The notes under the pieces: generated by a model
Database searches by the model: none
Told to the model about the DNA's origin: nothing
Seen by the model: the letters and a program-made list of their open reading frames with translations, nothing else
In this document: in pieces, positions 1 to 64,000 of the stretch
How positions within the stretch are numbered: position 1 is the first letter of the stretch
Layout: every line of letters starts with the position of its first letter
Position numbers and translations under genes: made by a program
Assembly: GCA_963702835.1 (NCBI GenBank)
Contig: OY969762.1
Location: 750,626-814,625 of the forward strand
Direction: 5' to 3'
DNA: 64,000 bases
Source: Candidatus Aminicenantes bacterium
Lineage (GTDB): Bacteria > Acidobacteriota > Aminicenantia > Aminicenantales > JAFGAV01

Positions 1-483
1 GTCGATGATGAAGAGGAAATCCTGCAGGCCCTGTCCAGGCTTCTGCGGAATCCGGCCTACGAAATCCGTTGCGCTCACAACGCCAAGGAGGCCCTGGCTC
101 AGGCCGAACAGTTCGGCCTAGACCTGGTGCTGTGCGATTATATGCTGGACAAGGCCATGAACGGCGTGGAATTGCTGCGGCAACTGGTTAAAAACAGGGG
201 AGATGTCATCACCATTCTCATGACCGGCTACGCGGATATCAAAATTGCCATGGAAGCGATCAACACCCTGGGGGTCTACAAATTTATCCTGAAGCCGTGG
301 GACAATGACGACCTCCTGGTGACCATCCGCCGGGCGCTGGAACAACGGGGCTTGATTCTGGAGAACAGGCGCCTCCTGGACGAATTGAAAAAGCGCGAAA
401 ATCTCATCGACCGGCTGGAACAGGAGCATCCCGGGATCACCCAGGTCGTCCGAGACAAGGACGGACGGATCATTCTGGAATAG
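1..483 (+). CDS. Response regulator receiver domain protein (5' partial; C-terminal coiled-coil)
   Basis: In-frame from base 1. The receiver fold (VDDEEEI...LVLCDYMLD...ILMTGY...KFILKPWD) has Asp and Lys at canonical positions, and a stop follows at 481-483. Confidence 0.8.
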   Translation, partial: VDDEEEILQALSRLLRNPAYEIRCAHNAKEALAQAEQFGLDLVLCDYMLDKAMNGVELLRQLVKNRGDVITILMTGYADIKIAMEAINTLGVYKFILKPWDNDDLLVTIRRALEQRGLILENRRLLDELKKRENLIDRLEQEHPGITQVVRDKDGRIILE

Positions 484-526
484 CCATGGCCGCCGCGCCC
501 AAAGCGCCGATGGGCCGAAACGACAC

Positions 527-1138
527 TTGAAAAAAACGATCAAGGTTCTGGCCGCGGAAGACAATATCGTCTCCCGCCGCATTCTGGAAAACTTAATCCC
601 CAAGTGGGGCTTCGACATCATTTCCGTGGCCGACGGACGGCAGGCCTGGGAAAAGTGGTCAGCGGACAGCGCCATTCAGATTGCCGTCCTGGACTGGATG
701 ATGCCGGAGCTGGACGGCTTGGATGTGTGCCGAATGATCCGCCAGGCGGAAAAGCCGCCGCGGATGACCTACATCATCATCCTCACCGCCCGCGGTCGCC
801 GGGAGGACGTCGTCCAAGGCTTGAGCGCTGGGGCCAATGATTACATCACCAAGCCCTTCGACAACGAAGAATTCCGCTCGCGCCTCGATATCGGACGCCG
901 CATGACGGAGCTCCAATCCGCCCTGGCCGATAGGGTCAAGGAATTGGAAAGCGCCCTGGCGGAGGTCCGGACCTTGCAGGGGCTCATCCCCATCTGCATG
1001 CATTGCCATAAAATCCGGGATGAAAAGGAAGTCTGGACGCGCATGGAAGAATATGTCTCCCAGCGTTCGGGAGCTAAATTCAGCCACGGCATTTGCCCGG
1101 ATTGCCTGAAAAAATATTATCCGGAAACCAAAAAATAG
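527..1138 (+). CDS. Response regulator: receiver domain plus C-terminal Cys/His-rich (CxxC...HGxCxxC) zinc-ribbon-like domain
   Basis: TTG start. The receiver fold reads KVLAAEDN...AVLDWMMPELDG...IIILTA...ITKPF. The C-terminus reads CMHCHKIRDEKEVW...FSHGICPDC. Confidence 0.8.
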   Translation: MKKTIKVLAAEDNIVSRRILENLIPKWGFDIISVADGRQAWEKWSADSAIQIAVLDWMMPELDGLDVCRMIRQAEKPPRMTYIIILTARGRREDVVQGLSAGANDYITKPFDNEEFRSRLDIGRRMTELQSALADRVKELESALAEVRTLQGLIPICMHCHKIRDEKEVWTRMEEYVSQRSGAKFSHGICPDCLKKYYPETKK

Positions 1139-1149
1139 GCCGGGCCTGT

Positions 1150-1707
1150 TCAGCGAGCCCTCAGACGGGGCAGGAAACGCGGGACTCGGGCCATGTACGG
1201 ACGATAGTCCGGCAACCGTTGAAGAAGGTCGAACTCCTCGAACCTGGTCTGAATAAAAACCCAAACGATCCCCACAGCGCAGGCCAGGGTAACCGCCCGG
1301 GTCGGCCTGAGAAGAAATAGGCCGATGAGCTCGAGAAACATGCCGGAATGAATGGGGTGGCGTACCCGGGCATAGAGCCCCTCCTGGACCAAGGAGTCGC
1401 GGGCCGAGGGCTTGGCCGCGCGCGCTCGAATGGCCAGGAGGGCGGCTCCGATAATCAGGCCTCCTCCCGCTAGAAAGATCCAGCCCAAGACTTGGGTCAG
1501 GGGCCGGGGCGCCCAGAGCCAGGGCGATGGCGTCCCGAAGGCGAGAGCATAGCCCAAAGCCCAGACCGGGATGCCGAGGATATTCCTCAGAATGAAGGTG
1601 GCCAAAGAACCGCGCTGCTCACCCCACCGCCTCGAAAAAGTCGCGGTAAATGCGCTGGCCAGGTTGAAGAGGAAGCCGAGCAACAAGGGGAGAAGATAAA
1701 TACCCAT
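1150..1707 (-). CDS. Isoprenylcysteine carboxyl methyltransferase (ICMT/PEMT-like) family membrane protein
   Basis: The hydrophobic protein ends in ...YARVRHPIHSGMFLELIG, the hallmark ICMT/phospholipid-methyltransferase C-terminal motif. The start is taken at the internal Met (MGIYLL). Confidence 0.65.
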   Translation of the reverse strand: MGIYLLPLLLGFLFNLASAFTATFSRRWGEQRGSLATFILRNILGIPVWALGYALAFGTPSPWLWAPRPLTQVLGWIFLAGGGLIIGAALLAIRARAAKPSARDSLVQEGLYARVRHPIHSGMFLELIGLFLLRPTRAVTLACAVGIVWVFIQTRFEEFDLLQRLPDYRPYMARVPRFLPRLRAR

Positions 1708-1812
1708 TACAGCCTCAACAGGGCACAATTATCCTAGGGCCAATAACTGTTTATTGCAATTCTTATCATGTTTTTCTTAAAATGATAGCCCCGTCGTCTA
1801 AGGCGGGTCGTA

Positions 1813-3405
1813 GTGTCTTCCTCAGGAGCCGGAGTCATGGCCGATAAAAACGCTTCTTTTGCCCTGTCCAACCCGCTGGCCGTGCTGCTGGACAAAGATC
1901 CCCGGGATTTCCAACGGTCGGATTTCCTCAAAGTCATCCACGGCCGGAACATCGAACGCATCACCTTCCACTACACGGCCCTGGACGGCAAAATCAAGGA
2001 ATTGAAATTGCCCGTGGCCGACAGCGACCAGGCCGAGAGCATCCTGGCCGAGGGCGAGCGAGTGGACGGCTCCTCGCTGTTCAAAGGGATGGTGGATATG
2101 GGGCTCTCCGACCTGTACGTGGTGCCGGTTTACCGGACCGCTTTCCTCAGCCCCTTCGACCCGGGCAGCCTTGATTTCATCTGCCGCTACTTGACCAAAG
2201 ACGGCCAGCCGGCGCCTTATGCCCTGGACAACATCCTGGCCCGGGCGGCCGATCTATTTCGCCGGAACACCGGCCGGGATATTTACGCCCTGGGCGAGCT
2301 GGAATTTTTCCTGCTCAGCGACACAGCCCCGAACTTCTATCCCGCTCCCAAGCAGATGGGCTACCACACCTCCGGGCCCTTCCTCAAGAGCGGCCAACTC
2401 TTGAACGAAATGGTCCATCACATCACTCAGATCACCGGGGCGGTCAAGTACGCCCACAGCGAAGTGGGTTTCGTGGAGAGCGTCCGCAGCGACCTGGAGG
2501 AGATCAGGGGCAAGCGGGCCGAGCAGCTGGAAGTGGAGTTCCTACCCCGGCCGGTAGAAGAAATGGCCGACGACCTGGTCCTGGGCCGCTGGCTCATCCG
2601 CAACATCGCCTATCGAAACGGCTGCGTGGCCACCTTCAGCCCCAAGATCGAAGAAGGCATCGCCGGCAACGGTCTGCATTTCCACATCGAGCTCCTGGGC
2701 CAAGGACGGAACGTCATGACCGGGCCGGACGGCAAGCTCAGCCCGGAGGCCCGCCGCCTCATCGGCGGGCTGTGCCACTATGCCGACTCGCTGACGGCTT
2801 TCGGCAACACTTGCTCCTCGGCCTACCTGCGCCTCGTTCCCAATCAGGAGGCGCCCACGCGCATCTGCTGGAGCGACTTCAACCGGAGCGCCATGATCCG
2901 GGTGCCCCTGGGCTGGGCCAACCTCCCCGACCTGGCTCCCCGCGTCAACCCCGGCCAGAAAACGGAGTTCCACGACCGGCGCGGCCGGCAGACGGTCGAG
3001 CTGCGCAGCCCGGACGGTTCGGCCCTCATCCACTTGCTCCTGGCCGGCATCGTCATGTCAACCGACTGGGCTTTCAAGGAAGACCGTTCCCTGTTCAAGG
3101 ACAACGGACCGTTGGAGCTGGCCGAAAGGCTCTATGTCAAGGGAAACATCTTCACCGACCAGGAACTCCTGGCCCGGCTGCCGGTCCTGCCCACCAGCTG
3201 CGTCGCCTCCGGCCGGCTTCTGGTCCAGAAGCGCGAGCTCTACGAGCGCGACGGCGTTTTCCCGGCCAGCATCATCGACTATGTGGCCGGCCTGCTGGCC
3301 AAGGAGAATGATGAGTTCATGAACCAGAAGCTGGCCGACCTGCCGGCCGACGACCGGCTGCTCGAGACGCGCCGGATCATGCACAAGGACCTCCACCGGC
3401 ACTGA
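1813..3405 (+). CDS. Glutamine synthetase family protein (GS catalytic domain, GlnA-like)
   Basis: Carries GS catalytic motifs ...GNGLHFHIEL... and NRSAMIRVP..., and is about 530 aa. Confidence 0.7.
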   Translation: MSSSGAGVMADKNASFALSNPLAVLLDKDPRDFQRSDFLKVIHGRNIERITFHYTALDGKIKELKLPVADSDQAESILAEGERVDGSSLFKGMVDMGLSDLYVVPVYRTAFLSPFDPGSLDFICRYLTKDGQPAPYALDNILARAADLFRRNTGRDIYALGELEFFLLSDTAPNFYPAPKQMGYHTSGPFLKSGQLLNEMVHHITQITGAVKYAHSEVGFVESVRSDLEEIRGKRAEQLEVEFLPRPVEEMADDLVLGRWLIRNIAYRNGCVATFSPKIEEGIAGNGLHFHIELLGQGRNVMTGPDGKLSPEARRLIGGLCHYADSLTAFGNTCSSAYLRLVPNQEAPTRICWSDFNRSAMIRVPLGWANLPDLAPRVNPGQKTEFHDRRGRQTVELRSPDGSALIHLLLAGIVMSTDWAFKEDRSLFKDNGPLELAERLYVKGNIFTDQELLARLPVLPTSCVASGRLLVQKRELYERDGVFPASIIDYVAGLLAKENDEFMNQKLADLPADDRLLETRRIMHKDLHRH

Positions 3406-3457
3406 GCGGTTGGTTAGAACAAGTTCCCGGAAAAAATGATGACAGGGATGCTGGCTG

Positions 3458-6400
3458 TTATTGATTTTTACGGGAACCCATGTCCTCCACGGGCAGCCAT
3501 ACCGCCATCTCGCCCTGTCCGCGGTGGGCCCAGGCATAGTAGGGGATGGCTGTCAGGTCCTGAGCGGAGCGGAGGACTTTTTTGCCGTCCTTGGACATGC
3601 GCATCGCCGTAGCCCGGCCTTTGAGCACGACGATGCCGCCGAGCAGGTCGTCCCTTTTCTGGGTTTCAAGCGCCGCTCCGGCCGGCAGGGCCAGGTTGGA
3701 CACCTGGCCCAGGTTGTCCATTGCTTCTAGGCAATAGACCATCGGCCCGCGCTCGAAAGCGACACGGCCCAGGTCATCCCTGACCAGCAAATGGGCCTTG
3801 ACCCGGCGCGCCGGCATGGGCAGTTCCACCTCGATCAGGTCGCCCCTGGCCCACAGCCGGGTGATCTTGACGAAGCCCTTATCCAGGTCCAACGGGATCG
3901 GCCGGCCGTTGAGTTTTAGGGAGGCCGTGGGCTTGAGTCCGTCCTCGTATCTGTAGAGGTCGCTGGGCACGGGTTCGCTCCTGGCCCAGCCGGGAATGCG
4001 CACAGCCACGGTGAAGTTCCGGCTGGTTTTGGGGTCGATGAAGATCCGGACCGTTCCGGCCCAAGGATAATCCGTGCTTTGGCGGACCTGGACGTCCAAG
4101 CCCCCGCCGATTTTCAGGCTCGCGCTGCAGTCGGCGAACAGGTTGATGTAAAGGACATTGTCGGCCACGGCATAGATGTAGCCGGGCAGGGAGGGGATAA
4201 AGCGGGAGATGTTGGAAGGACAGCAGGCGCAGGCGAACCAAGGGCTCCTCTTCTGTTCGCCGCTGGAGGCCAGGGGGTTGGAATAAAAGAACTGGTCGCC
4301 GCTGAGCCCGACGCCCGACAGGATGCCGTTATAGAGCAGGCGCTCCAGGATATCGAGATACTTGGCCTCACCGCTCAACAGGAACATCCGATAGTTCCAT
4401 AGGGCCGAGGCGATCGAGGCACAGGTCTCGCAGTAGGCCGTGGCGTTGGGCAGGTCGTAGTCCGGGCCGAAGCCTTCGATACCGCCCACCGCGCCGAGGC
4501 CGCCGGTCAAGTACATCTTCCGGGAAACGGCGCTCTGCCAGATTTTGTCGAGGGAAGCTTGGTAGGCTTCGTTGCCGGTCAGGGCGGCCACATCCGCCAC
4601 TCCCGAGTAGAAATAAGCCGCCCGCACGGCGTGGCCCACCGGTTCGGTTTGTTCGTTGATGGGCAGGTGGTCCTGGGCATATTCGCCGAAGGACTCGCGG
4701 TCCACGGGCCGGCCGCGCTCGTCGATAAAAAATTTGGCCAGGTCGAGGTATTTGCGCTCGCCGGTCAGACGGTAGAGCTTGACCAGGCCGATCTCGATCT
4801 CCTCATGTCCGGGCAGGCCGTGGCGCAGCCCCGGGCCGAAGACGCCGGCCACCAGGTCGGCATTCTTGAGGGCCACCTCGAGCAGGTTCCTCTTCCCGGT
4901 GGCCTGGAAGTGGGCGGCCGCCGCCTCGTAGAGGTGCCCGGCATTGTACAGCTCATGGCCGTAGCGGAGGTTGGACCAGCGCTCCCGGCTGTCCACCCAG
5001 ATGAGGAAGGGGTTTTCCTGGAAGATGGTGCGGGCCGTATAGAGGTAGCCGTCCGGCTCCTGGGCCGCGGCGATCTTGGAGATGAGCGCGTCGAGATTGC
5101 TATCGAGCTCGGGGTCGGGATGGGTGTGGAGCGAATAAGCGGCGCCCTCGATGATCTTATAGACGTCCGAATCGTCGAAGGGATATTTAGTGGCGAACTT
5201 CCGCTCCCGGGCCGTGCCGGCCAGCACCGCGGCGGCGTTCTCGAAATTGCGGATACGGCCGGTCTCCTGGCACTGCCGGAAGGCGTAAGGAATGGTCACA
5301 CTGCGGTTCGTCTCCAAGCGCGGCGCCCAGAAGCGGTCGGTAAGCTGCACCTCGGTGAAGGGCACGGGCCTGATAGGATAGTCGGGCTTCACCGTATCCA
5401 GCAGCTCGACTTCATAGACCAGGGTCGTCCCGGGCGATATGACAAAGCGCTTTTCAGCGGGCCTCTGTTTGGCATAAAAGCCGCTTTTTCCGTAAGCCAG
5501 CGCCGCGGGGGCAATGAGGATCCTCTTGCCGCCTTTTTTCATGGCGGCCAGAGCCGACTCCAGGGCGGGAGTGAGATGCGTCCGGCCCGGCTTATAGAGG
5601 AAAGGCTGGGCCGGGGAGTCGGGCCCGGGCCGCCCTTCCTCGGCGCTGCTGGCGAAGCTCTTGCCGGCCAAAGTCAGTCCGGAATAGCGGACTTTGAGCC
5701 AGACCCCTTTTTCCGGATAGGAGCCCTGACCCTCTTGGAGGACGATATATTTCAAACCGGAGGGAGTCGAAAAAGCCTTGGGCCAGTTGGCCTTGATGAT
5801 CCTATCTTCTTGTTTTTGTTTTAAAACATCGGCTTCAGCCTGACGCACCTTGGCGGCTTCGACCATACGCCGGAAGGAAGCCGTATCGGGCCTGAAGGCG
5901 TTGGCCAGAGGGCCTTGCCGCACGATCTCCACGCTTTTAATGATGTCTCCCTGGACGATGGCCTTCACTACGTCCATGCCCTCCACCACCCGGCCGAAGA
6001 CCGTGTAGTCGCCGTCCAGGTAGGATCTGTCGGCCAGGGTGATATAGAATTGGCTGCTGTTGGTGTGGGGGCCGCTGTTGGCCATGCCCAGGATCCCCTC
6101 CCGGTCATGGCTCAGGCCGGGAACGATCTCGTTGGGGAAAGTATAGTCCGTTCCCTCCGCGCCCTCCCTGTCCGGGGCCCCGGCCTGGATGACATGGCCG
6201 GCTACGACGCGGTGGAACCGGGAGCCGTTGAAGAAGGGCCGGCCCGGGGGGAATACGCCGTTCTCGATCGTGCCCTCGGCCAGCCCGACGAAATTGGCCG
6301 TGGCCAGGGGCGCCTTCTCGAACTCCAGGGACAGCAGGATGACGCCCTTGTTGGTATTGAGCCGGGCGTAAAGTCCGACCGGCAAGGTCGTTTCTGTCTG

Positions 6401-6468
6401 AGGGAGAAGGCTGGCTCCCAGGAGCAGCAGGGCCAGGCCCCAGGTAATTTTCCGCAGCATTTTTTTCA
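3458..6468 (-). CDS. Secreted multi-domain protein: signal peptide, cyclophilin-type PPIase, FKBP-type PPIase and GH127 (beta-L-arabinofuranosidase/DUF1680)
   Basis: Start is taken at MKKMLRKITWGLALLLLGASLL (signal peptide). The cyclophilin block reads HRVVAGHVIQAG...SQFYITL...TVFGRVVEGMDVV. The FKBP block reads LKYIVLQEGQG...LIAPAALAYG...LVYEVELLD. The C-terminal ~650 aa match GH127/HypBA1-like glycoside hydrolases (RFWAPRLETNR...GHELYNAGHLYEAA...). Start is approximate to within about 3 nt. Confidence 0.8.
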
Positions 6469-6636
6469 TCTGTGCCTCTCTTCCATTTTGGCAAAGCACC
6501 ATTCTAATATCAAGCCATTCCTGCGGCCAGCGGGCCTCATTTTTCCCGGCGGCCATCTCCACTCGAACCACTCCGTGGGGCGAATCGTATATAATATTGA
6601 TTACATTAATAAGACCTATCAAAGTGGAGGAAGACC

Positions 6637-6915
6637 ATGGCTGACACGAGCAAGAGCAAGTTCACGGTCAACGGTTCCGAGCTTATCGAGGCCATCAAAA
6701 AGCTCATTCACGAGGGCAACATCCGGCGCATCCGACTGCTCCAGGATGACAAGCCGCTGATCGACATCCCCTTGACGGTGGGGGTCATCACCGTCCTGGC
6801 CGCGCCCGTGCTGGCGGCCATCGGCGTCATCGCCGCCCTGGTCAGCAAGTGCACCATCGAGGTGGAGAAGGTCGAGGACGTGAAGGCCGGGGAGACGAAG
6901 CCTAAAGATAAATAG
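6637..6915 (+). CDS. DUF4342 domain protein
   Basis: Good RBS (ggagga). The sequence FTVNGSELIEAIKKLIHEGNIRRI...IPLTVGVITVLAAPVLAAIGVIAALV is characteristic of DUF4342. Confidence 0.55.
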   Translation: MADTSKSKFTVNGSELIEAIKKLIHEGNIRRIRLLQDDKPLIDIPLTVGVITVLAAPVLAAIGVIAALVSKCTIEVEKVEDVKAGETKPKDK

Positions 6916-6930
6916 GCCGGAGGCCCGGAG

Positions 6931-7902
6931 CTATTTGAACCAGAGCTTCTCGGCGTTCTCCACGGCCACCTTATTCCTCACCCCCGGGTCCAGCCTCTTG
7001 AGCAGGGTGTTGTAGCGGGCCATGGCCTTGCCCAGGCTGTCGAAGTGGCCGCACAGGTCGCTGCCCAGGCAGAATCGGCCGGGGAAGCGGTGGATGAGGT
7101 CGAGCCAATGCTTTTTGGGCTCCAGGTCGTCGCAGATGACGTCGTCATAGACTACCCAGGCCAGGTCCACGTAAAAATCCGCATAGCGGCTGAGGAAGGT
7201 CTCCACCATTTCGTGGTATTTCTTATGGAAAACGCGCCGGGAGATGCCGCAGTGGGCCCAGACGAAGATGGTTGAGGGAAACTTCTCCAGCACCTCCTCG
7301 ACCTCGTGGAGATGCTCGTAGTCGTCGTGGATGCTGACCGAGGTGCTGTTGTGGTGGATGAGGACGGGCAGTCGGTTCCGTCCGCACAGGCGATAAACCT
7401 CGAACAGGGCCGGGTGGTTGATGCGGGCCACTTCCTCGTTGGTCAGGTTGGTCAGGTCGTCGTGCCGGAGCAGGAGTTCGCCCACTCCCCGCCAGAACGG
7501 ATAGCGCTCCAGTATCCGCTCCACGTCCCGCACGGCGTACCGGTCGGTGGGGTTGAACCCGCACAGCAAGGGGGCGAACCGCCGCTGGTCCTTCTTGGCC
7601 AGCCGGGCGATCTCCAGGGCCAGGATGTCGTCGGTTTGGGGATAATAGTAGCAGCGGGCGTTGTCGTCCAGGTAGTAGTGGGGCGGATGGGGTTCGAAAA
7701 AATCCCATTTCTTTTTCACCGGCAGGCCGAAAACGACCGCCTTGACGATGTCGGCGGCGTCCATGGTTTTGAGCAGCCGGCGGATGCCGTCCGACTCCTG
7801 GATGAAGTCCACGAAGTGCAGATGGGCGTCGATGACGGGGAAAGCCGGCCGGCTTTCCGGGTGGCTGTGGATCTTGTGGTGAAAATGCGAATTGTAGCTC
7901 AT
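6931..7902 (-). CDS. Amidohydrolase-2 family metal-dependent TIM-barrel hydrolase
   Basis: The VIDAHLHF motif sits near the N-terminus, with conserved His/Asp later (HCG...D) and overall amidohydrolase_2 architecture. Confidence 0.65.
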   Translation of the reverse strand: MSYNSHFHHKIHSHPESRPAFPVIDAHLHFVDFIQESDGIRRLLKTMDAADIVKAVVFGLPVKKKWDFFEPHPPHYYLDDNARCYYYPQTDDILALEIARLAKKDQRRFAPLLCGFNPTDRYAVRDVERILERYPFWRGVGELLLRHDDLTNLTNEEVARINHPALFEVYRLCGRNRLPVLIHHNSTSVSIHDDYEHLHEVEEVLEKFPSTIFVWAHCGISRRVFHKKYHEMVETFLSRYADFYVDLAWVVYDDVICDDLEPKKHWLDLIHRFPGRFCLGSDLCGHFDSLGKAMARYNTLLKRLDPGVRNKVAVENAEKLWFK

Positions 7903-8148
7903 GGGAGAAGGTGGAGATAATAGGGCATGACCTTGGCGGATGTCAAGCTTAAGAAAATATTTAAGAAAATACTTGCTTTCTACAAAATGTCTGCTATAAT
8001 TTGAGCAATTCCTTGCTGGGCTGGCTGGGCAAGGACAAACCCTTCTTTATAATCCCCCTTAATAACTTAATTTTCCCCCAACAGCCAGCACCTCTATCAA
8101 GGAATTCAAGGGATGAATTATTTTCAAAAAAAAGGCATGGGGGGCCTT

Positions 8149-8178
8149 GACAAAGGGTCCCGGCCCTTTTATCATATA
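8149..8178 (+). promoter_or_regulatory. Sigma70-like promoter (TTGACA-17 bp-TATCAT) with an inverted repeat (AAGGG...CCCTT) in the spacer; candidate ArsR operator
   Basis: The sequence ccTTGACAaagggtcccggcccttTATCATataaac lies about 30 nt upstream of the arsR-family start. Confidence 0.4.
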
Positions 8179-8207
8179 AACGGATATTGATATTAATGAG
8201 AATTGAT

Positions 8208-8552
8208 ATGCAGGATTGGACCAAGCTCAGGTTGTTCTTTCAGACGCTGGCCGACGCCAACCGCCTGCGGATCATCAAGGTCATCGGACAGGAGCGGCGC
8301 TCGGTCTCGGAAATCGTGGAAGCCACCGGTCTTTCCCAGCCGCTCGTCTCGCACCACCTCCGCCTGATGCGGGAGCAGGGCATCCTGGAGACGCAGCGGG
8401 AGGGCCCCTTCATTTATCACCGGCTCAAGGAGACCCGGCTCCTGGAGGCCCTGGGGTTTTTCGCCGAAATCGCCGCGGAGTCGCAAAACGACAATAAAAT
8501 CCGGAGGACGTTCTGCTGTCCACCCCGGTTGAATCGGGACAAAAGATATTAA
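8208..8552 (+). CDS. ArsR/SmtB family metalloregulatory transcriptional repressor
   Basis: The winged HTH reads LADANRLRIIKVI...RSVSEIVEATGLSQPLVSHHLRLMREQGILETQREGPFIYHRL. Start is taken at MQDWTKL. Confidence 0.75.
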   Translation: MQDWTKLRLFFQTLADANRLRIIKVIGQERRSVSEIVEATGLSQPLVSHHLRLMREQGILETQREGPFIYHRLKETRLLEALGFFAEIAAESQNDNKIRRTFCCPPRLNRDKRY

Positions 8553-8564
8553 GGAGGACATCAC

Positions 8565-9179
8565 ATGGGTTTAAAAGAAAAAATGGCCGAAAAGTGGATG
8601 GGCAACATGAACCCCCAGCAAAGGCAGGAGATGATGGAGGCCATGATGGACAACTTTTTTTCGAAAATGTCCGCCGCGGAGAAGGCCAAAATGATGGAAA
8701 CGATGATGGAAAAATTCATGGCCGGTTTAAGCCCCGAAGAAAAGCAAGCCATGATGGGAACCATGATGCCCAAAATGATGGGCAGCCTGATGGGCGGACA
8801 GGGGTCTCCCCAGGGCGGAATGATGGGCCTAATGATGGGTCAAGGCGGTTCGATGAGAGAGATGATGTCCAGGATGATGGCCGGCCGCAGCGAGGGCCAG
8901 GGTGAAAGTCCCTGGGACATGTGCCGGAAGATGATGGCCTCCGTCAGCCGGGCCTCGGAGATGGCCTCCTTCGCCACTCCCGAAGTGCGCAGCCTGTTTG
9001 AAGAATGGGCGGCCCAGATCGAGGAGGAAGTCCTGCTCTATATCAAGGAGACCCAGATCACCGATGCCGACCAGATCGCGGCCCGCTTCAAACTGTCTAA
9101 AAACAGCGCCAACTTCTTCCTGACCCGCTTGGCCCAGCAGGGCAAGATTTCCCTCAAGGCTGAGAAAGCCGCTCTATGA
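8565..9179 (+). CDS. Methionine-rich protein (about 34 Met in the first 150 aa; tandem xxMMExMM repeats) with a winged-helix-like C-terminus
   Basis: A strong RBS (aggagga) sits 7 nt upstream and the gene starts 13 nt after the arsR stop. The repeats are QEMMEAMMDNFFSKMS / AKMMETMMEKFMAGLS / QAMMGTMMPKMMGSLMG. The C-terminus is ...ITDADQIAARFKLSKNSANFFLTRLAQQGKI. Confidence 0.7.
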   Translation: MGLKEKMAEKWMGNMNPQQRQEMMEAMMDNFFSKMSAAEKAKMMETMMEKFMAGLSPEEKQAMMGTMMPKMMGSLMGGQGSPQGGMMGLMMGQGGSMREMMSRMMAGRSEGQGESPWDMCRKMMASVSRASEMASFATPEVRSLFEEWAAQIEEEVLLYIKETQITDADQIAARFKLSKNSANFFLTRLAQQGKISLKAEKAAL

Positions 9180-9530
9180 CTTCTTCCGGAGACAGCGGTT
9201 CTTCAGGCTCTTGAACTCCGTACCATCCGGCAGGCCCATATACATTTCATAGACGTACTCATCAGGCCTCACCATCCGGGTGATGTAGCGGATGGGAGTC
9301 GTTCCCCCCATGGGGTCCGCCCAACGCCCCGAATCCGTCCATGTCTTTTTCGCCGCGTCGTAGGTCCCCGACAGCAGGAAGAATGCCGTCGAGCTATTGT
9401 CGATCCAGAAGGTGAGGTATTTTCCCGGCATGTTGTCGTAGCCGACGATCTGGATCCCTTCGAAGGGCTGGCCCATCATCGTGCCGCTGTACTTCATCAT
9501 AATGAACCGGCCGCCCAGGATGGAATTCAC
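9174..9530 (-). CDS. DUF1579-like hypothetical protein (possibly N-terminally truncated)
   Basis: GTG start with an in-frame TAA immediately upstream. The Gly/Trp-rich pattern ...LGGRF...GQPFEG...YDNMPGKY..WIDN..GTYD... is typical of DUF1579. No signal peptide is present. Confidence 0.3.
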   Translation of the reverse strand: MNSILGGRFIMMKYSGTMMGQPFEGIQIVGYDNMPGKYLTFWIDNSSTAFFLLSGTYDAAKKTWTDSGRWADPMGGTTPIRYITRMVRPDEYVYEMYMGLPDGTEFKSLKNRCLRKKS

Positions 9531-9592
9531 CTCGCAAGCTATTTATAAACGGCCGGCGGTGGTGATAGAATGGGGCATCTTTTGGCTCAAGA

Positions 9593-10582
9593 GTGGAGTC
9601 GGGCATGGAACGTCGGCATTTCCTCAAAACAGCGGCGGCCGGGTTGGCGGCCTGGCGCGGGATGGGTTTCGGCCAGACGACGAGCAAAGAACCTGCCGGC
9701 TTCAGCCAAGTTGTCCTGGTCAAGACCAAAGACCGGAAAAAGGGGGTCAAGGCCGCTCTAGAGATATTGAGTTTCACTCCGCCCAAGAACAAGCCGGTCC
9801 TCATCAAGCCCAATTTCAATTCGGCCGACCCTTCTCCCGGCTCCACCCATAACGACATTTTGGTTCAGCTTATTGAAGAGATGCGGGCGCGCGGAGCGAC
9901 GGCCATCACCGTGGGGGAGAGGAGCGGCCCGCCCGACAGCCGCCAGGTCATGGAGGAAAAGGGAGTCTTCGACCTGGCCCGCGACATGAAGTTCAGCCTC
10001 CTCAATTATGAGGACCTGTCCGAAGACGACTGGGTCAAAATGACTCCGCAGGGGAACCATTGGGAGGACGGCTTCGCCGTGGCCAGGCCCGTGCTCCAGG
10101 CGGACTATATCGCCGCCGCCTGCTGTTTGAAAACGCACCAATACGGCGCCGTTTACAGCATGGCCCTCAAGCTGGCCGTGGGCCTGACGCCCAAGCGCCT
10201 CATGCGACAGCTCCACACCTCGCCCCACATGCGGAGGATGATCGCCGAGTTGAACCTGGCCTATCATCCCCAGCTGCTTCTTATGGACGGGGTAGAGGCT
10301 TTTGTGGACGGAGGGCCGATGACCGGGAAAAGGGCTCAGGCCGAGGTCATCCTGGCCGGCACCTGCCGAGTGGCCATGGACGCCGTCGGCCTCGCGGTTC
10401 TCAAAGAACTCGGCTCGAACGAGGCGATTATGTCCCGGAAAATTTTCGAGCAGGAACAGATCCAGAGGGCGGTCGAGCTTGGCCTGGGAGTGGCGCGTCC
10501 CGACCAGATCCAGCTCGTCGGCGCGGACCCGGCCAGCCGCGCTTATGCCGACAAGATCAAGGCCGTTCTGGCCCAGGGATAG
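9593..10582 (+). CDS. DUF362 domain protein with a twin-arginine (Tat) signal
   Basis: The Tat signal reads MERRHFLKTAAAGLAA. DUF362 motifs follow: VLIKPNFNS...ITVGERSG... Confidence 0.6.
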   Translation: MESGMERRHFLKTAAAGLAAWRGMGFGQTTSKEPAGFSQVVLVKTKDRKKGVKAALEILSFTPPKNKPVLIKPNFNSADPSPGSTHNDILVQLIEEMRARGATAITVGERSGPPDSRQVMEEKGVFDLARDMKFSLLNYEDLSEDDWVKMTPQGNHWEDGFAVARPVLQADYIAAACCLKTHQYGAVYSMALKLAVGLTPKRLMRQLHTSPHMRRMIAELNLAYHPQLLLMDGVEAFVDGGPMTGKRAQAEVILAGTCRVAMDAVGLAVLKELGSNEAIMSRKIFEQEQIQRAVELGLGVARPDQIQLVGADPASRAYADKIKAVLAQG

Positions 10583-10589
10583 GCAGACG

Positions 10590-11162
10590 ATGGCCAGCGA
10601 GCTTTATCGGGGAAGGCGTTCCGTCCGGCAGTTCCAGCCCAAGCCGGTGCCCCGGGAACTCCTGATGAGGCTGGCCGATGCCGCCCGGCTGGCGCCCTCC
10701 GCGGCCAACCGTCAACCCCTGGAATTCATTCTCCTGGACGACCCGGCCGTGTGCGCCAGGATTTTTCCGCACCTCCGCTGGGCGGCATATATCAGCCCGG
10801 CCGGCGACCCGCGGCCGGGGCAGGAGCCGCGAGCTTATGTGGTCACCCTGGTCAACACCGCGGTCCGGGACAAAGGATGTGAATATGACGTGGGCGCGGC
10901 TACGATGTCCATGATCATGACGGCCTGGGCCGAAGGAGTGGCCAGCTGCTGGCTCATTTCCGTGGACCGGGCCGAGGTCTCGCGGCTGCTGGGCATCCCC
11001 GAGACTCACCGCCTCGATTCCGTCCTGGCCCTGGGCTATCCTGCCGAAGCGCCTCAGGCCGATGACCTGACCGATTCAGTTCAATACTGGAAGGACGCGG
11101 ACGGCCGGCTCCATGTACCCAAGAGGAAGCTGGACAGCGTCGTTCACTTCAACAGGTTTTAG
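10590..11162 (+). CDS. Nitroreductase family protein
   Basis: The N-terminus RRSVRQF...PVPRELLMRLADAARLAPSAANRQPLEFILL is the classic nitroreductase FMN-binding N-terminus. Start is the internal ATG at 10590. Confidence 0.8.
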   Translation: MASELYRGRRSVRQFQPKPVPRELLMRLADAARLAPSAANRQPLEFILLDDPAVCARIFPHLRWAAYISPAGDPRPGQEPRAYVVTLVNTAVRDKGCEYDVGAATMSMIMTAWAEGVASCWLISVDRAEVSRLLGIPETHRLDSVLALGYPAEAPQADDLTDSVQYWKDADGRLHVPKRKLDSVVHFNRF

Positions 11163-11237
11163 ACAGGCCGAGTGCGGCCTCATCATCAACGTGCCTGGAA
11201 TTCGCGGGACACGATCCCGATTTCAAGAGAAATCGGG

Positions 11238-12524
11238 TCATGTCCCGAGCTTGGCTAGCCTGCCCAGAGATTCAAGGATTTTCGTCACCTCATCGTCCGT
11301 ATTGCAGATGTGGAAGGAGACCCGGATGGCGTTGAGCCCGCCCTCGCTGACGCTCCGGACGCGGATCTTGTCATTGGCCAGGTGCTCGTTGATCTTCTTG
11401 TAGTCGCAGGCTTTCATCCTGAAGCTGATCATGGACGAACGGTAAGCTTCCTCCTCCGGGGAGAGGACCTCGACGCCGGCCATCTCCTCCAACCCCCGGT
11501 AGAACCGCTCGGCCAGGGGATGGTTGTGACGCCAGATGCGCTCCAGGCCGATGGTCTGCACAAAATCCACGGCCGTGCCCAGAGCAAAAAACAGGGCGTC
11601 GTTCTGGGTGCCGTATTCGTAGCGCTGGGCCGTGGGATGGAGGACGAATTCGTTTTTGATGATGTCATATCTCTCCGAACTGCCGCCGCCCACCGTCATC
11701 GGCCGCAGCACGTCGAGGAGCCCCTGACGCACGTACAGAAAACCGGTCCGCTTGGGGGCCATGATCCATTTGTGCGTGCTGCAGGTGTAGAAATCGGCCC
11801 CGCCTTCCACAACGTCGAAGATGATGTTGCCCGGAGCCTGGGCGCCGTCCAGGGCGAACCAGATCCCCTTATCCCGGGCCAGCCGGGAGATTTCCTTGTC
11901 CGGGAAGCGCTGTCCCGTGGTGCAGGTGACATGGCTGATGAAGATCAGGCGCGTCCGGCCGTTGATCAGGCGGGCGATGCGCTCCAGGTTACCCTGGCCG
12001 TTCTCCAGGTCGGGCTCGAACAGGCGGATGACGATGCCGTCCCGCTGCATCCGGTTGAGGAGCCCGGAATTCACGGCCACGTGCTCGTGGGTCGAGGTGA
12101 TGACCTCGTCGCCTTTTTTGAGCGCTAGGCCGTTGATGATGATGTTGATGCCTTCGGTGGCCGAGCTGATGAGGGCCAGGTCCTCTTTGCGGCAGGACCG
12201 GCCCAGGAGGGCGGCCAGCCTTTCCTTGACCGACCACCACTCCTTCTCGTCGTGGCCGGCGTTGGGCGCCCGCTCTTCGCTGCGGGACCATTCTGAAAAA
12301 CTGTGGAGGACGGGCAGGGGGCAGGCTCCCAGGCCGCCGAAATTCAGATAAATCCATTCCGGGTCCAAACTGAACTGCTCGCGGATAATCTTCCAGAAAG
12401 CCTCCTCATCGCCCGAGGCGGCCGCGGCCTGCAGTTCCCGGAGATCGGCGGACCTCACCGCCCCGGGCCAGGCCAAGCTGCCCAGGAACACGGCGGACAA
12501 ACGGATGAAGTCTTTTCGTCTCAT
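11238..12524 (-). CDS. Class V aminotransferase-fold PLP-dependent enzyme (cysteine desulfurase/IPN-epimerase-like) with Tat signal
   Basis: The N-terminal Tat signal is MRRKDFIRLSAVFLGSLAWPGAVRSA. PLP-fold motifs include ...TSTHEHVAV... and the lysine motif FYTCSTHKWIMAP. Confidence 0.7.
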   Translation of the reverse strand: MRRKDFIRLSAVFLGSLAWPGAVRSADLRELQAAAASGDEEAFWKIIREQFSLDPEWIYLNFGGLGACPLPVLHSFSEWSRSEERAPNAGHDEKEWWSVKERLAALLGRSCRKEDLALISSATEGINIIINGLALKKGDEVITSTHEHVAVNSGLLNRMQRDGIVIRLFEPDLENGQGNLERIARLINGRTRLIFISHVTCTTGQRFPDKEISRLARDKGIWFALDGAQAPGNIIFDVVEGGADFYTCSTHKWIMAPKRTGFLYVRQGLLDVLRPMTVGGGSSERYDIIKNEFVLHPTAQRYEYGTQNDALFFALGTAVDFVQTIGLERIWRHNHPLAERFYRGLEEMAGVEVLSPEEEAYRSSMISFRMKACDYKKINEHLANDKIRVRSVSEGGLNAIRVSFHICNTDDEVTKILESLGRLAKLGT

Positions 12525-12563
12525 AATGTCCTCCTTGGCCTGGTCATATGGGTTCTGCTCCGG

Positions 12564-13910
12564 TCACTCGCCGGCCACCGTCAACTCCCGAATTTTGATG
12601 GTCGGCCCGGTGACTCCCATATCCAGGTCCAGGTCGTCGGCCACGGCTTCAAGGTCGTGGAGCGCCCGGCCCAGGTTCCCGGAGACCGTGATCTCCGAGA
12701 CGGGATAGACGACCTCGCCCTTCTCCACCCACAGCCCGAAGGCGCCCCGGGATATGTCGCCGGTCACGGGGTTGAGGCCGTGGCCGATGGTCTTGATGAG
12801 AATAAGGCCGCGCTCCGTCGAGGCGATAATGTCCTCGGGTTTCAGCCGGCCGGGCTGGAGGTAGAAATTGTTGGGGCCCACGCCGCCGCCCTCGGAGTTG
12901 CCCGTGCTGCGGAGGCCGAGCTTGCGGGCTGCGTAGGCGTTGCACAGAAAGTTTTTAAGGATACCCCTGTCCACGACCGTCGTCCGCCGGCAGGGAACGC
13001 CCTCCGAGTCGAAGGGCCGGGTCCCCGGCCGGCGGGGCAGCAGGCCGTCGTCAACAACGGTGAGGAGGCCGCTGCCGATCTCCTGGCCCAGCTTGTCGGC
13101 CAGGAAGGTCATTTTCTGATAGACCGAGACTCCCGACACACAGGAGAACAGGAAGCCCATCAGCCAGGAAGTCATCAGCGGCTCGAAGATGAGCGGCACC
13201 TGTTGAGTCTTGATCTTGCGGGGGTTGAGCTGGCGAACGGTCCGGGCCACGGCCGTCCGGGCCACCTTGTCCGGCGGGTCGAGGTCCTTCCAATGCGTCC
13301 GCGATGAATACCAGAAATCTTCCACCCGTTCGTCGGTCCCTCCCGCCTGAAGCCCAACGCTGAGCGAGCAATGGGAATAACGGAAGTCTTCCAGGAACCC
13401 CTTGGAATTGGCCAGGATGACGACGCCTTCGTTGGTCCCTACGCTGGCGCCCTGGGAATTGGTGATGCGTTTGTCCTCCAGGGCCAGGCGCTCAGTCTGG
13501 AAGGCCAGGTCGATCTTGGTCCGGGCATCCACGGCCTCCAAGTCCGGGTCATGCAGGTCGAGCGGTCCAGCCGCCGCGGGCCTCTCCTCCAAATCCGGGA
13601 GGCCGGAGAACTCGTCGAAGCCGGCCAGGCGGGCCCTCTGGACTGCCCGGCGGACCAGGCCCTCCAGCGCCTCTTCCGAAAGGTCCGAGGAAGAGGCGTA
13701 GGCCGTCCTCTTGTCCAGGATGACCCTGAGCCCCAGGCCGCGCGAGCCGGCTTCCACGAGGTTTTCAATCCGGCCCAGTCGCACATCGACGCTGAACTCC
13801 GAGCCGTCGCCGATTTGGACCTCGGCCTCATCGGCGCCGGCCGAGCAGGCCTTTTCCACCAGGCTCACGGCCAGGCCGTGCAGGTCGCCGGCCGAGAGCC
13901 TTTGTTTCAT
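12564..13910 (-). CDS. pmbA: PmbA/TldE family metalloprotease
   Basis: It matches the TldD/PmbA (peptidase U62) family over the whole length and overlaps the upstream tldD stop by 4 nt. Confidence 0.8.
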   Translation of the reverse strand: MKQRLSAGDLHGLAVSLVEKACSAGADEAEVQIGDGSEFSVDVRLGRIENLVEAGSRGLGLRVILDKRTAYASSSDLSEEALEGLVRRAVQRARLAGFDEFSGLPDLEERPAAAGPLDLHDPDLEAVDARTKIDLAFQTERLALEDKRITNSQGASVGTNEGVVILANSKGFLEDFRYSHCSLSVGLQAGGTDERVEDFWYSSRTHWKDLDPPDKVARTAVARTVRQLNPRKIKTQQVPLIFEPLMTSWLMGFLFSCVSGVSVYQKMTFLADKLGQEIGSGLLTVVDDGLLPRRPGTRPFDSEGVPCRRTTVVDRGILKNFLCNAYAARKLGLRSTGNSEGGGVGPNNFYLQPGRLKPEDIIASTERGLILIKTIGHGLNPVTGDISRGAFGLWVEKGEVVYPVSEITVSGNLGRALHDLEAVADDLDLDMGVTGPTIKIRELTVAGE

Positions 13911-15316
13911 GCGCTCCCCCCGATCGTCATCCGCTCGATTTTGAGCGTCGGGCAGCCGTCCGTGACCGGCACATCCTGGCCGTCCTTGCTGCAGGTGCCC
14001 GTCTGCAGGCTGAAGCCGAGGTCCGAGCCGACCAGGACGATGCGGTGCAGGATGTCCAGGTTGGAGCCGATGAGGGTGGCCTGTTTGACCGGAGCGGTCA
14101 GCCGTCCTCCCTCGATGAGAAAGCCGGAGCTGACGGAGAAAGTAAACTTCCCCGAATCTTCGACCTGGCCTCCCTGGAACCGGCCGGCATAGAAGCCTTT
14201 TTTCACCGAACGGATGATCTCTTCCGGGTCACTCTCACCCCGGTCGATGAAAATGTTCGACATGCGCGGGAGGGGATAGCAGCTGAAATCCTGCCGCCGG
14301 CCGTGGCCGGTCAGGCCGCGGCCCAGGACTTTGGCCGACAGACGATCCTGGAGGAGGCCGGTCATGATGCCCCGGTCGATGAGCAGGGTCTTGGAGGGCG
14401 TCGTCCCCTCGTCGTCGATATTATAAGAGCCGCGGTAGAAGGGGATGGTCGGGTCGTCGTAGATGGTCACCAGGGATGTCCCCACCCGCCGGCCGAGCTT
14501 GTCCCAGAAAACGGACGTCTTCTTCCTGATGAAATCCGCCTCCAGGAGATGGCCGACAGCCTCGTGGATGAGAACACCGCTGTGGCCCGGCGCCAGGACG
14601 ATGGGCAACTCGCCGGCCGGCGCGGGCCGTGCCTCGAGCAGGCTCACCGCTTCCTGTGCGGCGTCCCGGCCGATCTGCTCGGGAGTCATGGTCTGGGCGA
14701 AATACTCCAAGCCCACCCGGCCGCCGCCTCCCGAGAAACCGGCCTCCCGCCGGCCGTTCTTCTCGGCCACGGCCAGGCAGCTGAGCCTCACCAGCGGCCG
14801 GCAATCGGCGGCCAGCAGCCCTTCGCTGTTGACGATGAGTACGGTCTGGAGGTTATCCGCCAGGGCGACATTGACCTTGGTCACGGACGGGTGAAAACTT
14901 TGAGCCGCGGCATAGGCCTTCCGGACGAGCTCGATCTTGGCCTGGAGCGGAGCGGAGTGGGCCAAAGAGCGGACGGGATAGAGGTCATGACCGGGCCGGG
15001 CCGCTTCGAGCCTTAGCGTTTTTTTTTCAGCGGCCGAAGAGGCAATGGAAGACGCCGAGAGTGCGGCCCGGCGAATGCTCTCCGGGCTCAGGTCATTGGT
15101 GTAGCCGAAGCCGGTCTGGTCGCCCTTCAGCACGCGCACGCCCAGGCCCAGGACCAGGCTCTCGGCCGTGTCCTTGATGAGGTCCTCTTCCATATGGATG
15201 GAGCTGAAGGTGCGGTGTTCGAGGAATAGTTCGGAAAATTCGCCGCCGTGCTCCAGGGCTAGGTCCAGGAATCTGGCCAGGTCATCGACAGTGAGTCCGA
15301 AACGCTCCAGGCTCAT
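13907..15316 (-). CDS. tldD: TldD family metalloprotease
   Basis: It shows TldD-type conservation (HExxxGH-like motif region, C-terminal GxC...) and is about 470 aa. Confidence 0.85.
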   Translation of the reverse strand: MSLERFGLTVDDLARFLDLALEHGGEFSELFLEHRTFSSIHMEEDLIKDTAESLVLGLGVRVLKGDQTGFGYTNDLSPESIRRAALSASSIASSAAEKKTLRLEAARPGHDLYPVRSLAHSAPLQAKIELVRKAYAAAQSFHPSVTKVNVALADNLQTVLIVNSEGLLAADCRPLVRLSCLAVAEKNGRREAGFSGGGGRVGLEYFAQTMTPEQIGRDAAQEAVSLLEARPAPAGELPIVLAPGHSGVLIHEAVGHLLEADFIRKKTSVFWDKLGRRVGTSLVTIYDDPTIPFYRGSYNIDDEGTTPSKTLLIDRGIMTGLLQDRLSAKVLGRGLTGHGRRQDFSCYPLPRMSNIFIDRGESDPEEIIRSVKKGFYAGRFQGGQVEDSGKFTFSVSSGFLIEGGRLTAPVKQATLIGSNLDILHRIVLVGSDLGFSLQTGTCSKDGQDVPVTDGCPTLKIERMTIGGSA

Positions 15317-15559
15317 TGAAGCTAATCATACCCGACAACTCTGTGGATGTCATTATATATGGGGTCAGACCCGGATAATTATATTAATATCAACGTGATA
15401 GAATAATTTTTGGGGCTTTTTTTGGGCTTATATTGACTTTTTTGGGGTCCGAATTGAAGCTGGAGCAGGCGAATCCAAGTTATTCTTGCTGTCCTTGTCT
15501 AATTTAACGAGAAGTAGGAAAATATGCTTAGTCAGGAAAGGACTGAATAGGAGGAACAC

Positions 15560-16132
15560 ATGAATAAGCGTTTCATCATCGTCTTTTTGGCTGTGGCCCT
15601 TCTCGGTATGCAGACGCTGGCCCTGACGGGCTCCGTCGTCATCAAGCGCCGGCTTCCCCACCGGACCGTAGTCATCGTCCACAGGGGTTTTCCCATTGTC
15701 CGTCCCCTGCGGCCCGTGATCGTCCATCCGATCATCCGGCCCTACAGGGTCGCTCCGCGCCTCTTCTTGCCCATGTTCTTCTGGACAGGCGTTGTAGTCG
15801 CCGCCACATCGGTTTCCGCCCCGAACTTCTTTGTCTGGGAGGACGGCGAGAACCTCCTGGCCCCGGAAGGGTGGACTGAGTTTACCCTGAACTGCCAGAA
15901 CACAGGCACCAAGCTCTGGCTGGAAATCGTCAAGGGCCGCGTCCAGCTCGACTGGGCTGAAGTGGTCTTCGCCAACGGAGAGACTCAAGTTGTAGACATG
16001 AAGGAATTTGTCCGCGATCCGGGCTATTACCTGTTGCTCGACTTTGCCAACGGACGAGAAGTGGACCATGTCCGGATGGTAGCCCAGGCTGAAACGCCCG
16101 AAGCGCGTCTCGTCCTGAGAATCCAGAAGTGA
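15560..16132 (+). CDS. Secreted hypothetical protein (signal peptide; Arg/Pro-rich basic linker; C-terminal beta-rich domain)
   Basis: RBS aggagg. The signal peptide is MNKRFIIVFLAVALLGMQTLALTG. The antisense ORF 15428-16069 was rejected. Confidence 0.5.
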   Translation: MNKRFIIVFLAVALLGMQTLALTGSVVIKRRLPHRTVVIVHRGFPIVRPLRPVIVHPIIRPYRVAPRLFLPMFFWTGVVVAATSVSAPNFFVWEDGENLLAPEGWTEFTLNCQNTGTKLWLEIVKGRVQLDWAEVVFANGETQVVDMKEFVRDPGYYLLLDFANGREVDHVRMVAQAETPEARLVLRIQK

Positions 16133-16231
16133 TATGTGTCGGATAAGCCGTGAGGAGAGACTCGGCGGCTGCGGATTCGGCGGCCGCCGCTCTTGATTCG
16201 CTGATTTAACGTTTCGGCCTTTTCGGCAAAC

Positions 16232-16274
16232 CAGGGCAGGTACCAGAGAGAATGGTACCTGCCCTTTTTATTTT
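16232..16274 (+). terminator. Rho-independent terminator (11-bp GC-rich stem followed by T-run)
   Basis: The sequence gggcaggtacc-agagagaatg-ggtacctgccc-tttttatttt lies downstream of the 15560-16132 gene. Confidence 0.5.
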
Positions 16275-16342
16275 GGGGGCTCGGGATGCTATAGATGCAT
16301 CTCGGCGGCGAATGATTCCAGCTTGATGGGCCGGAGCCAGGG

Positions 16343-17415
16343 CTATTTTTTAATATTTTTTTTCAGAAAGGGAAGGGCTAGGATAAGCAGGCTCAGGATG
16401 CCCAGGCCGTATTCCAGGGCGTTGGTGATGAGGTGAACGCCTAATCCCGAGACCACTGCCAGGTCCCGCGGAAATCCGAGGAGGCGGAAGGTGTAGGTCC
16501 AGGCCGTCTCCCAGGTCCCGAATCCGGCGAGGCCCTTAACCGGTAGAGCGGCGGTGAACTCCGCGCCGGTCAGTCCCAGAATGGTCTTCCAGAAACTGAG
16601 GTCGCCCGGCCGGTAGCCTTGGCTGCGCAGGAGTCCGAATAAAAGATAATAGATGGAGACATACTTGGCCAGGCGGATAAACAAAGACTGGATGAAGACG
16701 ACGGCCATGGTCTTGGCCTCCCGGACCATGTTCAGGCTATCCCGGACTTGGTCGAGCTTAGCGACGGCCAGGCGGGCCCATCGTTTATCAGCTTGACGGA
16801 AGCGGCGGAGCAAGTTTTGAAAAATACGGACGGCCAGGCCCGCCAGCGGCGCCAGTTTCCACAGGATGAGGCCGGTCATCACGCAAAAGCACAGAGCTGC
16901 CGCTACAAGAGCTCCTTTAGATAGAGGCACCGATATGGCGCCGGCGGCTAGGACGGCCAGGATGAGGAAGGGGCCGAGCGTCAGAAAATCCAGGACAAAG
17001 GCCACGACAAAAGAGGAGGTGGCCGCTTCAAAGGAAACGCCCAGCCTTTGATTGAGGACATAAATATAGGATAGGGAACCAAGGCGGGCCGGCAGAAGGT
17101 CATCGAAAGAATTCCGGATCAGGGTGGCCAGGAAGATGCCGCCCCAGGAGCAGGTCTGAGGGCGAAGGAGAAGGCGGTAGCGCCAGGCCCGCAGCCAGAC
17201 GGAGACGAGATGGAGAGCGACATAGGCGGCTAGCCCGGGCAGATAAACATTAAGGAGCGTTTTTTCAGAAGCGCAGGGTCAATCTGCCGCAGCAGGAGGG
17301 CTAAAAGGACGAGGGTCACGGCCAGCGACAGCAGGATGTAGAGAAGCTTCCGCCTCGACATGGACTCATGATAGTGGGCCGATTCAGGCGATGTCAAATT
17401 CGGGCTCAGCGCCAC
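16343..17415 (-). pseudogene. Flippase-like/lysylphosphatidylglycerol-synthase TM-region (UPF0104) family membrane protein, frameshifted in a T6 (A6 on coding strand) run
   Basis: The N-terminal ORF 17230-17415 (…RRKLLYILLSLAVTLVLLALLLRQIDPALLKK) and the C-terminal ORF 16343-17005 are one gene. A single extra A at 17260-17265 gives a continuous ...LLKKTLLNVYLPGLAAYVALHLVSVWLRAWRYRLLLRPQ... reading into MAFVLDFLTLGP... Confidence 0.7.
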
Positions 17416-17455
17416 CCCCCGTCCGCCCTTGCGCGAAGCCCACCCACCGGCCTCT

Positions 17456-17538
17456 CCGGAGACGCCTTCCTTTATCCCTCCTGAATACAGGAGGGCAAGG
17501 GAGGTTTATAGATTAGGAGATATTGAAGGCGTCTCCGG
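17456..17538. repeat. Nested inverted-repeat element: perfect 14-bp outer stem (CCGGAGACGCCTTC / GAAGGCGTCTCCGG) enclosing an 8-bp inner hairpin (CCCTCCTG-AATA-CAGGAGGG)
   Basis: Read directly from the sequence. It lies in the divergent intergenic region between the flippase-like gene start and nadC. Confidence 0.55.
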
Positions 17539-17669
17539 CTGATGCGCTGCGGGCGGACGGGGATCGGCGCCGCGCCATTTCGCATCATGTATCACTGGGA
17601 GTAAAATGCTTTGATCACAAAACTTAAATTTGATTGGGATGAACATTCCGCATATAATGGACAAAATCG

Positions 17670-18530
17670 ATGCCTCTTCAGACTGCCGTGAATACGATGT
17701 GTTCATCAGAGGTTGAAGCTCTCATCGAGACCGCTCTAAAGGAGGATATGCCGCAGGGCGATATTACCTCGGAGAGCATCATACCCGCTTCATCTTTATC
17801 CAGGGCCGTTTTCCTGGCCAAGGAAGCCGGCCGGCTGGCCGGCCTGGATGTGGCTCGCCGGGTGTATGAAAAAATCGATCAGGCCGTCGTGTTTAAAAAG
17901 AGGTTAGAAGACGGTGCCGATTTTAAAAAAGGCGATATCCTGGCCGAGGTCCGGGGGCACTCAATTGCCCTGCTGAAAGGGGAGAGGACCTCCCTAAATT
18001 TCCTCCAAAGGCTGTCGGGGATCGCTACCACCACGCGAAAATATGTCCTGGCCGTCAAGGGCACTAAGACCAAGATCCTCGACACCCGCAAGACCACGCC
18101 CGGCCTGCGCGCTCTGGAGAAATACGCCGTCCGCATGGGCGGCGGCCAGAACCACCGTCTGAACCTTTCCGAGATGGTGCTCATTAAGGACAACCATCTG
18201 CGTCTGGCCGGCAGCGTCTCCCAGGCCGTCCACAAGGCCAGGACCGGGGTCCGGCCTGGCGTTAAGATTGAGGTCGAGGTCACGGATTTTGGCGGCGCGC
18301 GGGAGGCCCTAGAGGCCGGGGCGGATATAATTATGCTCGACAACATGACGCTTCCGGCTGTGAAGCATATCGTCGGCTTCCTGGGGGGAAGGGTGCCGGT
18401 CGAAGTCTCCGGGGGAGTCACTGTGGAGCGGGCCGGCCGGATCGCCGCGCTGGGCGTAGATTATATCTCGGTGGGCGGCCTGACCCACTCCTATCATTCC
18501 GTGGACATCAGCCTGGAGTTCCAGGAGTAA
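17670..18530 (+). CDS. nadC: Nicotinate-nucleotide pyrophosphorylase (quinolinate phosphoribosyltransferase)
   Basis: Full-length match to QAPRTase (…ILDTRKTTPGLR…IKDNH…IMLDNM…). Confidence 0.85.
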   Translation: MPLQTAVNTMCSSEVEALIETALKEDMPQGDITSESIIPASSLSRAVFLAKEAGRLAGLDVARRVYEKIDQAVVFKKRLEDGADFKKGDILAEVRGHSIALLKGERTSLNFLQRLSGIATTTRKYVLAVKGTKTKILDTRKTTPGLRALEKYAVRMGGGQNHRLNLSEMVLIKDNHLRLAGSVSQAVHKARTGVRPGVKIEVEVTDFGGAREALEAGADIIMLDNMTLPAVKHIVGFLGGRVPVEVSGGVTVERAGRIAALGVDYISVGGLTHSYHSVDISLEFQE

Positions 18531-18533
18531 ACC

Positions 18534-20102
18534 GTGCCGGAAAAGATTCTGGAGACGGACGTCCTGGTCATCGGCTGCGGGATCGCCGGCGCCTCGGCCG
18601 CCCTGGAAGCGGCCAAGTCCGGCCTGGAGGTGGCGGTCATTACCAAGAATTCCGGGCCGAGGAGTCCAACACGTTCTACGCCCAGGGCGGCATCGTCTCA
18701 CTCGGCCCGGGCGACTATCCCGAGCTCCTGGCCGAAGACATCATCAAGGCCGGCGACGGCATCAACAACCCGGAGGCCGTCGAGCTGCTGGCCGGCGAGG
18801 CCAAAAAGCTGGTGGACGCCATCCTCATCAAAGAGCTCCGCATTCCCTTTACCCACAGCTCCTCCGAGCGCCTGGACTATGCCCAGGAGGGCGGCCATTC
18901 CCGGCGCCGGATTTTGCATGTCAAGGATACGACGGGGAAAACCATCGAGGAGCGGTTCATCCGGGCCCTGCGACAGCAGAAGCGGGTCAAGCTGCTCACC
19001 GGCCATACGGCCGTAGACCTCTTGAGCGTGCCCCATCATTCCAAAAACCCCCGTTCCTACTACCGCAAGCCCCTCTGTATCGGCGCCTATGTCCTGGACA
19101 ACGCCGCGGGCAAGGTCAAGACGGTTTTGCCCGCTCCACGGTCCTGGCCAGCGGAGGCTGCGGCGCGCTCTACCTCAATACATCCAACCCTCACGACGCC
19201 ATCGGCGCGGGCTACGCCCTGGCCTTCCGGGCCGGCGGCCCGCATCGTCAACATGGAATATATCCAATTCCATCCCACTTCACTCTACCACCGCGACGCG
19301 GACGGCTTCCTGATCTCCGAGGCGGTGCGGGGCGAGGGCGCCCGGCTCAAAAACCGGCGACGGCCGGACGTTCATGGAGAAGTACAGCGACCGCCGGGAC
19401 CTGGCCCCCCGCGACGAAGTCACCCGGGCCATCTACGAGGAGATGACCCAGAGCAATCCAGTTTCGTGCTCCTCGACCTGGCCTCCTACGCCAAGATCGA
19501 CATAAAGAAAAGGTTCCCCAACATCACCCGGACCTGTCTCCTCTACGGCATCGATATCACCAAGGAGCCCATCCCGGTCGTGCCGGCCGCCCATTACTGC
19601 TGCGGCGGCGTTCTGGCCGACCTGTGGGGCAGGACCTCGCTGGAGGGCCTTTACGCCGTTGGAGAAGTCTCCTGCACCGGCCTGCACGGCGCCAACCGCT
19701 TGGCTTCGACCTCGCTGCTGGAGGGGCTGGTCTGGGGGACCAGGGCGGCCCGTCATATCGCGGACCATCCCCCCGGCCCGGCCCTACAAGCCTTCCGAGA
19801 TCCATCCCTGGTATTATCCAAAAAACGAGGAAGATATTGACCCGGCCCTGGTCAACCAGGACTGGCTGTCCATCCGGTCCACCCTGTGGAATTACGCGGG
19901 CATCATCCGGACCCGAAAGAGGCTGGAGCGGGCCAAGGCCGACCTGGAATACCTCCAGCACCGCATCGAAAAGTTCTATCGGGAAGCCCATATGGACGAG
20001 GCCGTTGTTTCGCTGCGGCACGGCATCCAGGTGGCCCTTTTAATAACACATGCCGCCCTGAGCAACCCCGTCAGCCGCGGCGCGCATTATAGGAAAGATT
20101 AG
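18534..20102 (+). pseudogene. nadB: L-aspartate oxidase; reading frame broken by 6 single-base indels as sequenced
   Basis: The N-terminus (DVLVIGCGIAGASAALEAAK) is in frame A. Canonical NadB motifs continue in shifted frames (ESNTFYAQGGIV; STVLASGGCGALYLNTSNPHDAIGAGYALAFRAG; [26 protein letters not shown]; HPWYYPKNEEDIDPALV...SRGAHYRKD). Indels fall near 18653, 19126, 19237, 19355, 19459 and 19770-19775, mostly in homopolymers. Confidence 0.85.
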
Positions 20103-20215
20103 TCCTTTATTCATTCACCGCGGTAAATTGTTCAAGCCCTAGAATAGAGCCTTATTTTCTGCTAGTATAGGGCGATAATTTTTTGGAACATTCATAGGCA
20201 TAACGAGAGCTGACA

Positions 20216-23005
20216 ATGGCTGCTTCCAAGCCCGAAAAGCCCGACCTGAAGGGCACGCTCAACCTGCCCCGGACGTCCTTTGCCATGAAGGCTCAGCTCT
20301 CCCAGAAAGAGCCGGAGATGATAAAGAAATGGGAATCGCTCCGGCTCTATGACAAGATCCTCGAGGCGCGCCGCTCCGCCCCGGTCTTTGTCCTCCACGA
20401 CGGCCCGCCCTACGCCAACGGCCACATCCATCTCGGCACGGCTCTGAACAAGATCTTGAAGGATTTCATCGTCAAGTCGAAGACCATGCAGGGGCACCTT
20501 ACCGCCTACCTCCCCGGCTGGGATTGCCACGGCCTGCCCATCGAGATCAAGGTGGACCAGCTCCTGGGCCAGCGCAAGAAGGACATGTCCATCATCGCCG
20601 TCAGGGAGGAGTGCAGAGCCTACGCCCTGAAATTCATCGACATCCAGCGCCGGGAATTCATGAGGCTGGGCGTTTTCGGCGAGTGGGACAAGCCCTACCT
20701 GACCATGGACCCGGAATACGAGGGCGACGTCCTCCGCCACCTGGCGGCTTTTTTTGCCTCGGGCAACGTTTATAAGGGCAAAAGGCCCGTTTACTGGTGC
20801 TCCACCTGCCAGACCGCCCTGGCCGAGGCCGAGATCGAGTATAGGGACCGCCGCTCGCCGTCTATCTATGTCAAGTTTCCGCTCATTTCCGACCTGTCCC
20901 AGAAATATCCCAAGCTCAAGGGCAAGAAAGTCTCGGTCCTCATCTGGACGACCACACCCTGGACCATCCCGGCCAACCTGGCCATCGCCTTCCATCCCGA
21001 GCACGAGTATGCCGCTTTCGAGGTCGGCCCCGAGGTGTACATAGCGGCCAAGCGTCTCATCCCGCTCCTGGCCGAGGAGCTCGGCCTGGGCCGGGTAAAG
21101 ATCCTGGAGACCTTCGCCGGCTCCGACCTCAAGGGGCTCAAGGCCCGCCATCCCTTCATCGACCGCGAGTCGGTGTTTGTCCTGGCCCACTACGTCACCC
21201 TGGATACGGGCACGGGCGCCGTCCATACCGCGCCCGGCCACGGCCAGGAGGACTACTGGACCGGCATCGAGTACGGCCTGGACATCTACGCGCCCGTGGA
21301 CGAAAGGGGATGCTTCACCCCGGACGTCGCCCGGTACGCCGGACAGAACGTGTTTAAGGCCAATCGCCCTATTATAGACGACATGAAGCGGGACGGGTCG
21401 CTCCTCAAGGAAGCCGAGATCACTCACTCCTACCCTCACTGCTGGCGCTGCAAAAACCCGGTCATCTTCCGGGCCACGGCCCAGTGGTTCATCTCCATGG
21501 ACAAGAGCGGCCTGCGCCAAAAGGCGCTGGCCGAGATCAAGAAGGTCCGCTGGATCCCGGGATGGGGGGAGGAGCGGATGGCCAACATGGTAGCCAGCCG
21601 GCCCGATTGGTGCATCTCCCGGCAACGCATCTGGGGAGTGCCCATTCCGGCCTTCGCCTGCAAAGCCTGCGGCGAAGTGCTGGCCGGCGAGGCCATCTGC
21701 TTGCGGGCAGCGGACATCTTTTCCCGGGAGGGGTCGAACTCCTGGTTTGTTAAGAAGGAAGAGGAGCTGCTGCCGGAGGGGACGAAATGCCCCAAGTGCG
21801 GCTCGCGCGACCTGGTCAAGGAAAGCAACATCCTCGACGTCTGGTTTGAGTCGGGCGCCAGCCACAGCGTGCTGGGCAAGCGGCCGGACCTCCCCTGGCC
21901 ATCCGACGTTTATATCGAAGGCCACGACCAGCACCGGGGCTGGTTCAACAGCTCGCTCCTGGTCGGCCTGGCCGCCAAGGGGGGCGCCCCCTACCGGACG
22001 GTCATCACCCACGGGTTCATCCTGGACGAGCAGGGACGGGCCATGTCCAAATCCATGGGAAACGTCATCGACCCCGGGGAGATCATCACCAAGCACGGCG
22101 CAGAAGTCCTGCGCCTGTGGACAGCCATGCTCGACTACAGGGAGGATGCGCCCTTCGGAAACGAGATCCTGCAGCGCGTTGTGGAAGCCTATCGCAAGCT
22201 GCGCAATACCTGGCGGTTCCTGCTGGGGAACCTCTATGATTTCGCGCCCGATAAAGACAGCCTGGCCCTTGACAAGCTTCTCCCCCTCGACCGCTGGGCC
22301 CTGGAGAAAGCGGCCGCCGTGGGGCAGCGCATCCTCAAGGCCTACCAGGACTACGAGTATCACATCATCTTCCACACCATCTGCAATTTCTTCACCGTGG
22401 AGATGAGCGCCGTCTACCTCGATATATTGAAGGATAGGCTGTACTGCTCCGCAGAAACCTCGACTTTGCGCCGGTCGGCCCAGACGGCTCTTTTCGCCAT
22501 TCTGAAGGATACCCTGCTGCTCATGGCCCCCATCCTGCCCTTCACCGCCGAGGAAGCCTGGGAGACGATGCCCGCCTTCAAGGAAAAGACGCAATCCGTG
22601 CACCTGGGCCTTTTCCCCGCCTATGACCGGAAGTGGATCGCGCCCGGAGAGCTCGACGAACTGGAGCGGCTGCTCCGGTTGCGGGAAAAAATCCTCAAGG
22701 AGCTGGAGAAGGCCAGGGAGGAGAAGAGGATCGGAAACTCGCTCGAGGCCAGGGTCGTTCTCAAAGTCCCCTCCTCCGAAGAGCCGCTCCTGGCCCGCTA
22801 TCGACATGAGCTGCCTTCGCTTTTCATCGTATCGGACGTCGGCTGGGAAACGCATTCCGGCCCGGACACTGAAATCGCCGTCGAGCAGGCTCCCGGCCAA
22901 AAATGCCAGCGCTGCTGGAACTATTCGCTCGAAGTGGGGAAGAGCCCCGAGTATCCCGGCCTCTGCCGCCGCTGCCGAGAAGTGGTTGGAGGGAGGATGG
23001 GATGA
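20216..23005 (+). CDS. ileS: Isoleucyl-tRNA synthetase
   Basis: The HIGH motif reads PYANGHIHLGTA. KMSKS is present as KSMGNV. The C-terminal zinc-binding cysteines read CQRCWNY...CRRC. The ORF is an intact 929 aa. Confidence 0.95.
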   Translation: MAASKPEKPDLKGTLNLPRTSFAMKAQLSQKEPEMIKKWESLRLYDKILEARRSAPVFVLHDGPPYANGHIHLGTALNKILKDFIVKSKTMQGHLTAYLPGWDCHGLPIEIKVDQLLGQRKKDMSIIAVREECRAYALKFIDIQRREFMRLGVFGEWDKPYLTMDPEYEGDVLRHLAAFFASGNVYKGKRPVYWCSTCQTALAEAEIEYRDRRSPSIYVKFPLISDLSQKYPKLKGKKVSVLIWTTTPWTIPANLAIAFHPEHEYAAFEVGPEVYIAAKRLIPLLAEELGLGRVKILETFAGSDLKGLKARHPFIDRESVFVLAHYVTLDTGTGAVHTAPGHGQEDYWTGIEYGLDIYAPVDERGCFTPDVARYAGQNVFKANRPIIDDMKRDGSLLKEAEITHSYPHCWRCKNPVIFRATAQWFISMDKSGLRQKALAEIKKVRWIPGWGEERMANMVASRPDWCISRQRIWGVPIPAFACKACGEVLAGEAICLRAADIFSREGSNSWFVKKEEELLPEGTKCPKCGSRDLVKESNILDVWFESGASHSVLGKRPDLPWPSDVYIEGHDQHRGWFNSSLLVGLAAKGGAPYRTVITHGFILDEQGRAMSKSMGNVIDPGEIITKHGAEVLRLWTAMLDYREDAPFGNEILQRVVEAYRKLRNTWRFLLGNLYDFAPDKDSLALDKLLPLDRWALEKAAAVGQRILKAYQDYEYHIIFHTICNFFTVEMSAVYLDILKDRLYCSAETSTLRRSAQTALFAILKDTLLLMAPILPFTAEEAWETMPAFKEKTQSVHLGLFPAYDRKWIAPGELDELERLLRLREKILKELEKAREEKRIGNSLEARVVLKVPSSEEPLLARYRHELPSLFIVSDVGWETHSGPDTEIAVEQAPGQKCQRCWNYSLEVGKSPEYPGLCRRCREVVGGRMG

Positions 23006-23478
23006 AGCGCAAAATCCCCTTTCTCGTATTAATGGCCGCCCTGCTGGCGGCCGACCAGATCTCCAAAAATCTGGTTGAGCGCTTTATTACTCCGGGCAGC
23101 GTGGTAACGGTCATCCCCGGCTTCTTCAACTTGAGACACGTCCGCAACAATGGCGCCATCTTTGGCTTCCTTTCCGGGAACGGCCGCCCTTGGGTGTTCG
23201 GCGGACTCCTGGTCGCTTCCCTGGCTGCCTTGGCTTTTGTCCTGTTTTTTTTCTTTAAAATGCCGGCCGGCGAGAAATGGACGCTCACCGGATTGACCCT
23301 GATCATGGTCGGAGCCCTGGGCAATCAAATTGACCGGGTCTTCAAGGGCTATGTGGTGGATTTCGTCGACTGGCACATCCGGGATGCCCACTGGCCGTTC
23401 TTCAACGTCGCTGATTCCTGCATCACGGTCGGGGCCATCCTGCTCCTGATCATTTTTATTTTCAAGAGGAGACACTGA
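23002..23478 (+). CDS. lspA: Lipoprotein signal peptidase (signal peptidase II)
   Basis: The start overlaps the ileS stop (ATGA). Conserved LspA motifs include NNGAIFG and FNVAD, with 4 TM segments. Confidence 0.85.
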   Translation: MKRKIPFLVLMAALLAADQISKNLVERFITPGSVVTVIPGFFNLRHVRNNGAIFGFLSGNGRPWVFGGLLVASLAALAFVLFFFFKMPAGEKWTLTGLTLIMVGALGNQIDRVFKGYVVDFVDWHIRDAHWPFFNVADSCITVGAILLLIIFIFKRRH

Positions 23479-24278
23479 TGCTTCCTGCATTCAAACTCGG
23501 CCCGCTGACCATCTACAGCTACGGACTGATGATGGCCCTGGGGGTGGGCTTGGGGCTGTGGTTTGTCTATGTCCAGGCCAAGAAAAGGGGCCTGCCCGCG
23601 CCCCGCGTCCTGGACGCCGCTTTCTATATCCTGCTCATCTCTATCCTGGGGGCCAAGCTCATCCTCCTCTTCAGCGATTTCAGCCGCTACACCCGGAATC
23701 CCAAGGAGCTCCTTAACCTGGTCCGCTCGGGCGGCGTTTTTCAGGGTGGGCTCGCCTTCGGCCTTGTCTTCGCTCTGTGGTATTTCCATAAGCACAAACT
23801 TCCCACCTGGAAGATGGCAGACCTCATCGGCCCGGCCCTGGCCCTGGGCCACGCCTTCGGCCGGATCGGCTGCTTCGCCGCCGGCTGCTGCTACGGCCGG
23901 GCCTGCAGCCTGCCCTGGGGGGTGACCTTCCACAACCCGACGGCTGAGCAGATTACCGGAATCCCCCTGGGCCTCGAACGGCATCCCGTCCAGCTCTATG
24001 AGTCCGCCCTGAACTTCCTGAACTTCGCGATTTTGTTCCTGATCCTGCGGAAGAAGAGGTTCGACGGACAGGTATTCACCTTCTACATCATGAACTATTC
24101 GGTCATCAGGTTCTTCACCGAGTACTTCCGCGGAGACCACCCGGCCAAATCTTTTCTCATCAGGGGCGCGACATCTATCTCCAGCCTGACCTGGCCCCAA
24201 GTTTTTTGCGTGCTGGGCCTGGCCGTGGGGCTGGGGATGTTTTTCATCTTCAAGAAGCGGCATGCCGCCAAGCCTTGA
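23478..24278 (+). CDS. lgt: Prolipoprotein diacylglyceryl transferase
   Basis: The Lgt signature reads HAFGRIGCFAAGCCYG, with a multi-TM topology. Confidence 0.9.
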   Translation: MLPAFKLGPLTIYSYGLMMALGVGLGLWFVYVQAKKRGLPAPRVLDAAFYILLISILGAKLILLFSDFSRYTRNPKELLNLVRSGGVFQGGLAFGLVFALWYFHKHKLPTWKMADLIGPALALGHAFGRIGCFAAGCCYGRACSLPWGVTFHNPTAEQITGIPLGLERHPVQLYESALNFLNFAILFLILRKKRFDGQVFTFYIMNYSVIRFFTEYFRGDHPAKSFLIRGATSISSLTWPQVFCVLGLAVGLGMFFIFKKRHAAKP

Positions 24279-25170
24279 CCTTGAGGCCGGTCCGGCGGAA
24301 GCCGGCCGGCGCCTGGATGTCTTCCTGACCGGGAAAGCCGGAAGTCTGACCCGGTCCCAGATCAAAAAACTTATCGGACAGGACCGGGTCAGGGTCAACG
24401 GACGGAGCGGAAAGCCCGGATACAAACTCAGGCCGGGCGACAGGGTTGAGGTCGAATGGACGGAAGAAGAAAACCGCCGATTAGGGCCCGAGCCGCTTCA
24501 GCTTGACATTCTCTTTGCCGACGATCACCTAGTCATTATTAACAAGCCCTCGGGGCTCACGGTCCACCCCGGCGCCGGCCGCTGGAGGGGAACGCTGGCC
24601 GGGGGCCTGCTGGCCCGTTTTCCCGAAATGGGGGAGATCGGCCCGAAAGAAAGGCCGGGCATCGTCCACCGCCTGGACAAGGATACCTCGGGAGTCATGG
24701 TTGTGGCCCGCAGCCCGGAAGCCTACGCCCGGCTTCAGCGGATGTTCAAGAACCGGGAAGTTCACAAGACCTATCTCGGCCTGGTCTGGGGGAAGTTCGC
24801 CCAAAAAGAAGGACGGATCGCCTGGGCCATCGGCCGGCAGGCAAGCCACGGGCAGCGTTTCACGATCAGGGGGCGGAAGCCGCGGGAAGCCCTGACGCTC
24901 TACAAGGTTCTAAAGGAATACCAAGATTTTTCCCTTGTGGAGATCAGGCCCGTCACGGGAAGGACCCATCAGATCCGCGTCCATTTCGCCGCGGCCGGCC
25001 ATCCCCTGGCCGGAGATTCTCGCTATGGCCATCGCCGGCCGAAAACGAGCATCCCCCGGCTCTTTCTGCACGCCTATAAACTGGCCTTCGCCCATCCGGC
25101 CACAGGGGAGAGGGTCGAGTTCGTGGCCCCCTTGCCGCCGGAGCTCGAAGACATCCTTGATCGAACTTGA
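24262..25170 (+). CDS. RluA/RluD-family 23S rRNA pseudouridine synthase (S4 domain plus catalytic domain)
   Basis: The catalytic Asp motif HRLDKDTSGVMVVA is present, with an N-terminal S4-like RLDVFL. Confidence 0.8.
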   Translation: MPPSLDLEAGPAEAGRRLDVFLTGKAGSLTRSQIKKLIGQDRVRVNGRSGKPGYKLRPGDRVEVEWTEEENRRLGPEPLQLDILFADDHLVIINKPSGLTVHPGAGRWRGTLAGGLLARFPEMGEIGPKERPGIVHRLDKDTSGVMVVARSPEAYARLQRMFKNREVHKTYLGLVWGKFAQKEGRIAWAIGRQASHGQRFTIRGRKPREALTLYKVLKEYQDFSLVEIRPVTGRTHQIRVHFAAAGHPLAGDSRYGHRRPKTSIPRLFLHAYKLAFAHPATGERVEFVAPLPPELEDILDRT

Positions 25171-25273
25171 GCCGCAAGGGGCTTCTGGTGTAATATATTA
25201 CGCCTGCTGACTTTTTCCCAAGGTTGGCACCCCTAGACACAATTCCGTTTCAGGGCTCTTCGGAGGTTCGAGC

Positions 25274-27430
25274 ATGAAAGATTACGCCACCGACAGAATC
25301 AGGAACGTCGCTCTCACCGGCCACGGCTCCTCGGGCAAAACCTCGCTGGCGGCGGCCATGCTGTTTGACGCCGGCGCCGTGACCCGGCTGACCAAGGTGG
25401 ACAAGGGGAACACCGTCACCGACTACGACTCCGAGGAGGTCGAGCGCAGGATCTCCATCAACACCGCCGTCTGCCACCTGGACTGGAAGGACCATAAGAT
25501 CAACCTGGTGGATACCCCCGGGTTCTCGAACTTCCTGTGGGACACCCGGGCCGGCCTGCGGGCCGTGGACGCCGCGGCGCTGCTCATTGACGGCGTGGCC
25601 GGCATCGAGGTCAGCACGGAGAAGGTCTGGGAGATGATGGAGGAGACGCACCTCCCCCGCCTCATCGTCATCAACAAGCTGGACCGGGAGAACTCCAATT
25701 TCAAGACGGCCCTGGAATCCGTCCATCAGTTTTTCGGCCGCAAGGCCGTTCCCCTCCAGATCCCGGTGGGCGAGGAGAAAAATTTCCGCGGTGTGGTGGA
25801 CCTCATCAAGGGCAAGGCCTACTTGTTCGAGAAGGACGAAAGCGGCAAGTTTCAGGAGGCAGACATCCCGGCCGAGCTCAAGGAGGAAGCGGCCCGGCGC
25901 CGGGTGGAAATGATCGAAATGATCGCCGAGAGCGATGAGGCGCTCATGGAGAGGTACCTGGAAAAGGGCGAGCTCCAGCCGTCCGAAATTCTGGCCGGCC
26001 TGAAGAAGGGCATCGCCTCCGGCCAGGTTTTCCCCGTCTTCGCCGCCTCGGCCCTTTTCAACATAGGCCTTCAGCCCCTGCTCGACGGTTTTGTGGAGTT
26101 CTTGCCCTCGCCGGCCGCCGGCCAGGAGGTTAAGGCCCGGGTCGGGGGCCAGGAGGGCAAAGTCGCCGCCAGCCCGGAGGGGCCCTTTGCCGCGCTCGTC
26201 TTCAAGACCATCTCCGACATCTATACCGGCCGGATTACCCTGATGAGGGTCTTTTCCGGCAAAGTGAGCCCCGACGCCATAGTGACCAACTCTTCCAAGG
26301 AGACCGACGAAAAGCTGGGCGGGTTATTCTTCCTGCAGGGCAAGGAGCAGGAGCCGGCCGGCCAGGCCAAGGCCGGCGACATCGTGGCCACGGCCAAGCT
26401 GAAGGCGACTTCAACCGGCGATACCTTGTGCGCCAAGGGCCAGTCCATCATTTTCCCGGTCATTCCCTTCCCCGAGCCCTCCATCTCCTTCGCCATCGAG
26501 CCCAAGACCCGAGCCGACGAGGACCGCATCTCCCAGGCCACCCATCGCATTCTGGAGGAGGACCCCACGGCCCGCATCGAGCGTGATTCCGAGACCGGCC
26601 AGCTCCTCATCTCCGGCAGCGGCGAGCTGCACGTCAAGATCATCACCGAGCGGCTGAAAAAGCGTTTCAACGTGGACATCGAGCTCAAACCGCCCAAGAT
26701 CTCCTATAAAGAAACGATCAAAGGCCGGGCCGACGTCCAGGGCAAACATAAGAAACAGACCGGCGGCCGCGGCCAGTTTGGCGACGTTTGGATTAAGATG
26801 GAGCCGTTGCCCAGGGGCCAGGATTTTGAGTTCGAAAACAAGATATTTGGCGGGGCCATTCCTCGTAACTACATCCCCTCCATCGAGAAGGGCATCCTGG
26901 AGGCGCGCAAGAAGGGCGTCCTGGCCGGCTATCCTGCGGTGGATTTCAAGGTCATCCTCTATGACGGGTCCTACCATGAGGTGGACTCCTCGGACATTGC
27001 CTTCAAGATCGCGGCTTCCAAAGCTTTCAAGCTGGCCATGAAAGAGGCCAGGCCGACGCTGCTGGAGCCCATCATGAACGTCGAGATCTACACGCCCGAG
27101 GCCTTCATGGGCGACATCATGGGCAACCTCAACGGCCGGCGGGGCAAAGTTCAGGGCATGGAGCAGAAGGGCAATATGCGCATCCTCAAGGCCGTGGTGC
27201 CCATGGCCGAGATGCTCGATTTCGAGCCCACCCTGACCTCCATCACCGGAGGCCGCGGGTACTTATATGATGGAATACTCCCACATGGAGGAAGTTCCCT
27301 CCCACATTCAGCAGAAAATTATCCAGGAAGCGGTCAAAGAAGGCCGGGTCAAGCCGGAAGAGGAGTGAGGGCAAGGGGAGGGCAAGGGCGGGGCGGCCTC
27401 GCCCTGTCAAGCAGGCCGCCTGGCCCTTGA
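25274..27430 (+). CDS. Elongation factor G paralog (EF-G2-like), with a C-terminal 1-bp frameshift as sequenced
   Basis: The GTPase motif reads ALTGHGSSGKTSL...DTPGF...NKLD. After a 1-bp indel near 27262, the canonical EF-G C-terminus (MMEYSHMEEVPSHIQQKIIQEAVKEGRVKPEEE*) reads in the +1 frame. The true end is probably 27367. Confidence 0.85.
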   Translation: MKDYATDRIRNVALTGHGSSGKTSLAAAMLFDAGAVTRLTKVDKGNTVTDYDSEEVERRISINTAVCHLDWKDHKINLVDTPGFSNFLWDTRAGLRAVDAAALLIDGVAGIEVSTEKVWEMMEETHLPRLIVINKLDRENSNFKTALESVHQFFGRKAVPLQIPVGEEKNFRGVVDLIKGKAYLFEKDESGKFQEADIPAELKEEAARRRVEMIEMIAESDEALMERYLEKGELQPSEILAGLKKGIASGQVFPVFAASALFNIGLQPLLDGFVEFLPSPAAGQEVKARVGGQEGKVAASPEGPFAALVFKTISDIYTGRITLMRVFSGKVSPDAIVTNSSKETDEKLGGLFFLQGKEQEPAGQAKAGDIVATAKLKATSTGDTLCAKGQSIIFPVIPFPEPSISFAIEPKTRADEDRISQATHRILEEDPTARIERDSETGQLLISGSGELHVKIITERLKKRFNVDIELKPPKISYKETIKGRADVQGKHKKQTGGRGQFGDVWIKMEPLPRGQDFEFENKIFGGAIPRNYIPSIEKGILEARKKGVLAGYPAVDFKVILYDGSYHEVDSSDIAFKIAASKAFKLAMKEARPTLLEPIMNVEIYTPEAFMGDIMGNLNGRRGKVQGMEQKGNMRILKAVVPMAEMLDFEPTLTSITGGRGYLYDGILPHGGSSLPHSAENYPGSGQRRPGQAGRGVRARGGQGRGGLALSSRPPGP

Positions 27431-27596
27431 AGGGGTGTTGGGGAACCTGTTCTTTCCTTTAATCCAATCCGCAATAAACAGGCCAAATTGAATGTTGGAT
27501 GATCTGGATCTATCACGAAAAAAGATATGCTTTCGGTTTGTTGACATAAATTGTTACAATAATATAGTATGAATACAAACAATATCTTGCCCGATA

Positions 27597-29507
27597 ATGC
27601 GACGTTCTTTGCTTAGAGAGGCGGAAAAAGCGTCGCTGATGAGCGAAGATATATATCGGTGCTTAGTTGAGGGGGCGGGCGCGGGTATTGCCCTAGTGGA
27701 CCAGGAGGGCCGGATCACCCTCGTCAATCAAACCCTGTGCAGCCTGATCGGCTATCCCCGGCAGGAATTGATCGGAAAACCCCTGGCCTCCTTCCTCCAT
27801 CCCGATGACCGGCCTGGCCTTCTGTTGCTTTTCCACTCAAGACCCTCAAAGCCGGGGGAAAAGCTCAGCCTGGAGGTTAGGCTTCTGGCCAGGGCCGGCC
27901 GGGTTGTTCATGTCCATTCCACTCCAACGATCTTGCGCTTAAAGGGAAAGACTATCGGGTTCAACTTCATCTTCCAGGACATCACCGAACGCAAGCAGGC
28001 CGAGGAAACTTTGCGGGCCGGAGAGGAACGCTACCGTCTGATCTCTGAACTTGTCACCGATTATGCCTGTTGTGTGCGTCTGGGAGCAGAGGGGGAAGCC
28101 GCCGTCGAGTGGGAGACAGAAGCCATCGCCCGCATCACCGGCACCACGCTGCAGGAGCTTATGCCCCAGGGCTTCTTGGCCATCGTTCACCCCGATGACA
28201 GGGCTGTCCTGGAAAAGCATCAAGACTCATTGCTGAAAAACCAAACTTCTGAGTATTGCGAGTTTCGCCTCATCACCAAGAGCGGAAGCGTCAAATGGAT
28301 CAGCAATCACGGGCTGGCCGTCCGGGACAAGATGACCGGCCTGCTGAAGTACATCTATTATACCGGACAGGACATCACCGAACGCAAGCAGGCCGAGGAG
28401 ACCCTGTACAAATTATCCTCCCGCAATGAAGCCATCTTGGCTTCCGTCCCGGATCTCATCATGGAAGTGGACAACAACAAAGTGTACACCTGGGCCAACA
28501 AGGCCGGCTACGAATTTTTGGGAAACGATGTTCTGGGTAAGGAAGCCGCATATTACTTCGAAGGCGAGCAGTCAACTTATGAACTGGTGAAACCTCTGTT
28601 CGACGGAGCGGAGGAGGTCATCTATGTGGAGAGCTGGCAGCGGCGGAGGGACGGCGCCAAGAGGCTCTTGGCCTGGTGGTGCAAGACTCTCAAGGATGAC
28701 GAGGGGAACGTCACCGGCGCCCTGTCCACAGCGCGGGATATCACCGACATCAAACAGGCCGAGGCCGCCCTGCGCCATTCCCATAAACTTGAATCTATCG
28801 GCACCCTGGCCGCCGGGGTGGCCCATGAGGTCAACAACCCCATCAACGGGATTATGAACTATGCCCAGATCATCAAGGACAAGTTGGCCGGCCGGGACGC
28901 TCAGGCGGCCGAGTACGCCGGAGAGATCATCCGGGAAGGAGAACGGATCGCCGGAATTGTCCGCGACTTGCTTCAATTCTCCAGGCAGGAGGGTCAAGCC
29001 CGCAGCCCGGCCAGGGTCGAAGATATCGTGGAAAAGACAGTGTCCCTGGTCCGGGCCGTGCTGCGCCAAGATCAGATCAGCCTGAAGATCGATCTGGACG
29101 AGGGACTGCCGCCGGTCAGATGCCGCAGCCAACAGATCCAACAGGTTCTGATGAACCTACTCACCAACGCCCGCGATGCCCTCAACGAAAAATATCGCGC
29201 CTATAACGAGAACAAGAAGATCCACATCACCGCCCGTCTCTTAGAGAAAAAAGGCCTCAAACGGATACGGCTGACGGTCGAAGACCAAGGCGTGGGCATT
29301 CCGGCCGACAGCATCGACCGAGTTTTCGACCCGTTCTTTACCACCAAGCCCCGCGAGCAGGGGACGGGCCTGGGCCTGTCCATCAGCCACGGCATCGTCA
29401 GAGATCACGGCGGCGAGATCGAGGTGGAGAGCGAGCCGGGGCGTTTCACGCGGATACACATAGACCTTCCCCTGGATGCCGAAGACATTCCCCCCTCAGG
29501 GCTCTAG
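27597..29507 (+). CDS. Multi-PAS sensor histidine kinase (HisKA plus HATPase_c)
   Basis: Three PAS-like modules are separated by repeated linkers ([13 protein letters not shown], twice). The H-box reads [13 protein letters not shown], and N, D/G boxes follow (LLTNARDAL...DQGVGIP...GTGLGLSI). Confidence 0.85.
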
Positions 29508-29527
29508 CCGGGCCCCAGAATATTTCA

Positions 29528-30739
29528 TCAAGCCTTGGTGGCTAGCGCTTTTTCCTGTTCTTTATTCTTGGCTGTCTCTTTGACAAAAAGCAAAAGCACG
29601 GCGGACCCGACGGTCAGCGCCAGCGATAGGAGGAAGGGGACGGCGCGGCCGAAGCGGTCCCACAAGAGCCCGGCCAGGAAGGAGGCTGGAAGCGCGCACA
29701 GGCCGATGACCATTTGGAAGGTGCCCAGGAAGCTGGCCCGCAGGCCGGCCGGGGCCAGGTCGCTGACCAGGGCCCGCTGGGCCGGTTCCAGAGCGGCCTT
29801 GTGCAGTCCGTAGACGACGAACATCCCACCCATAAAAACTAGGCTCCGTCCAAAGACCATTCCCAAGCTGACCACGGACCATAAGCCAAACGATAATAAA
29901 AGGATCGATTTGCGGCCAAAACGGTCCGACAGGCGGCCGAAGGGCAAGGACAAGAACGAGGCCGCCGCTGTATAGAGAAGATAGAGCACGGGGACAAAAC
30001 CGGGTTTGAATCCGGCATCCTTGGCGAAAATGAGCAGGAAGGAGTAGCTGAAGGCGCCCAGAGCGAAAAGCGCATTTGAAATGAGATAGAGGCGGAAGTT
30101 CGAGGAGAAATCTTTGAAGAAGACGCCCTTGAAAATGTGTTTTTCGGCCGGCTTCGCTTCCCTTATCAACAACAGGATGATAGCTACGCTGACCAGGGAG
30201 GGGAGGGCGGCCAGGGCGAAAAGCACTCGGAGGTCCAGAAAATTGACCAGGATGATGCAGGCCAGGATGCCGGCCAGGGCGCCGGCATTGTCCATGGCCC
30301 GCAGCAGGCCGAAGTTCCGGCCGCGGTTCGCCTCCGTCGATAGATCGGCCACCATGGCGTCCCGGGGCGCGCCGCGGATCTTGCCGGCCCGGTCCAGGAC
30401 ACGGAAGGGAATGACTTGAGTCCAGATCGATGAAAGGGCATAGCCCAGACGGGACAGGCTTCCGCACAAGTAGCCGGTCCAGATGAAGATCTTCCGTTTA
30501 TGCCAGCGGTCGGAGAGGGTGCCCGAGACGGCCTGGGACAGGGAGACCAGCGCCTCGCCCAGACCGTCCAGGAATCCCAGCACGGCCATATTGGCCCGCA
30601 GGACGGTAGTGATGAACATCGGCCAGACGGGGTAGATGATGTCCGAGCCGAAGTCGTTGAAAAAGGAGGCCAGGGCGAAGACCCGAATGGTGCGTTTGGA
30701 TTCAGCTTTCAACTTTCTTATTTGGCAGTTAGTTCCCAT
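29528..30739 (-). CDS. MFS transporter
   Basis: It has 12 predicted TM segments and an MFS-type GRLSDRFGRK motif. Start is taken at MGTNCQ. Confidence 0.8.
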   Translation of the reverse strand: MGTNCQIRKLKAESKRTIRVFALASFFNDFGSDIIYPVWPMFITTVLRANMAVLGFLDGLGEALVSLSQAVSGTLSDRWHKRKIFIWTGYLCGSLSRLGYALSSIWTQVIPFRVLDRAGKIRGAPRDAMVADLSTEANRGRNFGLLRAMDNAGALAGILACIILVNFLDLRVLFALAALPSLVSVAIILLLIREAKPAEKHIFKGVFFKDFSSNFRLYLISNALFALGAFSYSFLLIFAKDAGFKPGFVPVLYLLYTAAASFLSLPFGRLSDRFGRKSILLLSFGLWSVVSLGMVFGRSLVFMGGMFVVYGLHKAALEPAQRALVSDLAPAGLRASFLGTFQMVIGLCALPASFLAGLLWDRFGRAVPFLLSLALTVGSAVLLLFVKETAKNKEQEKALATKA

Positions 30740-30908
30740 TGGCCGAGAGCACAATCTGGCCGCTTAAGGCCTGCTGGCCCAGGACCTGGCCCTGATCGTT
30801 AGCCTGATAGGCCTGGGTGGCCCGGTAGACCTTGTCCTGGCCCGGCTGGGGAAACAGCGGCCAACGGAGACAACTTGACAGAACAATCAAGAGGGCGAAC
30901 TTTCTCAT
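30729..30908 (-). CDS. Possible small secreted protein (59 aa; signal-peptide-like N-terminus)
   Basis: ATG at 30906-30908. The peptide is MRKFALLIVLSSCLRWPLFPQPGQDKVYRATQAYQANDQGQVLGQQALSGQIVLSANGN, and it overlaps the MFS start by about 10 nt. Confidence 0.2.
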   Translation of the reverse strand: MRKFALLIVLSSCLRWPLFPQPGQDKVYRATQAYQANDQGQVLGQQALSGQIVLSANGN

Positions 30909-31112
30909 GGTTTCCTCTTTTTGGGCAAGGCGGACATTCTAGCAATTCTAGCGGAAGACGTCCAGGCGCCGCACTCACTCCTTCTTCCAGCCCAGGCTTT
31001 GAGCTCGGGTCGGAAGAAGATTTGGGAAAATCCTTTTTTCCAGATGAATTGACAGGCCTAAAAAGCGTCAGATATGATAAACAAAGGTGATTTGTCCAGC
31101 TCGAGTCAAGCC

Positions 31113-32384
31113 ATGAAAAAATTGTTCCAATTATGCTTCCTGGACGTCTTGCTTTTTGTCATTGGCCCACTAACAGCCGCTCAAGCCGATGACCCGACTT
31201 TGCGTCTGGCCATCGGGGATGCTCGATACAAGGACAAGACGCTCGACATCCGGCCGGGCCAGATCTTCTCGGCGGCCTCAGGGCGCGCCCTTTCTTTCAC
31301 GGCCATGGCTGAGGACTTGGGCCGGGCCCGGTTCGTTTATATCGGCGAAACCCACGACAGCCTGCCCAACCACGACCTCCAGCTCCGCATCGTGCAAGCT
31401 CTGCAGGAAAGGGACCCGGGCCTGGCCGTCGGCCTGGAGATGGTCCCGGCTACTTCTCAGGAAGTGCTCAACAAATGGAGCCTGGGGCTGCTGACCGAAG
31501 ACGAATTTCTTCGCCAGGCACGCTGGTATGTGGTCTGGAATTATCATTGGGGCTTCTACCGCAAGATTTTCTCCCTGGCCAAGGAGAAATCCATCCCTCT
31601 CCTGGCGCTCAACGTCGAACGCGATATCATCACCAAGGTCCGGATGAGGGGCTGGGACAGCCTGGCCGACGAGGAAAAGGCGCTCCTCCCCCGGCCCGAT
31701 CTTTCTAACCGGGACCACCGGGCCTTGATGAAGGCTGTTTTTTCGGCCGAGGAGTTGCCCCCCCAGATGAAAGGGGCCGGGTTCGAGGCCGTATTCGAAG
31801 GGCTGTACCGAGCCCAGTCCGCCTGGGATGAGGTCATGGCTTCGAACAGCCTCAAGGCTTCGGAAGAAGGGAAGAGGCGAGTGGTCGTTCTGGCCGGTTC
31901 CGGGCATCTTCTCTACAACCTGGGGATCAACCGCCGGGTCTTTGAGAAGAACCGGCTGCCGTTCCGAACGGTCGTCTGTGTCATTGTGCCGAAAGGCCGG
32001 GCCGGCCTCACCGTCTCCAGGTCGCTGGCCGATTACATCTGCGGACTGGCCGAGGAAGAGCGTCCTTTCTATCCCTCTCTCGGGCTGCGGCTCAAGACCG
32101 TGCCCGGGCTGGCCAACCTGGTCATTGAGTCCAAGCCTGTGGAGGGGGCGGCCGTGGGCCAAGATTTTGAAAAAGGCGATGTCATCCTGGCTGTGAACGC
32201 AAAAGCCTACTCCGACGTCAATGAACTGCGCCTGGACCTGGCCGTGTTCACCTGGGGCCAGGAGGTAAAGTTCAAGCTCCTGCGCGCCGGCGAAGTGCGC
32301 GAGGTGGTGCTGAGGATCATTCCGCCGCCGGCCAAGGCCGGGCCCGCCGGTCGGCTCCCGGGGGATCAAGCGGGCTTGAAATAG
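31113..32384 (+). CDS. ChaN/Tiki-superfamily (haem-binding uptake-like) lipoprotein fused to a C-terminal PDZ domain
   Basis: A signal peptide precedes a ChaN-like region (FVYIGETHDS...HDLQLRIV...GLEM...). The C-terminal PDZ-like segment reads GAAVGQDFEKGDVILAVNAKAY. Confidence 0.55.
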   Translation: MKKLFQLCFLDVLLFVIGPLTAAQADDPTLRLAIGDARYKDKTLDIRPGQIFSAASGRALSFTAMAEDLGRARFVYIGETHDSLPNHDLQLRIVQALQERDPGLAVGLEMVPATSQEVLNKWSLGLLTEDEFLRQARWYVVWNYHWGFYRKIFSLAKEKSIPLLALNVERDIITKVRMRGWDSLADEEKALLPRPDLSNRDHRALMKAVFSAEELPPQMKGAGFEAVFEGLYRAQSAWDEVMASNSLKASEEGKRRVVVLAGSGHLLYNLGINRRVFEKNRLPFRTVVCVIVPKGRAGLTVSRSLADYICGLAEEERPFYPSLGLRLKTVPGLANLVIESKPVEGAAVGQDFEKGDVILAVNAKAYSDVNELRLDLAVFTWGQEVKFKLLRAGEVREVVLRIIPPPAKAGPAGRLPGDQAGLK

Positions 32385-32421
32385 AAGAAGTCGGAAATAG
32401 AAGAAAAGGGAGGGTTATCTC

Positions 32422-34134
32422 ATGAAAAAGATTAGATTGATGACAATGATTTCAGCGGGGCTGGCCTCGGGCCTCCTCATCCTGAACACCGCGGCTTTCG
32501 CTTCCAGGGAGGCTCTCCTGACGCCGGCCGAGGACTGCCGATATACCGAATACTCCCAGCCTGAGGAGGTGGCCCGATTTTTGAGCTATCTGGATGCGAT
32601 CTCCAAGGAGACCGTGGTCCAGGTCGTCGGCCGGACCAGGGAGGTTGGGGAGTTCCCGGCTAAAGACCTCTATCTCTGCATCCTGACCGAGTCGGGTGTG
32701 GCCACGCCCGATAAACTGGACCGAACCAAGCCTACCCTGATGATCACCGCTTCCCAGCACGGCAACGAGCAGGCGGGTAAAGAGTCTGCTTTGGAGTTCG
32801 TTCGCGACCTGGCCCTGGGCGAGCTCAGGCCTTTGCTCAAACAGGCCAATATCCTGGTCATGCCCCAGTGTAACCCCTACGGCAATTGGTTCGACCGCCG
32901 CCAGAACGAGCAAGACCTGGACCTGAACCGTGACCACACCAAGCTGGAGTCGGAGGAAGTAGCGGCCATGCACCGTGTCTTCCGGGCCTGGATGCCCGAA
33001 ATCACCCTGGACATGCATGAAAAGGGCGACGATTATTACCGGGTGTCGCTGGGCTGCGTCTCGAACATCAACATCTCCGCCGCGCTCCGGAAATTCTCGC
33101 GGGAGACTATCCTCCCCGAGGTGGACAAGGCCCTGGACAGGAAGAACATCACTTTCTGCGAATATGTGGTGACCGATGATATTGAATTCAACGTCTCCAC
33201 CGGGGTCAACTACCCGGCCGCCATGCTGAACGGCCGCGAGACGAGGATGCGTTTCAGCACCGTGGAGCTGAACGACGGCCGCAGCGGCCCGGGCATCTAC
33301 GAGACGCTGTCCTTCATCATGGAGTGCGCCTCCCGCCATGATTTGTCCACCCTCCGGGAGAGGACGCGTTGGCAGTCGAGCGGGCTGAGGGCCTGGGCCG
33401 AGTCCGTGGTCCGGCATGGCCAGGAAATCCTGACCATGGTCAACCGGCTGCGGGCGGAGCTCTTGGCCAAAGCCCGGGTTTATAGTCCGGATGATGTGGT
33501 CCATCTGCGAATGGAATATGTTCGCGATCCAAAACAGCCCAAGCTGGTGCGCCAAAGCTTCCAATCGGCCTCCAGCCCCGTGCGGGGGATCCTGAGGGTG
33601 GATAAAAAGGCGGGGGATGCCGTTGCCGCCAATGATCTGGCGCCCTATCCCTTGCCTTCTCAGCTCAAGGTTGTGCAGGAGGTCGTGCTGAACTGGTTCC
33701 CCGGCGTCGAATCCCGGCTGGCCGTGACGCGGCCCGTGGGCTACATTATTCCGGGAGATAAGACCGCTGTGATCGAGACGCTGCTCCGGCATAGGATCGC
33801 CGTGGACCTCTTCGTCAAGGACGCCCCGCTATCCGTAGAAGCCTATGAGGTGAAATCCATCGAGTTGGCCGATTTTGATTGGCTGCCGCCCAAGACGATC
33901 GAGGTGGAGAAGAAAGTGATGCCCATCGTCGTCCGCAAAGGCGATTTTTTTGTGTCCTGCGGCCAGCCGGCGGCCAATTTGATTCCCTGCCTGCTGGAGC
34001 CTCAATCCCAGTTCGGGTTCATCTGTTATCAGAAACTCAAGCTCCTGCCCAAGGCCGAGGATATCTTTTCCATAACCCGCTATGTTGGGAGTCAACCGCT
34101 GCCCGTGATTCCTTACCGGGACTTCCTGAACTGA
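32422..34134 (+). CDS. M14 family zinc carboxypeptidase (secreted)
   Basis: Signal peptide present. The zinc-ligand region reads ITASQHGNEQAG...NPYG...DLNRD...HE. The protein is about 570 aa. Confidence 0.7.
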   Translation: MKKIRLMTMISAGLASGLLILNTAAFASREALLTPAEDCRYTEYSQPEEVARFLSYLDAISKETVVQVVGRTREVGEFPAKDLYLCILTESGVATPDKLDRTKPTLMITASQHGNEQAGKESALEFVRDLALGELRPLLKQANILVMPQCNPYGNWFDRRQNEQDLDLNRDHTKLESEEVAAMHRVFRAWMPEITLDMHEKGDDYYRVSLGCVSNINISAALRKFSRETILPEVDKALDRKNITFCEYVVTDDIEFNVSTGVNYPAAMLNGRETRMRFSTVELNDGRSGPGIYETLSFIMECASRHDLSTLRERTRWQSSGLRAWAESVVRHGQEILTMVNRLRAELLAKARVYSPDDVVHLRMEYVRDPKQPKLVRQSFQSASSPVRGILRVDKKAGDAVAANDLAPYPLPSQLKVVQEVVLNWFPGVESRLAVTRPVGYIIPGDKTAVIETLLRHRIAVDLFVKDAPLSVEAYEVKSIELADFDWLPPKTIEVEKKVMPIVVRKGDFFVSCGQPAANLIPCLLEPQSQFGFICYQKLKLLPKAEDIFSITRYVGSQPLPVIPYRDFLN

Positions 34135-34209
34135 CTCTCCCCGGAGGTTGGGGGGCTCCACGACCCCTCATTGGGATATTGGCATCATGTTCTGCCCAGA
34201 GGAGGCCGA

Positions 34210-36945
34210 ATGATAAAGCGTTTTGATCCCTTCCTATTTCTGGCTCTTTCTCTTTTGCTTTTTTTCATCCTCTCCGCGGCGGCGGGCCAGGATATGTTCA
34301 CTGAGAACTTGTTGAAAAACTTTACCTTCCGCAGCCTGGGGCCTTACCGCGCCGGCTCCTGGGTCACTTCCGTCGCCGTCCCCGAAAAACCGCTCAAGGA
34401 GCATCTCTACACCTTCTATATCGGCACGAGGAACGGCGGCGTATGGAAGACGGTCAATAACGGGACTACTTTCGAGCCGGTGTTTGACGGCCAGAGCCGG
34501 CTGTCCATCGGCGACGTGGCCGTGGCGCCTTCCAACAGTCAGGTCATTTGGGTAGGGACGGGTGAGTCCTATTGCACCCGGAGCTCGCACAGCGGAGACG
34601 GCGTTTATAAATCCGTGGACGGGGGGAAGACCTGGATTCCTATGGGCCTCCCGGATTCCCATCATATCGCCCGGATCATTGTCCATCCCCGGAACCCGGA
34701 AGTCGTCTATGTGGCGGCCATGGGCCACCTGTTCACGCCCAATGCCGAGCGCGGCGTATTCAAAACCATTGACGGCGGCCGGACCTGGAAGAAAGTCCTT
34801 TATATCAACGATAAAATCGGCGTCATCGATCTGGTCCAGGACCGCCGCCGGCCGGAAATCCTTTACGCGGCTGCTTACGACAAGGTGCGGCTGCCCTGGC
34901 ACTATGAGGCCGGCGGGCCGGAGAGCGCCGTCTATAAGACGGAGAACGCCGGGAAGTCATGGCGACGTCTCAGCGGGGGGCTTCCCACGGGCCGGGTCGG
35001 ACGCATCGGCCTCGATCTTTACCAGAAAAACCCGGATATCCTGTATGCCATCGTGGAAAACGCCAACCCCAGGCCGGCCACCCAGCAGGAGCAGGAACAG
35101 GATAAGCGTCGCGGGCTTGAGCCGCGTCCGCGTACGGTGGGGAATGAAGTCTATCGGACGGACGATGGCGGCCGGGCCTGGAGGAAAGTGAACCCCGGCA
35201 GCGAAGCTGCCCTGGATAAAGCGCCCTATTCCTTCAACCAGCTTCGCCTGGACCAGAACGACCCCGGCACGGTCTATATCACCGGACAGTCCCTGGCCAG
35301 CACCAACGATGCGGGCAAGACATGGAAAGGCCTGGCTTGGCCGTCGGACGGAGTTTTTCAGAAGGCTTTCGGCGACTGGCGCACTCTGTGGGTGGACCCT
35401 CAGAATTCAGACCGGCTCATCTTCGGCAGCGATGGCGGCATTTACATCTCCTATGACCGCGGCCTGACCTGCCACAACTGCGATAACCTTCCCCTGGGCG
35501 AGTTCTACGCCCTGGGCCTGGACATGGAGGACCCCTACAACATTTACGGCGGCCTGCAGGACCACGATTCCTGGAAAGCGCCGTCGCTCGGCTGGGCGGG
35601 TGCCATCAGCCTCTCCGAGTGGGTCACCGTGGGAAGCGGGGACGGCATGTACAACCAGGTCGATCCCATAGACGGCCGCTGGGTTTACAACAACAGGGAA
35701 TTCGGGGCGATGTGGCGGCTCGACCAGAAAACCGGCCTGCAGACTGAAATCCGGCCGCGGCGGACGCCAGGGCAGGAACCGCTGCGCTTCAACTGGACGC
35801 CGCCCATCCTTCTCTCGCCCCACGACCCGGCTGTGGTTTATGTCGGCGCCCAGGTCCTCTTCCGGTCATCCGACAGAGGCGACCACTGGACGGAGCTCAG
35901 CCCGGACCTGACCACTAATGATAAATCCAAGCAGGCCGGAGCCGGCAACATCACCTACTGCACCATCACCACTCTCGCCGAGTCGGCGCTTCAGCCCGGC
36001 GTCATTTGGGTGGGGACGGACGACGGCAAGGTCCAATTGACCACCGACGGGGGAGCTACCTGGAAAGACCGGACCCCCAACATCTCCGCCGCGGGCGGAC
36101 CGGAGAATTTTTGGGTGAGCCGGGTCTTTGCCTCTCCCCATGAGGCGGGCACGGCTTTCGCGGCCAAGACCGGCCTGCGCTTCGACGATTTCCGAGCTCT
36201 TCTCTTTAAAACGACGGACTATGGAGAGACCTGGACGTCTCTATCCGGCGGCCTTCCCGAAAAATGTGTCAACGTTGTTGTCCAGGACCGCCGGAATCCC
36301 GGCCTGCTGTTCGTAGGGACGGAGCAGGGGGTGTACGTGTCACTCGACGGAGGGAAGAAGTGGGTTCCCTTTAAGAACAATATGCCCTGGGTCAAGGTGA
36401 CCGACCTGGCCATCCATCCCCGCCAGAACGACCTGGTGGTGGCCACCTTCGGCCGGGGCCTGTATATCACGGACATCGCGCCCCTCCAGGAAATGAATGA
36501 GGCCATGCTCCAGCAGGATGTTTTTATTTTTGAAATCAAACCGGCCGTGCAGAGGATCTACGGCGGCCTGGGCAACTATCAACTCCTGGGCGACGACCAT
36601 CTCATCACCCCGAACGAGCCCAACGCCGTGGTGGTCAATTATTATTTAAAGGAAAAGGCCAAAAGCAAGGTCAAGATAACGGTATCTGATGCCGCGGGCC
36701 AGACCCTGGCCGAGCTCGACGGCCGGGGCGAAGCCGGGGTGAATACCGTGCTTTGGGATATGAGGCCGCCTAAGCCCGCTGGTCAAGCCCCCCGCTTCGA
36801 GGATGATTCGAGAAGCCCCCTGGTGGACCCCGGCCCGTACTCGGTGAAGCTCGATATTGACGGCAGGACTTTAACCAAAAAAGCCGTGATCGTCAAACGG
36901 ATGGGCTGGTCTCTCGGCCCCTTCCCGACGGTTATAAAAGAATAG
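34210..36945 (+). CDS. BNR/Asp-box repeat beta-propeller protein (sortilin/VPS10-like / xyloglucanase-like), secreted
   Basis: The RBS ggagg precedes ATG at 34210. A signal peptide is present, and Asp-box repeats recur (SxDxGxTW: SVDGGKTW, TIDGGRTW, TENAGKSW, TDDGGRAW, TNDAGKTW, TTDGGATW, SLDGGKKW). Confidence 0.75.
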   Translation: MIKRFDPFLFLALSLLLFFILSAAAGQDMFTENLLKNFTFRSLGPYRAGSWVTSVAVPEKPLKEHLYTFYIGTRNGGVWKTVNNGTTFEPVFDGQSRLSIGDVAVAPSNSQVIWVGTGESYCTRSSHSGDGVYKSVDGGKTWIPMGLPDSHHIARIIVHPRNPEVVYVAAMGHLFTPNAERGVFKTIDGGRTWKKVLYINDKIGVIDLVQDRRRPEILYAAAYDKVRLPWHYEAGGPESAVYKTENAGKSWRRLSGGLPTGRVGRIGLDLYQKNPDILYAIVENANPRPATQQEQEQDKRRGLEPRPRTVGNEVYRTDDGGRAWRKVNPGSEAALDKAPYSFNQLRLDQNDPGTVYITGQSLASTNDAGKTWKGLAWPSDGVFQKAFGDWRTLWVDPQNSDRLIFGSDGGIYISYDRGLTCHNCDNLPLGEFYALGLDMEDPYNIYGGLQDHDSWKAPSLGWAGAISLSEWVTVGSGDGMYNQVDPIDGRWVYNNREFGAMWRLDQKTGLQTEIRPRRTPGQEPLRFNWTPPILLSPHDPAVVYVGAQVLFRSSDRGDHWTELSPDLTTNDKSKQAGAGNITYCTITTLAESALQPGVIWVGTDDGKVQLTTDGGATWKDRTPNISAAGGPENFWVSRVFASPHEAGTAFAAKTGLRFDDFRALLFKTTDYGETWTSLSGGLPEKCVNVVVQDRRNPGLLFVGTEQGVYVSLDGGKKWVPFKNNMPWVKVTDLAIHPRQNDLVVATFGRGLYITDIAPLQEMNEAMLQQDVFIFEIKPAVQRIYGGLGNYQLLGDDHLITPNEPNAVVVNYYLKEKAKSKVKITVSDAAGQTLAELDGRGEAGVNTVLWDMRPPKPAGQAPRFEDDSRSPLVDPGPYSVKLDIDGRTLTKKAVIVKRMGWSLGPFPTVIKE

Positions 36946-36972
36946 CCATCTCGTCGAGGAACCGGCTTAGCC

Positions 36973-39900
36973 TCACTTCCTTTTGTCCGGATAGGCCGGG
37001 TGCTTGGGAACCTCGACCGGCTTTTTCTCTATTTTCTCCTGGAGATACTTGACGGCCGCCTCGAGCTGGGCGTCTTTTCCCCGGAAGGCGGCGCGGGGCA
37101 GGTTGTCCACCACGATATCAGGTTCGACGCCGTGGCCCTCGATGAGCCATTCGCCCTCCGGGCTGTAGACGCCCGTTTCTGCTGCTGAGGCGATTCCCCG
37201 GTCGACCAGGATGTTGCTCTGGCTCAACCAGATCTCGCCCCCCCAGGTCCGCATGCCGATGACCTGGCCCAGGCCGAGCCTGCGGAAGCCTTCGCTGAAA
37301 GCCTCGCCGTCCGAGGCCGTATATTCGTCGCACAGGACGACCAGGTGCCCGCGGAAAGCGTATTGCATGTTCCAGGTCGGCCTGCCCACCCGGCCCTGCC
37401 AGTAGAACCAGGCCCGCCGCAGAAGTTTTTCCAGAATCCAGGAATCGATGTTGCCGCCGCGGTTATGCCGGACATCGATGATCAGCCCTTGGCGGTCGAA
37501 GACCGGATAAAAGTTCTTGGCCCACTCGGTGTAGTTGTCGCCGCCCATAGCCCGCAGATGGAGGTAGCCGATTTTTCCTTTCCCGGCCTTCTCCACTTCA
37601 AGGCGGCGGGTGTATTCCCATTCGGCATAGCGGAGGTCGGATTCGGCCCCGGTGGTCAGGGGATAGACGATGGCCTTGAAGGCCTCACCGCCCGCGGCCG
37701 GCTTGACCTCGAGCAGAACCTGCAGGCCGGCCGTGTTCCGCAGGAGGAGCGACGGGTCGGCCACGCCGACCGTCGGCGCGCCGTTTATGGCCATGATCAG
37801 GTCGCCCTCCCGGATGTTCAGCATGGGCTGGCCCAGCGGGGAACAGCGCTCGGGATACTCGGGGTCCGACCGGTAGATGTGCTCGACCCGATAGCCGCCC
37901 CCGGCCTCATCGCGGGCCAGCCTGGCCCCCAGCGAACCCAGGGCAACATTATCGGCGCCTTGACGGACATCGCCGCCCCGGACGAAGGTGTGGAGGGCCG
38001 ACAGCTCGCCGACGAGATGGGCCAGGAGGTCATTGAGCTCGGCCCGGTCGCTGACCCTGTCCACAAAGGGCCGGTGCCGCTGGAGAAGGCCTTGGTAATC
38101 GACGTTGTGGAGGTTCCGGTCGTAGAAATAGTCCCTCTCCATGCGCCAGGCGTCAATGAACATCTGACGCCACTCCTGCCTGGGGTCGATAGAGAAGGTC
38201 CAGCGGGACATATCGACTTTCTTCTCGCCCAGGGCCGGGGGAGCCGAGGCTGCGGCGTCGATGACGTAGAGGTCGCTGTCTTTCTGGACGAGGATCTTCT
38301 TTCCGTCGGCCGAAAGCTCGAAGTTCCGAATGTCCTCCAGGACCGTCTTGGCCTGGACGTTTCGGTTCTTGATCTCGATGGCCTGAAGCTTGTTGCGGCC
38401 CGCGGCGGCGCTCTCCCGGTCGATGAAGAAAAGCATTTTTTCGCAGACGGCGAGTTGAGAATAAGCGCCGGCCGGGAGGGGCACCTCAAAGATGCGATCC
38501 TGGATGCCGGCCAGCTCCATCACCACCTTGGCCGCGGCTGCCTTAGGCCCTTTTGACTCGGCGGGTTTTTCGGCCTTGGCCGGCTCTCCGGCCGGGGCCT
38601 TTGCCTCCTTGGCTTCTTTCTGCGCCTTGTCTTCCTTAGTGAGCTCATTGGAAGGAGCGAAGGGGAAGGTCTCCTTGGCGGTCAAGGCCAGGGCATAGAT
38701 TTTAGTCGTCTTGTCAAAGTAGGGTTCCGGCTGGCGGGGTCCCCAGGGGCTGCCCACGGCGCTCCGCAAATATCGGTCGGACAGAAAATAGAGCCACTTC
38801 CCGTCCGGGCTCCAGGCCGGGTTATAGGAGTCGACGCGGTTGTCGGTCAGCTCGCTGATTTGGCCCGTCGTGGCGTTGAGGAGCATGACCTGCTGGAAAG
38901 AGTTGTCGGCCGTTTGGCCGAAAGCCAGCCACTGGCTGTCGGCGGACCAGGCCAGGTCGTCGAACATCCCGTTCGGTGATTCGGCCACCCGGCTCAGGGT
39001 TTTCTTATCGAGGCTGTAAACCCAGAGCTGGTTGTCTTTGTCGGCGAAGGCGATGGAGCGGCCGTCGGGCGAGGGAATCCCGTCGAAGCGGATGACTTTG
39101 GCGCCCGAGGTGAGCTGCTCCTCCTGCCCCAGCCCGTCGGCCGGGGTGCGGAGGAATTCCCACTCGCCGGTCTGGTCGGAGAGGATCATCAGGATTTTCC
39201 CGTCCCCCAGGAAGCGGGCGGTCCGGCTGCGGACGCCGTCCTGGCGGCTGACCCGGATCCACCGTCCGTCTTCCACGGGAGCGACAAAGACGTTGCCGCG
39301 GGAAATGAGGACCAGCCGGTCACCCGAGGGCGAGAGATGGACGGAGGTCAAGTAGTCCAGCGGCTTGCTGACCCATTTCTCCCGCATCTGGTCGAAGTCC
39401 GAGGGGAGGGTGATGTCGATGGGACGATCCTGGCCGCTGCCGATGTCGTAAAGGCGGAGGTCGGCCACCAGCTGATAGGCAATTTTCCCGTTGTGGAGCG
39501 AGGGCCAGCTCACGTCGAATCCTTTATGGAAGGTGTGCTGCTTGAGAGCCCCGCCCTGGGGATCTATGGACCACAGGTTCATGGTGCCGTCGCGGTCGCT
39601 GACAAAATAGACCCGGCCCTGCCAGAACATGGGGTTTTTGCTCGTCCCGGGATAGTCGGCGGTCAGGGGGGAAGCCTCCGGGTCTCCGGCTGTGTACCTC
39701 CACAGGTTTTGGGCAGTCCCGCCTTTATATCGTTTGGTGTAGCTTCCTTGGAAGGGGAGACGGGTAAAGTAGAGCGCCCGGCCGGCCGGGTCAAAGGACC
39801 CGTCCGCTGCCTGGCTGAGAGGGAGAATGTTTTCGGTATTTGTCTTAGGGTCGAGGACCACCAGCTGGGTGTTGGGGAGCGTCGAGTACTTCTGGGTGGC

Positions 39901-40275
39901 GTAAATGATTTTCCCGTCCGGCGTCCAGCCCACGACGGCCGAGGTCTGGCCGGAGAACGTGCGGCGGACCGGGAGTCCGCCGGCCAGGGGCATGGTGTAC
40001 ACCTCGGTAGGTCCCTCATACTGAGCGGAGAAAGCGACAGTTGTCCCGTCGGGAGAGATGGCCGGGTTGGTCTCGAGCCCGGGGTGGGTCGTCAGGCGGA
40101 CGGCCGTCCCTCCCTTGATATCGACCGACCAGAGGTCTCCTTCCGAGGTGAAAACAACCGTATTCCCGTGAATAGCGGGGAAGCGGTAATATCCGTTCCG
40201 GCCGGCAGGAAAAGAGGGGAGGGTCATCACAGCCAGGGTCAGGACGACGGCCAAGAGGGCGAAGGTTTTTTTCAT
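36973..40275 (-). CDS. Tricorn protease homolog (beta-propellers, PDZ and S41 peptidase)
   Basis: The ORF is 1100 aa with a signal peptide. Tricorn-type N-terminal propeller repeats (PAISPDG...VAFS) and a C-terminal S41-like domain are present. Confidence 0.85.
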   Translation of the reverse strand: MKKTFALLAVVLTLAVMTLPSFPAGRNGYYRFPAIHGNTVVFTSEGDLWSVDIKGGTAVRLTTHPGLETNPAISPDGTTVAFSAQYEGPTEVYTMPLAGGLPVRRTFSGQTSAVVGWTPDGKIIYATQKYSTLPNTQLVVLDPKTNTENILPLSQAADGSFDPAGRALYFTRLPFQGSYTKRYKGGTAQNLWRYTAGDPEASPLTADYPGTSKNPMFWQGRVYFVSDRDGTMNLWSIDPQGGALKQHTFHKGFDVSWPSLHNGKIAYQLVADLRLYDIGSGQDRPIDITLPSDFDQMREKWVSKPLDYLTSVHLSPSGDRLVLISRGNVFVAPVEDGRWIRVSRQDGVRSRTARFLGDGKILMILSDQTGEWEFLRTPADGLGQEEQLTSGAKVIRFDGIPSPDGRSIAFADKDNQLWVYSLDKKTLSRVAESPNGMFDDLAWSADSQWLAFGQTADNSFQQVMLLNATTGQISELTDNRVDSYNPAWSPDGKWLYFLSDRYLRSAVGSPWGPRQPEPYFDKTTKIYALALTAKETFPFAPSNELTKEDKAQKEAKEAKAPAGEPAKAEKPAESKGPKAAAAKVVMELAGIQDRIFEVPLPAGAYSQLAVCEKMLFFIDRESAAAGRNKLQAIEIKNRNVQAKTVLEDIRNFELSADGKKILVQKDSDLYVIDAAASAPPALGEKKVDMSRWTFSIDPRQEWRQMFIDAWRMERDYFYDRNLHNVDYQGLLQRHRPFVDRVSDRAELNDLLAHLVGELSALHTFVRGGDVRQGADNVALGSLGARLARDEAGGGYRVEHIYRSDPEYPERCSPLGQPMLNIREGDLIMAINGAPTVGVADPSLLLRNTAGLQVLLEVKPAAGGEAFKAIVYPLTTGAESDLRYAEWEYTRRLEVEKAGKGKIGYLHLRAMGGDNYTEWAKNFYPVFDRQGLIIDVRHNRGGNIDSWILEKLLRRAWFYWQGRVGRPTWNMQYAFRGHLVVLCDEYTASDGEAFSEGFRRLGLGQVIGMRTWGGEIWLSQSNILVDRGIASAAETGVYSPEGEWLIEGHGVEPDIVVDNLPRAAFRGKDAQLEAAVKYLQEKIEKKPVEVPKHPAYPDKRK

Positions 40276-40501
40276 AATGAGAACTCCTTTCTCGAACTCC
40301 AGACGATGAGCCCCTATTGTAAGAACCAGAAGAGGTATTTTTCAAGAGGCCACCGCCCGCTCAGATCGCTTATCAGGAAGAGATCTATGCGGCGGGTTCG
40401 TTGGAACTGCGCCGCAGCGCCGTTTGATCCTTGGAGAGCCAAGGCCGATTTGCGCTGACCGGGTGTTTTCGGCTATTTTTATAGAGGACGCGAATAAGAC
40501 G

Positions 40502-41179
40502 ATGATCGTTCTGCTCATCATTGTCCTCGTGGCTTTCATCGCCGCGGGCATCTATCTCAGCTTGTGGCTGGCCGCCAAGCGCCGCAATGAGCTGTCCGAC
40601 TGGGGCGCCGCGCACGGCCTGACCTTCTCGCCCGCGAAAGACGGCTCGCTGGAATCCCGGTTCCCCGCGTTCAACTGCCTCCGGTCCGGTGATCACCGCT
40701 ATGCTGAAAACATCTTGACCGGAAAATGGTCAGACCGCGATTTCCTGAGTTTTGATTATCACTATGAGACGCACACGCAAAGCAGTAAGGGCGGAACGCA
40801 GACGCAGCACCACCACTTTTCCGCCGTCGTTCTCTCCAGTCCTGTCCTGCTCAAACCCCTGTTCATCCGGCCGGAGGGATTGTTCGACAAGCTGGCCGGG
40901 TTCTTCGGGTTCGATGACATCAATTTCGAGTCGGCCGAGTTTAGCCGCAAGTTCTACGTCAAGTCGCCCGATAAAAAGTGGGCCTACGACGTGATCCACC
41001 AGCGCACGATGGAATTCATACTCGGAATGCCCAAGTTCAGCCTGCAGTTCGACGGACACTCGGCCATCGCTTGGCGCAGTTCGACGTTCAAAACCCAGGA
41101 CTTCGAGCAGGCTGCGGAACTGATCACGGGGATCCTCGAGCGCTTGCCGGAATACCTCGTGCAGCAGCAAATGTCCTAA
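40502..41179 (+). CDS. Membrane-anchored hypothetical protein (DUF3137-like; LemA-associated)
   Basis: A single N-terminal TM (MIVLLIIVLVAFIAAGIYLSLWLAA) is followed by a soluble domain. The gene lies immediately upstream of lemA. Confidence 0.45.
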   Translation: MIVLLIIVLVAFIAAGIYLSLWLAAKRRNELSDWGAAHGLTFSPAKDGSLESRFPAFNCLRSGDHRYAENILTGKWSDRDFLSFDYHYETHTQSSKGGTQTQHHHFSAVVLSSPVLLKPLFIRPEGLFDKLAGFFGFDDINFESAEFSRKFYVKSPDKKWAYDVIHQRTMEFILGMPKFSLQFDGHSAIAWRSSTFKTQDFEQAAELITGILERLPEYLVQQQMS

Positions 41180-41194
41180 CCGTAGGAGTCAGTC

Positions 41195-41755
41195 ATGGAA
41201 CCCATCGTGATCATCATCATTGCCGTTGTCGTGCTCCTTATCGCCTGGATTATCGGCATGTACAACTCTCTCGTTAAAATTCGCCAGCAGTGCCGCGAGT
41301 CCTGGTCGGTGATCGACACCGAGCTTAAGCGCCGCTACGACCTGATCCCGAACCTGGTTGAAACCGTCAAGGGTTACGTCAAGCACGAGAGCGGCGTGCT
41401 CCAGGCCGTGACCGAGGCTCGCAGCAAAGCCGTGGCCTCGACCGGTTCGCCCGCCAGCCAGGCGGCCGACGAGAACGTCCTGGTCGGCGCGATGAGGCAG
41501 ATGTATGGCGTCGTGGAGCGCTACCCCGACCTCAAGGCCAACCAGAACTTCCTGAAACTGCAGGAGGAGCTGGCGAACACGGAAGACCGCATCCAGGCCG
41601 CCCGCCGCTTCTACAACGCCAATGTCCGCGACATGAACACCAAGGTCGAAGTCTTTCCCTCCAATATCCTCGCCGGAATGTTCGGGTTCAATCGGGAGGA
41701 ATTCTTCGAGATCGAGGACACCGGCATCCGAACCCCGCCGGCGGTCAAGGTCTAG
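41195..41755 (+). CDS. lemA: LemA family protein
   Basis: An N-terminal TM precedes the conserved LemA core (YNSLV...RYDLIPNLVETVKGY..HE..VL..VTEAR...YPDLKAN.NF..LQ.EL..TE.RI..AR..YN). Confidence 0.8.
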   Translation: MEPIVIIIIAVVVLLIAWIIGMYNSLVKIRQQCRESWSVIDTELKRRYDLIPNLVETVKGYVKHESGVLQAVTEARSKAVASTGSPASQAADENVLVGAMRQMYGVVERYPDLKANQNFLKLQEELANTEDRIQAARRFYNANVRDMNTKVEVFPSNILAGMFGFNREEFFEIEDTGIRTPPAVKV

Positions 41756-42101
41756 TTTTTCCGACCCTTGGGGCGTTACCTTCGCAGCGATCGAAGATGC
41801 TATGGCCCAAAAGCGATTCGGGTCGGACCGAGCTCGTGCATTTATTATCAACTAATTAGAAGGATAATCGACGGCAATATTAGCCAATTTAAGGGCAATT
41901 CAGGGCCAAAAAAGTTTGAATTTGTTTTTATTCAAGGTATCGGTGACGTAGATAGTGAGCATTTTTTGCCCTAAAAACATGGCATTTTGGGGGTAAAAAG
42001 GCAAAGTATTGAAGCTAACTTTTTGATTCCAAAATAGAACCCTCGGTCTGACCCCACGCACCCTCGCTTTGGTCGATATATGGTCAAGATGCGTAACTCA
42101 T

Positions 42102-42596
42102 TTATGTTTTGCTGATTCCTTCTGGCCCCCATGTAGAAATTATAGTGCCGATGAATTTGGTCCGGCTATCGCTTTGCATCCTGGGGGAATCTAAATCTAA
42201 AACAGGGCTATCAACCCTCAACTCTACTGCCCCATACTGTTGAGGCAGAATATTCCTTGCGGAGATTGTCATCCACGAGCCTCCATCGCCCGGGGCGACC
42301 AATTCAAAAGGAGCATCTGTCTCCATTATGCTAAATATGCCATTTTTGCTAGTGATATCAGCAGTAAAATATTGGGCGGGTGCATTGCCGCGATTGCAGA
42401 TCACTACCGCGAGATGCTTGCCGCAGCCTTGATAGCTGACCACGATAAACGGTTTTTTAGCGAACGGGAAGCGTCCTTTTTGAGCGTTCAGTGCCATCAA
42501 AATTATCCCAACAAGCACGCCAGCGACAATAGTAATAATCATGTTCAAGCCAGTGATTCCGCTTTGCCTTTCTTGGACAAGATATAGGCCTGGCAC
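42102..42596 (-). CDS. Hypothetical membrane-anchored protein (N-terminal TM plus about 130-aa beta-rich domain) in a low-GC island
   Basis: The TM segment is MIITIVAGVLVGIILMAL, and the true start is possibly at 42542. It is transcribed divergently from the SIR2-like gene. Confidence 0.45.
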   Translation of the reverse strand: MPGLYLVQERQSGITGLNMIITIVAGVLVGIILMALNAQKGRFPFAKKPFIVVSYQGCGKHLAVVICNRGNAPAQYFTADITSKNGIFSIMETDAPFELVAPGDGGSWMTISARNILPQQYGAVELRVDSPVLDLDSPRMQSDSRTKFIGTIISTWGPEGISKT

Positions 42597-42746
42597 AGCT
42601 GCAATGTCAAGGGGAAGAAGAGTGATCAGGATCAGGTTTTCTCACCCCCCGTCTCCCAGTAGCCTACCGGCCCATCTCCCTTGACATACCCTCGCCTTTG
42701 GGAAAAAATCTATAAATTAAGATAGGGCTTTGTTTCGAGGACCAAA

Positions 42747-43658
42747 ATGATCCTATCAAGAACTGTTTTTATCCTCGGGGCTGGAGCAAGTTGCGATTTT
42801 AAGTTTCCGTCGGGGCAACGTCTGGTTGATATCATCGTCGACCATCTCGACCACCGAAAGGATAATGAATGGCGCGATATTCTGGGGACACTTGGACATA
42901 GGCATCATTCTGATATAGATAATTTCGCAACTTATTTAAAGAAAAGTCACCTTTACTCGATTGATGAATTCCTGTTGAGACATTCAGAGTTCATGGAGCT
43001 AGCTAAGAAGTGCATCGCTCTTGCTCTAATCCCGTTCGAGAAGGATGAGAATCTGTCTGGAGATCACTGGTGCAGGTATCTATTTAATAACCTGGTTGAT
43101 AGCGTAACAGATTGGCGCAAATTGCGGGAAAACGAGCTCTCCATAATCACCTTCAATTATGATAGATCACTAGATCATTATTTGTTTGAAGGCTTAAAGC
43201 ATACCTTTTCTCTTTCCCCACAAGACACACTTTGGGCTTTTGAGACTATCCCTATAGTTCATGTTTATGGAAAGTTGGGGGGACTCCCCGGATGCGCAGG
43301 AGGCGCAAAAGAGGAGAGGGAATATACTCCTGCTTTGGACTGGGGAGAAGTCAGCCGAGCAGCGAGCCAAATCATAACAATCCCCGAATTGCTAAAAGAG
43401 AAGCCTGACACAATAGATCACGCAATTAGCTTACTCAATAGGGATAATGAAAGCATCTATCTGCTTGGCTTTGGCTACAATAACAAGAACTTGGAGATGC
43501 TTCATTTTGATCGGGCTAGAGCCAATAGGAAAAATGGCACCTGCGTGGGATTGGGCCTGGCCGAACGGGAGTATGTTTCCAGGGAATGGAAAATCCTTTT
43601 CCCCAGCTTTGGAAAATATATAATGGATTTCATGAAGGAAGAGGTATCTTGGCGGTGA
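42747..43658 (+). CDS. SIR2-like (SIR2_2-type) NAD+-binding/NADase domain protein, standalone
   Basis: Four family motifs appear in order: VFILGAGASCDFKFPSG (GAGxS), SIITFNYD (TNYD-like), IVHVYGKL (H-x-HG) and IYLLGFGYNNKN (GYS-like). The local GC is about 40-45% versus about 62% in the flanks. Confidence 0.6.
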   Translation: MILSRTVFILGAGASCDFKFPSGQRLVDIIVDHLDHRKDNEWRDILGTLGHRHHSDIDNFATYLKKSHLYSIDEFLLRHSEFMELAKKCIALALIPFEKDENLSGDHWCRYLFNNLVDSVTDWRKLRENELSIITFNYDRSLDHYLFEGLKHTFSLSPQDTLWAFETIPIVHVYGKLGGLPGCAGGAKEEREYTPALDWGEVSRAASQIITIPELLKEKPDTIDHAISLLNRDNESIYLLGFGYNNKNLEMLHFDRARANRKNGTCVGLGLAEREYVSREWKILFPSFGKYIMDFMKEEVSWR

Positions 43659-44133
43659 GCACCAATCAACTATCTTTACACCAGCGTTTCCGCGTAGCCG
43701 ACGATATAAAGATGTGCGGTGTTTGTTTTGGTGATGTTATAGTCGATCGTTTCGATGAAGGTCGTGGCTTTCCTCACGGATTTCTCCGTGGTGGACAGGA
43801 TCATCGACCACCTTAAGCTGACCTTTGTCACGGACAGGCCCCCCGCCCCCTCAGGCCATCTCGCAGGAACTCTTGATGGCCGCTGATGTTTCGGCCGAAT
43901 ATTTCTTATAAAGCTCTCTTATGCCGAGGGGTAGGTCCGGGTGATTTCCGCCTCTCGGGCACCGTGGCCGGTTTCCGGGTCGCCCCCTTCGCTCTCCAGC
44001 CTACTGATTACTTCTGGGTCGAGATGTAAGCTTCCTAAGGGTGGCGATAGGGGATAATCGATGCCCAACCGTGCCCTGCTTGAAGATTTCACTTCAGAGG
44101 TGCTACATTGAGCGGGGGCAGGTCAGTTGACGC

Positions 44134-45093
44134 TCAATTCTTTTTTTCAGTCAGCTCCAGGTAGATCACTTCCACTAAGCTGGGCCAGCGCCGTCCGCCG
44201 GCCGCCGCCTGGTCCACGATGTTGAAGGCCTTTTTTATGTCATCCAGGTTTTTCTTCTCGGCGATAAGGGCCTTCACTTTGTCCAATCTTTCCTGGATAT
44301 AGGCCAATCCCTTCTCCAGCTCGGCTTTGCCCTCCGGCTCGTTGTGGCCGCAAACATAGATATCGGCGTCCAGGGCCAGCAGCGCTTTCAGGGTTTTAAC
44401 CGCGCCCAGGACGCTTCCATTCTTTTGACGATGGATGAGCGGGTCGCGGCCGACGAACAGCAGGTCGCCGATGAAGGCAACTTTATCCTCGGGAATATAG
44501 ACGACTGCGTCGCCGTCCGTGTGGGCCGGGCCGAAATAGAAAAGCTCGAGGCGCTTCCCCCCCGAGAAAATAGTCATGGTTTCGGTGAAGGTTATGTTGG
44601 GCAGGTAGGCTTGCTGGCGAGGATCCAGAAAGGCGGCGGCCATATGCTTCCGGGTGTTATCCTGAGAGACGATCACCAGCCCGGCCGGGAATCCGGTCAG
44701 GCCGTTGACATGGTCACCGTCGCTGTGAGTAAGGAGGACGGTTGTCAGGGGAACCGGAGCGAGCTTTTTCGCTTCGTCCAGCATTTTTTTGGCCGATTCA
44801 TCGGTCATCTTGGCGTCAATGATAAACGCCTCTTTGTCCGTCCAGAACAGGCCACAGTTGGCGCCGCTGCCGCCCACAATTTCATAAATGTTTCCCCGTA
44901 TATGGGTCAGGGTGAGGGGAGGGGGTTCCGGTTGGGCCTGAGCTGGCCGGCCCTGCGGCTGCTGGGCTAGGGCCGCTCCAAACACAAGACAGATGGCAAG
45001 GATAATTCCGTAAAGAGGCCGATGGGATTTCATGGACATGTCACTCTCCTTCAAAAAATACACCGCCCGCGAGCTTTTCCTCAAAAAGATCAA
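44134..45093 (-). CDS. MBL-fold metallo-hydrolase (secreted)
   Basis: A signal peptide (MKSHRPLYGIILAICLVFGAALA) precedes the MBL motif region (LLTHSDGDHVNG...H...D...CGH). Confidence 0.75.
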   Translation of the reverse strand: MIFLRKSSRAVYFLKESDMSMKSHRPLYGIILAICLVFGAALAQQPQGRPAQAQPEPPPLTLTHIRGNIYEIVGGSGANCGLFWTDKEAFIIDAKMTDESAKKMLDEAKKLAPVPLTTVLLTHSDGDHVNGLTGFPAGLVIVSQDNTRKHMAAAFLDPRQQAYLPNITFTETMTIFSGGKRLELFYFGPAHTDGDAVVYIPEDKVAFIGDLLFVGRDPLIHRQKNGSVLGAVKTLKALLALDADIYVCGHNEPEGKAELEKGLAYIQERLDKVKALIAEKKNLDDIKKAFNIVDQAAAGGRRWPSLVEVIYLELTEKKN

Positions 45094-45137
45094 CCCGCGG
45101 AGTTCGGCGTCGCGGATTTGAACTCAAGCGAGCTTGA

Positions 45138-46064
45138 TTATTTTTTTCTTGGATTTTTGGCCCGAGGCTTGGATTTTTTCGAGGATTTGGCTTTCGTTTC
45201 GAGCGCGCGCTGGACCATCAGCCCGATGTCGGCCGGGCTCTTGGCCACATGCACTCCCGCGGATTTGAGGGCCGCCATTTTTTCGGCAGCCGTGCCCTTG
45301 CCCCCGGCGATGATGGCCCCGGCATGTCCCATCCGGCGTCCGGGAGGGGCGGTTTGGCCGGCAATGAACCCGACCACGGGCTTGGGAAATTCTTTCTTGA
45401 TGAAGGCGGCCGCCTCTTCCTCGGCCGTTCCGCCGATCTCGCCGATCAGGATGACCGCCTCCGTCTCGTTGTCTTCGCCGAACAGCTTCAGCAAGTCGAT
45501 GTATTTCAGGCCGACGATGGGGTCGCCGCCGATGCCGATGGCTGTGGACTGCCCGACGCCGAGCTGGCTGACCTGGTCCACCGCCTCGTAGGTCAGGGTC
45601 CCGGAGCGGGAGATAATGCCCACCCGGCCCGGCCGGTGGATAGCGCCCGGCATGATGCCGATCTTGCATTTGCCGGGAGAGATGACGCCGGGCGTGTTCG
45701 GCCCGATGAGCCGGGTCGTCTTGTCCCGGAGATAGGCCTTGACCTTGATCATGTCGAAGGTGGGGATGCCCTCGGTGATGCAGACCACCAGGCCCAGGCC
45801 GGCTTCGGCGCACTCCATGATGGCGTCGGCGGCGGCATAGGGCGGGACAAAAATGGCCCCGGCGTTGGCCCCCGTCTCCTTCACCGCGTCGGCCACCGTG
45901 TTGAAAACCGGGACGCCCAGGTGGGTCTGGCCGCCCTTGCCGGGCGTCATGCCGGCCACCACCTTGGTGCCGTATTCCTGCATTTTCTGGGTATGAAAGG
46001 TGCCCTCTCCGCCGGTGATGCCCAGCACGACCAGCCGCGTCTTTTTATCGATCAGGATGCTCAT
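45138..46064 (-). CDS. sucD: Succinyl-CoA synthetase alpha subunit with a Lys-rich C-terminal tail
   Basis: CoA-binding and phospho-His regions are present (MGHAGAI). The tail reads [18 protein letters not shown]. Confidence 0.9.
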
Positions 46065-46076
46065 TGTCCTCTCTCC

Positions 46077-47234
46077 TCACTTGACCAGCGCGACGACCTT
46101 CTCCGCCGCTTCCTTCATGGTGTCGGCCGAGCGGAAGGACATACCCGAGGCGGCCAGGATCTTCTTGCCCTCCTCCATGTTGGTGCCCTTGAGCCGGACG
46201 ACCAAGGGGATCTTGAGCCCGACCTCTTTGGCCGCTTTGACGATGCCGCTGGCCACCAGGTCGCAGCGGACGATGCCGCCGAAGATGTTGATCAAGGCGG
46301 CCTTGACGTCCTTATCCGCCACCAGGATCTTGAAGGCGTTGGTCACCGCCTCCTCCGACACGCCGCCGCCCACGTCCAGGAAGTTGGCCGGCATGCCGCC
46401 CGAAAGCATGATGATGTCCATGGTGGCCATGGCCAGGCCGGCGCCGTTGACCATGCAGCCCACCGTGCCGTCCAGCTTGATGTAGTTGAGGTTGTATTTG
46501 GAGGCTTCCACCTCAAGGGGCGACTCCTCGTTGAGGTCCCTCATGGCGGCGATGTCGGGGTGGCGGCCCAGGGCGTTGTCGTCGAAGTTCATCTTGGCGT
46601 CGAGGGCCAGGACGCCGCCCTGCTTTGTCACCAGGAGCGGGTTGATCTCGGCCAGGGAAGCGTCCGACCCCTCGAAGGCACGGTACAGGCCGGAGATGAA
46701 TTTGACTCCCTGTTTGAAAGCCTCTCCGCTGAGCCCGAGCCGGAAAGCAAGCTGACGGGCCTGGAACCCCGCCAGGCCAATGGCCGGGTTGATATATTCC
46801 TTGAAGATGAGCTCGGGATGTTCGGCCGCCACTTTCTCGATCTCCACCCCGCCTTCCGGGGAGGCCATGACCACTGCCGCCTCACGGGCCCGGTCGATGA
46901 CCAGGCCCAGGTAGAGCTCCCGGGCGATGTCGAGCGCTTCCTCGACCAGGAGGCGCTTGACGACCTTACCCTCGGGCCCGGTTTGATGGGTGATGAGGGT
47001 CATGCCGATCATCTGAGAAGCCGTTTCTTTGGCTTCCTGTGGGGAGTTGACCAGCTTGATGCCGCCGCCTTTGCCCCGGCCGCCGGCATGGATCTGGGCC
47101 TTGAGGACGACCCGAGGGCCGATCTTTTGGGCGATCTCAGCCGCCTTGTCCGGTGTTTCAGCCACTTCCCCCCGCGGGATTTGAACCCCATACTTGGCCA
47201 GGATCTGTTTGGCTTGATACTCGTGGATTTTCAT
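46077..47234 (-). CDS. sucC: Succinyl-CoA synthetase beta subunit (ATP-grasp)
   Basis: [12 protein letters not shown]... matches SucC over the full length. Confidence 0.9.
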
Positions 47235-47361
47235 GATTCTTTTTCCCTTATCTAGAGACAGATAGGCTTGGGCTCTCTCCGGGCTGAACCAAAGATCAAG
47301 ACGAAGACCTTCGTCTCCGCTGCCGGAACGGGCCCTGGCCCTCTATCCGCCGGGCAGAATG

Positions 47362-47916
47362 TCACTTCACCCGGTACTTGGCTTTGCCGTCCTCGTACAG
47401 GTCGCCGCCGTACATGTCGTTGATGACGATGCAGGGGAAATCCTTGACCTTGAGGCGGCGGATGGCTTCCGGCCCCAGCTCGGGATAGGCCAGGACCTCA
47501 TCCTTCTCGATGCTCTTGGAGATGAGCGCTCCGGCGCCGCCGACGGCAGCGAGGTAGACGGCCTTGTACTTCTTCAGGGCCTCTTTGACCTCCTTGCTCC
47601 GCTCGCCCTTGCCGATGGAGCCCTTGAGCCCCAGGCTGTGAAGAGTGGGCGCATAGGTATCCATGCGGTAGCTGGTGGTCGGGCCGGCCGAGCCGATTGG
47701 TTTTCCCGGACGGGCCGGCGTAGGGCCGACGTAGTAGATGAGCTGGCCCTTGATGTCCACCGGCAGCTCCTGGCCCCCTTTGATCAGGTCGATCAGCTTC
47801 TTGTGGGCCGAATCGCGGCCGGTCAGGAGGTAGCCGGTGATGAAGACCTTGTCGCCCGCCCGCAGCTTGGCCACGACTTCGTCGGTGACCGGAGTGGTGA
47901 TCCTATGTTCGGCCAT
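47362..47916 (-). CDS. Fe-S type hydro-lyase (class I fumarate hydratase / tartrate dehydratase) beta subunit
   Basis: The sequence ...GDKVFITGYLLTGRDSAHKKL...IYYVGPTPA...MDTYAP... has the FumB-beta/TtdB signature. No alpha subunit is adjacent. Confidence 0.7.
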   Translation of the reverse strand: MAEHRITTPVTDEVVAKLRAGDKVFITGYLLTGRDSAHKKLIDLIKGGQELPVDIKGQLIYYVGPTPARPGKPIGSAGPTTSYRMDTYAPTLHSLGLKGSIGKGERSKEVKEALKKYKAVYLAAVGGAGALISKSIEKDEVLAYPELGPEAIRRLKVKDFPCIVINDMYGGDLYEDGKAKYRVK

Positions 47917-47951
47917 GGGTCGGACCTCTCTTTCTCAGCTGGCCACCAAGC

Positions 47952-48884
47952 TCAGAGCTTGGTCTCCTCGGTCGTTTTCTTCACCGACTCGATGGTCTTG
48001 GCCAGCATGGCCTTCTCGTCATCAGCCAGCTTGATGGGGATGATCTTTTCCAGGCCCTTGGCTGAGATCAGGCAGGGCACGCCGATGAACAGGTTGTTGA
48101 TACCGAACTCACCCTGGCACAGCGCGGCGCAGGGCAGGATACGGCGTTTGTTCTTGAGATAGGACTCGGCGATGGCCAGGGCGCTCCAGGCCGGGCTGAA
48201 GAAGGCCGACCCCTTGCCGAAGAGCTTGACGATCTCGGTGCCCGCTTCGCGCGTGCGGGTGACCAGCTTGTCGATCTGCTCCTTGGTGGCGATCTCGGCC
48301 AGGGGCACGCCGCCCACCGTGGTCAGGCGGGGCAGGGGAACCATGTCCGGGCCGTGGCCGCCCAGGACGGTGCCGGCCACATCGGCCACCGACAGGTTCA
48401 GCTCCATGGCGATGAAAGCCCGCCAGCGGGCGGTGTCCAGAGTCCCGGCCATACCCACCACCTGGTGCTTGGGGAAGCCGGTCAATTTGTAGAAGGCATA
48501 GACCATGGCGTCCAGGGGATTGGTCAGGATGATGCAGAAGGCCTGGGGGGCATGCTTCTTCACGCCCTCGGCCACGGCGGTGATGATCTTGAGGTTGACG
48601 TTGAGCAAGTCCTCCCGGGTCATGCCCGCCTCGCGGGGTTTGCCGGCCGTGACGATGACCACATCGGCTCCCTCGATGTCCTTGTAGTCATTGGTCCCCG
48701 TGATGCTGGCGTCGTAATTGCCGTGGGGAGCCATCTCCATCAAGTCCAGGGCCTTGCCCTTGACCGGGTTGATATACTCCGGAATATCCAGGATGACGAT
48801 ATCCCCGAGCTCCTTTTGGGCCACCAGCATGGCCAGGATCTGTCCGATCTGGCCGCCGCCGATAACGGCGATCTTTTTCCTCAT
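47952..48884 (-). CDS. mdh: Malate dehydrogenase (LDH-like family)
   Basis: The NAD site is KIAVIGGGQIG. The catalytic region is VVIVTAGKPR...ILTNPLD... Confidence 0.9.
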   Translation of the reverse strand: MRKKIAVIGGGQIGQILAMLVAQKELGDIVILDIPEYINPVKGKALDLMEMAPHGNYDASITGTNDYKDIEGADVVIVTAGKPREAGMTREDLLNVNLKIITAVAEGVKKHAPQAFCIILTNPLDAMVYAFYKLTGFPKHQVVGMAGTLDTARWRAFIAMELNLSVADVAGTVLGGHGPDMVPLPRLTTVGGVPLAEIATKEQIDKLVTRTREAGTEIVKLFGKGSAFFSPAWSALAIAESYLKNKRRILPCAALCQGEFGINNLFIGVPCLISAKGLEKIIPIKLADDEKAMLAKTIESVKKTTEETKL

Positions 48885-49002
48885 GAATATGCCTCCTCGC
48901 TAGATTTTGTATCTATGAAAATGGCTAGATACGGCACTTTAAAGATAGGGTCAGGATAATGAATCCCGGCCCCGGCGTCAAGATTGGCAATGCCTTAGCC
49001 CC

Positions 49003-50202
49003 CTATCCCGCGATAAACCCCTTCCACTTCTCTTCGAGCTTGGGGTCGCGCAGGGTGTCCATCAGGTAGTCGGTGAAGGCCGTTCCCGTGGCGCCCGTCG
49101 GCCGGCCGGTGATGACCAGCTTCTTCTCGTATTGACCGCAGACGTCCAGGGCCATCTCCAGGGCCTTGGATTTGGCCGGGTAGCCGACGTGATTGAGGAG
49201 CATGGCCGCCGCCCGGATCATGGAAGCCGGGTCGGCATACTGGGCCCGTCCTTCCTTGACCATGCGGGGGGCCGAGCCGTGGATGGCCTCGAACATGGCG
49301 TACTGCTTGCCGATGTTGGCCGATCCGGCCGTGCCCACGCCGCCCTGGAACTCGGCCGCCTCGTCGGTCAGGATGTCGCCGTAGAGGTTGGGCAGGACCA
49401 TGACCTGGAAGTCGCGGCGGCGCTTCTCGTCCACCAGCTTGGCGGTCATGATGTCGATGTACCAGTCGTCGGCTTCGATACCCGGGTACTCCTTGGCGAT
49501 GCGGTAGAAGTTTTCCAGGAAGCGCCCGTCGGTCGTTTTGATCACGTTGGCCTTGGTGACGCAGGTCACCCGCCGGCGGCCGGCTTTCTTGGCGTGCTCG
49601 AAGCCCAGCCGGCAGATGCGGTCGGCTCCCGGCGCGCTGATGAGGCGGAAGTCGATGGCGATGTCCTTGTCCACCTCGATCCCGTAGGGGCCCAGGGCGT
49701 ACAGATCCTCGGTGTTCTCCCGGAAGAAGATCCAGTCGATGCCCTGCTTGGGGACTCGAACCGGCCGGACGTTGGCGAACAGGTCGAGCTCCTTGCGCAC
49801 GGCCACGTTGCAGCTCTCGATGTTAGGCCAGGGGTCGCCCTTGCGGGGAGTGGTGGTGGGGCCTTTCAGGGTGACGTGGTACTTCTTGATCTCAGCCAAG
49901 ACGTCGTCCGGGATGGCCTTGTTATGTTTGGCCCGGTTCTCGATGGTCAGGCCTTCGATATCGTTAATACCGACTTTCCCGGCCTTGACCTCGTCCGTGA
50001 GCAGGTACTCCAGCACGCGGCGGGAGTCCTTGGCGATAGTGGGGCCGATGCCGTCGCCGGCCAGGATGCCGATCTTGATGGGCTTGATTCGGCTGTAGTC
50101 GATCCAGTCGGGAGCGCTTTTGACCCGTTCCATGCGTTGCATCTGGATTTCGAGAAGCTTGCCGAAATGTTCCTTGGCCCTGTCAATGGCGGCTTTATCC
50201 AT
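49003..50202 (-). CDS. icd: Isocitrate dehydrogenase (isocitrate/isopropylmalate dehydrogenase family)
   Basis: Family motifs include GDGIGPTI and NLYGDILTDEAAEFQGGVG. Confidence 0.8.
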   Translation of the reverse strand: MDKAAIDRAKEHFGKLLEIQMQRMERVKSAPDWIDYSRIKPIKIGILAGDGIGPTIAKDSRRVLEYLLTDEVKAGKVGINDIEGLTIENRAKHNKAIPDDVLAEIKKYHVTLKGPTTTPRKGDPWPNIESCNVAVRKELDLFANVRPVRVPKQGIDWIFFRENTEDLYALGPYGIEVDKDIAIDFRLISAPGADRICRLGFEHAKKAGRRRVTCVTKANVIKTTDGRFLENFYRIAKEYPGIEADDWYIDIMTAKLVDEKRRRDFQVMVLPNLYGDILTDEAAEFQGGVGTAGSANIGKQYAMFEAIHGSAPRMVKEGRAQYADPASMIRAAAMLLNHVGYPAKSKALEMALDVCGQYEKKLVITGRPTGATGTAFTDYLMDTLRDPKLEEKWKGFIAG

Positions 50203-50413
50203 GCGATGTCTCCCTGTGTTGAAATAGAGATAAGGACAAATGATTCTATCCTCTTTAAGATGAAAAAATCAATATGTTAGCTTTTGGATAGAGGATAGCT
50301 GTCATCTGTTATTTTGATAAAAGGCCCCTTGAGCCTCCACCCGGGCAGGCTTGGCCTCAGGTTGACAGGGGTTCAAGAGCAGTGATACTTTTTATGGCAA
50401 GGAGGGTCGAATC

Positions 50414-50794
50414 ATGAGATTAAAAATCAGCCTGGCCATTTTTTTGTCAGCGAGCCTGGCGGCCTGCATGTTGCTGCCCTATTCAGGCATCACCTACTAT
50501 TCGGGCGCGCCAACCTTCAGCCCGACTTCCTCCGACCAGGTAGAACTGCTCCGTGACGCGCCTTACAAAGCGAATGTTCAGCTCGGAGAAGTATGGGTCA
50601 GGCCGGAACCGAGCTGGAGCCCGGCCTATGTCGAAACCCAATTGAAACAGAAAGCCGCTTCCCTGGGAGCCAACGCCGTGGTCATCGTCTTTGATCAATA
50701 TTTCTCAAATGGGCGGGTGGTAGCCGGCTTTGGACAGGGCCCCCGTGTCTCTCCTCCCAACGGCGTCACGGGCGTCGCTATCCGGTATCAATAA
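50414..50794 (+). CDS. Small lipoprotein (lipobox LAAC), function unknown
   Basis: A signal peptide with Cys is present (MRLKISLAIFLSASLAAC). Confidence 0.45.
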   Translation: MRLKISLAIFLSASLAACMLLPYSGITYYSGAPTFSPTSSDQVELLRDAPYKANVQLGEVWVRPEPSWSPAYVETQLKQKAASLGANAVVIVFDQYFSNGRVVAGFGQGPRVSPPNGVTGVAIRYQ

Positions 50795-50945
50795 AAAAAT
50801 AAAAAAAATCTATCTTATTTCCTTTTTTTAAAATAGGGGCGGAAGTCGGAAATCGCCTAGGCCTCGCCTTCCTTTCCCTATCCCTTTTGACAAGCAGGGG
50901 CATCTTTATTAGTATGACGGAGAAATCATTTTAGGGAGACCCATC

Positions 50946-53486
50946 ATGCTGGAATCATACTTCAAGCACGAGGAAGAGCGTAAAGCGCTTGGTATCCCGC
51001 CCCTGCCGTTAAATCCCGAGCAAACCGCCGAGGTCTGCCAGAATCTAGAGAATCCTCCCCAGGATAAAAAAGAGGTCCTTCTGCATCTTATCCGAAGCCG
51101 CGTTTCGCCGGGTGTGGACCCCGCGGCCGAGGTCAAGGCTGCTTGGCTGGCCAAGGTGGCCAGGGGAGAGGCGAAGTCGCCCGCCATCTCCAGGGAAGAG
51201 GCCATCCGCCTGCTGGGGACGATGCTGGGCGGGTTTAATGTCGGGCCCCTGGTCGCCTTACTCGAAGATAAGGCCCTGGCCCCCAAAGCGGCCGAAGCCC
51301 TCAAGTCCATCATCCTGGTCTACGGCGCTTTCGACACAGTCATGTCTTTGGCCAAGACGAACGCGGCGGCCAAGGCGGTCCTCGAGTCCTGGGCGGCGGG
51401 GGAGTGGTTTCTGTCCAGGCCGGCGCTGGCCGAATCCCTCACCCTGAAAGTCTTCAAGGTGGACGGCGAGATCAACACCGATGATTTCTCGCCGGCCAAA
51501 CATGCCTCCACCCGGCCCGACATCCCTCTCCATGCCCTGTCCATGGGCGAGACGCGCTTCGCCGGCGGGTGGAAGACCATCGCCCAATTCCGGGCCGAAG
51601 GCCTTAAGGTCATGTTCGTGGGCGACGTGGTGGGAACGGGGTCTTCACGGAAGTCGGCCACCAACTCCCTCATGTGGCATATCGGTGAGGATATCCCCTT
51701 TGTCCCCAACAAGCGCCGGGGGGGCGTTGTTCTGGGCGGGCTGATCGCTCCGATTTTTTTCAACACGGTCGAGGATTCCGGGGGCCTGCCCCTGATGGGA
51801 GACGTCCAGAATTTCAAGACGGGAGACGTCGTCATCCTCGACGCCAAGAACAAGCGGATCAAGGACGACTCCGGCAAAATGTTGTGCTCCTTCGAGTTCA
51901 AGCCGGCTACCATCAAGGATGAGTTCCGGGCCGGCGGCCGCCTCAACCTCATCATCGGCCGGGCCCTGACCAACAGAGCGCGCGCCGCGCTCGGCCGGCC
52001 TGAGGCGGATTTCTTCGCCAAGCTGGAGACCCCTGTGCCAAAGCCGGGGCAGGGATACACGCAAGCGCAGAAGATCGTGGGCCGAGCCTGCGGAGGAGCG
52101 GGCATTCTTCCCGGGTCGGCCTGCGAGCCCAAGATAACCACGGTCGGCTCCCAGGACACGACCGGCCCCATGACCGCCGACGAGCTCAAGGAGCTGGCCT
52201 GCCTCGAATTTCAGGCCGAGCTATTCATGCAGTCTTTCTGCCACACGGCGGCATATCCCAAGCCGCCCGACGTCAAGATGCACAAAAGCCTTCCCCAGTT
52301 TATAACCGCCCGCAAGGGCGTAGCCCTTAAACCCGGCGACGGCGTCATCCATTCCTGGCTGAACCGGCTCATCCTGCCCGACACCATGGGCACCGGAGGC
52401 GATTCGCATACCCGCTTCCCCATGGGGCTGAGCTTCCCGGCCGGCTCCGGGCTGGTGGCCTTTGCCGGCGCCCTGGGCTTCATGCCCCTGGACATGCCCG
52501 AGTCGGTGCTGGTGCGTTTCAAGGGAAAGCGCCAGCCCGGGATCACCATCCGCGACCTGGTCAACGCCATTCCTTATTTTGCCATCAAGAGGGGCTTGCT
52601 GACCGTGGCCAAGAAGGGCAAGAAGAATATCTTCAACGGCCGGATCCTGGAAATGGAAGGCCTGCCCGACCTGGCCGTGGACCAGGCTTATGAGCTAACG
52701 GATGCCTCGGCCGAGCGTTCGGCCGCGGCCGGCGTCATAGCCCTCGGCGTCGCCCAGGTGGCCAAGTATCTCCGCAGCAACATGGCCTTGATGAACAAGA
52801 TGATCGAATCCGGATACCGGGACGCCGAAACGCTCCGGCGCCGGATGGCCGCCTGCCAGAAATGGCTGGACAAACCCTCGCTCCTTGAGCCTGATAAGAA
52901 CGCCGAATATGCGGCCGTGCTGGAGATCGACTTGGCCGAAATCAAGGAACCCATCCTGGCCTGCCCCAACGATCCGGACGACGTGAAGCTCTTGTCCGAG
53001 GTGGCCGGGGACAAGATCGACGAAGTCTTCATCGGCTCCTGTATGGTCAACATCGCGCATTTCCGGGCGGCCGGAAAAATTTTCGACAAGGCCGGCTATC
53101 CCCCCACGCGCATCTGGCTCACCCCGCCGACGAAGATGGATGAAATCCAGCTCAAGAAGGAAGGCTACTACAGCATCTATTCCCAAGTCGGAGCGCGGAC
53201 CGAAATCCCGGGCTGCTCCCTGTGCATGGGCAACCAGGCCCGCGTCCGGCCCGGCGCGACGATCCTCTCAACCTCCACCCGCAACTTCGACGACCGGATG
53301 GGCGACGGGGCGCGGGTTTACCTTGGGTCGGCAGTCCTGGCGGCCGTGGCAGCGCTCAAGGGCCGGCTGCCGACCTTAGCCGAGTACTTGGCGGTGATGA
53401 AGGAAAAGGTCGAGCCGGCCAGCGCCGACATCCATCGCTATTTGTATTTTGATGAGATGAAGGATTTTTCCCTGAGCTATGCCTAG
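50946..53486 (+). CDS. acnB: Bifunctional aconitate hydratase 2 / 2-methylisocitrate dehydratase
   Basis: The 846-aa AcnB has its characteristic N-terminal HEAT-like domain, and the Fe-S cysteine ligands lie in conserved contexts (…[11 protein letters not shown]…, …GSCMVN…, …[14 protein letters not shown]…). Confidence 0.9.
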
Positions 53487-53504
53487 GGGCAATAAGGAGA
53501 GAAG

Positions 53505-54263
53505 ATGATCTCTTTATCCGGACGAAAGGCGCTCATCACCGGCGGGTCGAGGGGGATTGGCCGGGCTACGGCCATCCTGCTGGCCAAGGCCGGAGCGGAC
53601 GTGGCCATCAATTTTGTCCACAGGCCGGACGCGGCGGAAGAAGTCAGGACGGCCGTGGAAGCCTTGGGGCGTGAATGTTTGGTGGTGAAAGCGGATCTAT
53701 CCCGCGAGGAAGAAGCCCGGAAACTGGTCGTGGCCGCGGTTGAAAAATGGAGGCGCATCGATATCTTGGTCAACAGCGCCGGCATCTGGACCTACGGGGA
53801 GATGGGGGTCATCGATGCCGCGGTCTGGAACGAGACGATGCGCCTCAACCTCGACGGCGTCTTCCATGCGAGCAACGCCGTCATCCCCTTGATGAAAGCC
53901 CAGATGTGGGGACGGATTATCATTGTCTCCTCCACCGCCGCGGTGAGGGGCGAGGCCTTCCACTCCCACTACGCGGCCAGCAAGGCCGCCCTCCATGGTC
54001 TGGCCAAATCCTGGGCACCGGAGCTGGCCGCCTATAATATCCTGGTCAACTGCGTAGCGCCCGGCTGGGTGGACACCGATATGTGCGCTGAAGTCTTCCG
54101 AAACGCCGAGTTCCGGAGGAGGGTAGAGGAATCCATCCCCTTGAAACGGATCCCGCCTCCCGAGGATATCGCCGGCCCCATACTCTTCCTGGCTTCCGAA
54201 TTGGCTCGGCACATTACCGGCACCATCATCCACGTCAACGGCGGCGCGGTCCTGTGCGGCTGA
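53505..54263 (+). CDS. SDR family oxidoreductase (3-oxoacyl-ACP reductase-like)
   Basis: The cofactor site is TGGSRGIGRA, the NSAG motif is present, and the catalytic YAASKAA (YxxxK) is intact. Confidence 0.8.
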   Translation: MISLSGRKALITGGSRGIGRATAILLAKAGADVAINFVHRPDAAEEVRTAVEALGRECLVVKADLSREEEARKLVVAAVEKWRRIDILVNSAGIWTYGEMGVIDAAVWNETMRLNLDGVFHASNAVIPLMKAQMWGRIIIVSSTAAVRGEAFHSHYAASKAALHGLAKSWAPELAAYNILVNCVAPGWVDTDMCAEVFRNAEFRRRVEESIPLKRIPPPEDIAGPILFLASELARHITGTIIHVNGGAVLCG

Positions 54264-54288
54264 GGTAGGGCTGACCCCTTTCTCTCCT

Positions 54289-55134
54289 CTACAAACTCGG
54301 GCTCGAGTGCGGCCGGCATTGCTCCGAACGGCAAAAAGTGTTGTTGCCTTCGTTAGTCTCGCTGATGAGGTGGGTTGCATCCACGGTGGCGCAGACGTTG
54401 TAATTGCGAAAACTCGTCGAGGCGGGACAACGCCATCCCGTGCCAACCACCGTCGCACCCCCGGCCTTGTGGAAGTCCTGGCCAGGGAAGTCGGGGATGA
54501 GGATGCTGTCCATGTTGATGGTGTCGACAACGATGCCTTCTACGGAGACGCTGAGAACCCCGCCCGGAGGGACGACCCCCGGCCCATTGTTCTTGATGCA
54601 GACCGCCAGGGCATACTCCCGGTCATCGATAAAGAAGTTGACGACCTGGAGGTCGGGAAGCGGCCCCGTGCTGCGGCAAGTCAGGCTTTTCTTTTTAGAG
54701 TTGTTCGTTTCATTGGCTTCCGACAGCTTGTTATGAAGGTCAACCACGGCGGACACCTCAGCCGTCCCGCTGATTTTAAGGGTACTCGTATAGACAGCTT
54801 GGCCCGTTGTCTGGAGGGATTTCCTCGGATCGAACTTCCAAATAGATTCTCCTCCCCAGCCACTTCTCCGCAGAGAAAGGTACACCCCCGGGCTCTCGGG
54901 CGAGTGGACTGTCCAGAGAGAGTCGGGCAGGCGACCCGGCCCGATGTTCTTGACCCGGACCACAACACAACATTGTTGGTTCAGATAAATATCGTCCACG
55001 ATGAGGTCGGGCAACAGCATCGGGGTTTTCTGAACCGAAGAGCCCTCCGGCGGCCGGCCGCTGAGGGCGGCGGCGGAAAGGACGCCTATGGCCGCCAGAA
55101 TACAAAGGCCGGACAATACCCGGATTGATTTCAT
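54289..55134 (-). CDS. CARDB domain-containing secreted protein (two CARDB-like repeats)
   Basis: A signal peptide is present. The repeats are LPDLIVDDIY...VRVKNIGPG and LPDLQVVNFF...CIKNNGPG, with ETNEGNN endings. Confidence 0.55.
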   Translation of the reverse strand: MKSIRVLSGLCILAAIGVLSAAALSGRPPEGSSVQKTPMLLPDLIVDDIYLNQQCCVVVRVKNIGPGRLPDSLWTVHSPESPGVYLSLRRSGWGGESIWKFDPRKSLQTTGQAVYTSTLKISGTAEVSAVVDLHNKLSEANETNNSKKKSLTCRSTGPLPDLQVVNFFIDDREYALAVCIKNNGPGVVPPGGVLSVSVEGIVVDTINMDSILIPDFPGQDFHKAGGATVVGTGWRCPASTSFRNYNVCATVDATHLISETNEGNNTFCRSEQCRPHSSPSL

Positions 55135-55349
55135 GAATTCACCTCCTGGATTGATTGCGGCCAAGCCGTAAAACTTGAAATGATGATTCGCCGGGCTCAT
55201 AAATCCGCTTGTTCTTGACTATAGGTGTGGCCGGCTGGGAAGTCAAGCGCAGACCGGGCCGGCCAATAAAAATTTGGCAGGGGAGACAGATATCTTGTCT
55301 TTGGCTCCTCTTTCTGCTATTTAATAACTATCATGAATACGGAGGAAGG

Positions 55350-55613
55350 ATGATGGAAGAAGAAATCGGACACATCTCGCATTATTTTTCCAAGATCAGC
55401 GTGGCCGTCATCGAGATCACGGCCGGCAGCCTCAAGGTGGGGGACACCATTCATGTCAAGGGCCACACCAGTGATTTCACCCAACAGGTGGAGTCGCTCC
55501 AGCAGGAGCACCAATCGATCCCCCAGGCCGGGAAGGGCAGCTCGGTGGGCCTGAAGGTGAAGTCTCCGGTCCATGACCATGACCTGGTTTTCAAGGTCAA
55601 GCCGGAGGTCTGA
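55350..55613 (+). CDS. Small translation-elongation-factor-like protein (EF-Tu domain-2-like beta-barrel)
   Basis: RBS ggagga. The sequence IGHISHYFSKISVAVIEITAGSLKVGDTIHVKGHTSDFTQQVESLQQEHQSIPQAGKGSSVGLKV is about 88 aa. Confidence 0.45.
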   Translation: MMEEEIGHISHYFSKISVAVIEITAGSLKVGDTIHVKGHTSDFTQQVESLQQEHQSIPQAGKGSSVGLKVKSPVHDHDLVFKVKPEV

Positions 55614-55673
55614 GCCTGGGGCTGAAGCCGGACCGGATATCTGCGATTTTGTGCGGCGGCAAGGAGGTCTCTA

Positions 55674-57780
<2,107 letters not shown>

Positions 57781-57817
57781 CAGCGTTTTTTATTTTATGG
57801 TATGCAAGTAAAAAATC

Positions 57818-58708
57818 ATGGGTAAGAGAGCTTTTTCGCTAATCATCGTTCCCCATTCCCAGGCCGCATCCCGGTCTCTGTCCATCTCCAAAAAACTGAT
57901 GAAGATGGCCCTGGGCGGGGCGGGCTTCCTGTTCGTCCTGTCCTGCGTCCTGCTGGTGGATTATTTCTCCATGGGCCAGGTCCGGGCCAAATACCGGAAA
58001 TTGTTGAAAGAAAGCGCTGTCCAGAAAGCCACTTTGGAAGAATACAAGACCGGCATGGACCGCCTCCAGCATACTGTGGAGAACTTTGAAGTGTACGCCA
58101 AGAAGCTGAATATCATGGCCGGGCTGAAGGCGCCGGGGATATCCGAGGTGGGCATCGGCGACGGCACGATCGGGCCGAACGTTCAGGCCCTCAGCGCTCC
58201 TCCCCAGGATTTATCCCTGCCGGCCATGCAGCAGATCGGCCAGAAAGCCGAGGTCCTGGAGAAAAACCTGAACACGCTGGTCAATTTCTTCGAGAACCAG
58301 AACGCCCGGCTGGCCTGCACCCCCACCATTTGGCCGACCATGGGCTGGGTGACCTCGGGCTTCGGCCCACGGACCGACCCCTTCACCGGCAAGCCCGCCT
58401 TTCATTACGGTTTGGATATTGCCACCAACCTGGGCAACCCCGTGTATGCCACGGCCGATGGAACGGTCATTCAGATCAAGATTGATAAAATAAGCGGCAA
58501 GGCCATTCTCATCAATCACGGAAACAACGTGGCCAGCGGCTATCTCCACCTGGATAAATTCCTGGTGAGGGAAGGGCAAAAGGTCCGGCGCGGCGACGTC
58601 ATCGGTTTGGTGGGCCGCACGGGAAAAGCCCTGGGCCCGCACCTCCATTACGAAATCTGGATCAATGGAATCCACCAGAACCCCTATCATTACATCCTGG
58701 AAGAGTAG
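57818..58708 (+). CDS. M23 family metallopeptidase (membrane-anchored)
   Basis: An N-terminal TM is followed by a coiled coil. The M23 motifs read FHYGLDIA...TADGTV...HGNNVASGYLHL...GPHLHYEIWING. Confidence 0.8.
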   Translation: MGKRAFSLIIVPHSQAASRSLSISKKLMKMALGGAGFLFVLSCVLLVDYFSMGQVRAKYRKLLKESAVQKATLEEYKTGMDRLQHTVENFEVYAKKLNIMAGLKAPGISEVGIGDGTIGPNVQALSAPPQDLSLPAMQQIGQKAEVLEKNLNTLVNFFENQNARLACTPTIWPTMGWVTSGFGPRTDPFTGKPAFHYGLDIATNLGNPVYATADGTVIQIKIDKISGKAILINHGNNVASGYLHLDKFLVREGQKVRRGDVIGLVGRTGKALGPHLHYEIWINGIHQNPYHYILEE

Positions 58709-58725
58709 ACGCAGATTCTTCCGGG

Positions 58726-59659
58726 CTAGAACTCAAACCGGAGGCCGCTCCCCAGTCTGGCTCCCAAGGAAAATTCATATCCGCTCATAGGCTTCCCATT
58801 TTCCGGCTGAAGCCTGGCGATGAGATAGCTCCCCTGTCCGCATTGGACCGTGATCCCGGCCCGGTCGACGGCCAAGACTGTTCCCGGAGGCTGAGGAGGT
58901 TCCGGCCCGGACAAGCCGCGGCCCTCCAGGAATCTTGAGCCGCCGCTCCTGGAGCCGGCTGAAAGCCGAAGGCCAGGGCGTGAAGGCCCGCACGCGTCGC
59001 CCGACCTCCTCGGCGGCCAGACGCCAGTCCAGACGCCCGTCGTCTTTTTTGAGCTTGGGCGCATAGGTGGCCAGGGAATGGTCCTGGGGCCGGCGGGTTA
59101 TGGTTTCCAGCCGGTCGAGGGTCGAGAGCAACAGCCTGGCGCCCAGGACGGCCAGGCGGCTCTCCAATTCCCGGGCATTCTCCTCGGCCCGGATGTCGGT
59201 CTCCGTTTGAGCCAGAATATCGCCCTCATCCATTTTTTCATTCAGCTCGATAATGGTCACTCCGGTACGGGTTTCTCCGCTGAAGATGCTCCAGGCCACG
59301 GGGGAAGCGCCCCGGTACTTGGGCAGCAGAGAGAAATGGACGTTGAGAGTGTGGCGGCGGGGCAAATAGATGATATCCGCGGGGATGATCTGGCCGTAGG
59401 CCACCACGATCTGAATTTCGGGCTGGAGGAGGGCCAGCCGCTCCACGACCTCCGGAGCTTTGCGGATTTTTTCCGGCTGGAGGAGGGGAATTTTTTTTTC
59501 GAGGGCAAATCGTTTGACCGGGCAGGGCGTCAGGGCTTTGCCCCGGCCGGCCGGTTTGTCCGGCTGGGTGATGACCAGGCTGACGCTGTGGCCGGCCGCC
59601 AAGAGGCTGTTCAGGGACGGAAGGGCGGCCTCCGGGCTGCCGATAAAAACAATCTTCAT
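58726..59659 (-). CDS. fmt: Methionyl-tRNA formyltransferase; 1-bp frameshift near 58935 as sequenced
   Basis: The N-terminal ORF (MKIVFIGSPEAAL...HNVHFSLLPKYRGASPV...) and the C-terminal ORF (…PGTVLAVDRAGITVQCGQGSYLIARLQPENGKPMSGYEF…) join if one C is removed at ...AAGATTCCTGGAGG... Confidence 0.85.
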
Positions 59660-60226
59660 CGGGCTGGGGAGGTCTCCAATCCTTTCTTGAGCTTCCGCTT
59701 GAGAAGCTGCCGCTTGAGAGGAGATAGGCGGTCGATGAACAACTTGCCGTTGAGATGATCGATCTCATGGCAGAAGACCCGGGCCAATATTTCCGTAGCC
59801 TCATAGGTCCTTTCCCGGCCTTCCAGGTCCAGCCCCTTGACCTCCACCCGAGCGGGGCGGGTCACGTTCTCATATATTCCGGGAACGGACAGGCAGCCCT
59901 CCTCGGCAATGATCTCGCCCTCTTTGTCCATAATCTCCGGGTTGACTAAAATGATCAGATCCTGGCCGTTTTTGCCCACAGACAAATCCACGGTGATCAG
60001 CCTGCGGCTGACATCGACCTGGGGCGCGGACAGCCCGAGGCCGGGGCGCCTGGTGCATGGTCTCCACCATATCCCGGGCCAGCTCGACGATGAAGGCGTC
60101 GATATCGCGGATGGGTTCGGCCACTTCCGACAAGGATTTATAGCCGAAGGTTTTAATCGGGCGAATCGCCACGTTGTTCCTCGTTTCTATTCTAGGGGAA
60201 AGGGATGATGAATTCAAATTTTCCAT
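59656..60226 (-). CDS. def: Peptide deformylase; 1-bp frameshift near 60050 as sequenced
   Basis: The N-terminal frame reads IRPIKTFGYKSLSEVAEPIRDIDAFIVELARDMVETMHQAP. The C-terminal frame reads ...GEIIAEEGCLSVPG...HEIDHLNG (the HEXXH and EGCLS Def motifs). Confidence 0.8.
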
Positions 60227-60426
60227 AAAAAGAGAAAGGGGACAGGTCAGGCACGGACCTGTCCCCCGTTCGTTTGCGACTTAAATGATCGCTGAAGGCG
60301 GGGGCGGCTCGTCCGGCCGGCCGGCTTTGCGCAGCGGGATGACCACCAGGTACAAAGCCATCAGCACCAAAACTCCCAGGCCGACCCCATAAGAGGGATT
60401 GGCAAGAAGCTTGGGGATCTGGACAT

Positions 60427-62304
60427 TCAAAAAATTTCCAGAGCGGCATGCACCAAACCTGTCAAGGCTTCACCAGCAATGAGGCCTGCCGCCAGGAGGA
60501 TGCCCACGTTCTCCACTCGTGCCTTCTGGGCGTCGTTCATTTTGCGGCGAACGATCAGTCGGTCGACAATACCCTTGATCATGCCGCCGCAGAAGATGGC
60601 GAACGTAGTGCCCAGGGGGAGGTACATGCCCACGGCCACCAGCATGGGCGAGCGGACCTGGACCAAAATCATTACTAGGCCCAACAGCATGCCCACGATG
60701 ACCAGCGGCCAGGCCATTTGGCCGCCGACGATGCCCTGGGATAAGGCGGCCATCAGTCCAGCCTGGGGGGCGGGGAGTTCAGGGCTCCCAAACTTGAAGG
60801 CGGCGTGGAGGATCATCAAGGGGAAGAAAAGAACCAGGGAGGCGAACAGGATGCCGAACATGTTTCCTACTTGCATCTTCCAGGGCGTGCCGCCCAGGAT
60901 ATGCCCGACCTTGAGGTCTTGGAGCATCTCTCCGGCCACGGCCGAGGAAACACAGACGACGGCCGCTACGCCCAGAACGGCGACGACGCCCCTAATCCCC
61001 GTGGCGCCGATAAGCACCATGAGCAGGGCGGCGATGATCAGCGTGGAAAGGGTCAAACCGGAGATGGGGTTGTTGGAGGAGCCGATCGTACCCACCAGGT
61101 TGCCCGACACCGCGGCGAAAAAGAATCCGGCGATGATCATCACTGCCGCGGCAATGAGGGCCGAACTCATCGTCCCGGAGAAAATCTTATAAACGAAGAC
61201 CATCAGGATGAGGCACGCGGCCAGGCCGGCGAATACGATCCGGAGGTTGAGGTCCTTTTCCAGCCGGCCAACGCTTTCCGCTTGTCCGGCCGCCTTTTTG
61301 ATGTCGCTGAAGGAACGTTTCATCCCTGCGGCCAGGTTCTTTCGCATTTTATAAAGCGTGTAACCGGCGCCCATCAGCATCCCACCCACGGCGATGGGCC
61401 GGATGATGAAGAGCCAGATGTTGGTCACATAGTCAGCGCCGTCGGCGTCAAAGAGAGGTAGGCCGATGGAGGCCAACTGGGGCCCGAGGAAGAAGATCAA
61501 CAGCGGGGCGAAGAGGCCCCAGGCCAAGACGCCGCCGGCGAAGTTCAGGGCGCCCAGGCGCGGGCCGATGATGTAGCCGACGCCGATATAGGCGGGCATG
61601 ATGCCGGGACCGGAGAAATAATACTGTCCGCCGGTGGAAAGAGCGGGGGCCGTACCGGCCGTGCCCAATTTGACTAGGCTCTTGCCCAGGGCGCCGACTT
61701 TGATAAAGAAATTTTTGGTGGCCGAAAAAACCTTCAATACGCCTAGGGCATAGATCACGGAGCCAACGCCCATGGATATAAACAAGAACTTGGCGCCGGC
61801 GCTGCCCCGCTGTCCGGCCTTATGAATCTCGGCCGCGGCCTTGGACTCCGGGAAGGGGAGGTCGGGATCGGTGACCATCACCCGCCGCAGGAAGGTGACG
61901 AAGAGAATGCCCAGCAGGCCGCCCACGAACATCAACAGGGAGCTTTTGACATAAACGCTCACGCCCTTGAACACCTTCCAGTCGGCCAGGAGCGGGGAAT
62001 TGGTTTGGATGGCCACCAGGACAAAGGCCGGGATGGTGAAGATGGCTCCGGCCGCTACGGACTCGCCGATGGAGCCAACGGTTCGGGCAATGTTTTCTTC
62101 CAGGATGGAGCCGCGCATGAGCTTGAGGACGGCCATGCCGATGACGGCTGCCGGGTAGGTGGCGGCAATGGTCATGCCCGCCCGCAGGCCGAGATAAGCG
62201 TTGGCCGCGCCCAGAACGACGCACATCACCAAGCCGATGAGCAGAGCCCTCAGGGTGAACTCTCTCATGTTCGTTTTTTCCGGAACGTAGGGCTGATGGG
62301 GCAT
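60427..62304 (-). CDS. OPT family oligopeptide transporter
   Basis: The protein is 625 aa with many TM segments and an OPT-type N-terminus (FTLRALLIGLVMCVVLGAANAYLGL). It may extend about 50 aa further (to about 60278) if the T6 run at 60428-60433 is really T7. Confidence 0.8.
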   Translation of the reverse strand: MPHQPYVPEKTNMREFTLRALLIGLVMCVVLGAANAYLGLRAGMTIAATYPAAVIGMAVLKLMRGSILEENIARTVGSIGESVAAGAIFTIPAFVLVAIQTNSPLLADWKVFKGVSVYVKSSLLMFVGGLLGILFVTFLRRVMVTDPDLPFPESKAAAEIHKAGQRGSAGAKFLFISMGVGSVIYALGVLKVFSATKNFFIKVGALGKSLVKLGTAGTAPALSTGGQYYFSGPGIMPAYIGVGYIIGPRLGALNFAGGVLAWGLFAPLLIFFLGPQLASIGLPLFDADGADYVTNIWLFIIRPIAVGGMLMGAGYTLYKMRKNLAAGMKRSFSDIKKAAGQAESVGRLEKDLNLRIVFAGLAACLILMVFVYKIFSGTMSSALIAAAVMIIAGFFFAAVSGNLVGTIGSSNNPISGLTLSTLIIAALLMVLIGATGIRGVVAVLGVAAVVCVSSAVAGEMLQDLKVGHILGGTPWKMQVGNMFGILFASLVLFFPLMILHAAFKFGSPELPAPQAGLMAALSQGIVGGQMAWPLVIVGMLLGLVMILVQVRSPMLVAVGMYLPLGTTFAIFCGGMIKGIVDRLIVRRKMNDAQKARVENVGILLAAGLIAGEALTGLVHAALEIF

Positions 62305-62440
62305 GAATTCCTCCTTGACGGAATTGTGCCTCTATATGACAAAATTTAATATCAAAAGTCAAGCCGAGGGCCGGACCGCCCCATTTGCCATAGGAAAAGA
62401 TTTGTGCTAAAAAGAAATATCACATGAAAGAAGGACGTCC

Positions 62441-63472
62441 ATGGGCGTGATCAAGTGGTTCAAGGACCGGCTCTTCTGTGACCTGGCCATCGACCTGGGA
62501 ACGGCCAACACCCTGGTTTATATGCGGGGCAAGGGCATTATCCTCCAGGAGCCCTCCATCGTCGTGATCAACAATGCCACGGGCAAAGTGGAGGCTGTCG
62601 GTCACCGGGCCAAGGAGATGCTGGGCAAGACGCCCGGCTCGATCGTCGCCATCCGTCCCATGCGCGACGGGGTCATCGCCGATTTCGAGATCGCCGAGAA
62701 GATGCTCGATTATTTCATCAAGAAAGCCACCAACAACCGCGGCTTCCTGCTCCGGCCGAGGATCGTCATCGGCATCCCCACCGGCATCACCCAGGTCGAG
62801 CGTCGGGCGGTCAAAGACGTGGCCCTGCGGGCCAAGGCTACGGAGGTCTACCTGGTGGAGCAGCCTATGTCGGCCGCAATCGGCGCCGACCTGCCCATCT
62901 CCGAGCCGACGGGCAACATGGTGGTCGATATCGGCGGCGGCACGACGGACATCGCCGTCATCTCCATGAACGGGATCGTCTTCAACCACTCCATTCGCAT
63001 CGCCGGCAACGAGATGGATGAGGCCATCGTCCAGTACCTGAAGAAGAAGTACAACCTGCTGATCGGCGAGAGGACCGCCGAGCAGGTCAAGATACAGATC
63101 GGCTCGGCCTATCCGCTGGATGAGCCGTTGACCATGGAAATCAAGGGCCGGGACCTGCGTGACGGCATCCCCAAGACCATCGTCGTGGATGACCAGGAGA
63201 TGCGGGAAGCGCTGGAGGACGTGGTGGGGGCCATCATTAATGCCCTCCGCATCGCCCTGGAGAAAACTCCGCCCGAGTTGGCGGCGGACATCATCGACCG
63301 GGGTATCATTCTCACCGGCGGCGGGGCGCTGCTGAAAAATCTGGACCGCCGCATCCGGGAGGAGACACAGCTTCCGGTCTTCATCACCGAGGACCCCTTG
63401 ACTACGGTGGTCCTGGGCGCGGGCAAGATGCTGGACAACCTGGATCTGTTGCGAAAGGTCTCCCTGATCTGA
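62441..63472 (+). CDS. mreB: Rod shape-determining protein MreB
   Basis: DLGTANTLVY...GGGTTDIAVIS... matches the actin-like MreB over the full length. Confidence 0.95.
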   Translation: MGVIKWFKDRLFCDLAIDLGTANTLVYMRGKGIILQEPSIVVINNATGKVEAVGHRAKEMLGKTPGSIVAIRPMRDGVIADFEIAEKMLDYFIKKATNNRGFLLRPRIVIGIPTGITQVERRAVKDVALRAKATEVYLVEQPMSAAIGADLPISEPTGNMVVDIGGGTTDIAVISMNGIVFNHSIRIAGNEMDEAIVQYLKKKYNLLIGERTAEQVKIQIGSAYPLDEPLTMEIKGRDLRDGIPKTIVVDDQEMREALEDVVGAIINALRIALEKTPPELAADIIDRGIILTGGGALLKNLDRRIREETQLPVFITEDPLTTVVLGAGKMLDNLDLLRKVSLI

Positions 63473-63491
63473 ACGGATCGGCCGGGCGGGC

Positions 63492-64000
63492 ATGCCGCTT
63501 TTTCCCAGAGAAAAGAGATCGAGCAGGATCTTCATCGCCCTGATCGTTTTTCATATGGTCCTGCTGTCTTTCCAAGTCCCGCTGGGCACGGAGCCCACCT
63601 TTGTGGAAAAGTCCGTCTTTGCCGTCCTCACTCCCATCCAGCACGGCGTGGTGGCTGTGGTCCGCTTTCTGGGCCGCCTGTGGCGGACATATTTTTACTT
63701 CCACCACGTCCAGCTCCAAAACCAGGATATGAGACGAGAAATTTATTATCTGCGCCAGGAGAATGCCCTGTTGCGGCACTCCCTGGAAAGGTTTCAAGCC
63801 AAGGAGGGCCTGAGGCTGTTCTTTTTACAGACTCAGCGTTCGATTCACATTGCCTCGGTGATCAGCCTGGACCCGCTGAACTATAAGAAAGCCATGATCA
63901 TCGATCAGGGGCGGCTGGCCGGCCTGGCCAAAGACATGGTCGTCCTGGACGGGGCTGGCCATCTAGTCGGCCGGATCATCGAGCCGCTTTCCCTAGCCGA
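63492..64000 (+). CDS. mreC: Rod shape-determining protein MreC (3' partial)
   Basis: It lies immediately downstream of mreB. An N-terminal TM precedes a coiled coil (RREIYYLRQENALLRHSLERFQ), and the ORF runs to the window end. Confidence 0.65.
   Translation, partial: MPLFPREKRSSRIFIALIVFHMVLLSFQVPLGTEPTFVEKSVFAVLTPIQHGVVAVVRFLGRLWRTYFYFHHVQLQNQDMRREIYYLRQENALLRHSLERFQAKEGLRLFFLQTQRSIHIASVISLDPLNYKKAMIIDQGRLAGLAKDMVVLDGAGHLVGRIIEPLSLA

Follow-up and report, generated by a model that had tools for sequence, protein, structure and literature searches.

The 64,000-nucleotide stretch of DNA analysed here (the window) carries two short genes in tandem on its + strand. The first encodes an ArsR/SmtB-family, TsoR-like repressor (8208..8552, + strand) of 114 aa with a probable start at ATG 8208, and the second a Met-rich, TsoA-like protein of 204 aa (8565..9179, + strand), a Cys-type, non-selenoprotein relative of TsoA. 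The analysis shows positions 8147-9179 to be a self-contained and, on the predicted layout of the control region, autoregulated two-gene cassette, with its promoter overlapped by two predicted operators. The flanking genes encode amidohydrolase, DUF4342, DUF1579, DUF362 and nitroreductase proteins.

The arsR gene and its control region

The upstream protein was assigned to the ArsR/SmtB family by HTH_5 (E 1.8e-13) and NF033788 (74.7 bits versus a cutoff of 55). The mechanical ORF begins at TTG 8187, and the ATG 8208 start is the one that aligned with the MDD/MQD starts of the homologues. SmtB was the best PDB relative (E 8e-11), and in the alignment to SmtB the alpha3N Cys and the alpha5 Asp/His ligands were both absent from the window ArsR, which has Ser at the position of SmtB Cys61 and LKETRLL in place of LQDHHIV. 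Its only Cys residues lie in a basic C-terminal tail (+5) ending ...RRTFCCPPRLNRDKRY, where they include a vicinal CC pair reminiscent of the C-terminal-Cys ArsRs of Acidithiobacillus and Shewanella. The tail was missing altogether from the ArsR of three Spirochaetota loci and was without Cys in a few others; with the tail Cys thus lacking in some ArsRs, a general mechanism cannot rest on a Cys-Cys bridge between the two proteins.

Upstream of arsR lies a sigma-70-type promoter (8147..8175, + strand), in which a -35 box TTGACA (8147-8152), a 17-nt spacer and a -10 box TATCAT (8170-8175) matched 11 of 12 consensus positions in the promoter scan. Twin overlapping palindromic operators are predicted at 8174..8209 (+ strand), covering the -10 box, the expected transcription start and the arsR ATG. 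O1 reads ATATAAAC-ggat-ATTGATAT (8174-8193) and O2 reads ATATTAAT-gaga-ATTGATAT (8190-8209), the general form being a twin palindrome of ATATAAAC-N4-GTTTATAT whose three to four half-sites recur every 16 bp. The pattern was found once in the 64 kb, at this promoter only (0.01 matches expected), and the imperfect palindromes were missed by a repeat search with default-style seeds. The same operator architecture precedes the paired arsR across phyla, and in 82 anchored loci CTTGACAA is found at an identical spacing from the operator.

The Met-rich gene follows arsR after 12 nt (8553-8564), not the 13 nt given in an earlier note on this DNA. The ribosome-binding site that had been noticed before it was read from the sequence as AAGGAGG (8551..8557, + strand) and overlaps the arsR stop codon. 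The operon with an ArsR-type gene proposed in that note is supported. The protein was also described there as cytoplasmic and free of a signal peptide, and hydropathy agreed: no signal peptide or membrane segment was found, the maximum Kyte-Doolittle 19-residue average being 0.37 and the N-terminus hydrophilic. Read-through past the terminal TGA (9177-9179) was rejected, since the frame beyond it runs antisense to the convergent DUF1579 gene and shows no conservation. An Rfam scan of 7800-9700 gave no relevant match.

Architecture of the Met-rich protein

All 34 Met residues of the protein fall within residues 1-135, where they make up 25% of the sequence as compared to 2.0% in the window's long ORFs, which confirms the Met enrichment noticed in the earlier note. 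The motif MMxxMM occurs six times (residues 23, 43, 63, 67, 86 and 100). The earlier note's three repeats were also recovered, but with a period of 20 aa (MM at 23/43/63) in place of about 16 aa. They occupy residues 16-76 (8610..8792, + strand), and each was modelled by AlphaFold as one amphipathic helix (H17-33, H37-53, H57-76) with an MMxxMMxxF/M face, the Met/Phe face lying opposite a charged face, at a pLDDT of 75-80 with a 116-sequence alignment. The DNA of the repeats has diverged; Tandem Repeats Finder reported one 12-nt, 2.2-copy array at 8813-8839 and nothing else. A flexible Gly/Met-rich linker follows (residues 77-115; 8793..8909, + strand) containing GGMMGLMMGQGG and REMMSRMM, with a pLDDT <50 over most of its length and a length that varies across the family. 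The whole-protein model was all-helical, with a pTM of 0.35.

The single Cys among the 204 residues, C120 (TGC codon 8922-8924), lies in the motif PWDMCRKMM, the Cys motif P-W-D-M-C-R-K-M-M-A spanning residues 116-125 (8910..8939, + strand). M119, C120, K122, M123 and M124 were invariant in one family alignment (A1), C120 was kept in at least 90% of another (A4), and exactly one Cys was present in 89 of 112 homologues. The pLDDT of this region was only ~56.

The C-terminal part consists of an acidic helix (TPEVRSLFEEWAAQIEEEVL) and a compact winged helix (residues 139-200; 8979..9164, + strand), in which E140, F145, W148 and E155 were invariant in the family alignment. A C-terminal winged helix, suspected from the start, is supported by the model: the pLDDT reached ~94-95 over residues 140-200, and the top 50 Foldseek matches in the PDB were all winged-helix proteins, the best being Zalpha (4kmf_A, TMt 0.79, rmsd 1.1 Å). 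Other matches were 5duk, DeoR, LexA and FtsK-gamma; E-values were weak throughout, at 0.1-1. Sequence matches of the domain to FeoC, z-alpha and Lrs14 were sub-threshold, and a PDB sequence search returned winged-helix matches only, all marginal.

This fold raises the possibility of a DNA-binding co-repressor, whose winged helix would sit on one or more extra operator half-sites beside the ArsR dimer until a ligand at the Met/Cys region released it. The three to four half-sites at the 16-bp period, which are more than one dimer needs, would fit such a role. However, the half-sites are all identical in sequence and are accounted for if two ArsR dimers occupy the overlapping palindromes. The best matches of the domain include winged helices that bind non-specifically or bind protein (Zalpha, FtsK-gamma), and it carries a net charge of -1 versus +6 for ArsR. 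The charge makes DNA binding by the partner doubtful, although this is a weak argument. Overall we regard a co-repressor as quite unlikely.

A conserved pair related to Tso

Homologues of the Met-rich protein numbered 170 in a word-index search and 406 cluster representatives in an exhaustive search. Their N-terminal Met region ranged from 16 to 127 aa with a mean of 28% Met (112 sequences), and Met made up at least 15% of it in 44 of the 48 representatives with an N-region of at least 30 aa. The earlier note had allowed that homologues might lack the enrichment, which would have pointed to a low-complexity artefact; instead, the enrichment was kept. An artefact or a non-coding ORF would account for the biased composition and for nothing beyond it, and it is at odds with the conservation of motifs, partner, RBS and operator context among hundreds of homologues and with a confident folded domain. 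We consider the artefact reading already refuted by the conservation data, with a negligible residual probability.

Conservation of the ArsR neighbour, which the earlier note had proposed to check, was also found. The arsR gene lay directly upstream in ~95% of >100 loci, which represent at least 10 phylum-level groups; among loci with upstream DNA, this same-strand arrangement held for ~31 of 34 from genomes and ~67 of 70 from metagenomes. In the reverse look-up both ArsR homologues (2/2) carried the partner downstream, and no ArsR-partner fusion protein was found. Short family forms of 104 aa exist, and these retained the strict ArsR pairing. ArsR and its Met-rich partner are thereby shown to be an obligate unit across many anaerobic phyla, many of the carriers being uncultured. 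As judged from the aligned sequences, the family core is the single-Cys motif plus the predicted winged helix, and the Met repeats are an apparent expandable add-on. Some homologues carry CC pairs (P0244, 15 Cys) or His runs (P0222) in the N-region, and CxxxC variants of the Cys motif (MCMGMC) also occur.

These data bear on pure sequestration by SmtB/SmtA logic, in which ArsR would sense its ligand by the tail Cys or an unrecognised site and the Met-rich protein would be cargo, a thioether-type "metal sponge" or chaperone with no part in signalling. The partner is the sole other gene under the window operator, the Met-repeat copy number varies as a capacity trait would, and both the Cys- or His-rich N-regions and the vicinal CC pair of the window ArsR tail are consistent with this reading. 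It is harder to reconcile with conservation being highest in the helix with the single Cys, the acidic helix and the winged helix and not in the Met repeats, with 104-aa forms that have almost no binding capacity and are still paired with ArsR, with the position of the partner between regulator and cargo where a cargo (hgcAB, MduS) exists, and with the ArsRs that have no tail Cys. Sequestration alone is a credible account, if on balance an unlikely one.

A cytoplasmic Met-repeat protein fused to a putative DNA-binding domain under an ArsR-type sensor had been called an undescribed arrangement. A literature search for operons of this kind found nothing related; the arrangement is not wholly undescribed, however, as a homologous pair is modelled in NCBIfam as TsoR (NF045707) and TsoA (NF045695). 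The window ArsR scored 86.1 bits against TsoR, its best specific match, below the cutoff of 115, and partner ArsRs at other loci scored 68-86 bits; a search with the ArsR as query gave no TsoR-named match. The Met-rich protein scored 73 bits against TsoA (E 3e-20), below the cutoff of 170, with residues 49-192 aligned to profile positions 2-143, a span that starts within the Met-rich region and includes the Cys motif and the winged helix. Other relatives rescored against the TsoA model gave 38-78 bits, and the cutoff was reached by none of the 20 relatives rescanned from the best 120 matches listed in a C-terminal profile search and the best 150 listed in the exhaustive search. Because both matches fall below cutoff, we class the window pair as a Cys-type, non-selenoprotein relative of Tso.

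The Tso operon is listed in a review (PMC13188914, citing Haft & Tolstoy 2025), in whose table TsoB is rhodanese/DsbD-like; TsoA is taken here from that table and from NCBIfam names and scores. The two systems share a gene pair in the same order, in which a small protein is encoded after an ArsR-type regulator. They differ in that TsoA has Sec and Cys (LULAxC motif), whereas the window protein has no Sec, a single-Cys PWDMCRKMM motif, an uninterrupted ORF and ~50 extra N-terminal Met-repeat residues; the Tso operon also has tsoB and tsoC, neither of which is near the window pair. C120 maps to position 71 of the NF045695 profile, and the Sec of TsoA may correspond to position 67 or 71.

In-frame TGA at the Cys motif was found in 0 of 38 genome loci. 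One in-frame stop (locus L059) was rejected as Sec; because it is a TAG at a Trp codon, this locus was put down to a pseudogene or sequencing error. For the fragment P0235, the gene layout has a same-frame ORF ending exactly one codon before Met1, which suggests a putative Sec at -4 from the family Cys; metagenome contigs searched with a degenerate DNA pattern yielded no match.

Gene neighborhoods and proposed function

No ars, hgc or MTase genes were found in the 64-kb window, and the hgcA motif was also absent from it. Because the window cassette stands alone, the argument from context is borrowed from its relatives. Recurrent neighbours at other loci were hgcAB, ACR3, ArsC, ArsP, methyltransferases, P1B-ATPases, CadR and a GDCCVxC protein. 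Where hgcAB adjoins the pair, the layout may be operonic, tandem, divergent or convergent; at one locus (L001) arsR is followed by the Met-rich gene after 19 nt and then, 16 nt further on, by hgcA, which shares a 4-nt overlap with the hgcB gene behind it. Elsewhere the selenoprotein MTase MduS lies directly downstream of the pair (L032), a CxxxC relative immediately precedes an HMA/P1B-ATPase gene (L130), and on the Thauera plasmid pTX1 a relative sits between cadR and the GDCCVxC protein, beside a P-type ATPase. No Cu-specific gene family was recurrent among the neighbours at family loci. The neighbour genes point to the chemistry of Hg, As, Cd-class metals and organometal(loid)s, and not specifically to Cu or Ag. 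Of the Cu/Ag role suggested in the earlier note, the metal-related part is upheld by this context and by the CC and His N-regions, but the specificity for Cu or Ag is not, given the Hg/As/Cd-class neighbours.

The neighbours also bear on a redox sensor or sink, in which Met sulfoxide, or a disulfide or persulfide of Cys120 with the ArsR tail, would sense oxidants or reactive sulfur or selenium species in the manner of HypT or BigR/SqrR. The very high Met content is compatible with this, as are the weak match of ArsR to the BigR model (43-54 bits versus a cutoff of 155), the Sec and Cys of TsoA relatives with their rhodanese/DsbD-like TsoB as tabulated in the review PMC13188914, and one locus each with MsrA (PMSR; near the pair at L044), VKOR and a thioredoxin/DsbD_TM set, the last two in an ars/thioredoxin/DsbD/VKOR cluster flanking the pair at L046. 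However, MsrA adjacency was seen once only, the recurrent neighbours are metal(loid) and not oxidative-stress genes, the hosts belong to strict-anaerobe lineages, and the Cys- and His-rich N-region variants better fit metal ligation. Nothing specifically favors the Met-oxidation idea of the earlier note, and a redox function has a small probability in our judgment.

The reading that we favor, tentatively and at slightly less than even confidence, is that the Met-rich protein binds thiophilic metal(loid)s as the accessory of a repressor without a metal site of its own. Under this mechanism the TsoR-like repressor would lack a canonical site and the Met/Cys protein would be the ligand-capturing partner. 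A soft metal(loid) of the Hg, As, Cd, Cu or Ag class, possibly methylated, would be bound by the C120 thiolate and Met thioethers, with the Met helices adding binding capacity. The partner would relay its occupancy to the repressor, plausibly by contact of its acidic helix or winged helix with the repressor's basic, Cys-bearing tail, and derepression would yield more binding protein, so that sensing would come with built-in buffering. Thioether-rich metal sites are typical of periplasmic and not of cytoplasmic proteins, which counts against the proposed mechanism.

Known systems resemble the cassette in part. In SmtB-SmtA, a small cytoplasmic protein with many metal-ligand residues is under the control of an ArsR/SmtB repressor, and the window likewise pairs such a repressor with a small ligand-rich cytoplasmic protein. 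The ligands of SmtA are a Cys cluster, whereas the window protein has Met thioethers and one Cys, plus a winged helix; the SmtB-SmtA genes are divergent and the window genes co-transcribed; and SmtB has the alpha3N and alpha5 sites that the window repressor does not. ArsD, which binds metalloids by vicinal Cys pairs, has a regulatory or chaperone role and adopts a thioredoxin-like fold, is similarly a second small cytoplasmic protein encoded right after ArsR, and the present family also adjoins ars genes; in sequence and fold ArsD is unrelated to the window protein with its one Cys and many Met. CusF, PcoC/CopC, CueO (Met-rich helix) and Ctr1 (Mets motifs), which are Cu(I)/Ag(I) proteins with Met motifs, are periplasmic or extracellular and differ from the window protein in fold. 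Their MxxM/MM thioether motifs are similar to those of the window protein, and the W/M alternation next to its ligand residues (PWDMC versus PMEMC) recalls the Trp/Met cap position of CusF. CusF and PcoC/CopC have a signal peptide and a beta-barrel or cupredoxin-like fold, unlike the window protein, which has no signal peptide and an all-helical model. Metallothionein- and Csp-type storage proteins form many-Cys thiolate clusters, as against one Cys in 204 residues here.

An ArsR-family gene beside hgcAB, with acr3, arsC and MTase genes, has been reported, and ND132 ArsR2, directly upstream of hgcAB, has a four-Cys motif (Cys47/49/86/88) (bioRxiv 10.1101/2022.10.17.512643; PMC7438021; PMC11984097). 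The window ArsR differs from this four-Cys protein in having no core Cys, and the window has no hgcAB. A Met-rich partner of the hgcAB-linked arsR is unmentioned in Gionfriddo et al. (10.1101/2022.10.17.512643), McDaniel 2020 (PMC7438021) and Peterson 2025 (PMC11984097).

A further proposal, which we rate as improbable, is a two-protein metalloregulator in which ArsR would serve for DNA binding only and the Met/Cys partner (Sec/Cys in TsoA) would be a detachable subunit that senses a soft metal(loid), monofunctional or methylated, for example methylmercury or methylarsenite. Where the pair abuts hgcAB, it would then be an overlooked component of arsR-like mercury-methylation control. If the partner is indeed the sensing subunit, this split, two-protein design would be new to the ArsR/SmtB sensor family.

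On the control of hgcAB, the literature notes "arsR-like" genes beside it, not a strictly coupled second gene. Here, an unstudied protein travels with one such ArsR subfamily and, in at least one operon, is encoded between the regulator and hgcA. The sharply defined operator makes EMSA, reporter and binding experiments easy to design. The newly annotated selenoprotein TsoA is now linked to a much larger Cys-type family, and if the Met-rich protein does bind metal, it would be one of few cytoplasmic proteins whose metal region is dominated by thioethers.

The methionine-rich protein and its homologues

The ORF at 8565-9179 (+) encodes a 204-aa protein with 34 Met, all in residues 1-135 (25% of that region, versus 2.0% for the long ORFs of the window), which bears out the Met richness described in the earlier note. 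MMxxMM motifs are found at residues 23, 43, 63, 67, 86 and 100, and the only Cys is C120. The three N-terminal repeats noticed previously are present (NPQQRQEMMEAMMDNFFSKM / SAAEKAKMMETMMEKFMAGL / SPEEKQAMMGTMMPKMMGSL), with a period of 20 aa and not the slightly shorter unit of ~16 aa first read; their DNA has diverged. No signal peptide was found, as had been claimed, and no membrane segment.

In the AlphaFold model, built from an alignment of 116 sequences, each repeat is predicted to form one amphipathic helix (pLDDT 75-80) with its Met/Phe side facing away from the charged side. A disordered Gly/Met linker follows, and then a helix carrying PWDMCRKMM (pLDDT ~56). Residues 140-200 form a confident domain (pLDDT ~94) for which the top Foldseek matches in the PDB were all winged helix proteins (TMt at most 0.79, with weak E-values of 0.1-1), and the C-terminal winged helix proposed earlier was upheld by both results. 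The protein (hereafter the partner) thus joins a Met/Cys ligand-type region to a winged helix. The W/M alternation next to its ligand residues recalls CusF. A winged helix would suit a DNA-binding co-repressor, which we consider improbable; the net charge of this domain, which includes an invariant acidic helix, is -1.

A word-index search returned 170 homologues and a profile of the C-terminal core 555. When 1.84 billion representatives were scanned exhaustively with HMMER, 406 reached E<=1e-3 and 229 of these E<=1e-10. The conserved core reads P-(W/M)-(D/E)-M-C-(K/R)-K-M-M, followed by ATPEVRxLFEEWxxQIEEEIL and finally the winged helix. Among 112 family proteins, 89 have exactly one Cys, and the region ahead of the Cys motif spans 16 to 127 aa (median 101) with a mean of 28% Met. 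Of the distant representatives in which this region is at least 30 aa long, 44 of 48 have at least 15% Met. Met enrichment is therefore retained in homologues, and the reading of the repeats as a low-complexity artefact, in any case extremely improbable, was not upheld. Short 104-aa forms also exist (MDPREMMKGMMGEGFNPMEMCKGM...), one of which (P0138) bears the NCBI name Thermodesulfobacteriota. Some distant representatives add vicinal CC pairs or, as in P0222, His runs. P0244 (201 aa) has, beside Met, 15 Cys in its N-region, most of them in CC pairs (seven CC/CCC runs), like a metallothionein version of the family N-region. On sequence comparison, the Met repeats are an expandable accessory to a core of Cys motif and winged helix.

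One otherwise intact homologue (L059) has an in-frame TAG at 5058-5060, where PWDMC would have its Trp codon; selenocysteine was rejected here in favour of a pseudogene or sequencing error.

Pairing with an ArsR repressor and its operator

The ORF upstream (8208-8552) encodes an ArsR/SmtB protein. The adjacency and ribosome binding site noted before were correct, AAGGAGG overlapping the arsR stop codon, and the gap is 12 nt instead of 13. GC3 is similar in the cassette and the neighbouring genes, so a recent acquisition seems unlikely. At its 3' end the Met-rich ORF overlaps by 6 nt a convergent DUF1579 gene at 9174-9530 (-) (E 9e-25); no site resembling a terminator was found between them.

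In one-genome-per-species contigs the family has 38 loci, the window included, all from MAGs of Aminicenantes, Bacteroidota, Ignavibacteriota, Spirochaetota, Bacillota, Deltaproteobacteria, NC10, Chrysiogenales, Actinomycetota, Acidobacteriota and Chitinivibrionales. An Aminicenantes locus (L005) is 96% identical, which places the window in that clade. Conservation of the ArsR neighbour, a check the earlier note had proposed, was found: a homologous ArsR lies directly upstream on the same strand in ~31 of the 34 genome loci having upstream DNA, and directly upstream in 62/70 within a set of 80 metagenome loci. Allowing for ORFs called too long, for an inserted small membrane protein, or for a remnant brings in five further metagenome loci. 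In the reverse direction, a Met-rich partner lay downstream of both ArsR homologues examined (2/2). These counts show the pairing to be obligate. In two metagenome contigs (L117, L121) a small membrane protein with a MWIFPLIGLL-type helix lies between the two genes. The arsR-partner regions of L033 (Deltaproteobacteria CSP1-8) and L034 (NC10 CSP1-5) are near-identical, the partners differing by one residue, which may reflect duplication during binning or else recent transfer across phyla.

The DNA upstream of arsR is strikingly conserved across phyla. Its layout is CTTGACAA, 17 nt and TAT(C/T)AT, the -10 box being overlapped by ATATAAAC-N4-GTTTATAT; 8 nt further lies another (G/A)TTTATAT whose final bases supply the arsR ATG. 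Two overlapping 8-4-8 palindromes, 16 bp apart, result. In the window, a promoter scan supports the -35 (TTGACA, 8147-8152) and the -10 (TATCAT, 8170-8175), and the predicted operators O1 (ATATAAAC-ggat-ATTGATAT, 8174-8193) and O2 (ATATTAAT-gaga-ATTGATAT, 8190-8209) are these two palindromes. Alignment puts the probable arsR start at ATG 8208, not the mechanically called TTG 8187. The operator pattern was found nowhere else in the 64 kb (0.01 matches expected), and other loci have one each, always at the arsR promoter. The arrangement is that of an autoregulated bicistron, in the window the only visible local target of the repressor.

The best solved relative of the repressor is SmtB (E 8e-11). 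Aligned to it, the window ArsR has Ser at the alpha3N Cys position and is missing the alpha5 Asp/His ligands, so it appears to have no recognisable sensor site. Its Cys residues occur only in a basic tail, ...RRTFCCPPRLNRDKRY (charge +5), which reads MF(C)CPPWW family-wide. This tail could itself be the sensor and the partner pure sequestration cargo, an explanation we regard as somewhat unlikely; the tail is wholly missing in three Spirochaetota loci and Cys-free in a few others.

Metal(loid) genes near the pair

Genes within 5 kb of the pair were surveyed, hgcA being recognised from its cap-helix motif (NVWCAAGK) and hgcB from a pair of 4Fe-4S motifs together with a C-terminal CC pair (CC in most copies). 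The hgcAB genes recur in several arrangements. In L001 (uncultured bacterium, CAZSAP010000001.1, 5631-7923) arsR, partner, hgcA and hgcB form a four-gene operon, with 16 nt between partner and hgcA and a 4-nt hgcA/hgcB overlap; hgcA carries GINVWCAAGKGTFG, and hgcB is 97 aa long and ends in GGCC. Elsewhere hgcAB is tandem to the pair (L009, L011, L012), on the opposite strand (L010), divergent (L075) or convergent (L085). Genes for ACR3, LMW-PTP ArsC and SAM methyltransferases are also recurrent, and L046 has a large ArsP/thioredoxin/DsbD/ArsC/ACR3 cluster, then VKOR. A relative with a CxxxC motif lies between a SAM methyltransferase and an HMA/P1B-ATPase. Directly 3' of a 104-aa short form, L032 encodes an MduS selenoprotein methyltransferase (4439-5269; NF045649, 382.6 bits, cutoff 380) whose ORF as called terminates in ...AACDS at a TGA, consistent with a CxxU Sec site. 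Short forms are followed by small SHOCT-domain proteins (L043-L045); those of L030 and L033 have a predicted membrane segment.

The only family member found in a cultured organism is WP_034928677.1 (132 aa, "hypothetical protein") of Thauera sp. K11 plasmid pTX1 (L129 5872-6479; NZ_CP023440.1 94618-95225). It is flanked by cadR and a "GDCCVxC domain-containing (seleno)protein", beside a heavy-metal P-type ATPase and a heavy-metal two-component system, in a heavy-metal resistance island of a conjugative plasmid.

At least one hgc, ars or methyltransferase gene was nearby in 15 of the 38 genome loci (window included) and in 12 of the 80 metagenome loci, many of which are short contigs. None was found within the 64-kb window, where the pair is flanked by amidohydrolase, DUF4342, DUF1579, DUF362 and nitroreductase genes. 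Also in the window, a 1054-aa ORF at 3458-6622 (-) joins two PPIases, one cyclophilin and one FKBP, to a GH127 beta-L-arabinofuranosidase that is complete in its catalytic, middle and C-terminal domains, an unusual chaperone-glycosidase fusion; ~55-70 residues after the mechanically called start is a hydrophobic stretch resembling a signal peptide.

Metal(loid) neighbourhoods thus recur around the pair. This agrees with the metal-related role suggested before; as for the ligand, the neighbouring genes make Hg, As, Cd-class or methylated species likelier than the Cu/Ag then proposed. A Met/Cys redox or reactive-sulfur sensor, for which the residues of the partner would be suited, is about as improbable as the co-repressor.

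Relation to TsoR/TsoA and proposed role

The partner matches NCBIfam NF045695 ("LULAXC motif selenoprotein TsoA") at E 3e-20 and 73 bits (cutoff 170), residues 49-192 aligning to profile positions 2-143, and the ArsR matches NF045707 ("metalloregulator TsoR") at 86 bits (cutoff 115). Tso denotes "three selenoprotein operon" (Haft & Tolstoy 2025, as given in review PMC13188914). All relatives tested match the TsoA model below cutoff (38-78 bits). The family's invariant Cys corresponds to profile position 71; CxxxC variants exist (MCMGMC), and in one fragment the gene layout suggests a putative in-frame stop four residues ahead of that position. Judged by these alignments, the window pair is homologous to TsoR/TsoA, but it falls outside that group on every point tested, with no Sec, no LULAxC motif, no tsoB/tsoC nearby and both scores below cutoff. 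The arrangement had been called undescribed; its TsoR/TsoA kind is already annotated, and what is new is the Cys-type, Met-expanded variant of this recently annotated pair.

Genes resembling arsR, with acr3, arsC and arsM, have been recorded beside hgcAB, and this literature makes no mention of a Met-rich partner of arsR there (Gionfriddo et al., bioRxiv 10.1101/2022.10.17.512643; McDaniel 2020, PMC7438021; Peterson 2025, PMC11984097). The hgcAB regulator studied in P. mercurii ND132 is DND132_1054, and hgcA is DND132_1056; ND132 ArsR2 has a four-Cys site, which the window-type ArsR lacks. Within locus tags DND132_1054-1057, gene 1055, between regulator and hgcA, is unmentioned in the ND132 paper.

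Our tentative reading, held at a little under even confidence, is that the partner is a ligand-capturing accessory relaying its occupancy to the site-less repressor. C120 and Met thioethers would together hold a thiophilic metal(loid), with extra binding capacity supplied by the Met helices; the repressor, itself lacking a site, would receive the signal of occupancy, and derepression would yield more binding protein. The observation in the earlier note was confirmed and its interpretation partly supported. The pair is of interest for its well-defined predicted operator and its notable link to hgcAB and ars loci.

Follow-up and report, generated by a model that had tools for sequence, protein, structure and literature searches.

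The islet found between the lemA gene and an MBL-fold hydrolase gene in the window (the whole stretch of DNA analysed, 64,000 nucleotides in length) carries two unrelated cargo genes, one of which encodes a stand-alone SIR2_2-type (SIRim-type) protein of 303 aa. The reading preferred here is that the strain-specific islet at 42062-44125 was gained by horizontal transfer, at a locus differing in every relative examined, and that the SIR2-like protein is a mobile, single-gene conflict or defence enzyme which would process NAD at a non-canonical active site; confidence and doubt in this joint reading are about evenly balanced. The protein belongs to a large, uncharacterised family of single-domain proteins of ~300 aa, which are mostly encoded by monocistronic genes and lack a conserved partner. 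The site itself is an IS91-scarred variable locus and not a defence island.

Composition and borders of the islet

Base composition sets the region apart from its surroundings, with a drop to 42-48% GC from about 60-64%. In 400-bp windows, the GC content at 41.6-43.8 kb is 0.42-0.485 versus 0.56-0.69 on either side, and GC3 amounts to 0.46 in the SIR2-like gene and 0.49 in the gene of a small membrane-anchored (TM) protein, as against 0.82-0.86 in the core genes tricorn, lemA, sucC and sucD of the flanks. These values bear out the AT-rich island on a GC-rich background described in the initial annotation. The flanking genes are convergent, as was also stated there: lemA (41195-41755, + strand; Pfam LemA, 2.8e-56) faces the MBL-fold hydrolase gene (44134-45039, - strand; Lactamase_B, 1e-24). 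The island had been given as 41760-44133; the strain-variable segment, which holds the genes of the TM and SIR2-like proteins and an IS91 remnant, is narrower (42062..44125, 47.5% GC). The AT-rich non-coding spacer 3' of lemA (41756..42061, 43% GC) also occurs in relatives without the cargo. Sequence L012, which is 97.5% identical and lacks both genes, can be aligned up to 42061 and diverges beyond it, so that the left border is placed at 42061/42062; L013 is alignable to window position 41985. Since these ~300 bases are common to L012, the alignment puts the spacer outside the variable insert. On the right-hand side, the break relative to L014 falls at 44126.

The islet is absent from L012, L011, L014 and 32 metagenomic relatives. 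Both cargo genes are present in another sample (L009), which is 99.95% identical over 41701-43803 with one base differing over 2.1 kb; being the same sequence at the strain level, L009 is not an independent occurrence of the gene pair. Absence from the relatives compared, along with GC and GC3, confirms that the insert is strain-specific and foreign in composition. A simple insertion between two adjacent core genes, which had also been proposed, did not hold: lemA was not found directly beside the MBL gene (an 'empty site') among L011-L014 or the 32 metagenomic relatives, and synteny stops at the lemA stop codon in 32 of the 32 relatives examined. Because synteny always ends at this codon, the event is not describable as a clean insertion. 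No Rfam match (E<=1) was obtained over 41.0-45.5 kb and no tRNA was detected in a scan of the whole window, so that an att-type tRNA target is lacking. A search for direct and inverted repeats flanking the islet gave short matches at the chance level, with no recognisable target-site duplication or terminal repeats, and BLAST revealed no further copy of the islet in the rest of the window.

In the right-hand part of the islet, at 43755..43985 on the + strand, lies what is left of an IS91-family (Y2, rolling-circle) transposase gene, identified by its similarity to L014. It comprises the last ~43 codons of the transposase (43755-43886) and adjacent 3' element DNA (43897-43985). The peptide encoded by it, MKVVAFLTDFSVVDRIIDHLKLTFVTDRPPAP, corresponds to the C-terminal end of the ORF at 6563-6901 of L014 (…VRYYGLYAN…MKVVGFITEYAVVDRIMEHLKLTFAAAKPPPS), and blastn patches between the remnant and L014 show 81-85% identity. 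The homologous and adjoining ORFs of L014 have Zn_Tnp_IS91 and Y2_Tnp matches and the RYYGLYAN motif. An intact Y2 transposase, with its Zn-binding N-terminus and HUH/Y2 core, is not found at the right-hand remnant, where only the terminal codons are left. The ~470 bp of non-coding DNA noted in the initial annotation contains these codons, and its 'decayed ORF fragments' are the tail of this transposase.

The SIR2-like protein and its predicted active site

The SIR2-like gene occupies 42747..43658 on the + strand. The sequence GAGGA lies 8 nt ahead of its ATG, and the divergent intergenic region (42549..42746) includes a promoter-like TTGACA-17-AAAAAT at 42681-42709; in a scan for promoters and terminators, the number of sites was no higher than the shuffled expectation. 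The assignment of the 303-aa product to the SIR2_2 type is supported by the predicted fold, a SIR2-type Rossmann domain whose strand 1 is followed by a helical insert, the match to the PADLOC SIR2 model PDLC04087 (2e-6), which recognises 44 of 44 relatives as well, and a profile match to KomC. Moreover, PF13289 (SIR2_2) matches 34 of the 44 relatives (best 2.3e-7), and no other Pfam family matches those. The PF13289 match predicted for the window protein itself is absent, as the protein has no Pfam match at E<=1 and falls below every Pfam and NCBIfam threshold. A PDB sequence search with the single protein yielded chance matches only, and a BFVD fold search nothing at E<=0.001. The 303-aa sequence contains no CxxC pair, the Cys4 module by which classical sirtuins bind Zn is absent, and no sensor domain is present.

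The SIR2_2 motifs listed for the ORF were all located: GAGAS (11-15), FNYDRS (136-141), H172-V-Y174-G175 and LGFGY (240-244), followed by N248. Among 218 family members, G11-A-G13, N137-Y-D139, H172, G175 and G241 show little or no variation, as do S15 and R140 at the ends of G11-A-G-A-S15 and N137-Y-D139-R140, and Ser71, Asp73, Glu98 and Asn248 are invariant. Altogether 17 positions are conserved at >=97%, although the median identity between pairs of members is 39%, a pattern that speaks for selection. The G-A-G-V-S and N107-Y-D-R of KomC align with G11-A-G-A-S15 and N137-Y-D139-R140, so that the catalytic Asn of the SIR2 family has its counterpart in N137. The His immediately before the conserved Gly is catalytic in other SIR2 proteins and is reported to be essential there (ThsA H152, DSR2 H171). 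In two independent alignments (HMMER and hhalign), the catalytic H146 of KomC falls on Y174; H172, two residues ahead, which had been proposed as the catalytic His of the HxYG motif, is therefore not the canonical one. Position 174 is His in 128 and Tyr in 90 of the 218 members (Tyr, 41%). KomC D194 falls on N246 in a weak alignment segment (2.6 bits), and that position is acidic in 90 of the 218 members (41%). In KomC, the H146A substitution kills both NADase activity and defence, D194 is also essential, and an Asp after the G-Y-S motif (D194 in KomC) is reported to be specific to immune NADases (PMC13454610). Judged from these alignments, the active site of the SIR2-like protein is non-canonical.

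As had been suggested, the locus does not correspond to any described SIR2 system. The SIR2 subunit of SIR2-HerA (Nezha; PDB 8w9l, 8sub, 8j4u) shares 12-15% sequence identity with the window protein. SIR2-HerA needs an adjacent HerA ATPase, with which it forms a 12:6 complex, whereas HerA is neither found in the window nor recurrent among 150 neighbours of the family. In Thoeris, the SIR2 domain of ThsA is fused to SLOG (or Macro/TM) and accompanied by an adjacent TIR-domain ThsB, whereas the window protein has the SIR2 domain only and the neighbour families that recur beside SIR2-like genes do not include TIR. DSR1/DSR2 carry a large C-terminal domain (>900 aa protein), in contrast to 303 aa of SIR2 domain alone, and the window protein has neither the APAZ and pAgo of SPARSA (SIR2-APAZ + pAgo) nor the STAND NTPase of Avs5 (SIR2-STAND NTPase). 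The vertebrate FAM118A/B proteins (SIRal/SIRanc) are likewise stand-alone and of SIR2_2 type, but they are eukaryotic, share 15% identity and keep the canonical His206 and Asp255; beyond membership of the superfamily, nothing indicates a direct relationship. KomC (Kongming; PDB 8zsf, 9v0g) functions as one product of the KomA/KomB/KomC operon, and dITP, when bound to KomB, activates it (PMC13454610). The window has neither a KomA (deaminase) nor a KomB (HAM1-like) neighbour, and these are not among the families represented at least twice in 150 neighbours.

Spread of the family, its neighbours and the membrane protein

The family comprises 2,874 clusters, almost all with lengths of 295-320 aa (full range 271-390 aa, mode ~300). 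A search of one genome per species matched 416 species, and no copy exceeded 39% identity to the window protein; the closest SIR2-like relatives show 39-44% identity. Members turn up, in scattered fashion, in many phyla of bacteria and in at least one archaeon, and some are carried inside phage genomes. The GC content of the family gene lies under that of its flanks at 78 of 81 loci, by 9.9 points on average (Wilcoxon p = 9e-15). In viral contigs, terminase, tape measure, tail sheath, DnaB and primase genes are found within 4 genes of a family member; no tblastn match was obtained among INPHARED phages. Open-access papers and preprints, searched for SIR2 defence proteins that stand alone or are encoded by a single gene, yielded no description of this family and no functional work on any of its members.

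No neighbour is conserved across the family. When the ORFs within 4 kb of 80 genome loci were clustered, the largest cluster covered 5 of the 80, in a census of the 150 nearest ORFs no family recurred more than 3-4 times, and 100 SIR2-family loci have no conserved neighbour in common. The neighbours of the closest relatives are unrelated and show no mutual similarity. A tight co-oriented neighbour, of mixed sizes, occurs upstream at 20% and downstream at 13% of loci, and the median intergenic gaps around family genes are 91-149 bp. Sampled neighbours include a RES toxin (L003), AbiJ, SLFN/AlbA_2, Abi_C together with an integrase and a resolvase, a restriction endonuclease, HipA and DGQHR. The defence flavour of the immediate neighbours is nevertheless modest, and many of them have housekeeping roles (UvrC, GidA, RNR and Pol III alpha, for instance). 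Bacterial SIR2 proteins of the SIRim clade have been reported as 12-fold enriched near defence systems (10.1101/2024.09.18.613514).

The second cargo gene encodes the small membrane-anchored protein on the - strand. Both ORFs of the initial annotation are real. The longest TM-protein ORF (42102-42596, 164 aa) reaches 42596, and the protein is probably 148 aa long (42102..42548), starting from the TTG at 42548 that is called in another assembly. AF2 predicts an N-terminal helix at residues 2-24 (pLDDT 81-87) and a pLDDT of 40 outside it from a 3-sequence alignment. The TM family is rare, with 3 homologues in 5.8 billion proteins and 22 cluster representatives in 1.84 billion; its common layout is a TM helix followed by a ~115-aa domain with an N-x-G-x-A-P-A motif. 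The protein has no match in Pfam, NCBIfam, PADLOC or PDB (profile search), and Pfam searches with 20 members of its family produced marginal Ig-like hints only (E 0.01-0.05, single members). No relatives were found in viral contigs. Separately, ORFs of 163-178 aa beside the closest SIR2-like relatives were considered as analogues of the TM protein and were rejected, as they resemble neither it nor each other.

Preferred reading and its alternatives

SIR2-type NADases are among the commonest prokaryotic immune effectors, and relatives take part in human innate immunity. To our knowledge, the bacterial SIR2-type NADases characterised so far are all coupled either to a sensor domain or to a partner. 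A bare domain with no conserved partner would, if active, have to sense infection itself or owe its regulation entirely to assembly or expression. Under the preferred reading, the protein would bind NAD+ via the GAGAS and N137-Y-D139-R motifs and cleave it, or transfer its ADP-ribose, acting alone as a conflict enzyme of the abortive-infection or defence type. By analogy with ThsA, Avs5, FAM118B and KomC, for which filament-gated NADase activity has been reported (PMC12700824, PMC13454610), this activity would probably be gated by self-assembly and not by a partner.

The module proposed in the initial annotation would unite the two cargo genes, the TM protein serving as a membrane-anchored sensor or effector beside the NADase. 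The genes are indeed adjacent, divergent around a 150-bp intergenic region, alike in their low GC3 and found together in L009. However, L009 is not a second case, and the 22 cluster representatives of the TM family stand against thousands in the SIR2 family. Members of the TM family in L008, L010 and L115 have no SIR2 gene beside them, the closest SIR2-like relatives have other neighbours, and the ORFs clustered from the 80 genome loci, drawn from 4 kb around the SIR2-like gene, included no TM-family relative. This lack of co-occurrence leads to rejection of the pairing: a two-gene module is very improbable and largely refuted, and the TM protein is an unrelated passenger that shares the islet with the SIR2-like gene but has no demonstrable connection with it. 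The corrective for the window is that this module should not be taken as real.

The linked-gene idea may also take the form of a toxin-antitoxin pair, with the SIR2-like protein as toxin and a fast-evolving, non-homologous small gene next to it providing the antitoxin or regulator. NAD-depleting toxins such as RES exist, and the RES toxin of L003 adjoins a family member; an upstream ORF of 114-407 aa is co-oriented and tightly linked at about 20% of loci, and HTH_3 and HTH_31 each occur in 3 of 150 neighbours. This pairing is nonetheless very improbable given that 80% of loci lack such an ORF, the median gaps are 91-149 bp, no neighbour family recurs, and the only neighbours in the window are the divergent TM protein and a transposase stump. 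It is highly improbable that the window copy is an inactive, decaying pseudo-enzyme left as a passenger by an IS91-mediated event. The Tyr at the canonical His position, the Asn at the KomC-D194 position, the missing Pfam match and the adjoining decayed transposase would fit such a state, but the ORF is of full length for the family, all 17 family-invariant residues are kept, Tyr174 is a normal family state and the gene is nearly unchanged in the second sample. A SIR2-fold enzyme with a non-immune or offensive role, and not a NAD-depleting suicide effector, is possible but rather doubtful; examples would be a NAD-dependent ADP-ribosyltransferase or deacylase, or else a nucleotide-binding protein with which mobile elements or phages manipulate the host.

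The preferred reading of a self-acting conflict enzyme may be extended, tentatively and with doubt prevailing, to the whole family, which would then form a class, not recognised before, of minimal SIR2 proteins that serve bacteria and phages in immunity or conflict and are sufficient by themselves. Sensor, switch and effector would be combined in ~300 residues, the canonical His would be interchangeable with Tyr, and the chemistry would rely on the invariant His at -2 along with Ser71, Asp73 and Glu98 of the helical insert. If this were true, either the NADase site of the family would be rewired or its NAD-dependent reaction would be a new one. The alternation of His and Tyr, combined with the conserved His at -2, offers a mutational hypothesis for rewired SIR2 NADase chemistry. 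Family members are encoded on the Agrobacterium C58 plasmid pAt (ATU_RS24105) and on Rhizobium plasmids, which brings the family within experimental reach.

A stand-alone and mobile SIR2_2-type family

The SIR2-like gene (42747-43658, + strand) encodes a 303-aa protein which, when searched alone, gave no Pfam or NCBIfam match and only a weak match to PADLOC SIR2 (2e-6). At the family level the sequence-based assignment is firm. The PADLOC SIR2 model PDLC04087 was matched by all 44 family members and PF13289 (SIR2_2) by 34 of them, with no other Pfam family detected in this set, and the family profile retrieved KomC from the PDB (E 3.7e-5; hhalign probability 94.5%). The AlphaFold2 model, built on a 44-sequence alignment, reached a pLDDT of 93.7 and a pTM of 0.92. 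The protein has a bona fide SIR2_2-type fold.

The family is large, single-domain, partner-less, mobile and also phage-borne. A search of 5.8 billion clustered proteins returned 2,874 relatives at E ≤ 1e-3, nearly all 295-320 aa long, the nearest non-identical one sharing 44% identity. When one genome per species was scanned, the signature motif was found in 416 species, including Zixibacteria, Omnitrophota, Planctomycetota, Bacteroidota, Chloroflexota, Acidobacteriota, Proteobacteria, CPR groups and a haloarchaeon, and even the best match shared no more than 39% identity with the window protein. After clustering of all ORFs within 4 kb at 80 loci, the largest neighbour cluster covered five loci. 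No Pfam family accounted for more than three of the 150 nearest neighbours (DNA methylases, AAA_21, GIY-YIG, HTH), and no PADLOC model for more than four. A co-oriented neighbour within 40 bp was present upstream in 20% and downstream in 13% of cases, and these genes were heterogeneous in size. Contexts at individual loci included a RES toxin, AbiJ, SLFN/AlbA_2 and Abi_C with an integrase, and plain housekeeping genes were also found among the neighbours. RES is another NAD+-degrading toxin fold; at one locus (L003, 7155-7931) the RES-domain gene lies directly upstream of the SIR2-like gene, co-oriented and separated by a 70-bp gap.

In 78 of 81 loci the SIR2-like gene was poorer in GC than the flanking sequence (mean −9.9 points; Wilcoxon 9e-15), and this family-wide low GC is a signature of horizontal mobility. 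Relatives were found on 20 IMG/VR viral contigs, with genes for the large terminase subunit, tape-measure, tail-sheath, DnaB, primase and DNA methyltransferase within four genes; a tblastn search of the cultured-phage records in INPHARED yielded no family member. Relatives sharing 25-28% identity were also located on 13 plasmids. On pAt of Agrobacterium fabrum C58 the gene (ATU_RS24105) is annotated as "hypothetical protein" and lies two genes from a restriction endonuclease, and on Rhizobium plasmids a "SIR2 family protein" occurs near HipA, IS66 and a DGQHR protein. The pAt relative and that on plasmid p2 of Rhizobium ruizarguesonis (J3P73_RS28595) are full-length but distant (~28% identity, 371-391 aa) and reside in plasmid accessory regions, where Fic is also found nearby. 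Both hosts are culturable, which makes them convenient for a functional test.

Active-site constellation

Conservation was assessed in 218 family sequences with a median pairwise identity of 39%. At a cut-off of ≥97%, the conserved residues were G11, A12, G13, S15, P21, G23, L26, S71, D73, E98, N137, Y138, D139, R140, H172, G175, G241 and N248. The NAD-loop GAGAS aligns with GAGVS of KomC, and the Asn motif FNYDRS with TNYDR. Canonically, the catalytic His directly precedes the conserved Gly; in KomC it is H146, and the H146A substitution nearly abolished both NADase activity and defence (PMC13454610). In the HMMER and hhalign alignments alike, KomC H146 falls on Tyr174 (43266-43268) and not on His172. 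The ordered SIR2_2 motifs described in the initial annotation are therefore correct in outline, whereas the His it had taken as catalytic, H172, is not the canonical one. Of the 218 sequences, 128 have His and 90 have Tyr at position 174, which holds no other residue, and on a crude tree it has switched between the two at least about 30 times, each by a single C/T transition. His172 is retained in 216 of the 218 sequences and stands two residues upstream of position 174, so it would lie on the same face of the strand. KomC D194, an essential residue, has been reported to be found specifically in immune NADases (PMC13454610); its counterpart, in a statistically weak segment of the alignment, is Asn in the window protein, and only 41% of the family have an acidic residue there. 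The family has a rewired, conserved but non-canonical catalytic constellation, which lowers confidence in a standard NADase.

Borders and origin of the islet

In the window, which is part of a contig of 3.18 Mb, the sliding GC profile revealed a trough of 0.42-0.485 at about 41.6-43.8 kb, compared with 0.56-0.69 elsewhere in the region. GC3 amounted to 0.46 in the SIR2-like ORF and 0.49 in the small divergent ORF beside it, versus 0.82-0.86 in the surrounding tricorn protease, lemA, sucD and sucC genes. Pfam confirmed the described flanks, LemA (41195-41755, + strand; 2.8e-56) and an MBL-fold hydrolase (− strand; Lactamase_B 1e-24), whose start is probably 45039 because the recorded protein has 301 aa. 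Therefore, the low-GC island noted initially is real and far beyond chance.

The islet is foreign, strain-specific and carries an IS91 scar. A locus with 97.5% DNA identity (L012) is colinear over 31196-42061, beyond which it carries a different gene that is GC-rich and encodes a secreted protein rich in Ala. In a 92% identical one (L011) the match ends at the lemA stop codon, followed by flavodoxin and peptidase genes. On the other side, a 90% identical contig (L014) retains the MBL gene along with sucD and stays colinear as far down as 44126; the genes past this point differ and include two remnants of IS91-family transposases. In another sample, a contig of 2.1 kb matches 41701-43803 at 99.95% identity. 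The DUF3137-like 251-aa gene and lemA (40424-41755) are kept together in all 32 of the more distant metagenomic relatives; in each of them similarity stops precisely with the lemA stop codon, and within 6 kb none carries the MBL, TM or SIR2-like gene. These comparisons place the strain-variable segment at 42062-44125, and, judged by synteny, the locus is a general breakpoint rather than a simple insertion site between neighbouring core genes. Searches for a tRNA, an Rfam family and flanking repeats at the segment were all negative.

On this comparative evidence, the AT-rich stretch of 300 bp at 41756-42061 is older, shared and outside the variable segment. This non-coding spacer downstream of lemA (43% GC) had no Rfam or tRNA match, and it is conserved without the SIR2/TM cargo in L012 (97.5% identity, ~50-bp indel) and in a further locus, L013 (93%).

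The decayed ORF fragments reported at the right end are indeed present and can now be identified as the tail of an IS91-family (Y2, rolling-circle) transposase at 43755-43985, directly 3' of the SIR2-like gene. The translation of 43755-43886, MKVVAFLTDFSVVDRIIDHLKLTFVTDRPPAP…, matches the C-terminus of an L014 ORF (…VRYYGLYAN…MKVVGFITEYAVVDRIMEHLKLTFAAAKPPPS), and a sister ORF in L014 matches Pfam Zn_Tnp_IS91 and Y2_Tnp. From this match it can be inferred that the vehicle or scar was most likely a rolling-circle element of the IS91 type. The two L014 remnants (3813-4293 and 6563-6901) sit at this same locus close to the MBL gene, pointing to recurrent IS91 activity there.

Possible function and the neighbouring TM gene

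The SIR2-like protein most resembles the effector domains of SIR2-HerA, Kongming, Thoeris and DSR, but belongs to none of these systems because it lacks every partner and fused domain that defines them; the canonical His of the NADase clade is missing as well. No paper describing the family was found among open-access papers and preprints, and the gene is best filed as an uncharacterised stand-alone SIR2_2 family. The best reading, in which we place about even confidence, is a mobile single-gene SIR2-type NAD-processing conflict/defence enzyme with a non-canonical site. The protein would bind NAD+ and then cleave it or transfer ADP-ribose, in host-virus or inter-element conflict. It may be regulated through self-assembly, given the filaments of ThsA, Avs5, KomC and FAM118B (PMC12700824, PMC13454610) and the 12-fold defence enrichment reported for its SIR2 clade (10.1101/2024.09.18.613514). 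A non-immune or offensive SIR2-fold enzyme is about half as probable. A TA-like toxin is quite improbable: a RES gene adjoins one family member, but no recurrent neighbour family was found. An inactive relic is the least probable; the transposase beside the gene is decayed, and the strong conservation argues for a working enzyme. The family merits a bench test for its size, autonomy, phage carriage and His/Tyr switch with an invariant His at −2.

The initial annotation had proposed a novel two-gene architecture of SIR2 with the TM protein (42102-42548, − strand, 148 aa; longest form to 42596, 164 aa). Both genes share the islet and its low GC3, and this module is nonetheless very improbable, since the relatives of neither gene show co-occurrence. 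The TM protein had three homologues in the 5.8-billion set and 22 relatives when 1.84 billion representatives were scanned in full with HMMER, all with one N-terminal helix and a ~115-residue domain bearing an N-x-G-x-A-P-A…F-T-A-D-I motif; it had no significant family, structure or viral match, and its AF2 model was unusable. No SIR2-like gene lies beside the TM relatives at the three loci with context (L008, L010, L115). The closest SIR2-like relatives, P0003 and P0006, as well as P0072, P0086 and P0118 have differing neighbours, similar neither to the TM protein nor to each other. The two genes are, by their genomic contexts, co-passengers, a functional pair is without support, and the locus is no new multi-gene system. 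At L010 (1-669) the TM relative is translationally coupled, through a 4-bp overlap, to an upstream gene unrelated to SIR2, which may be the real partner of the TM family.
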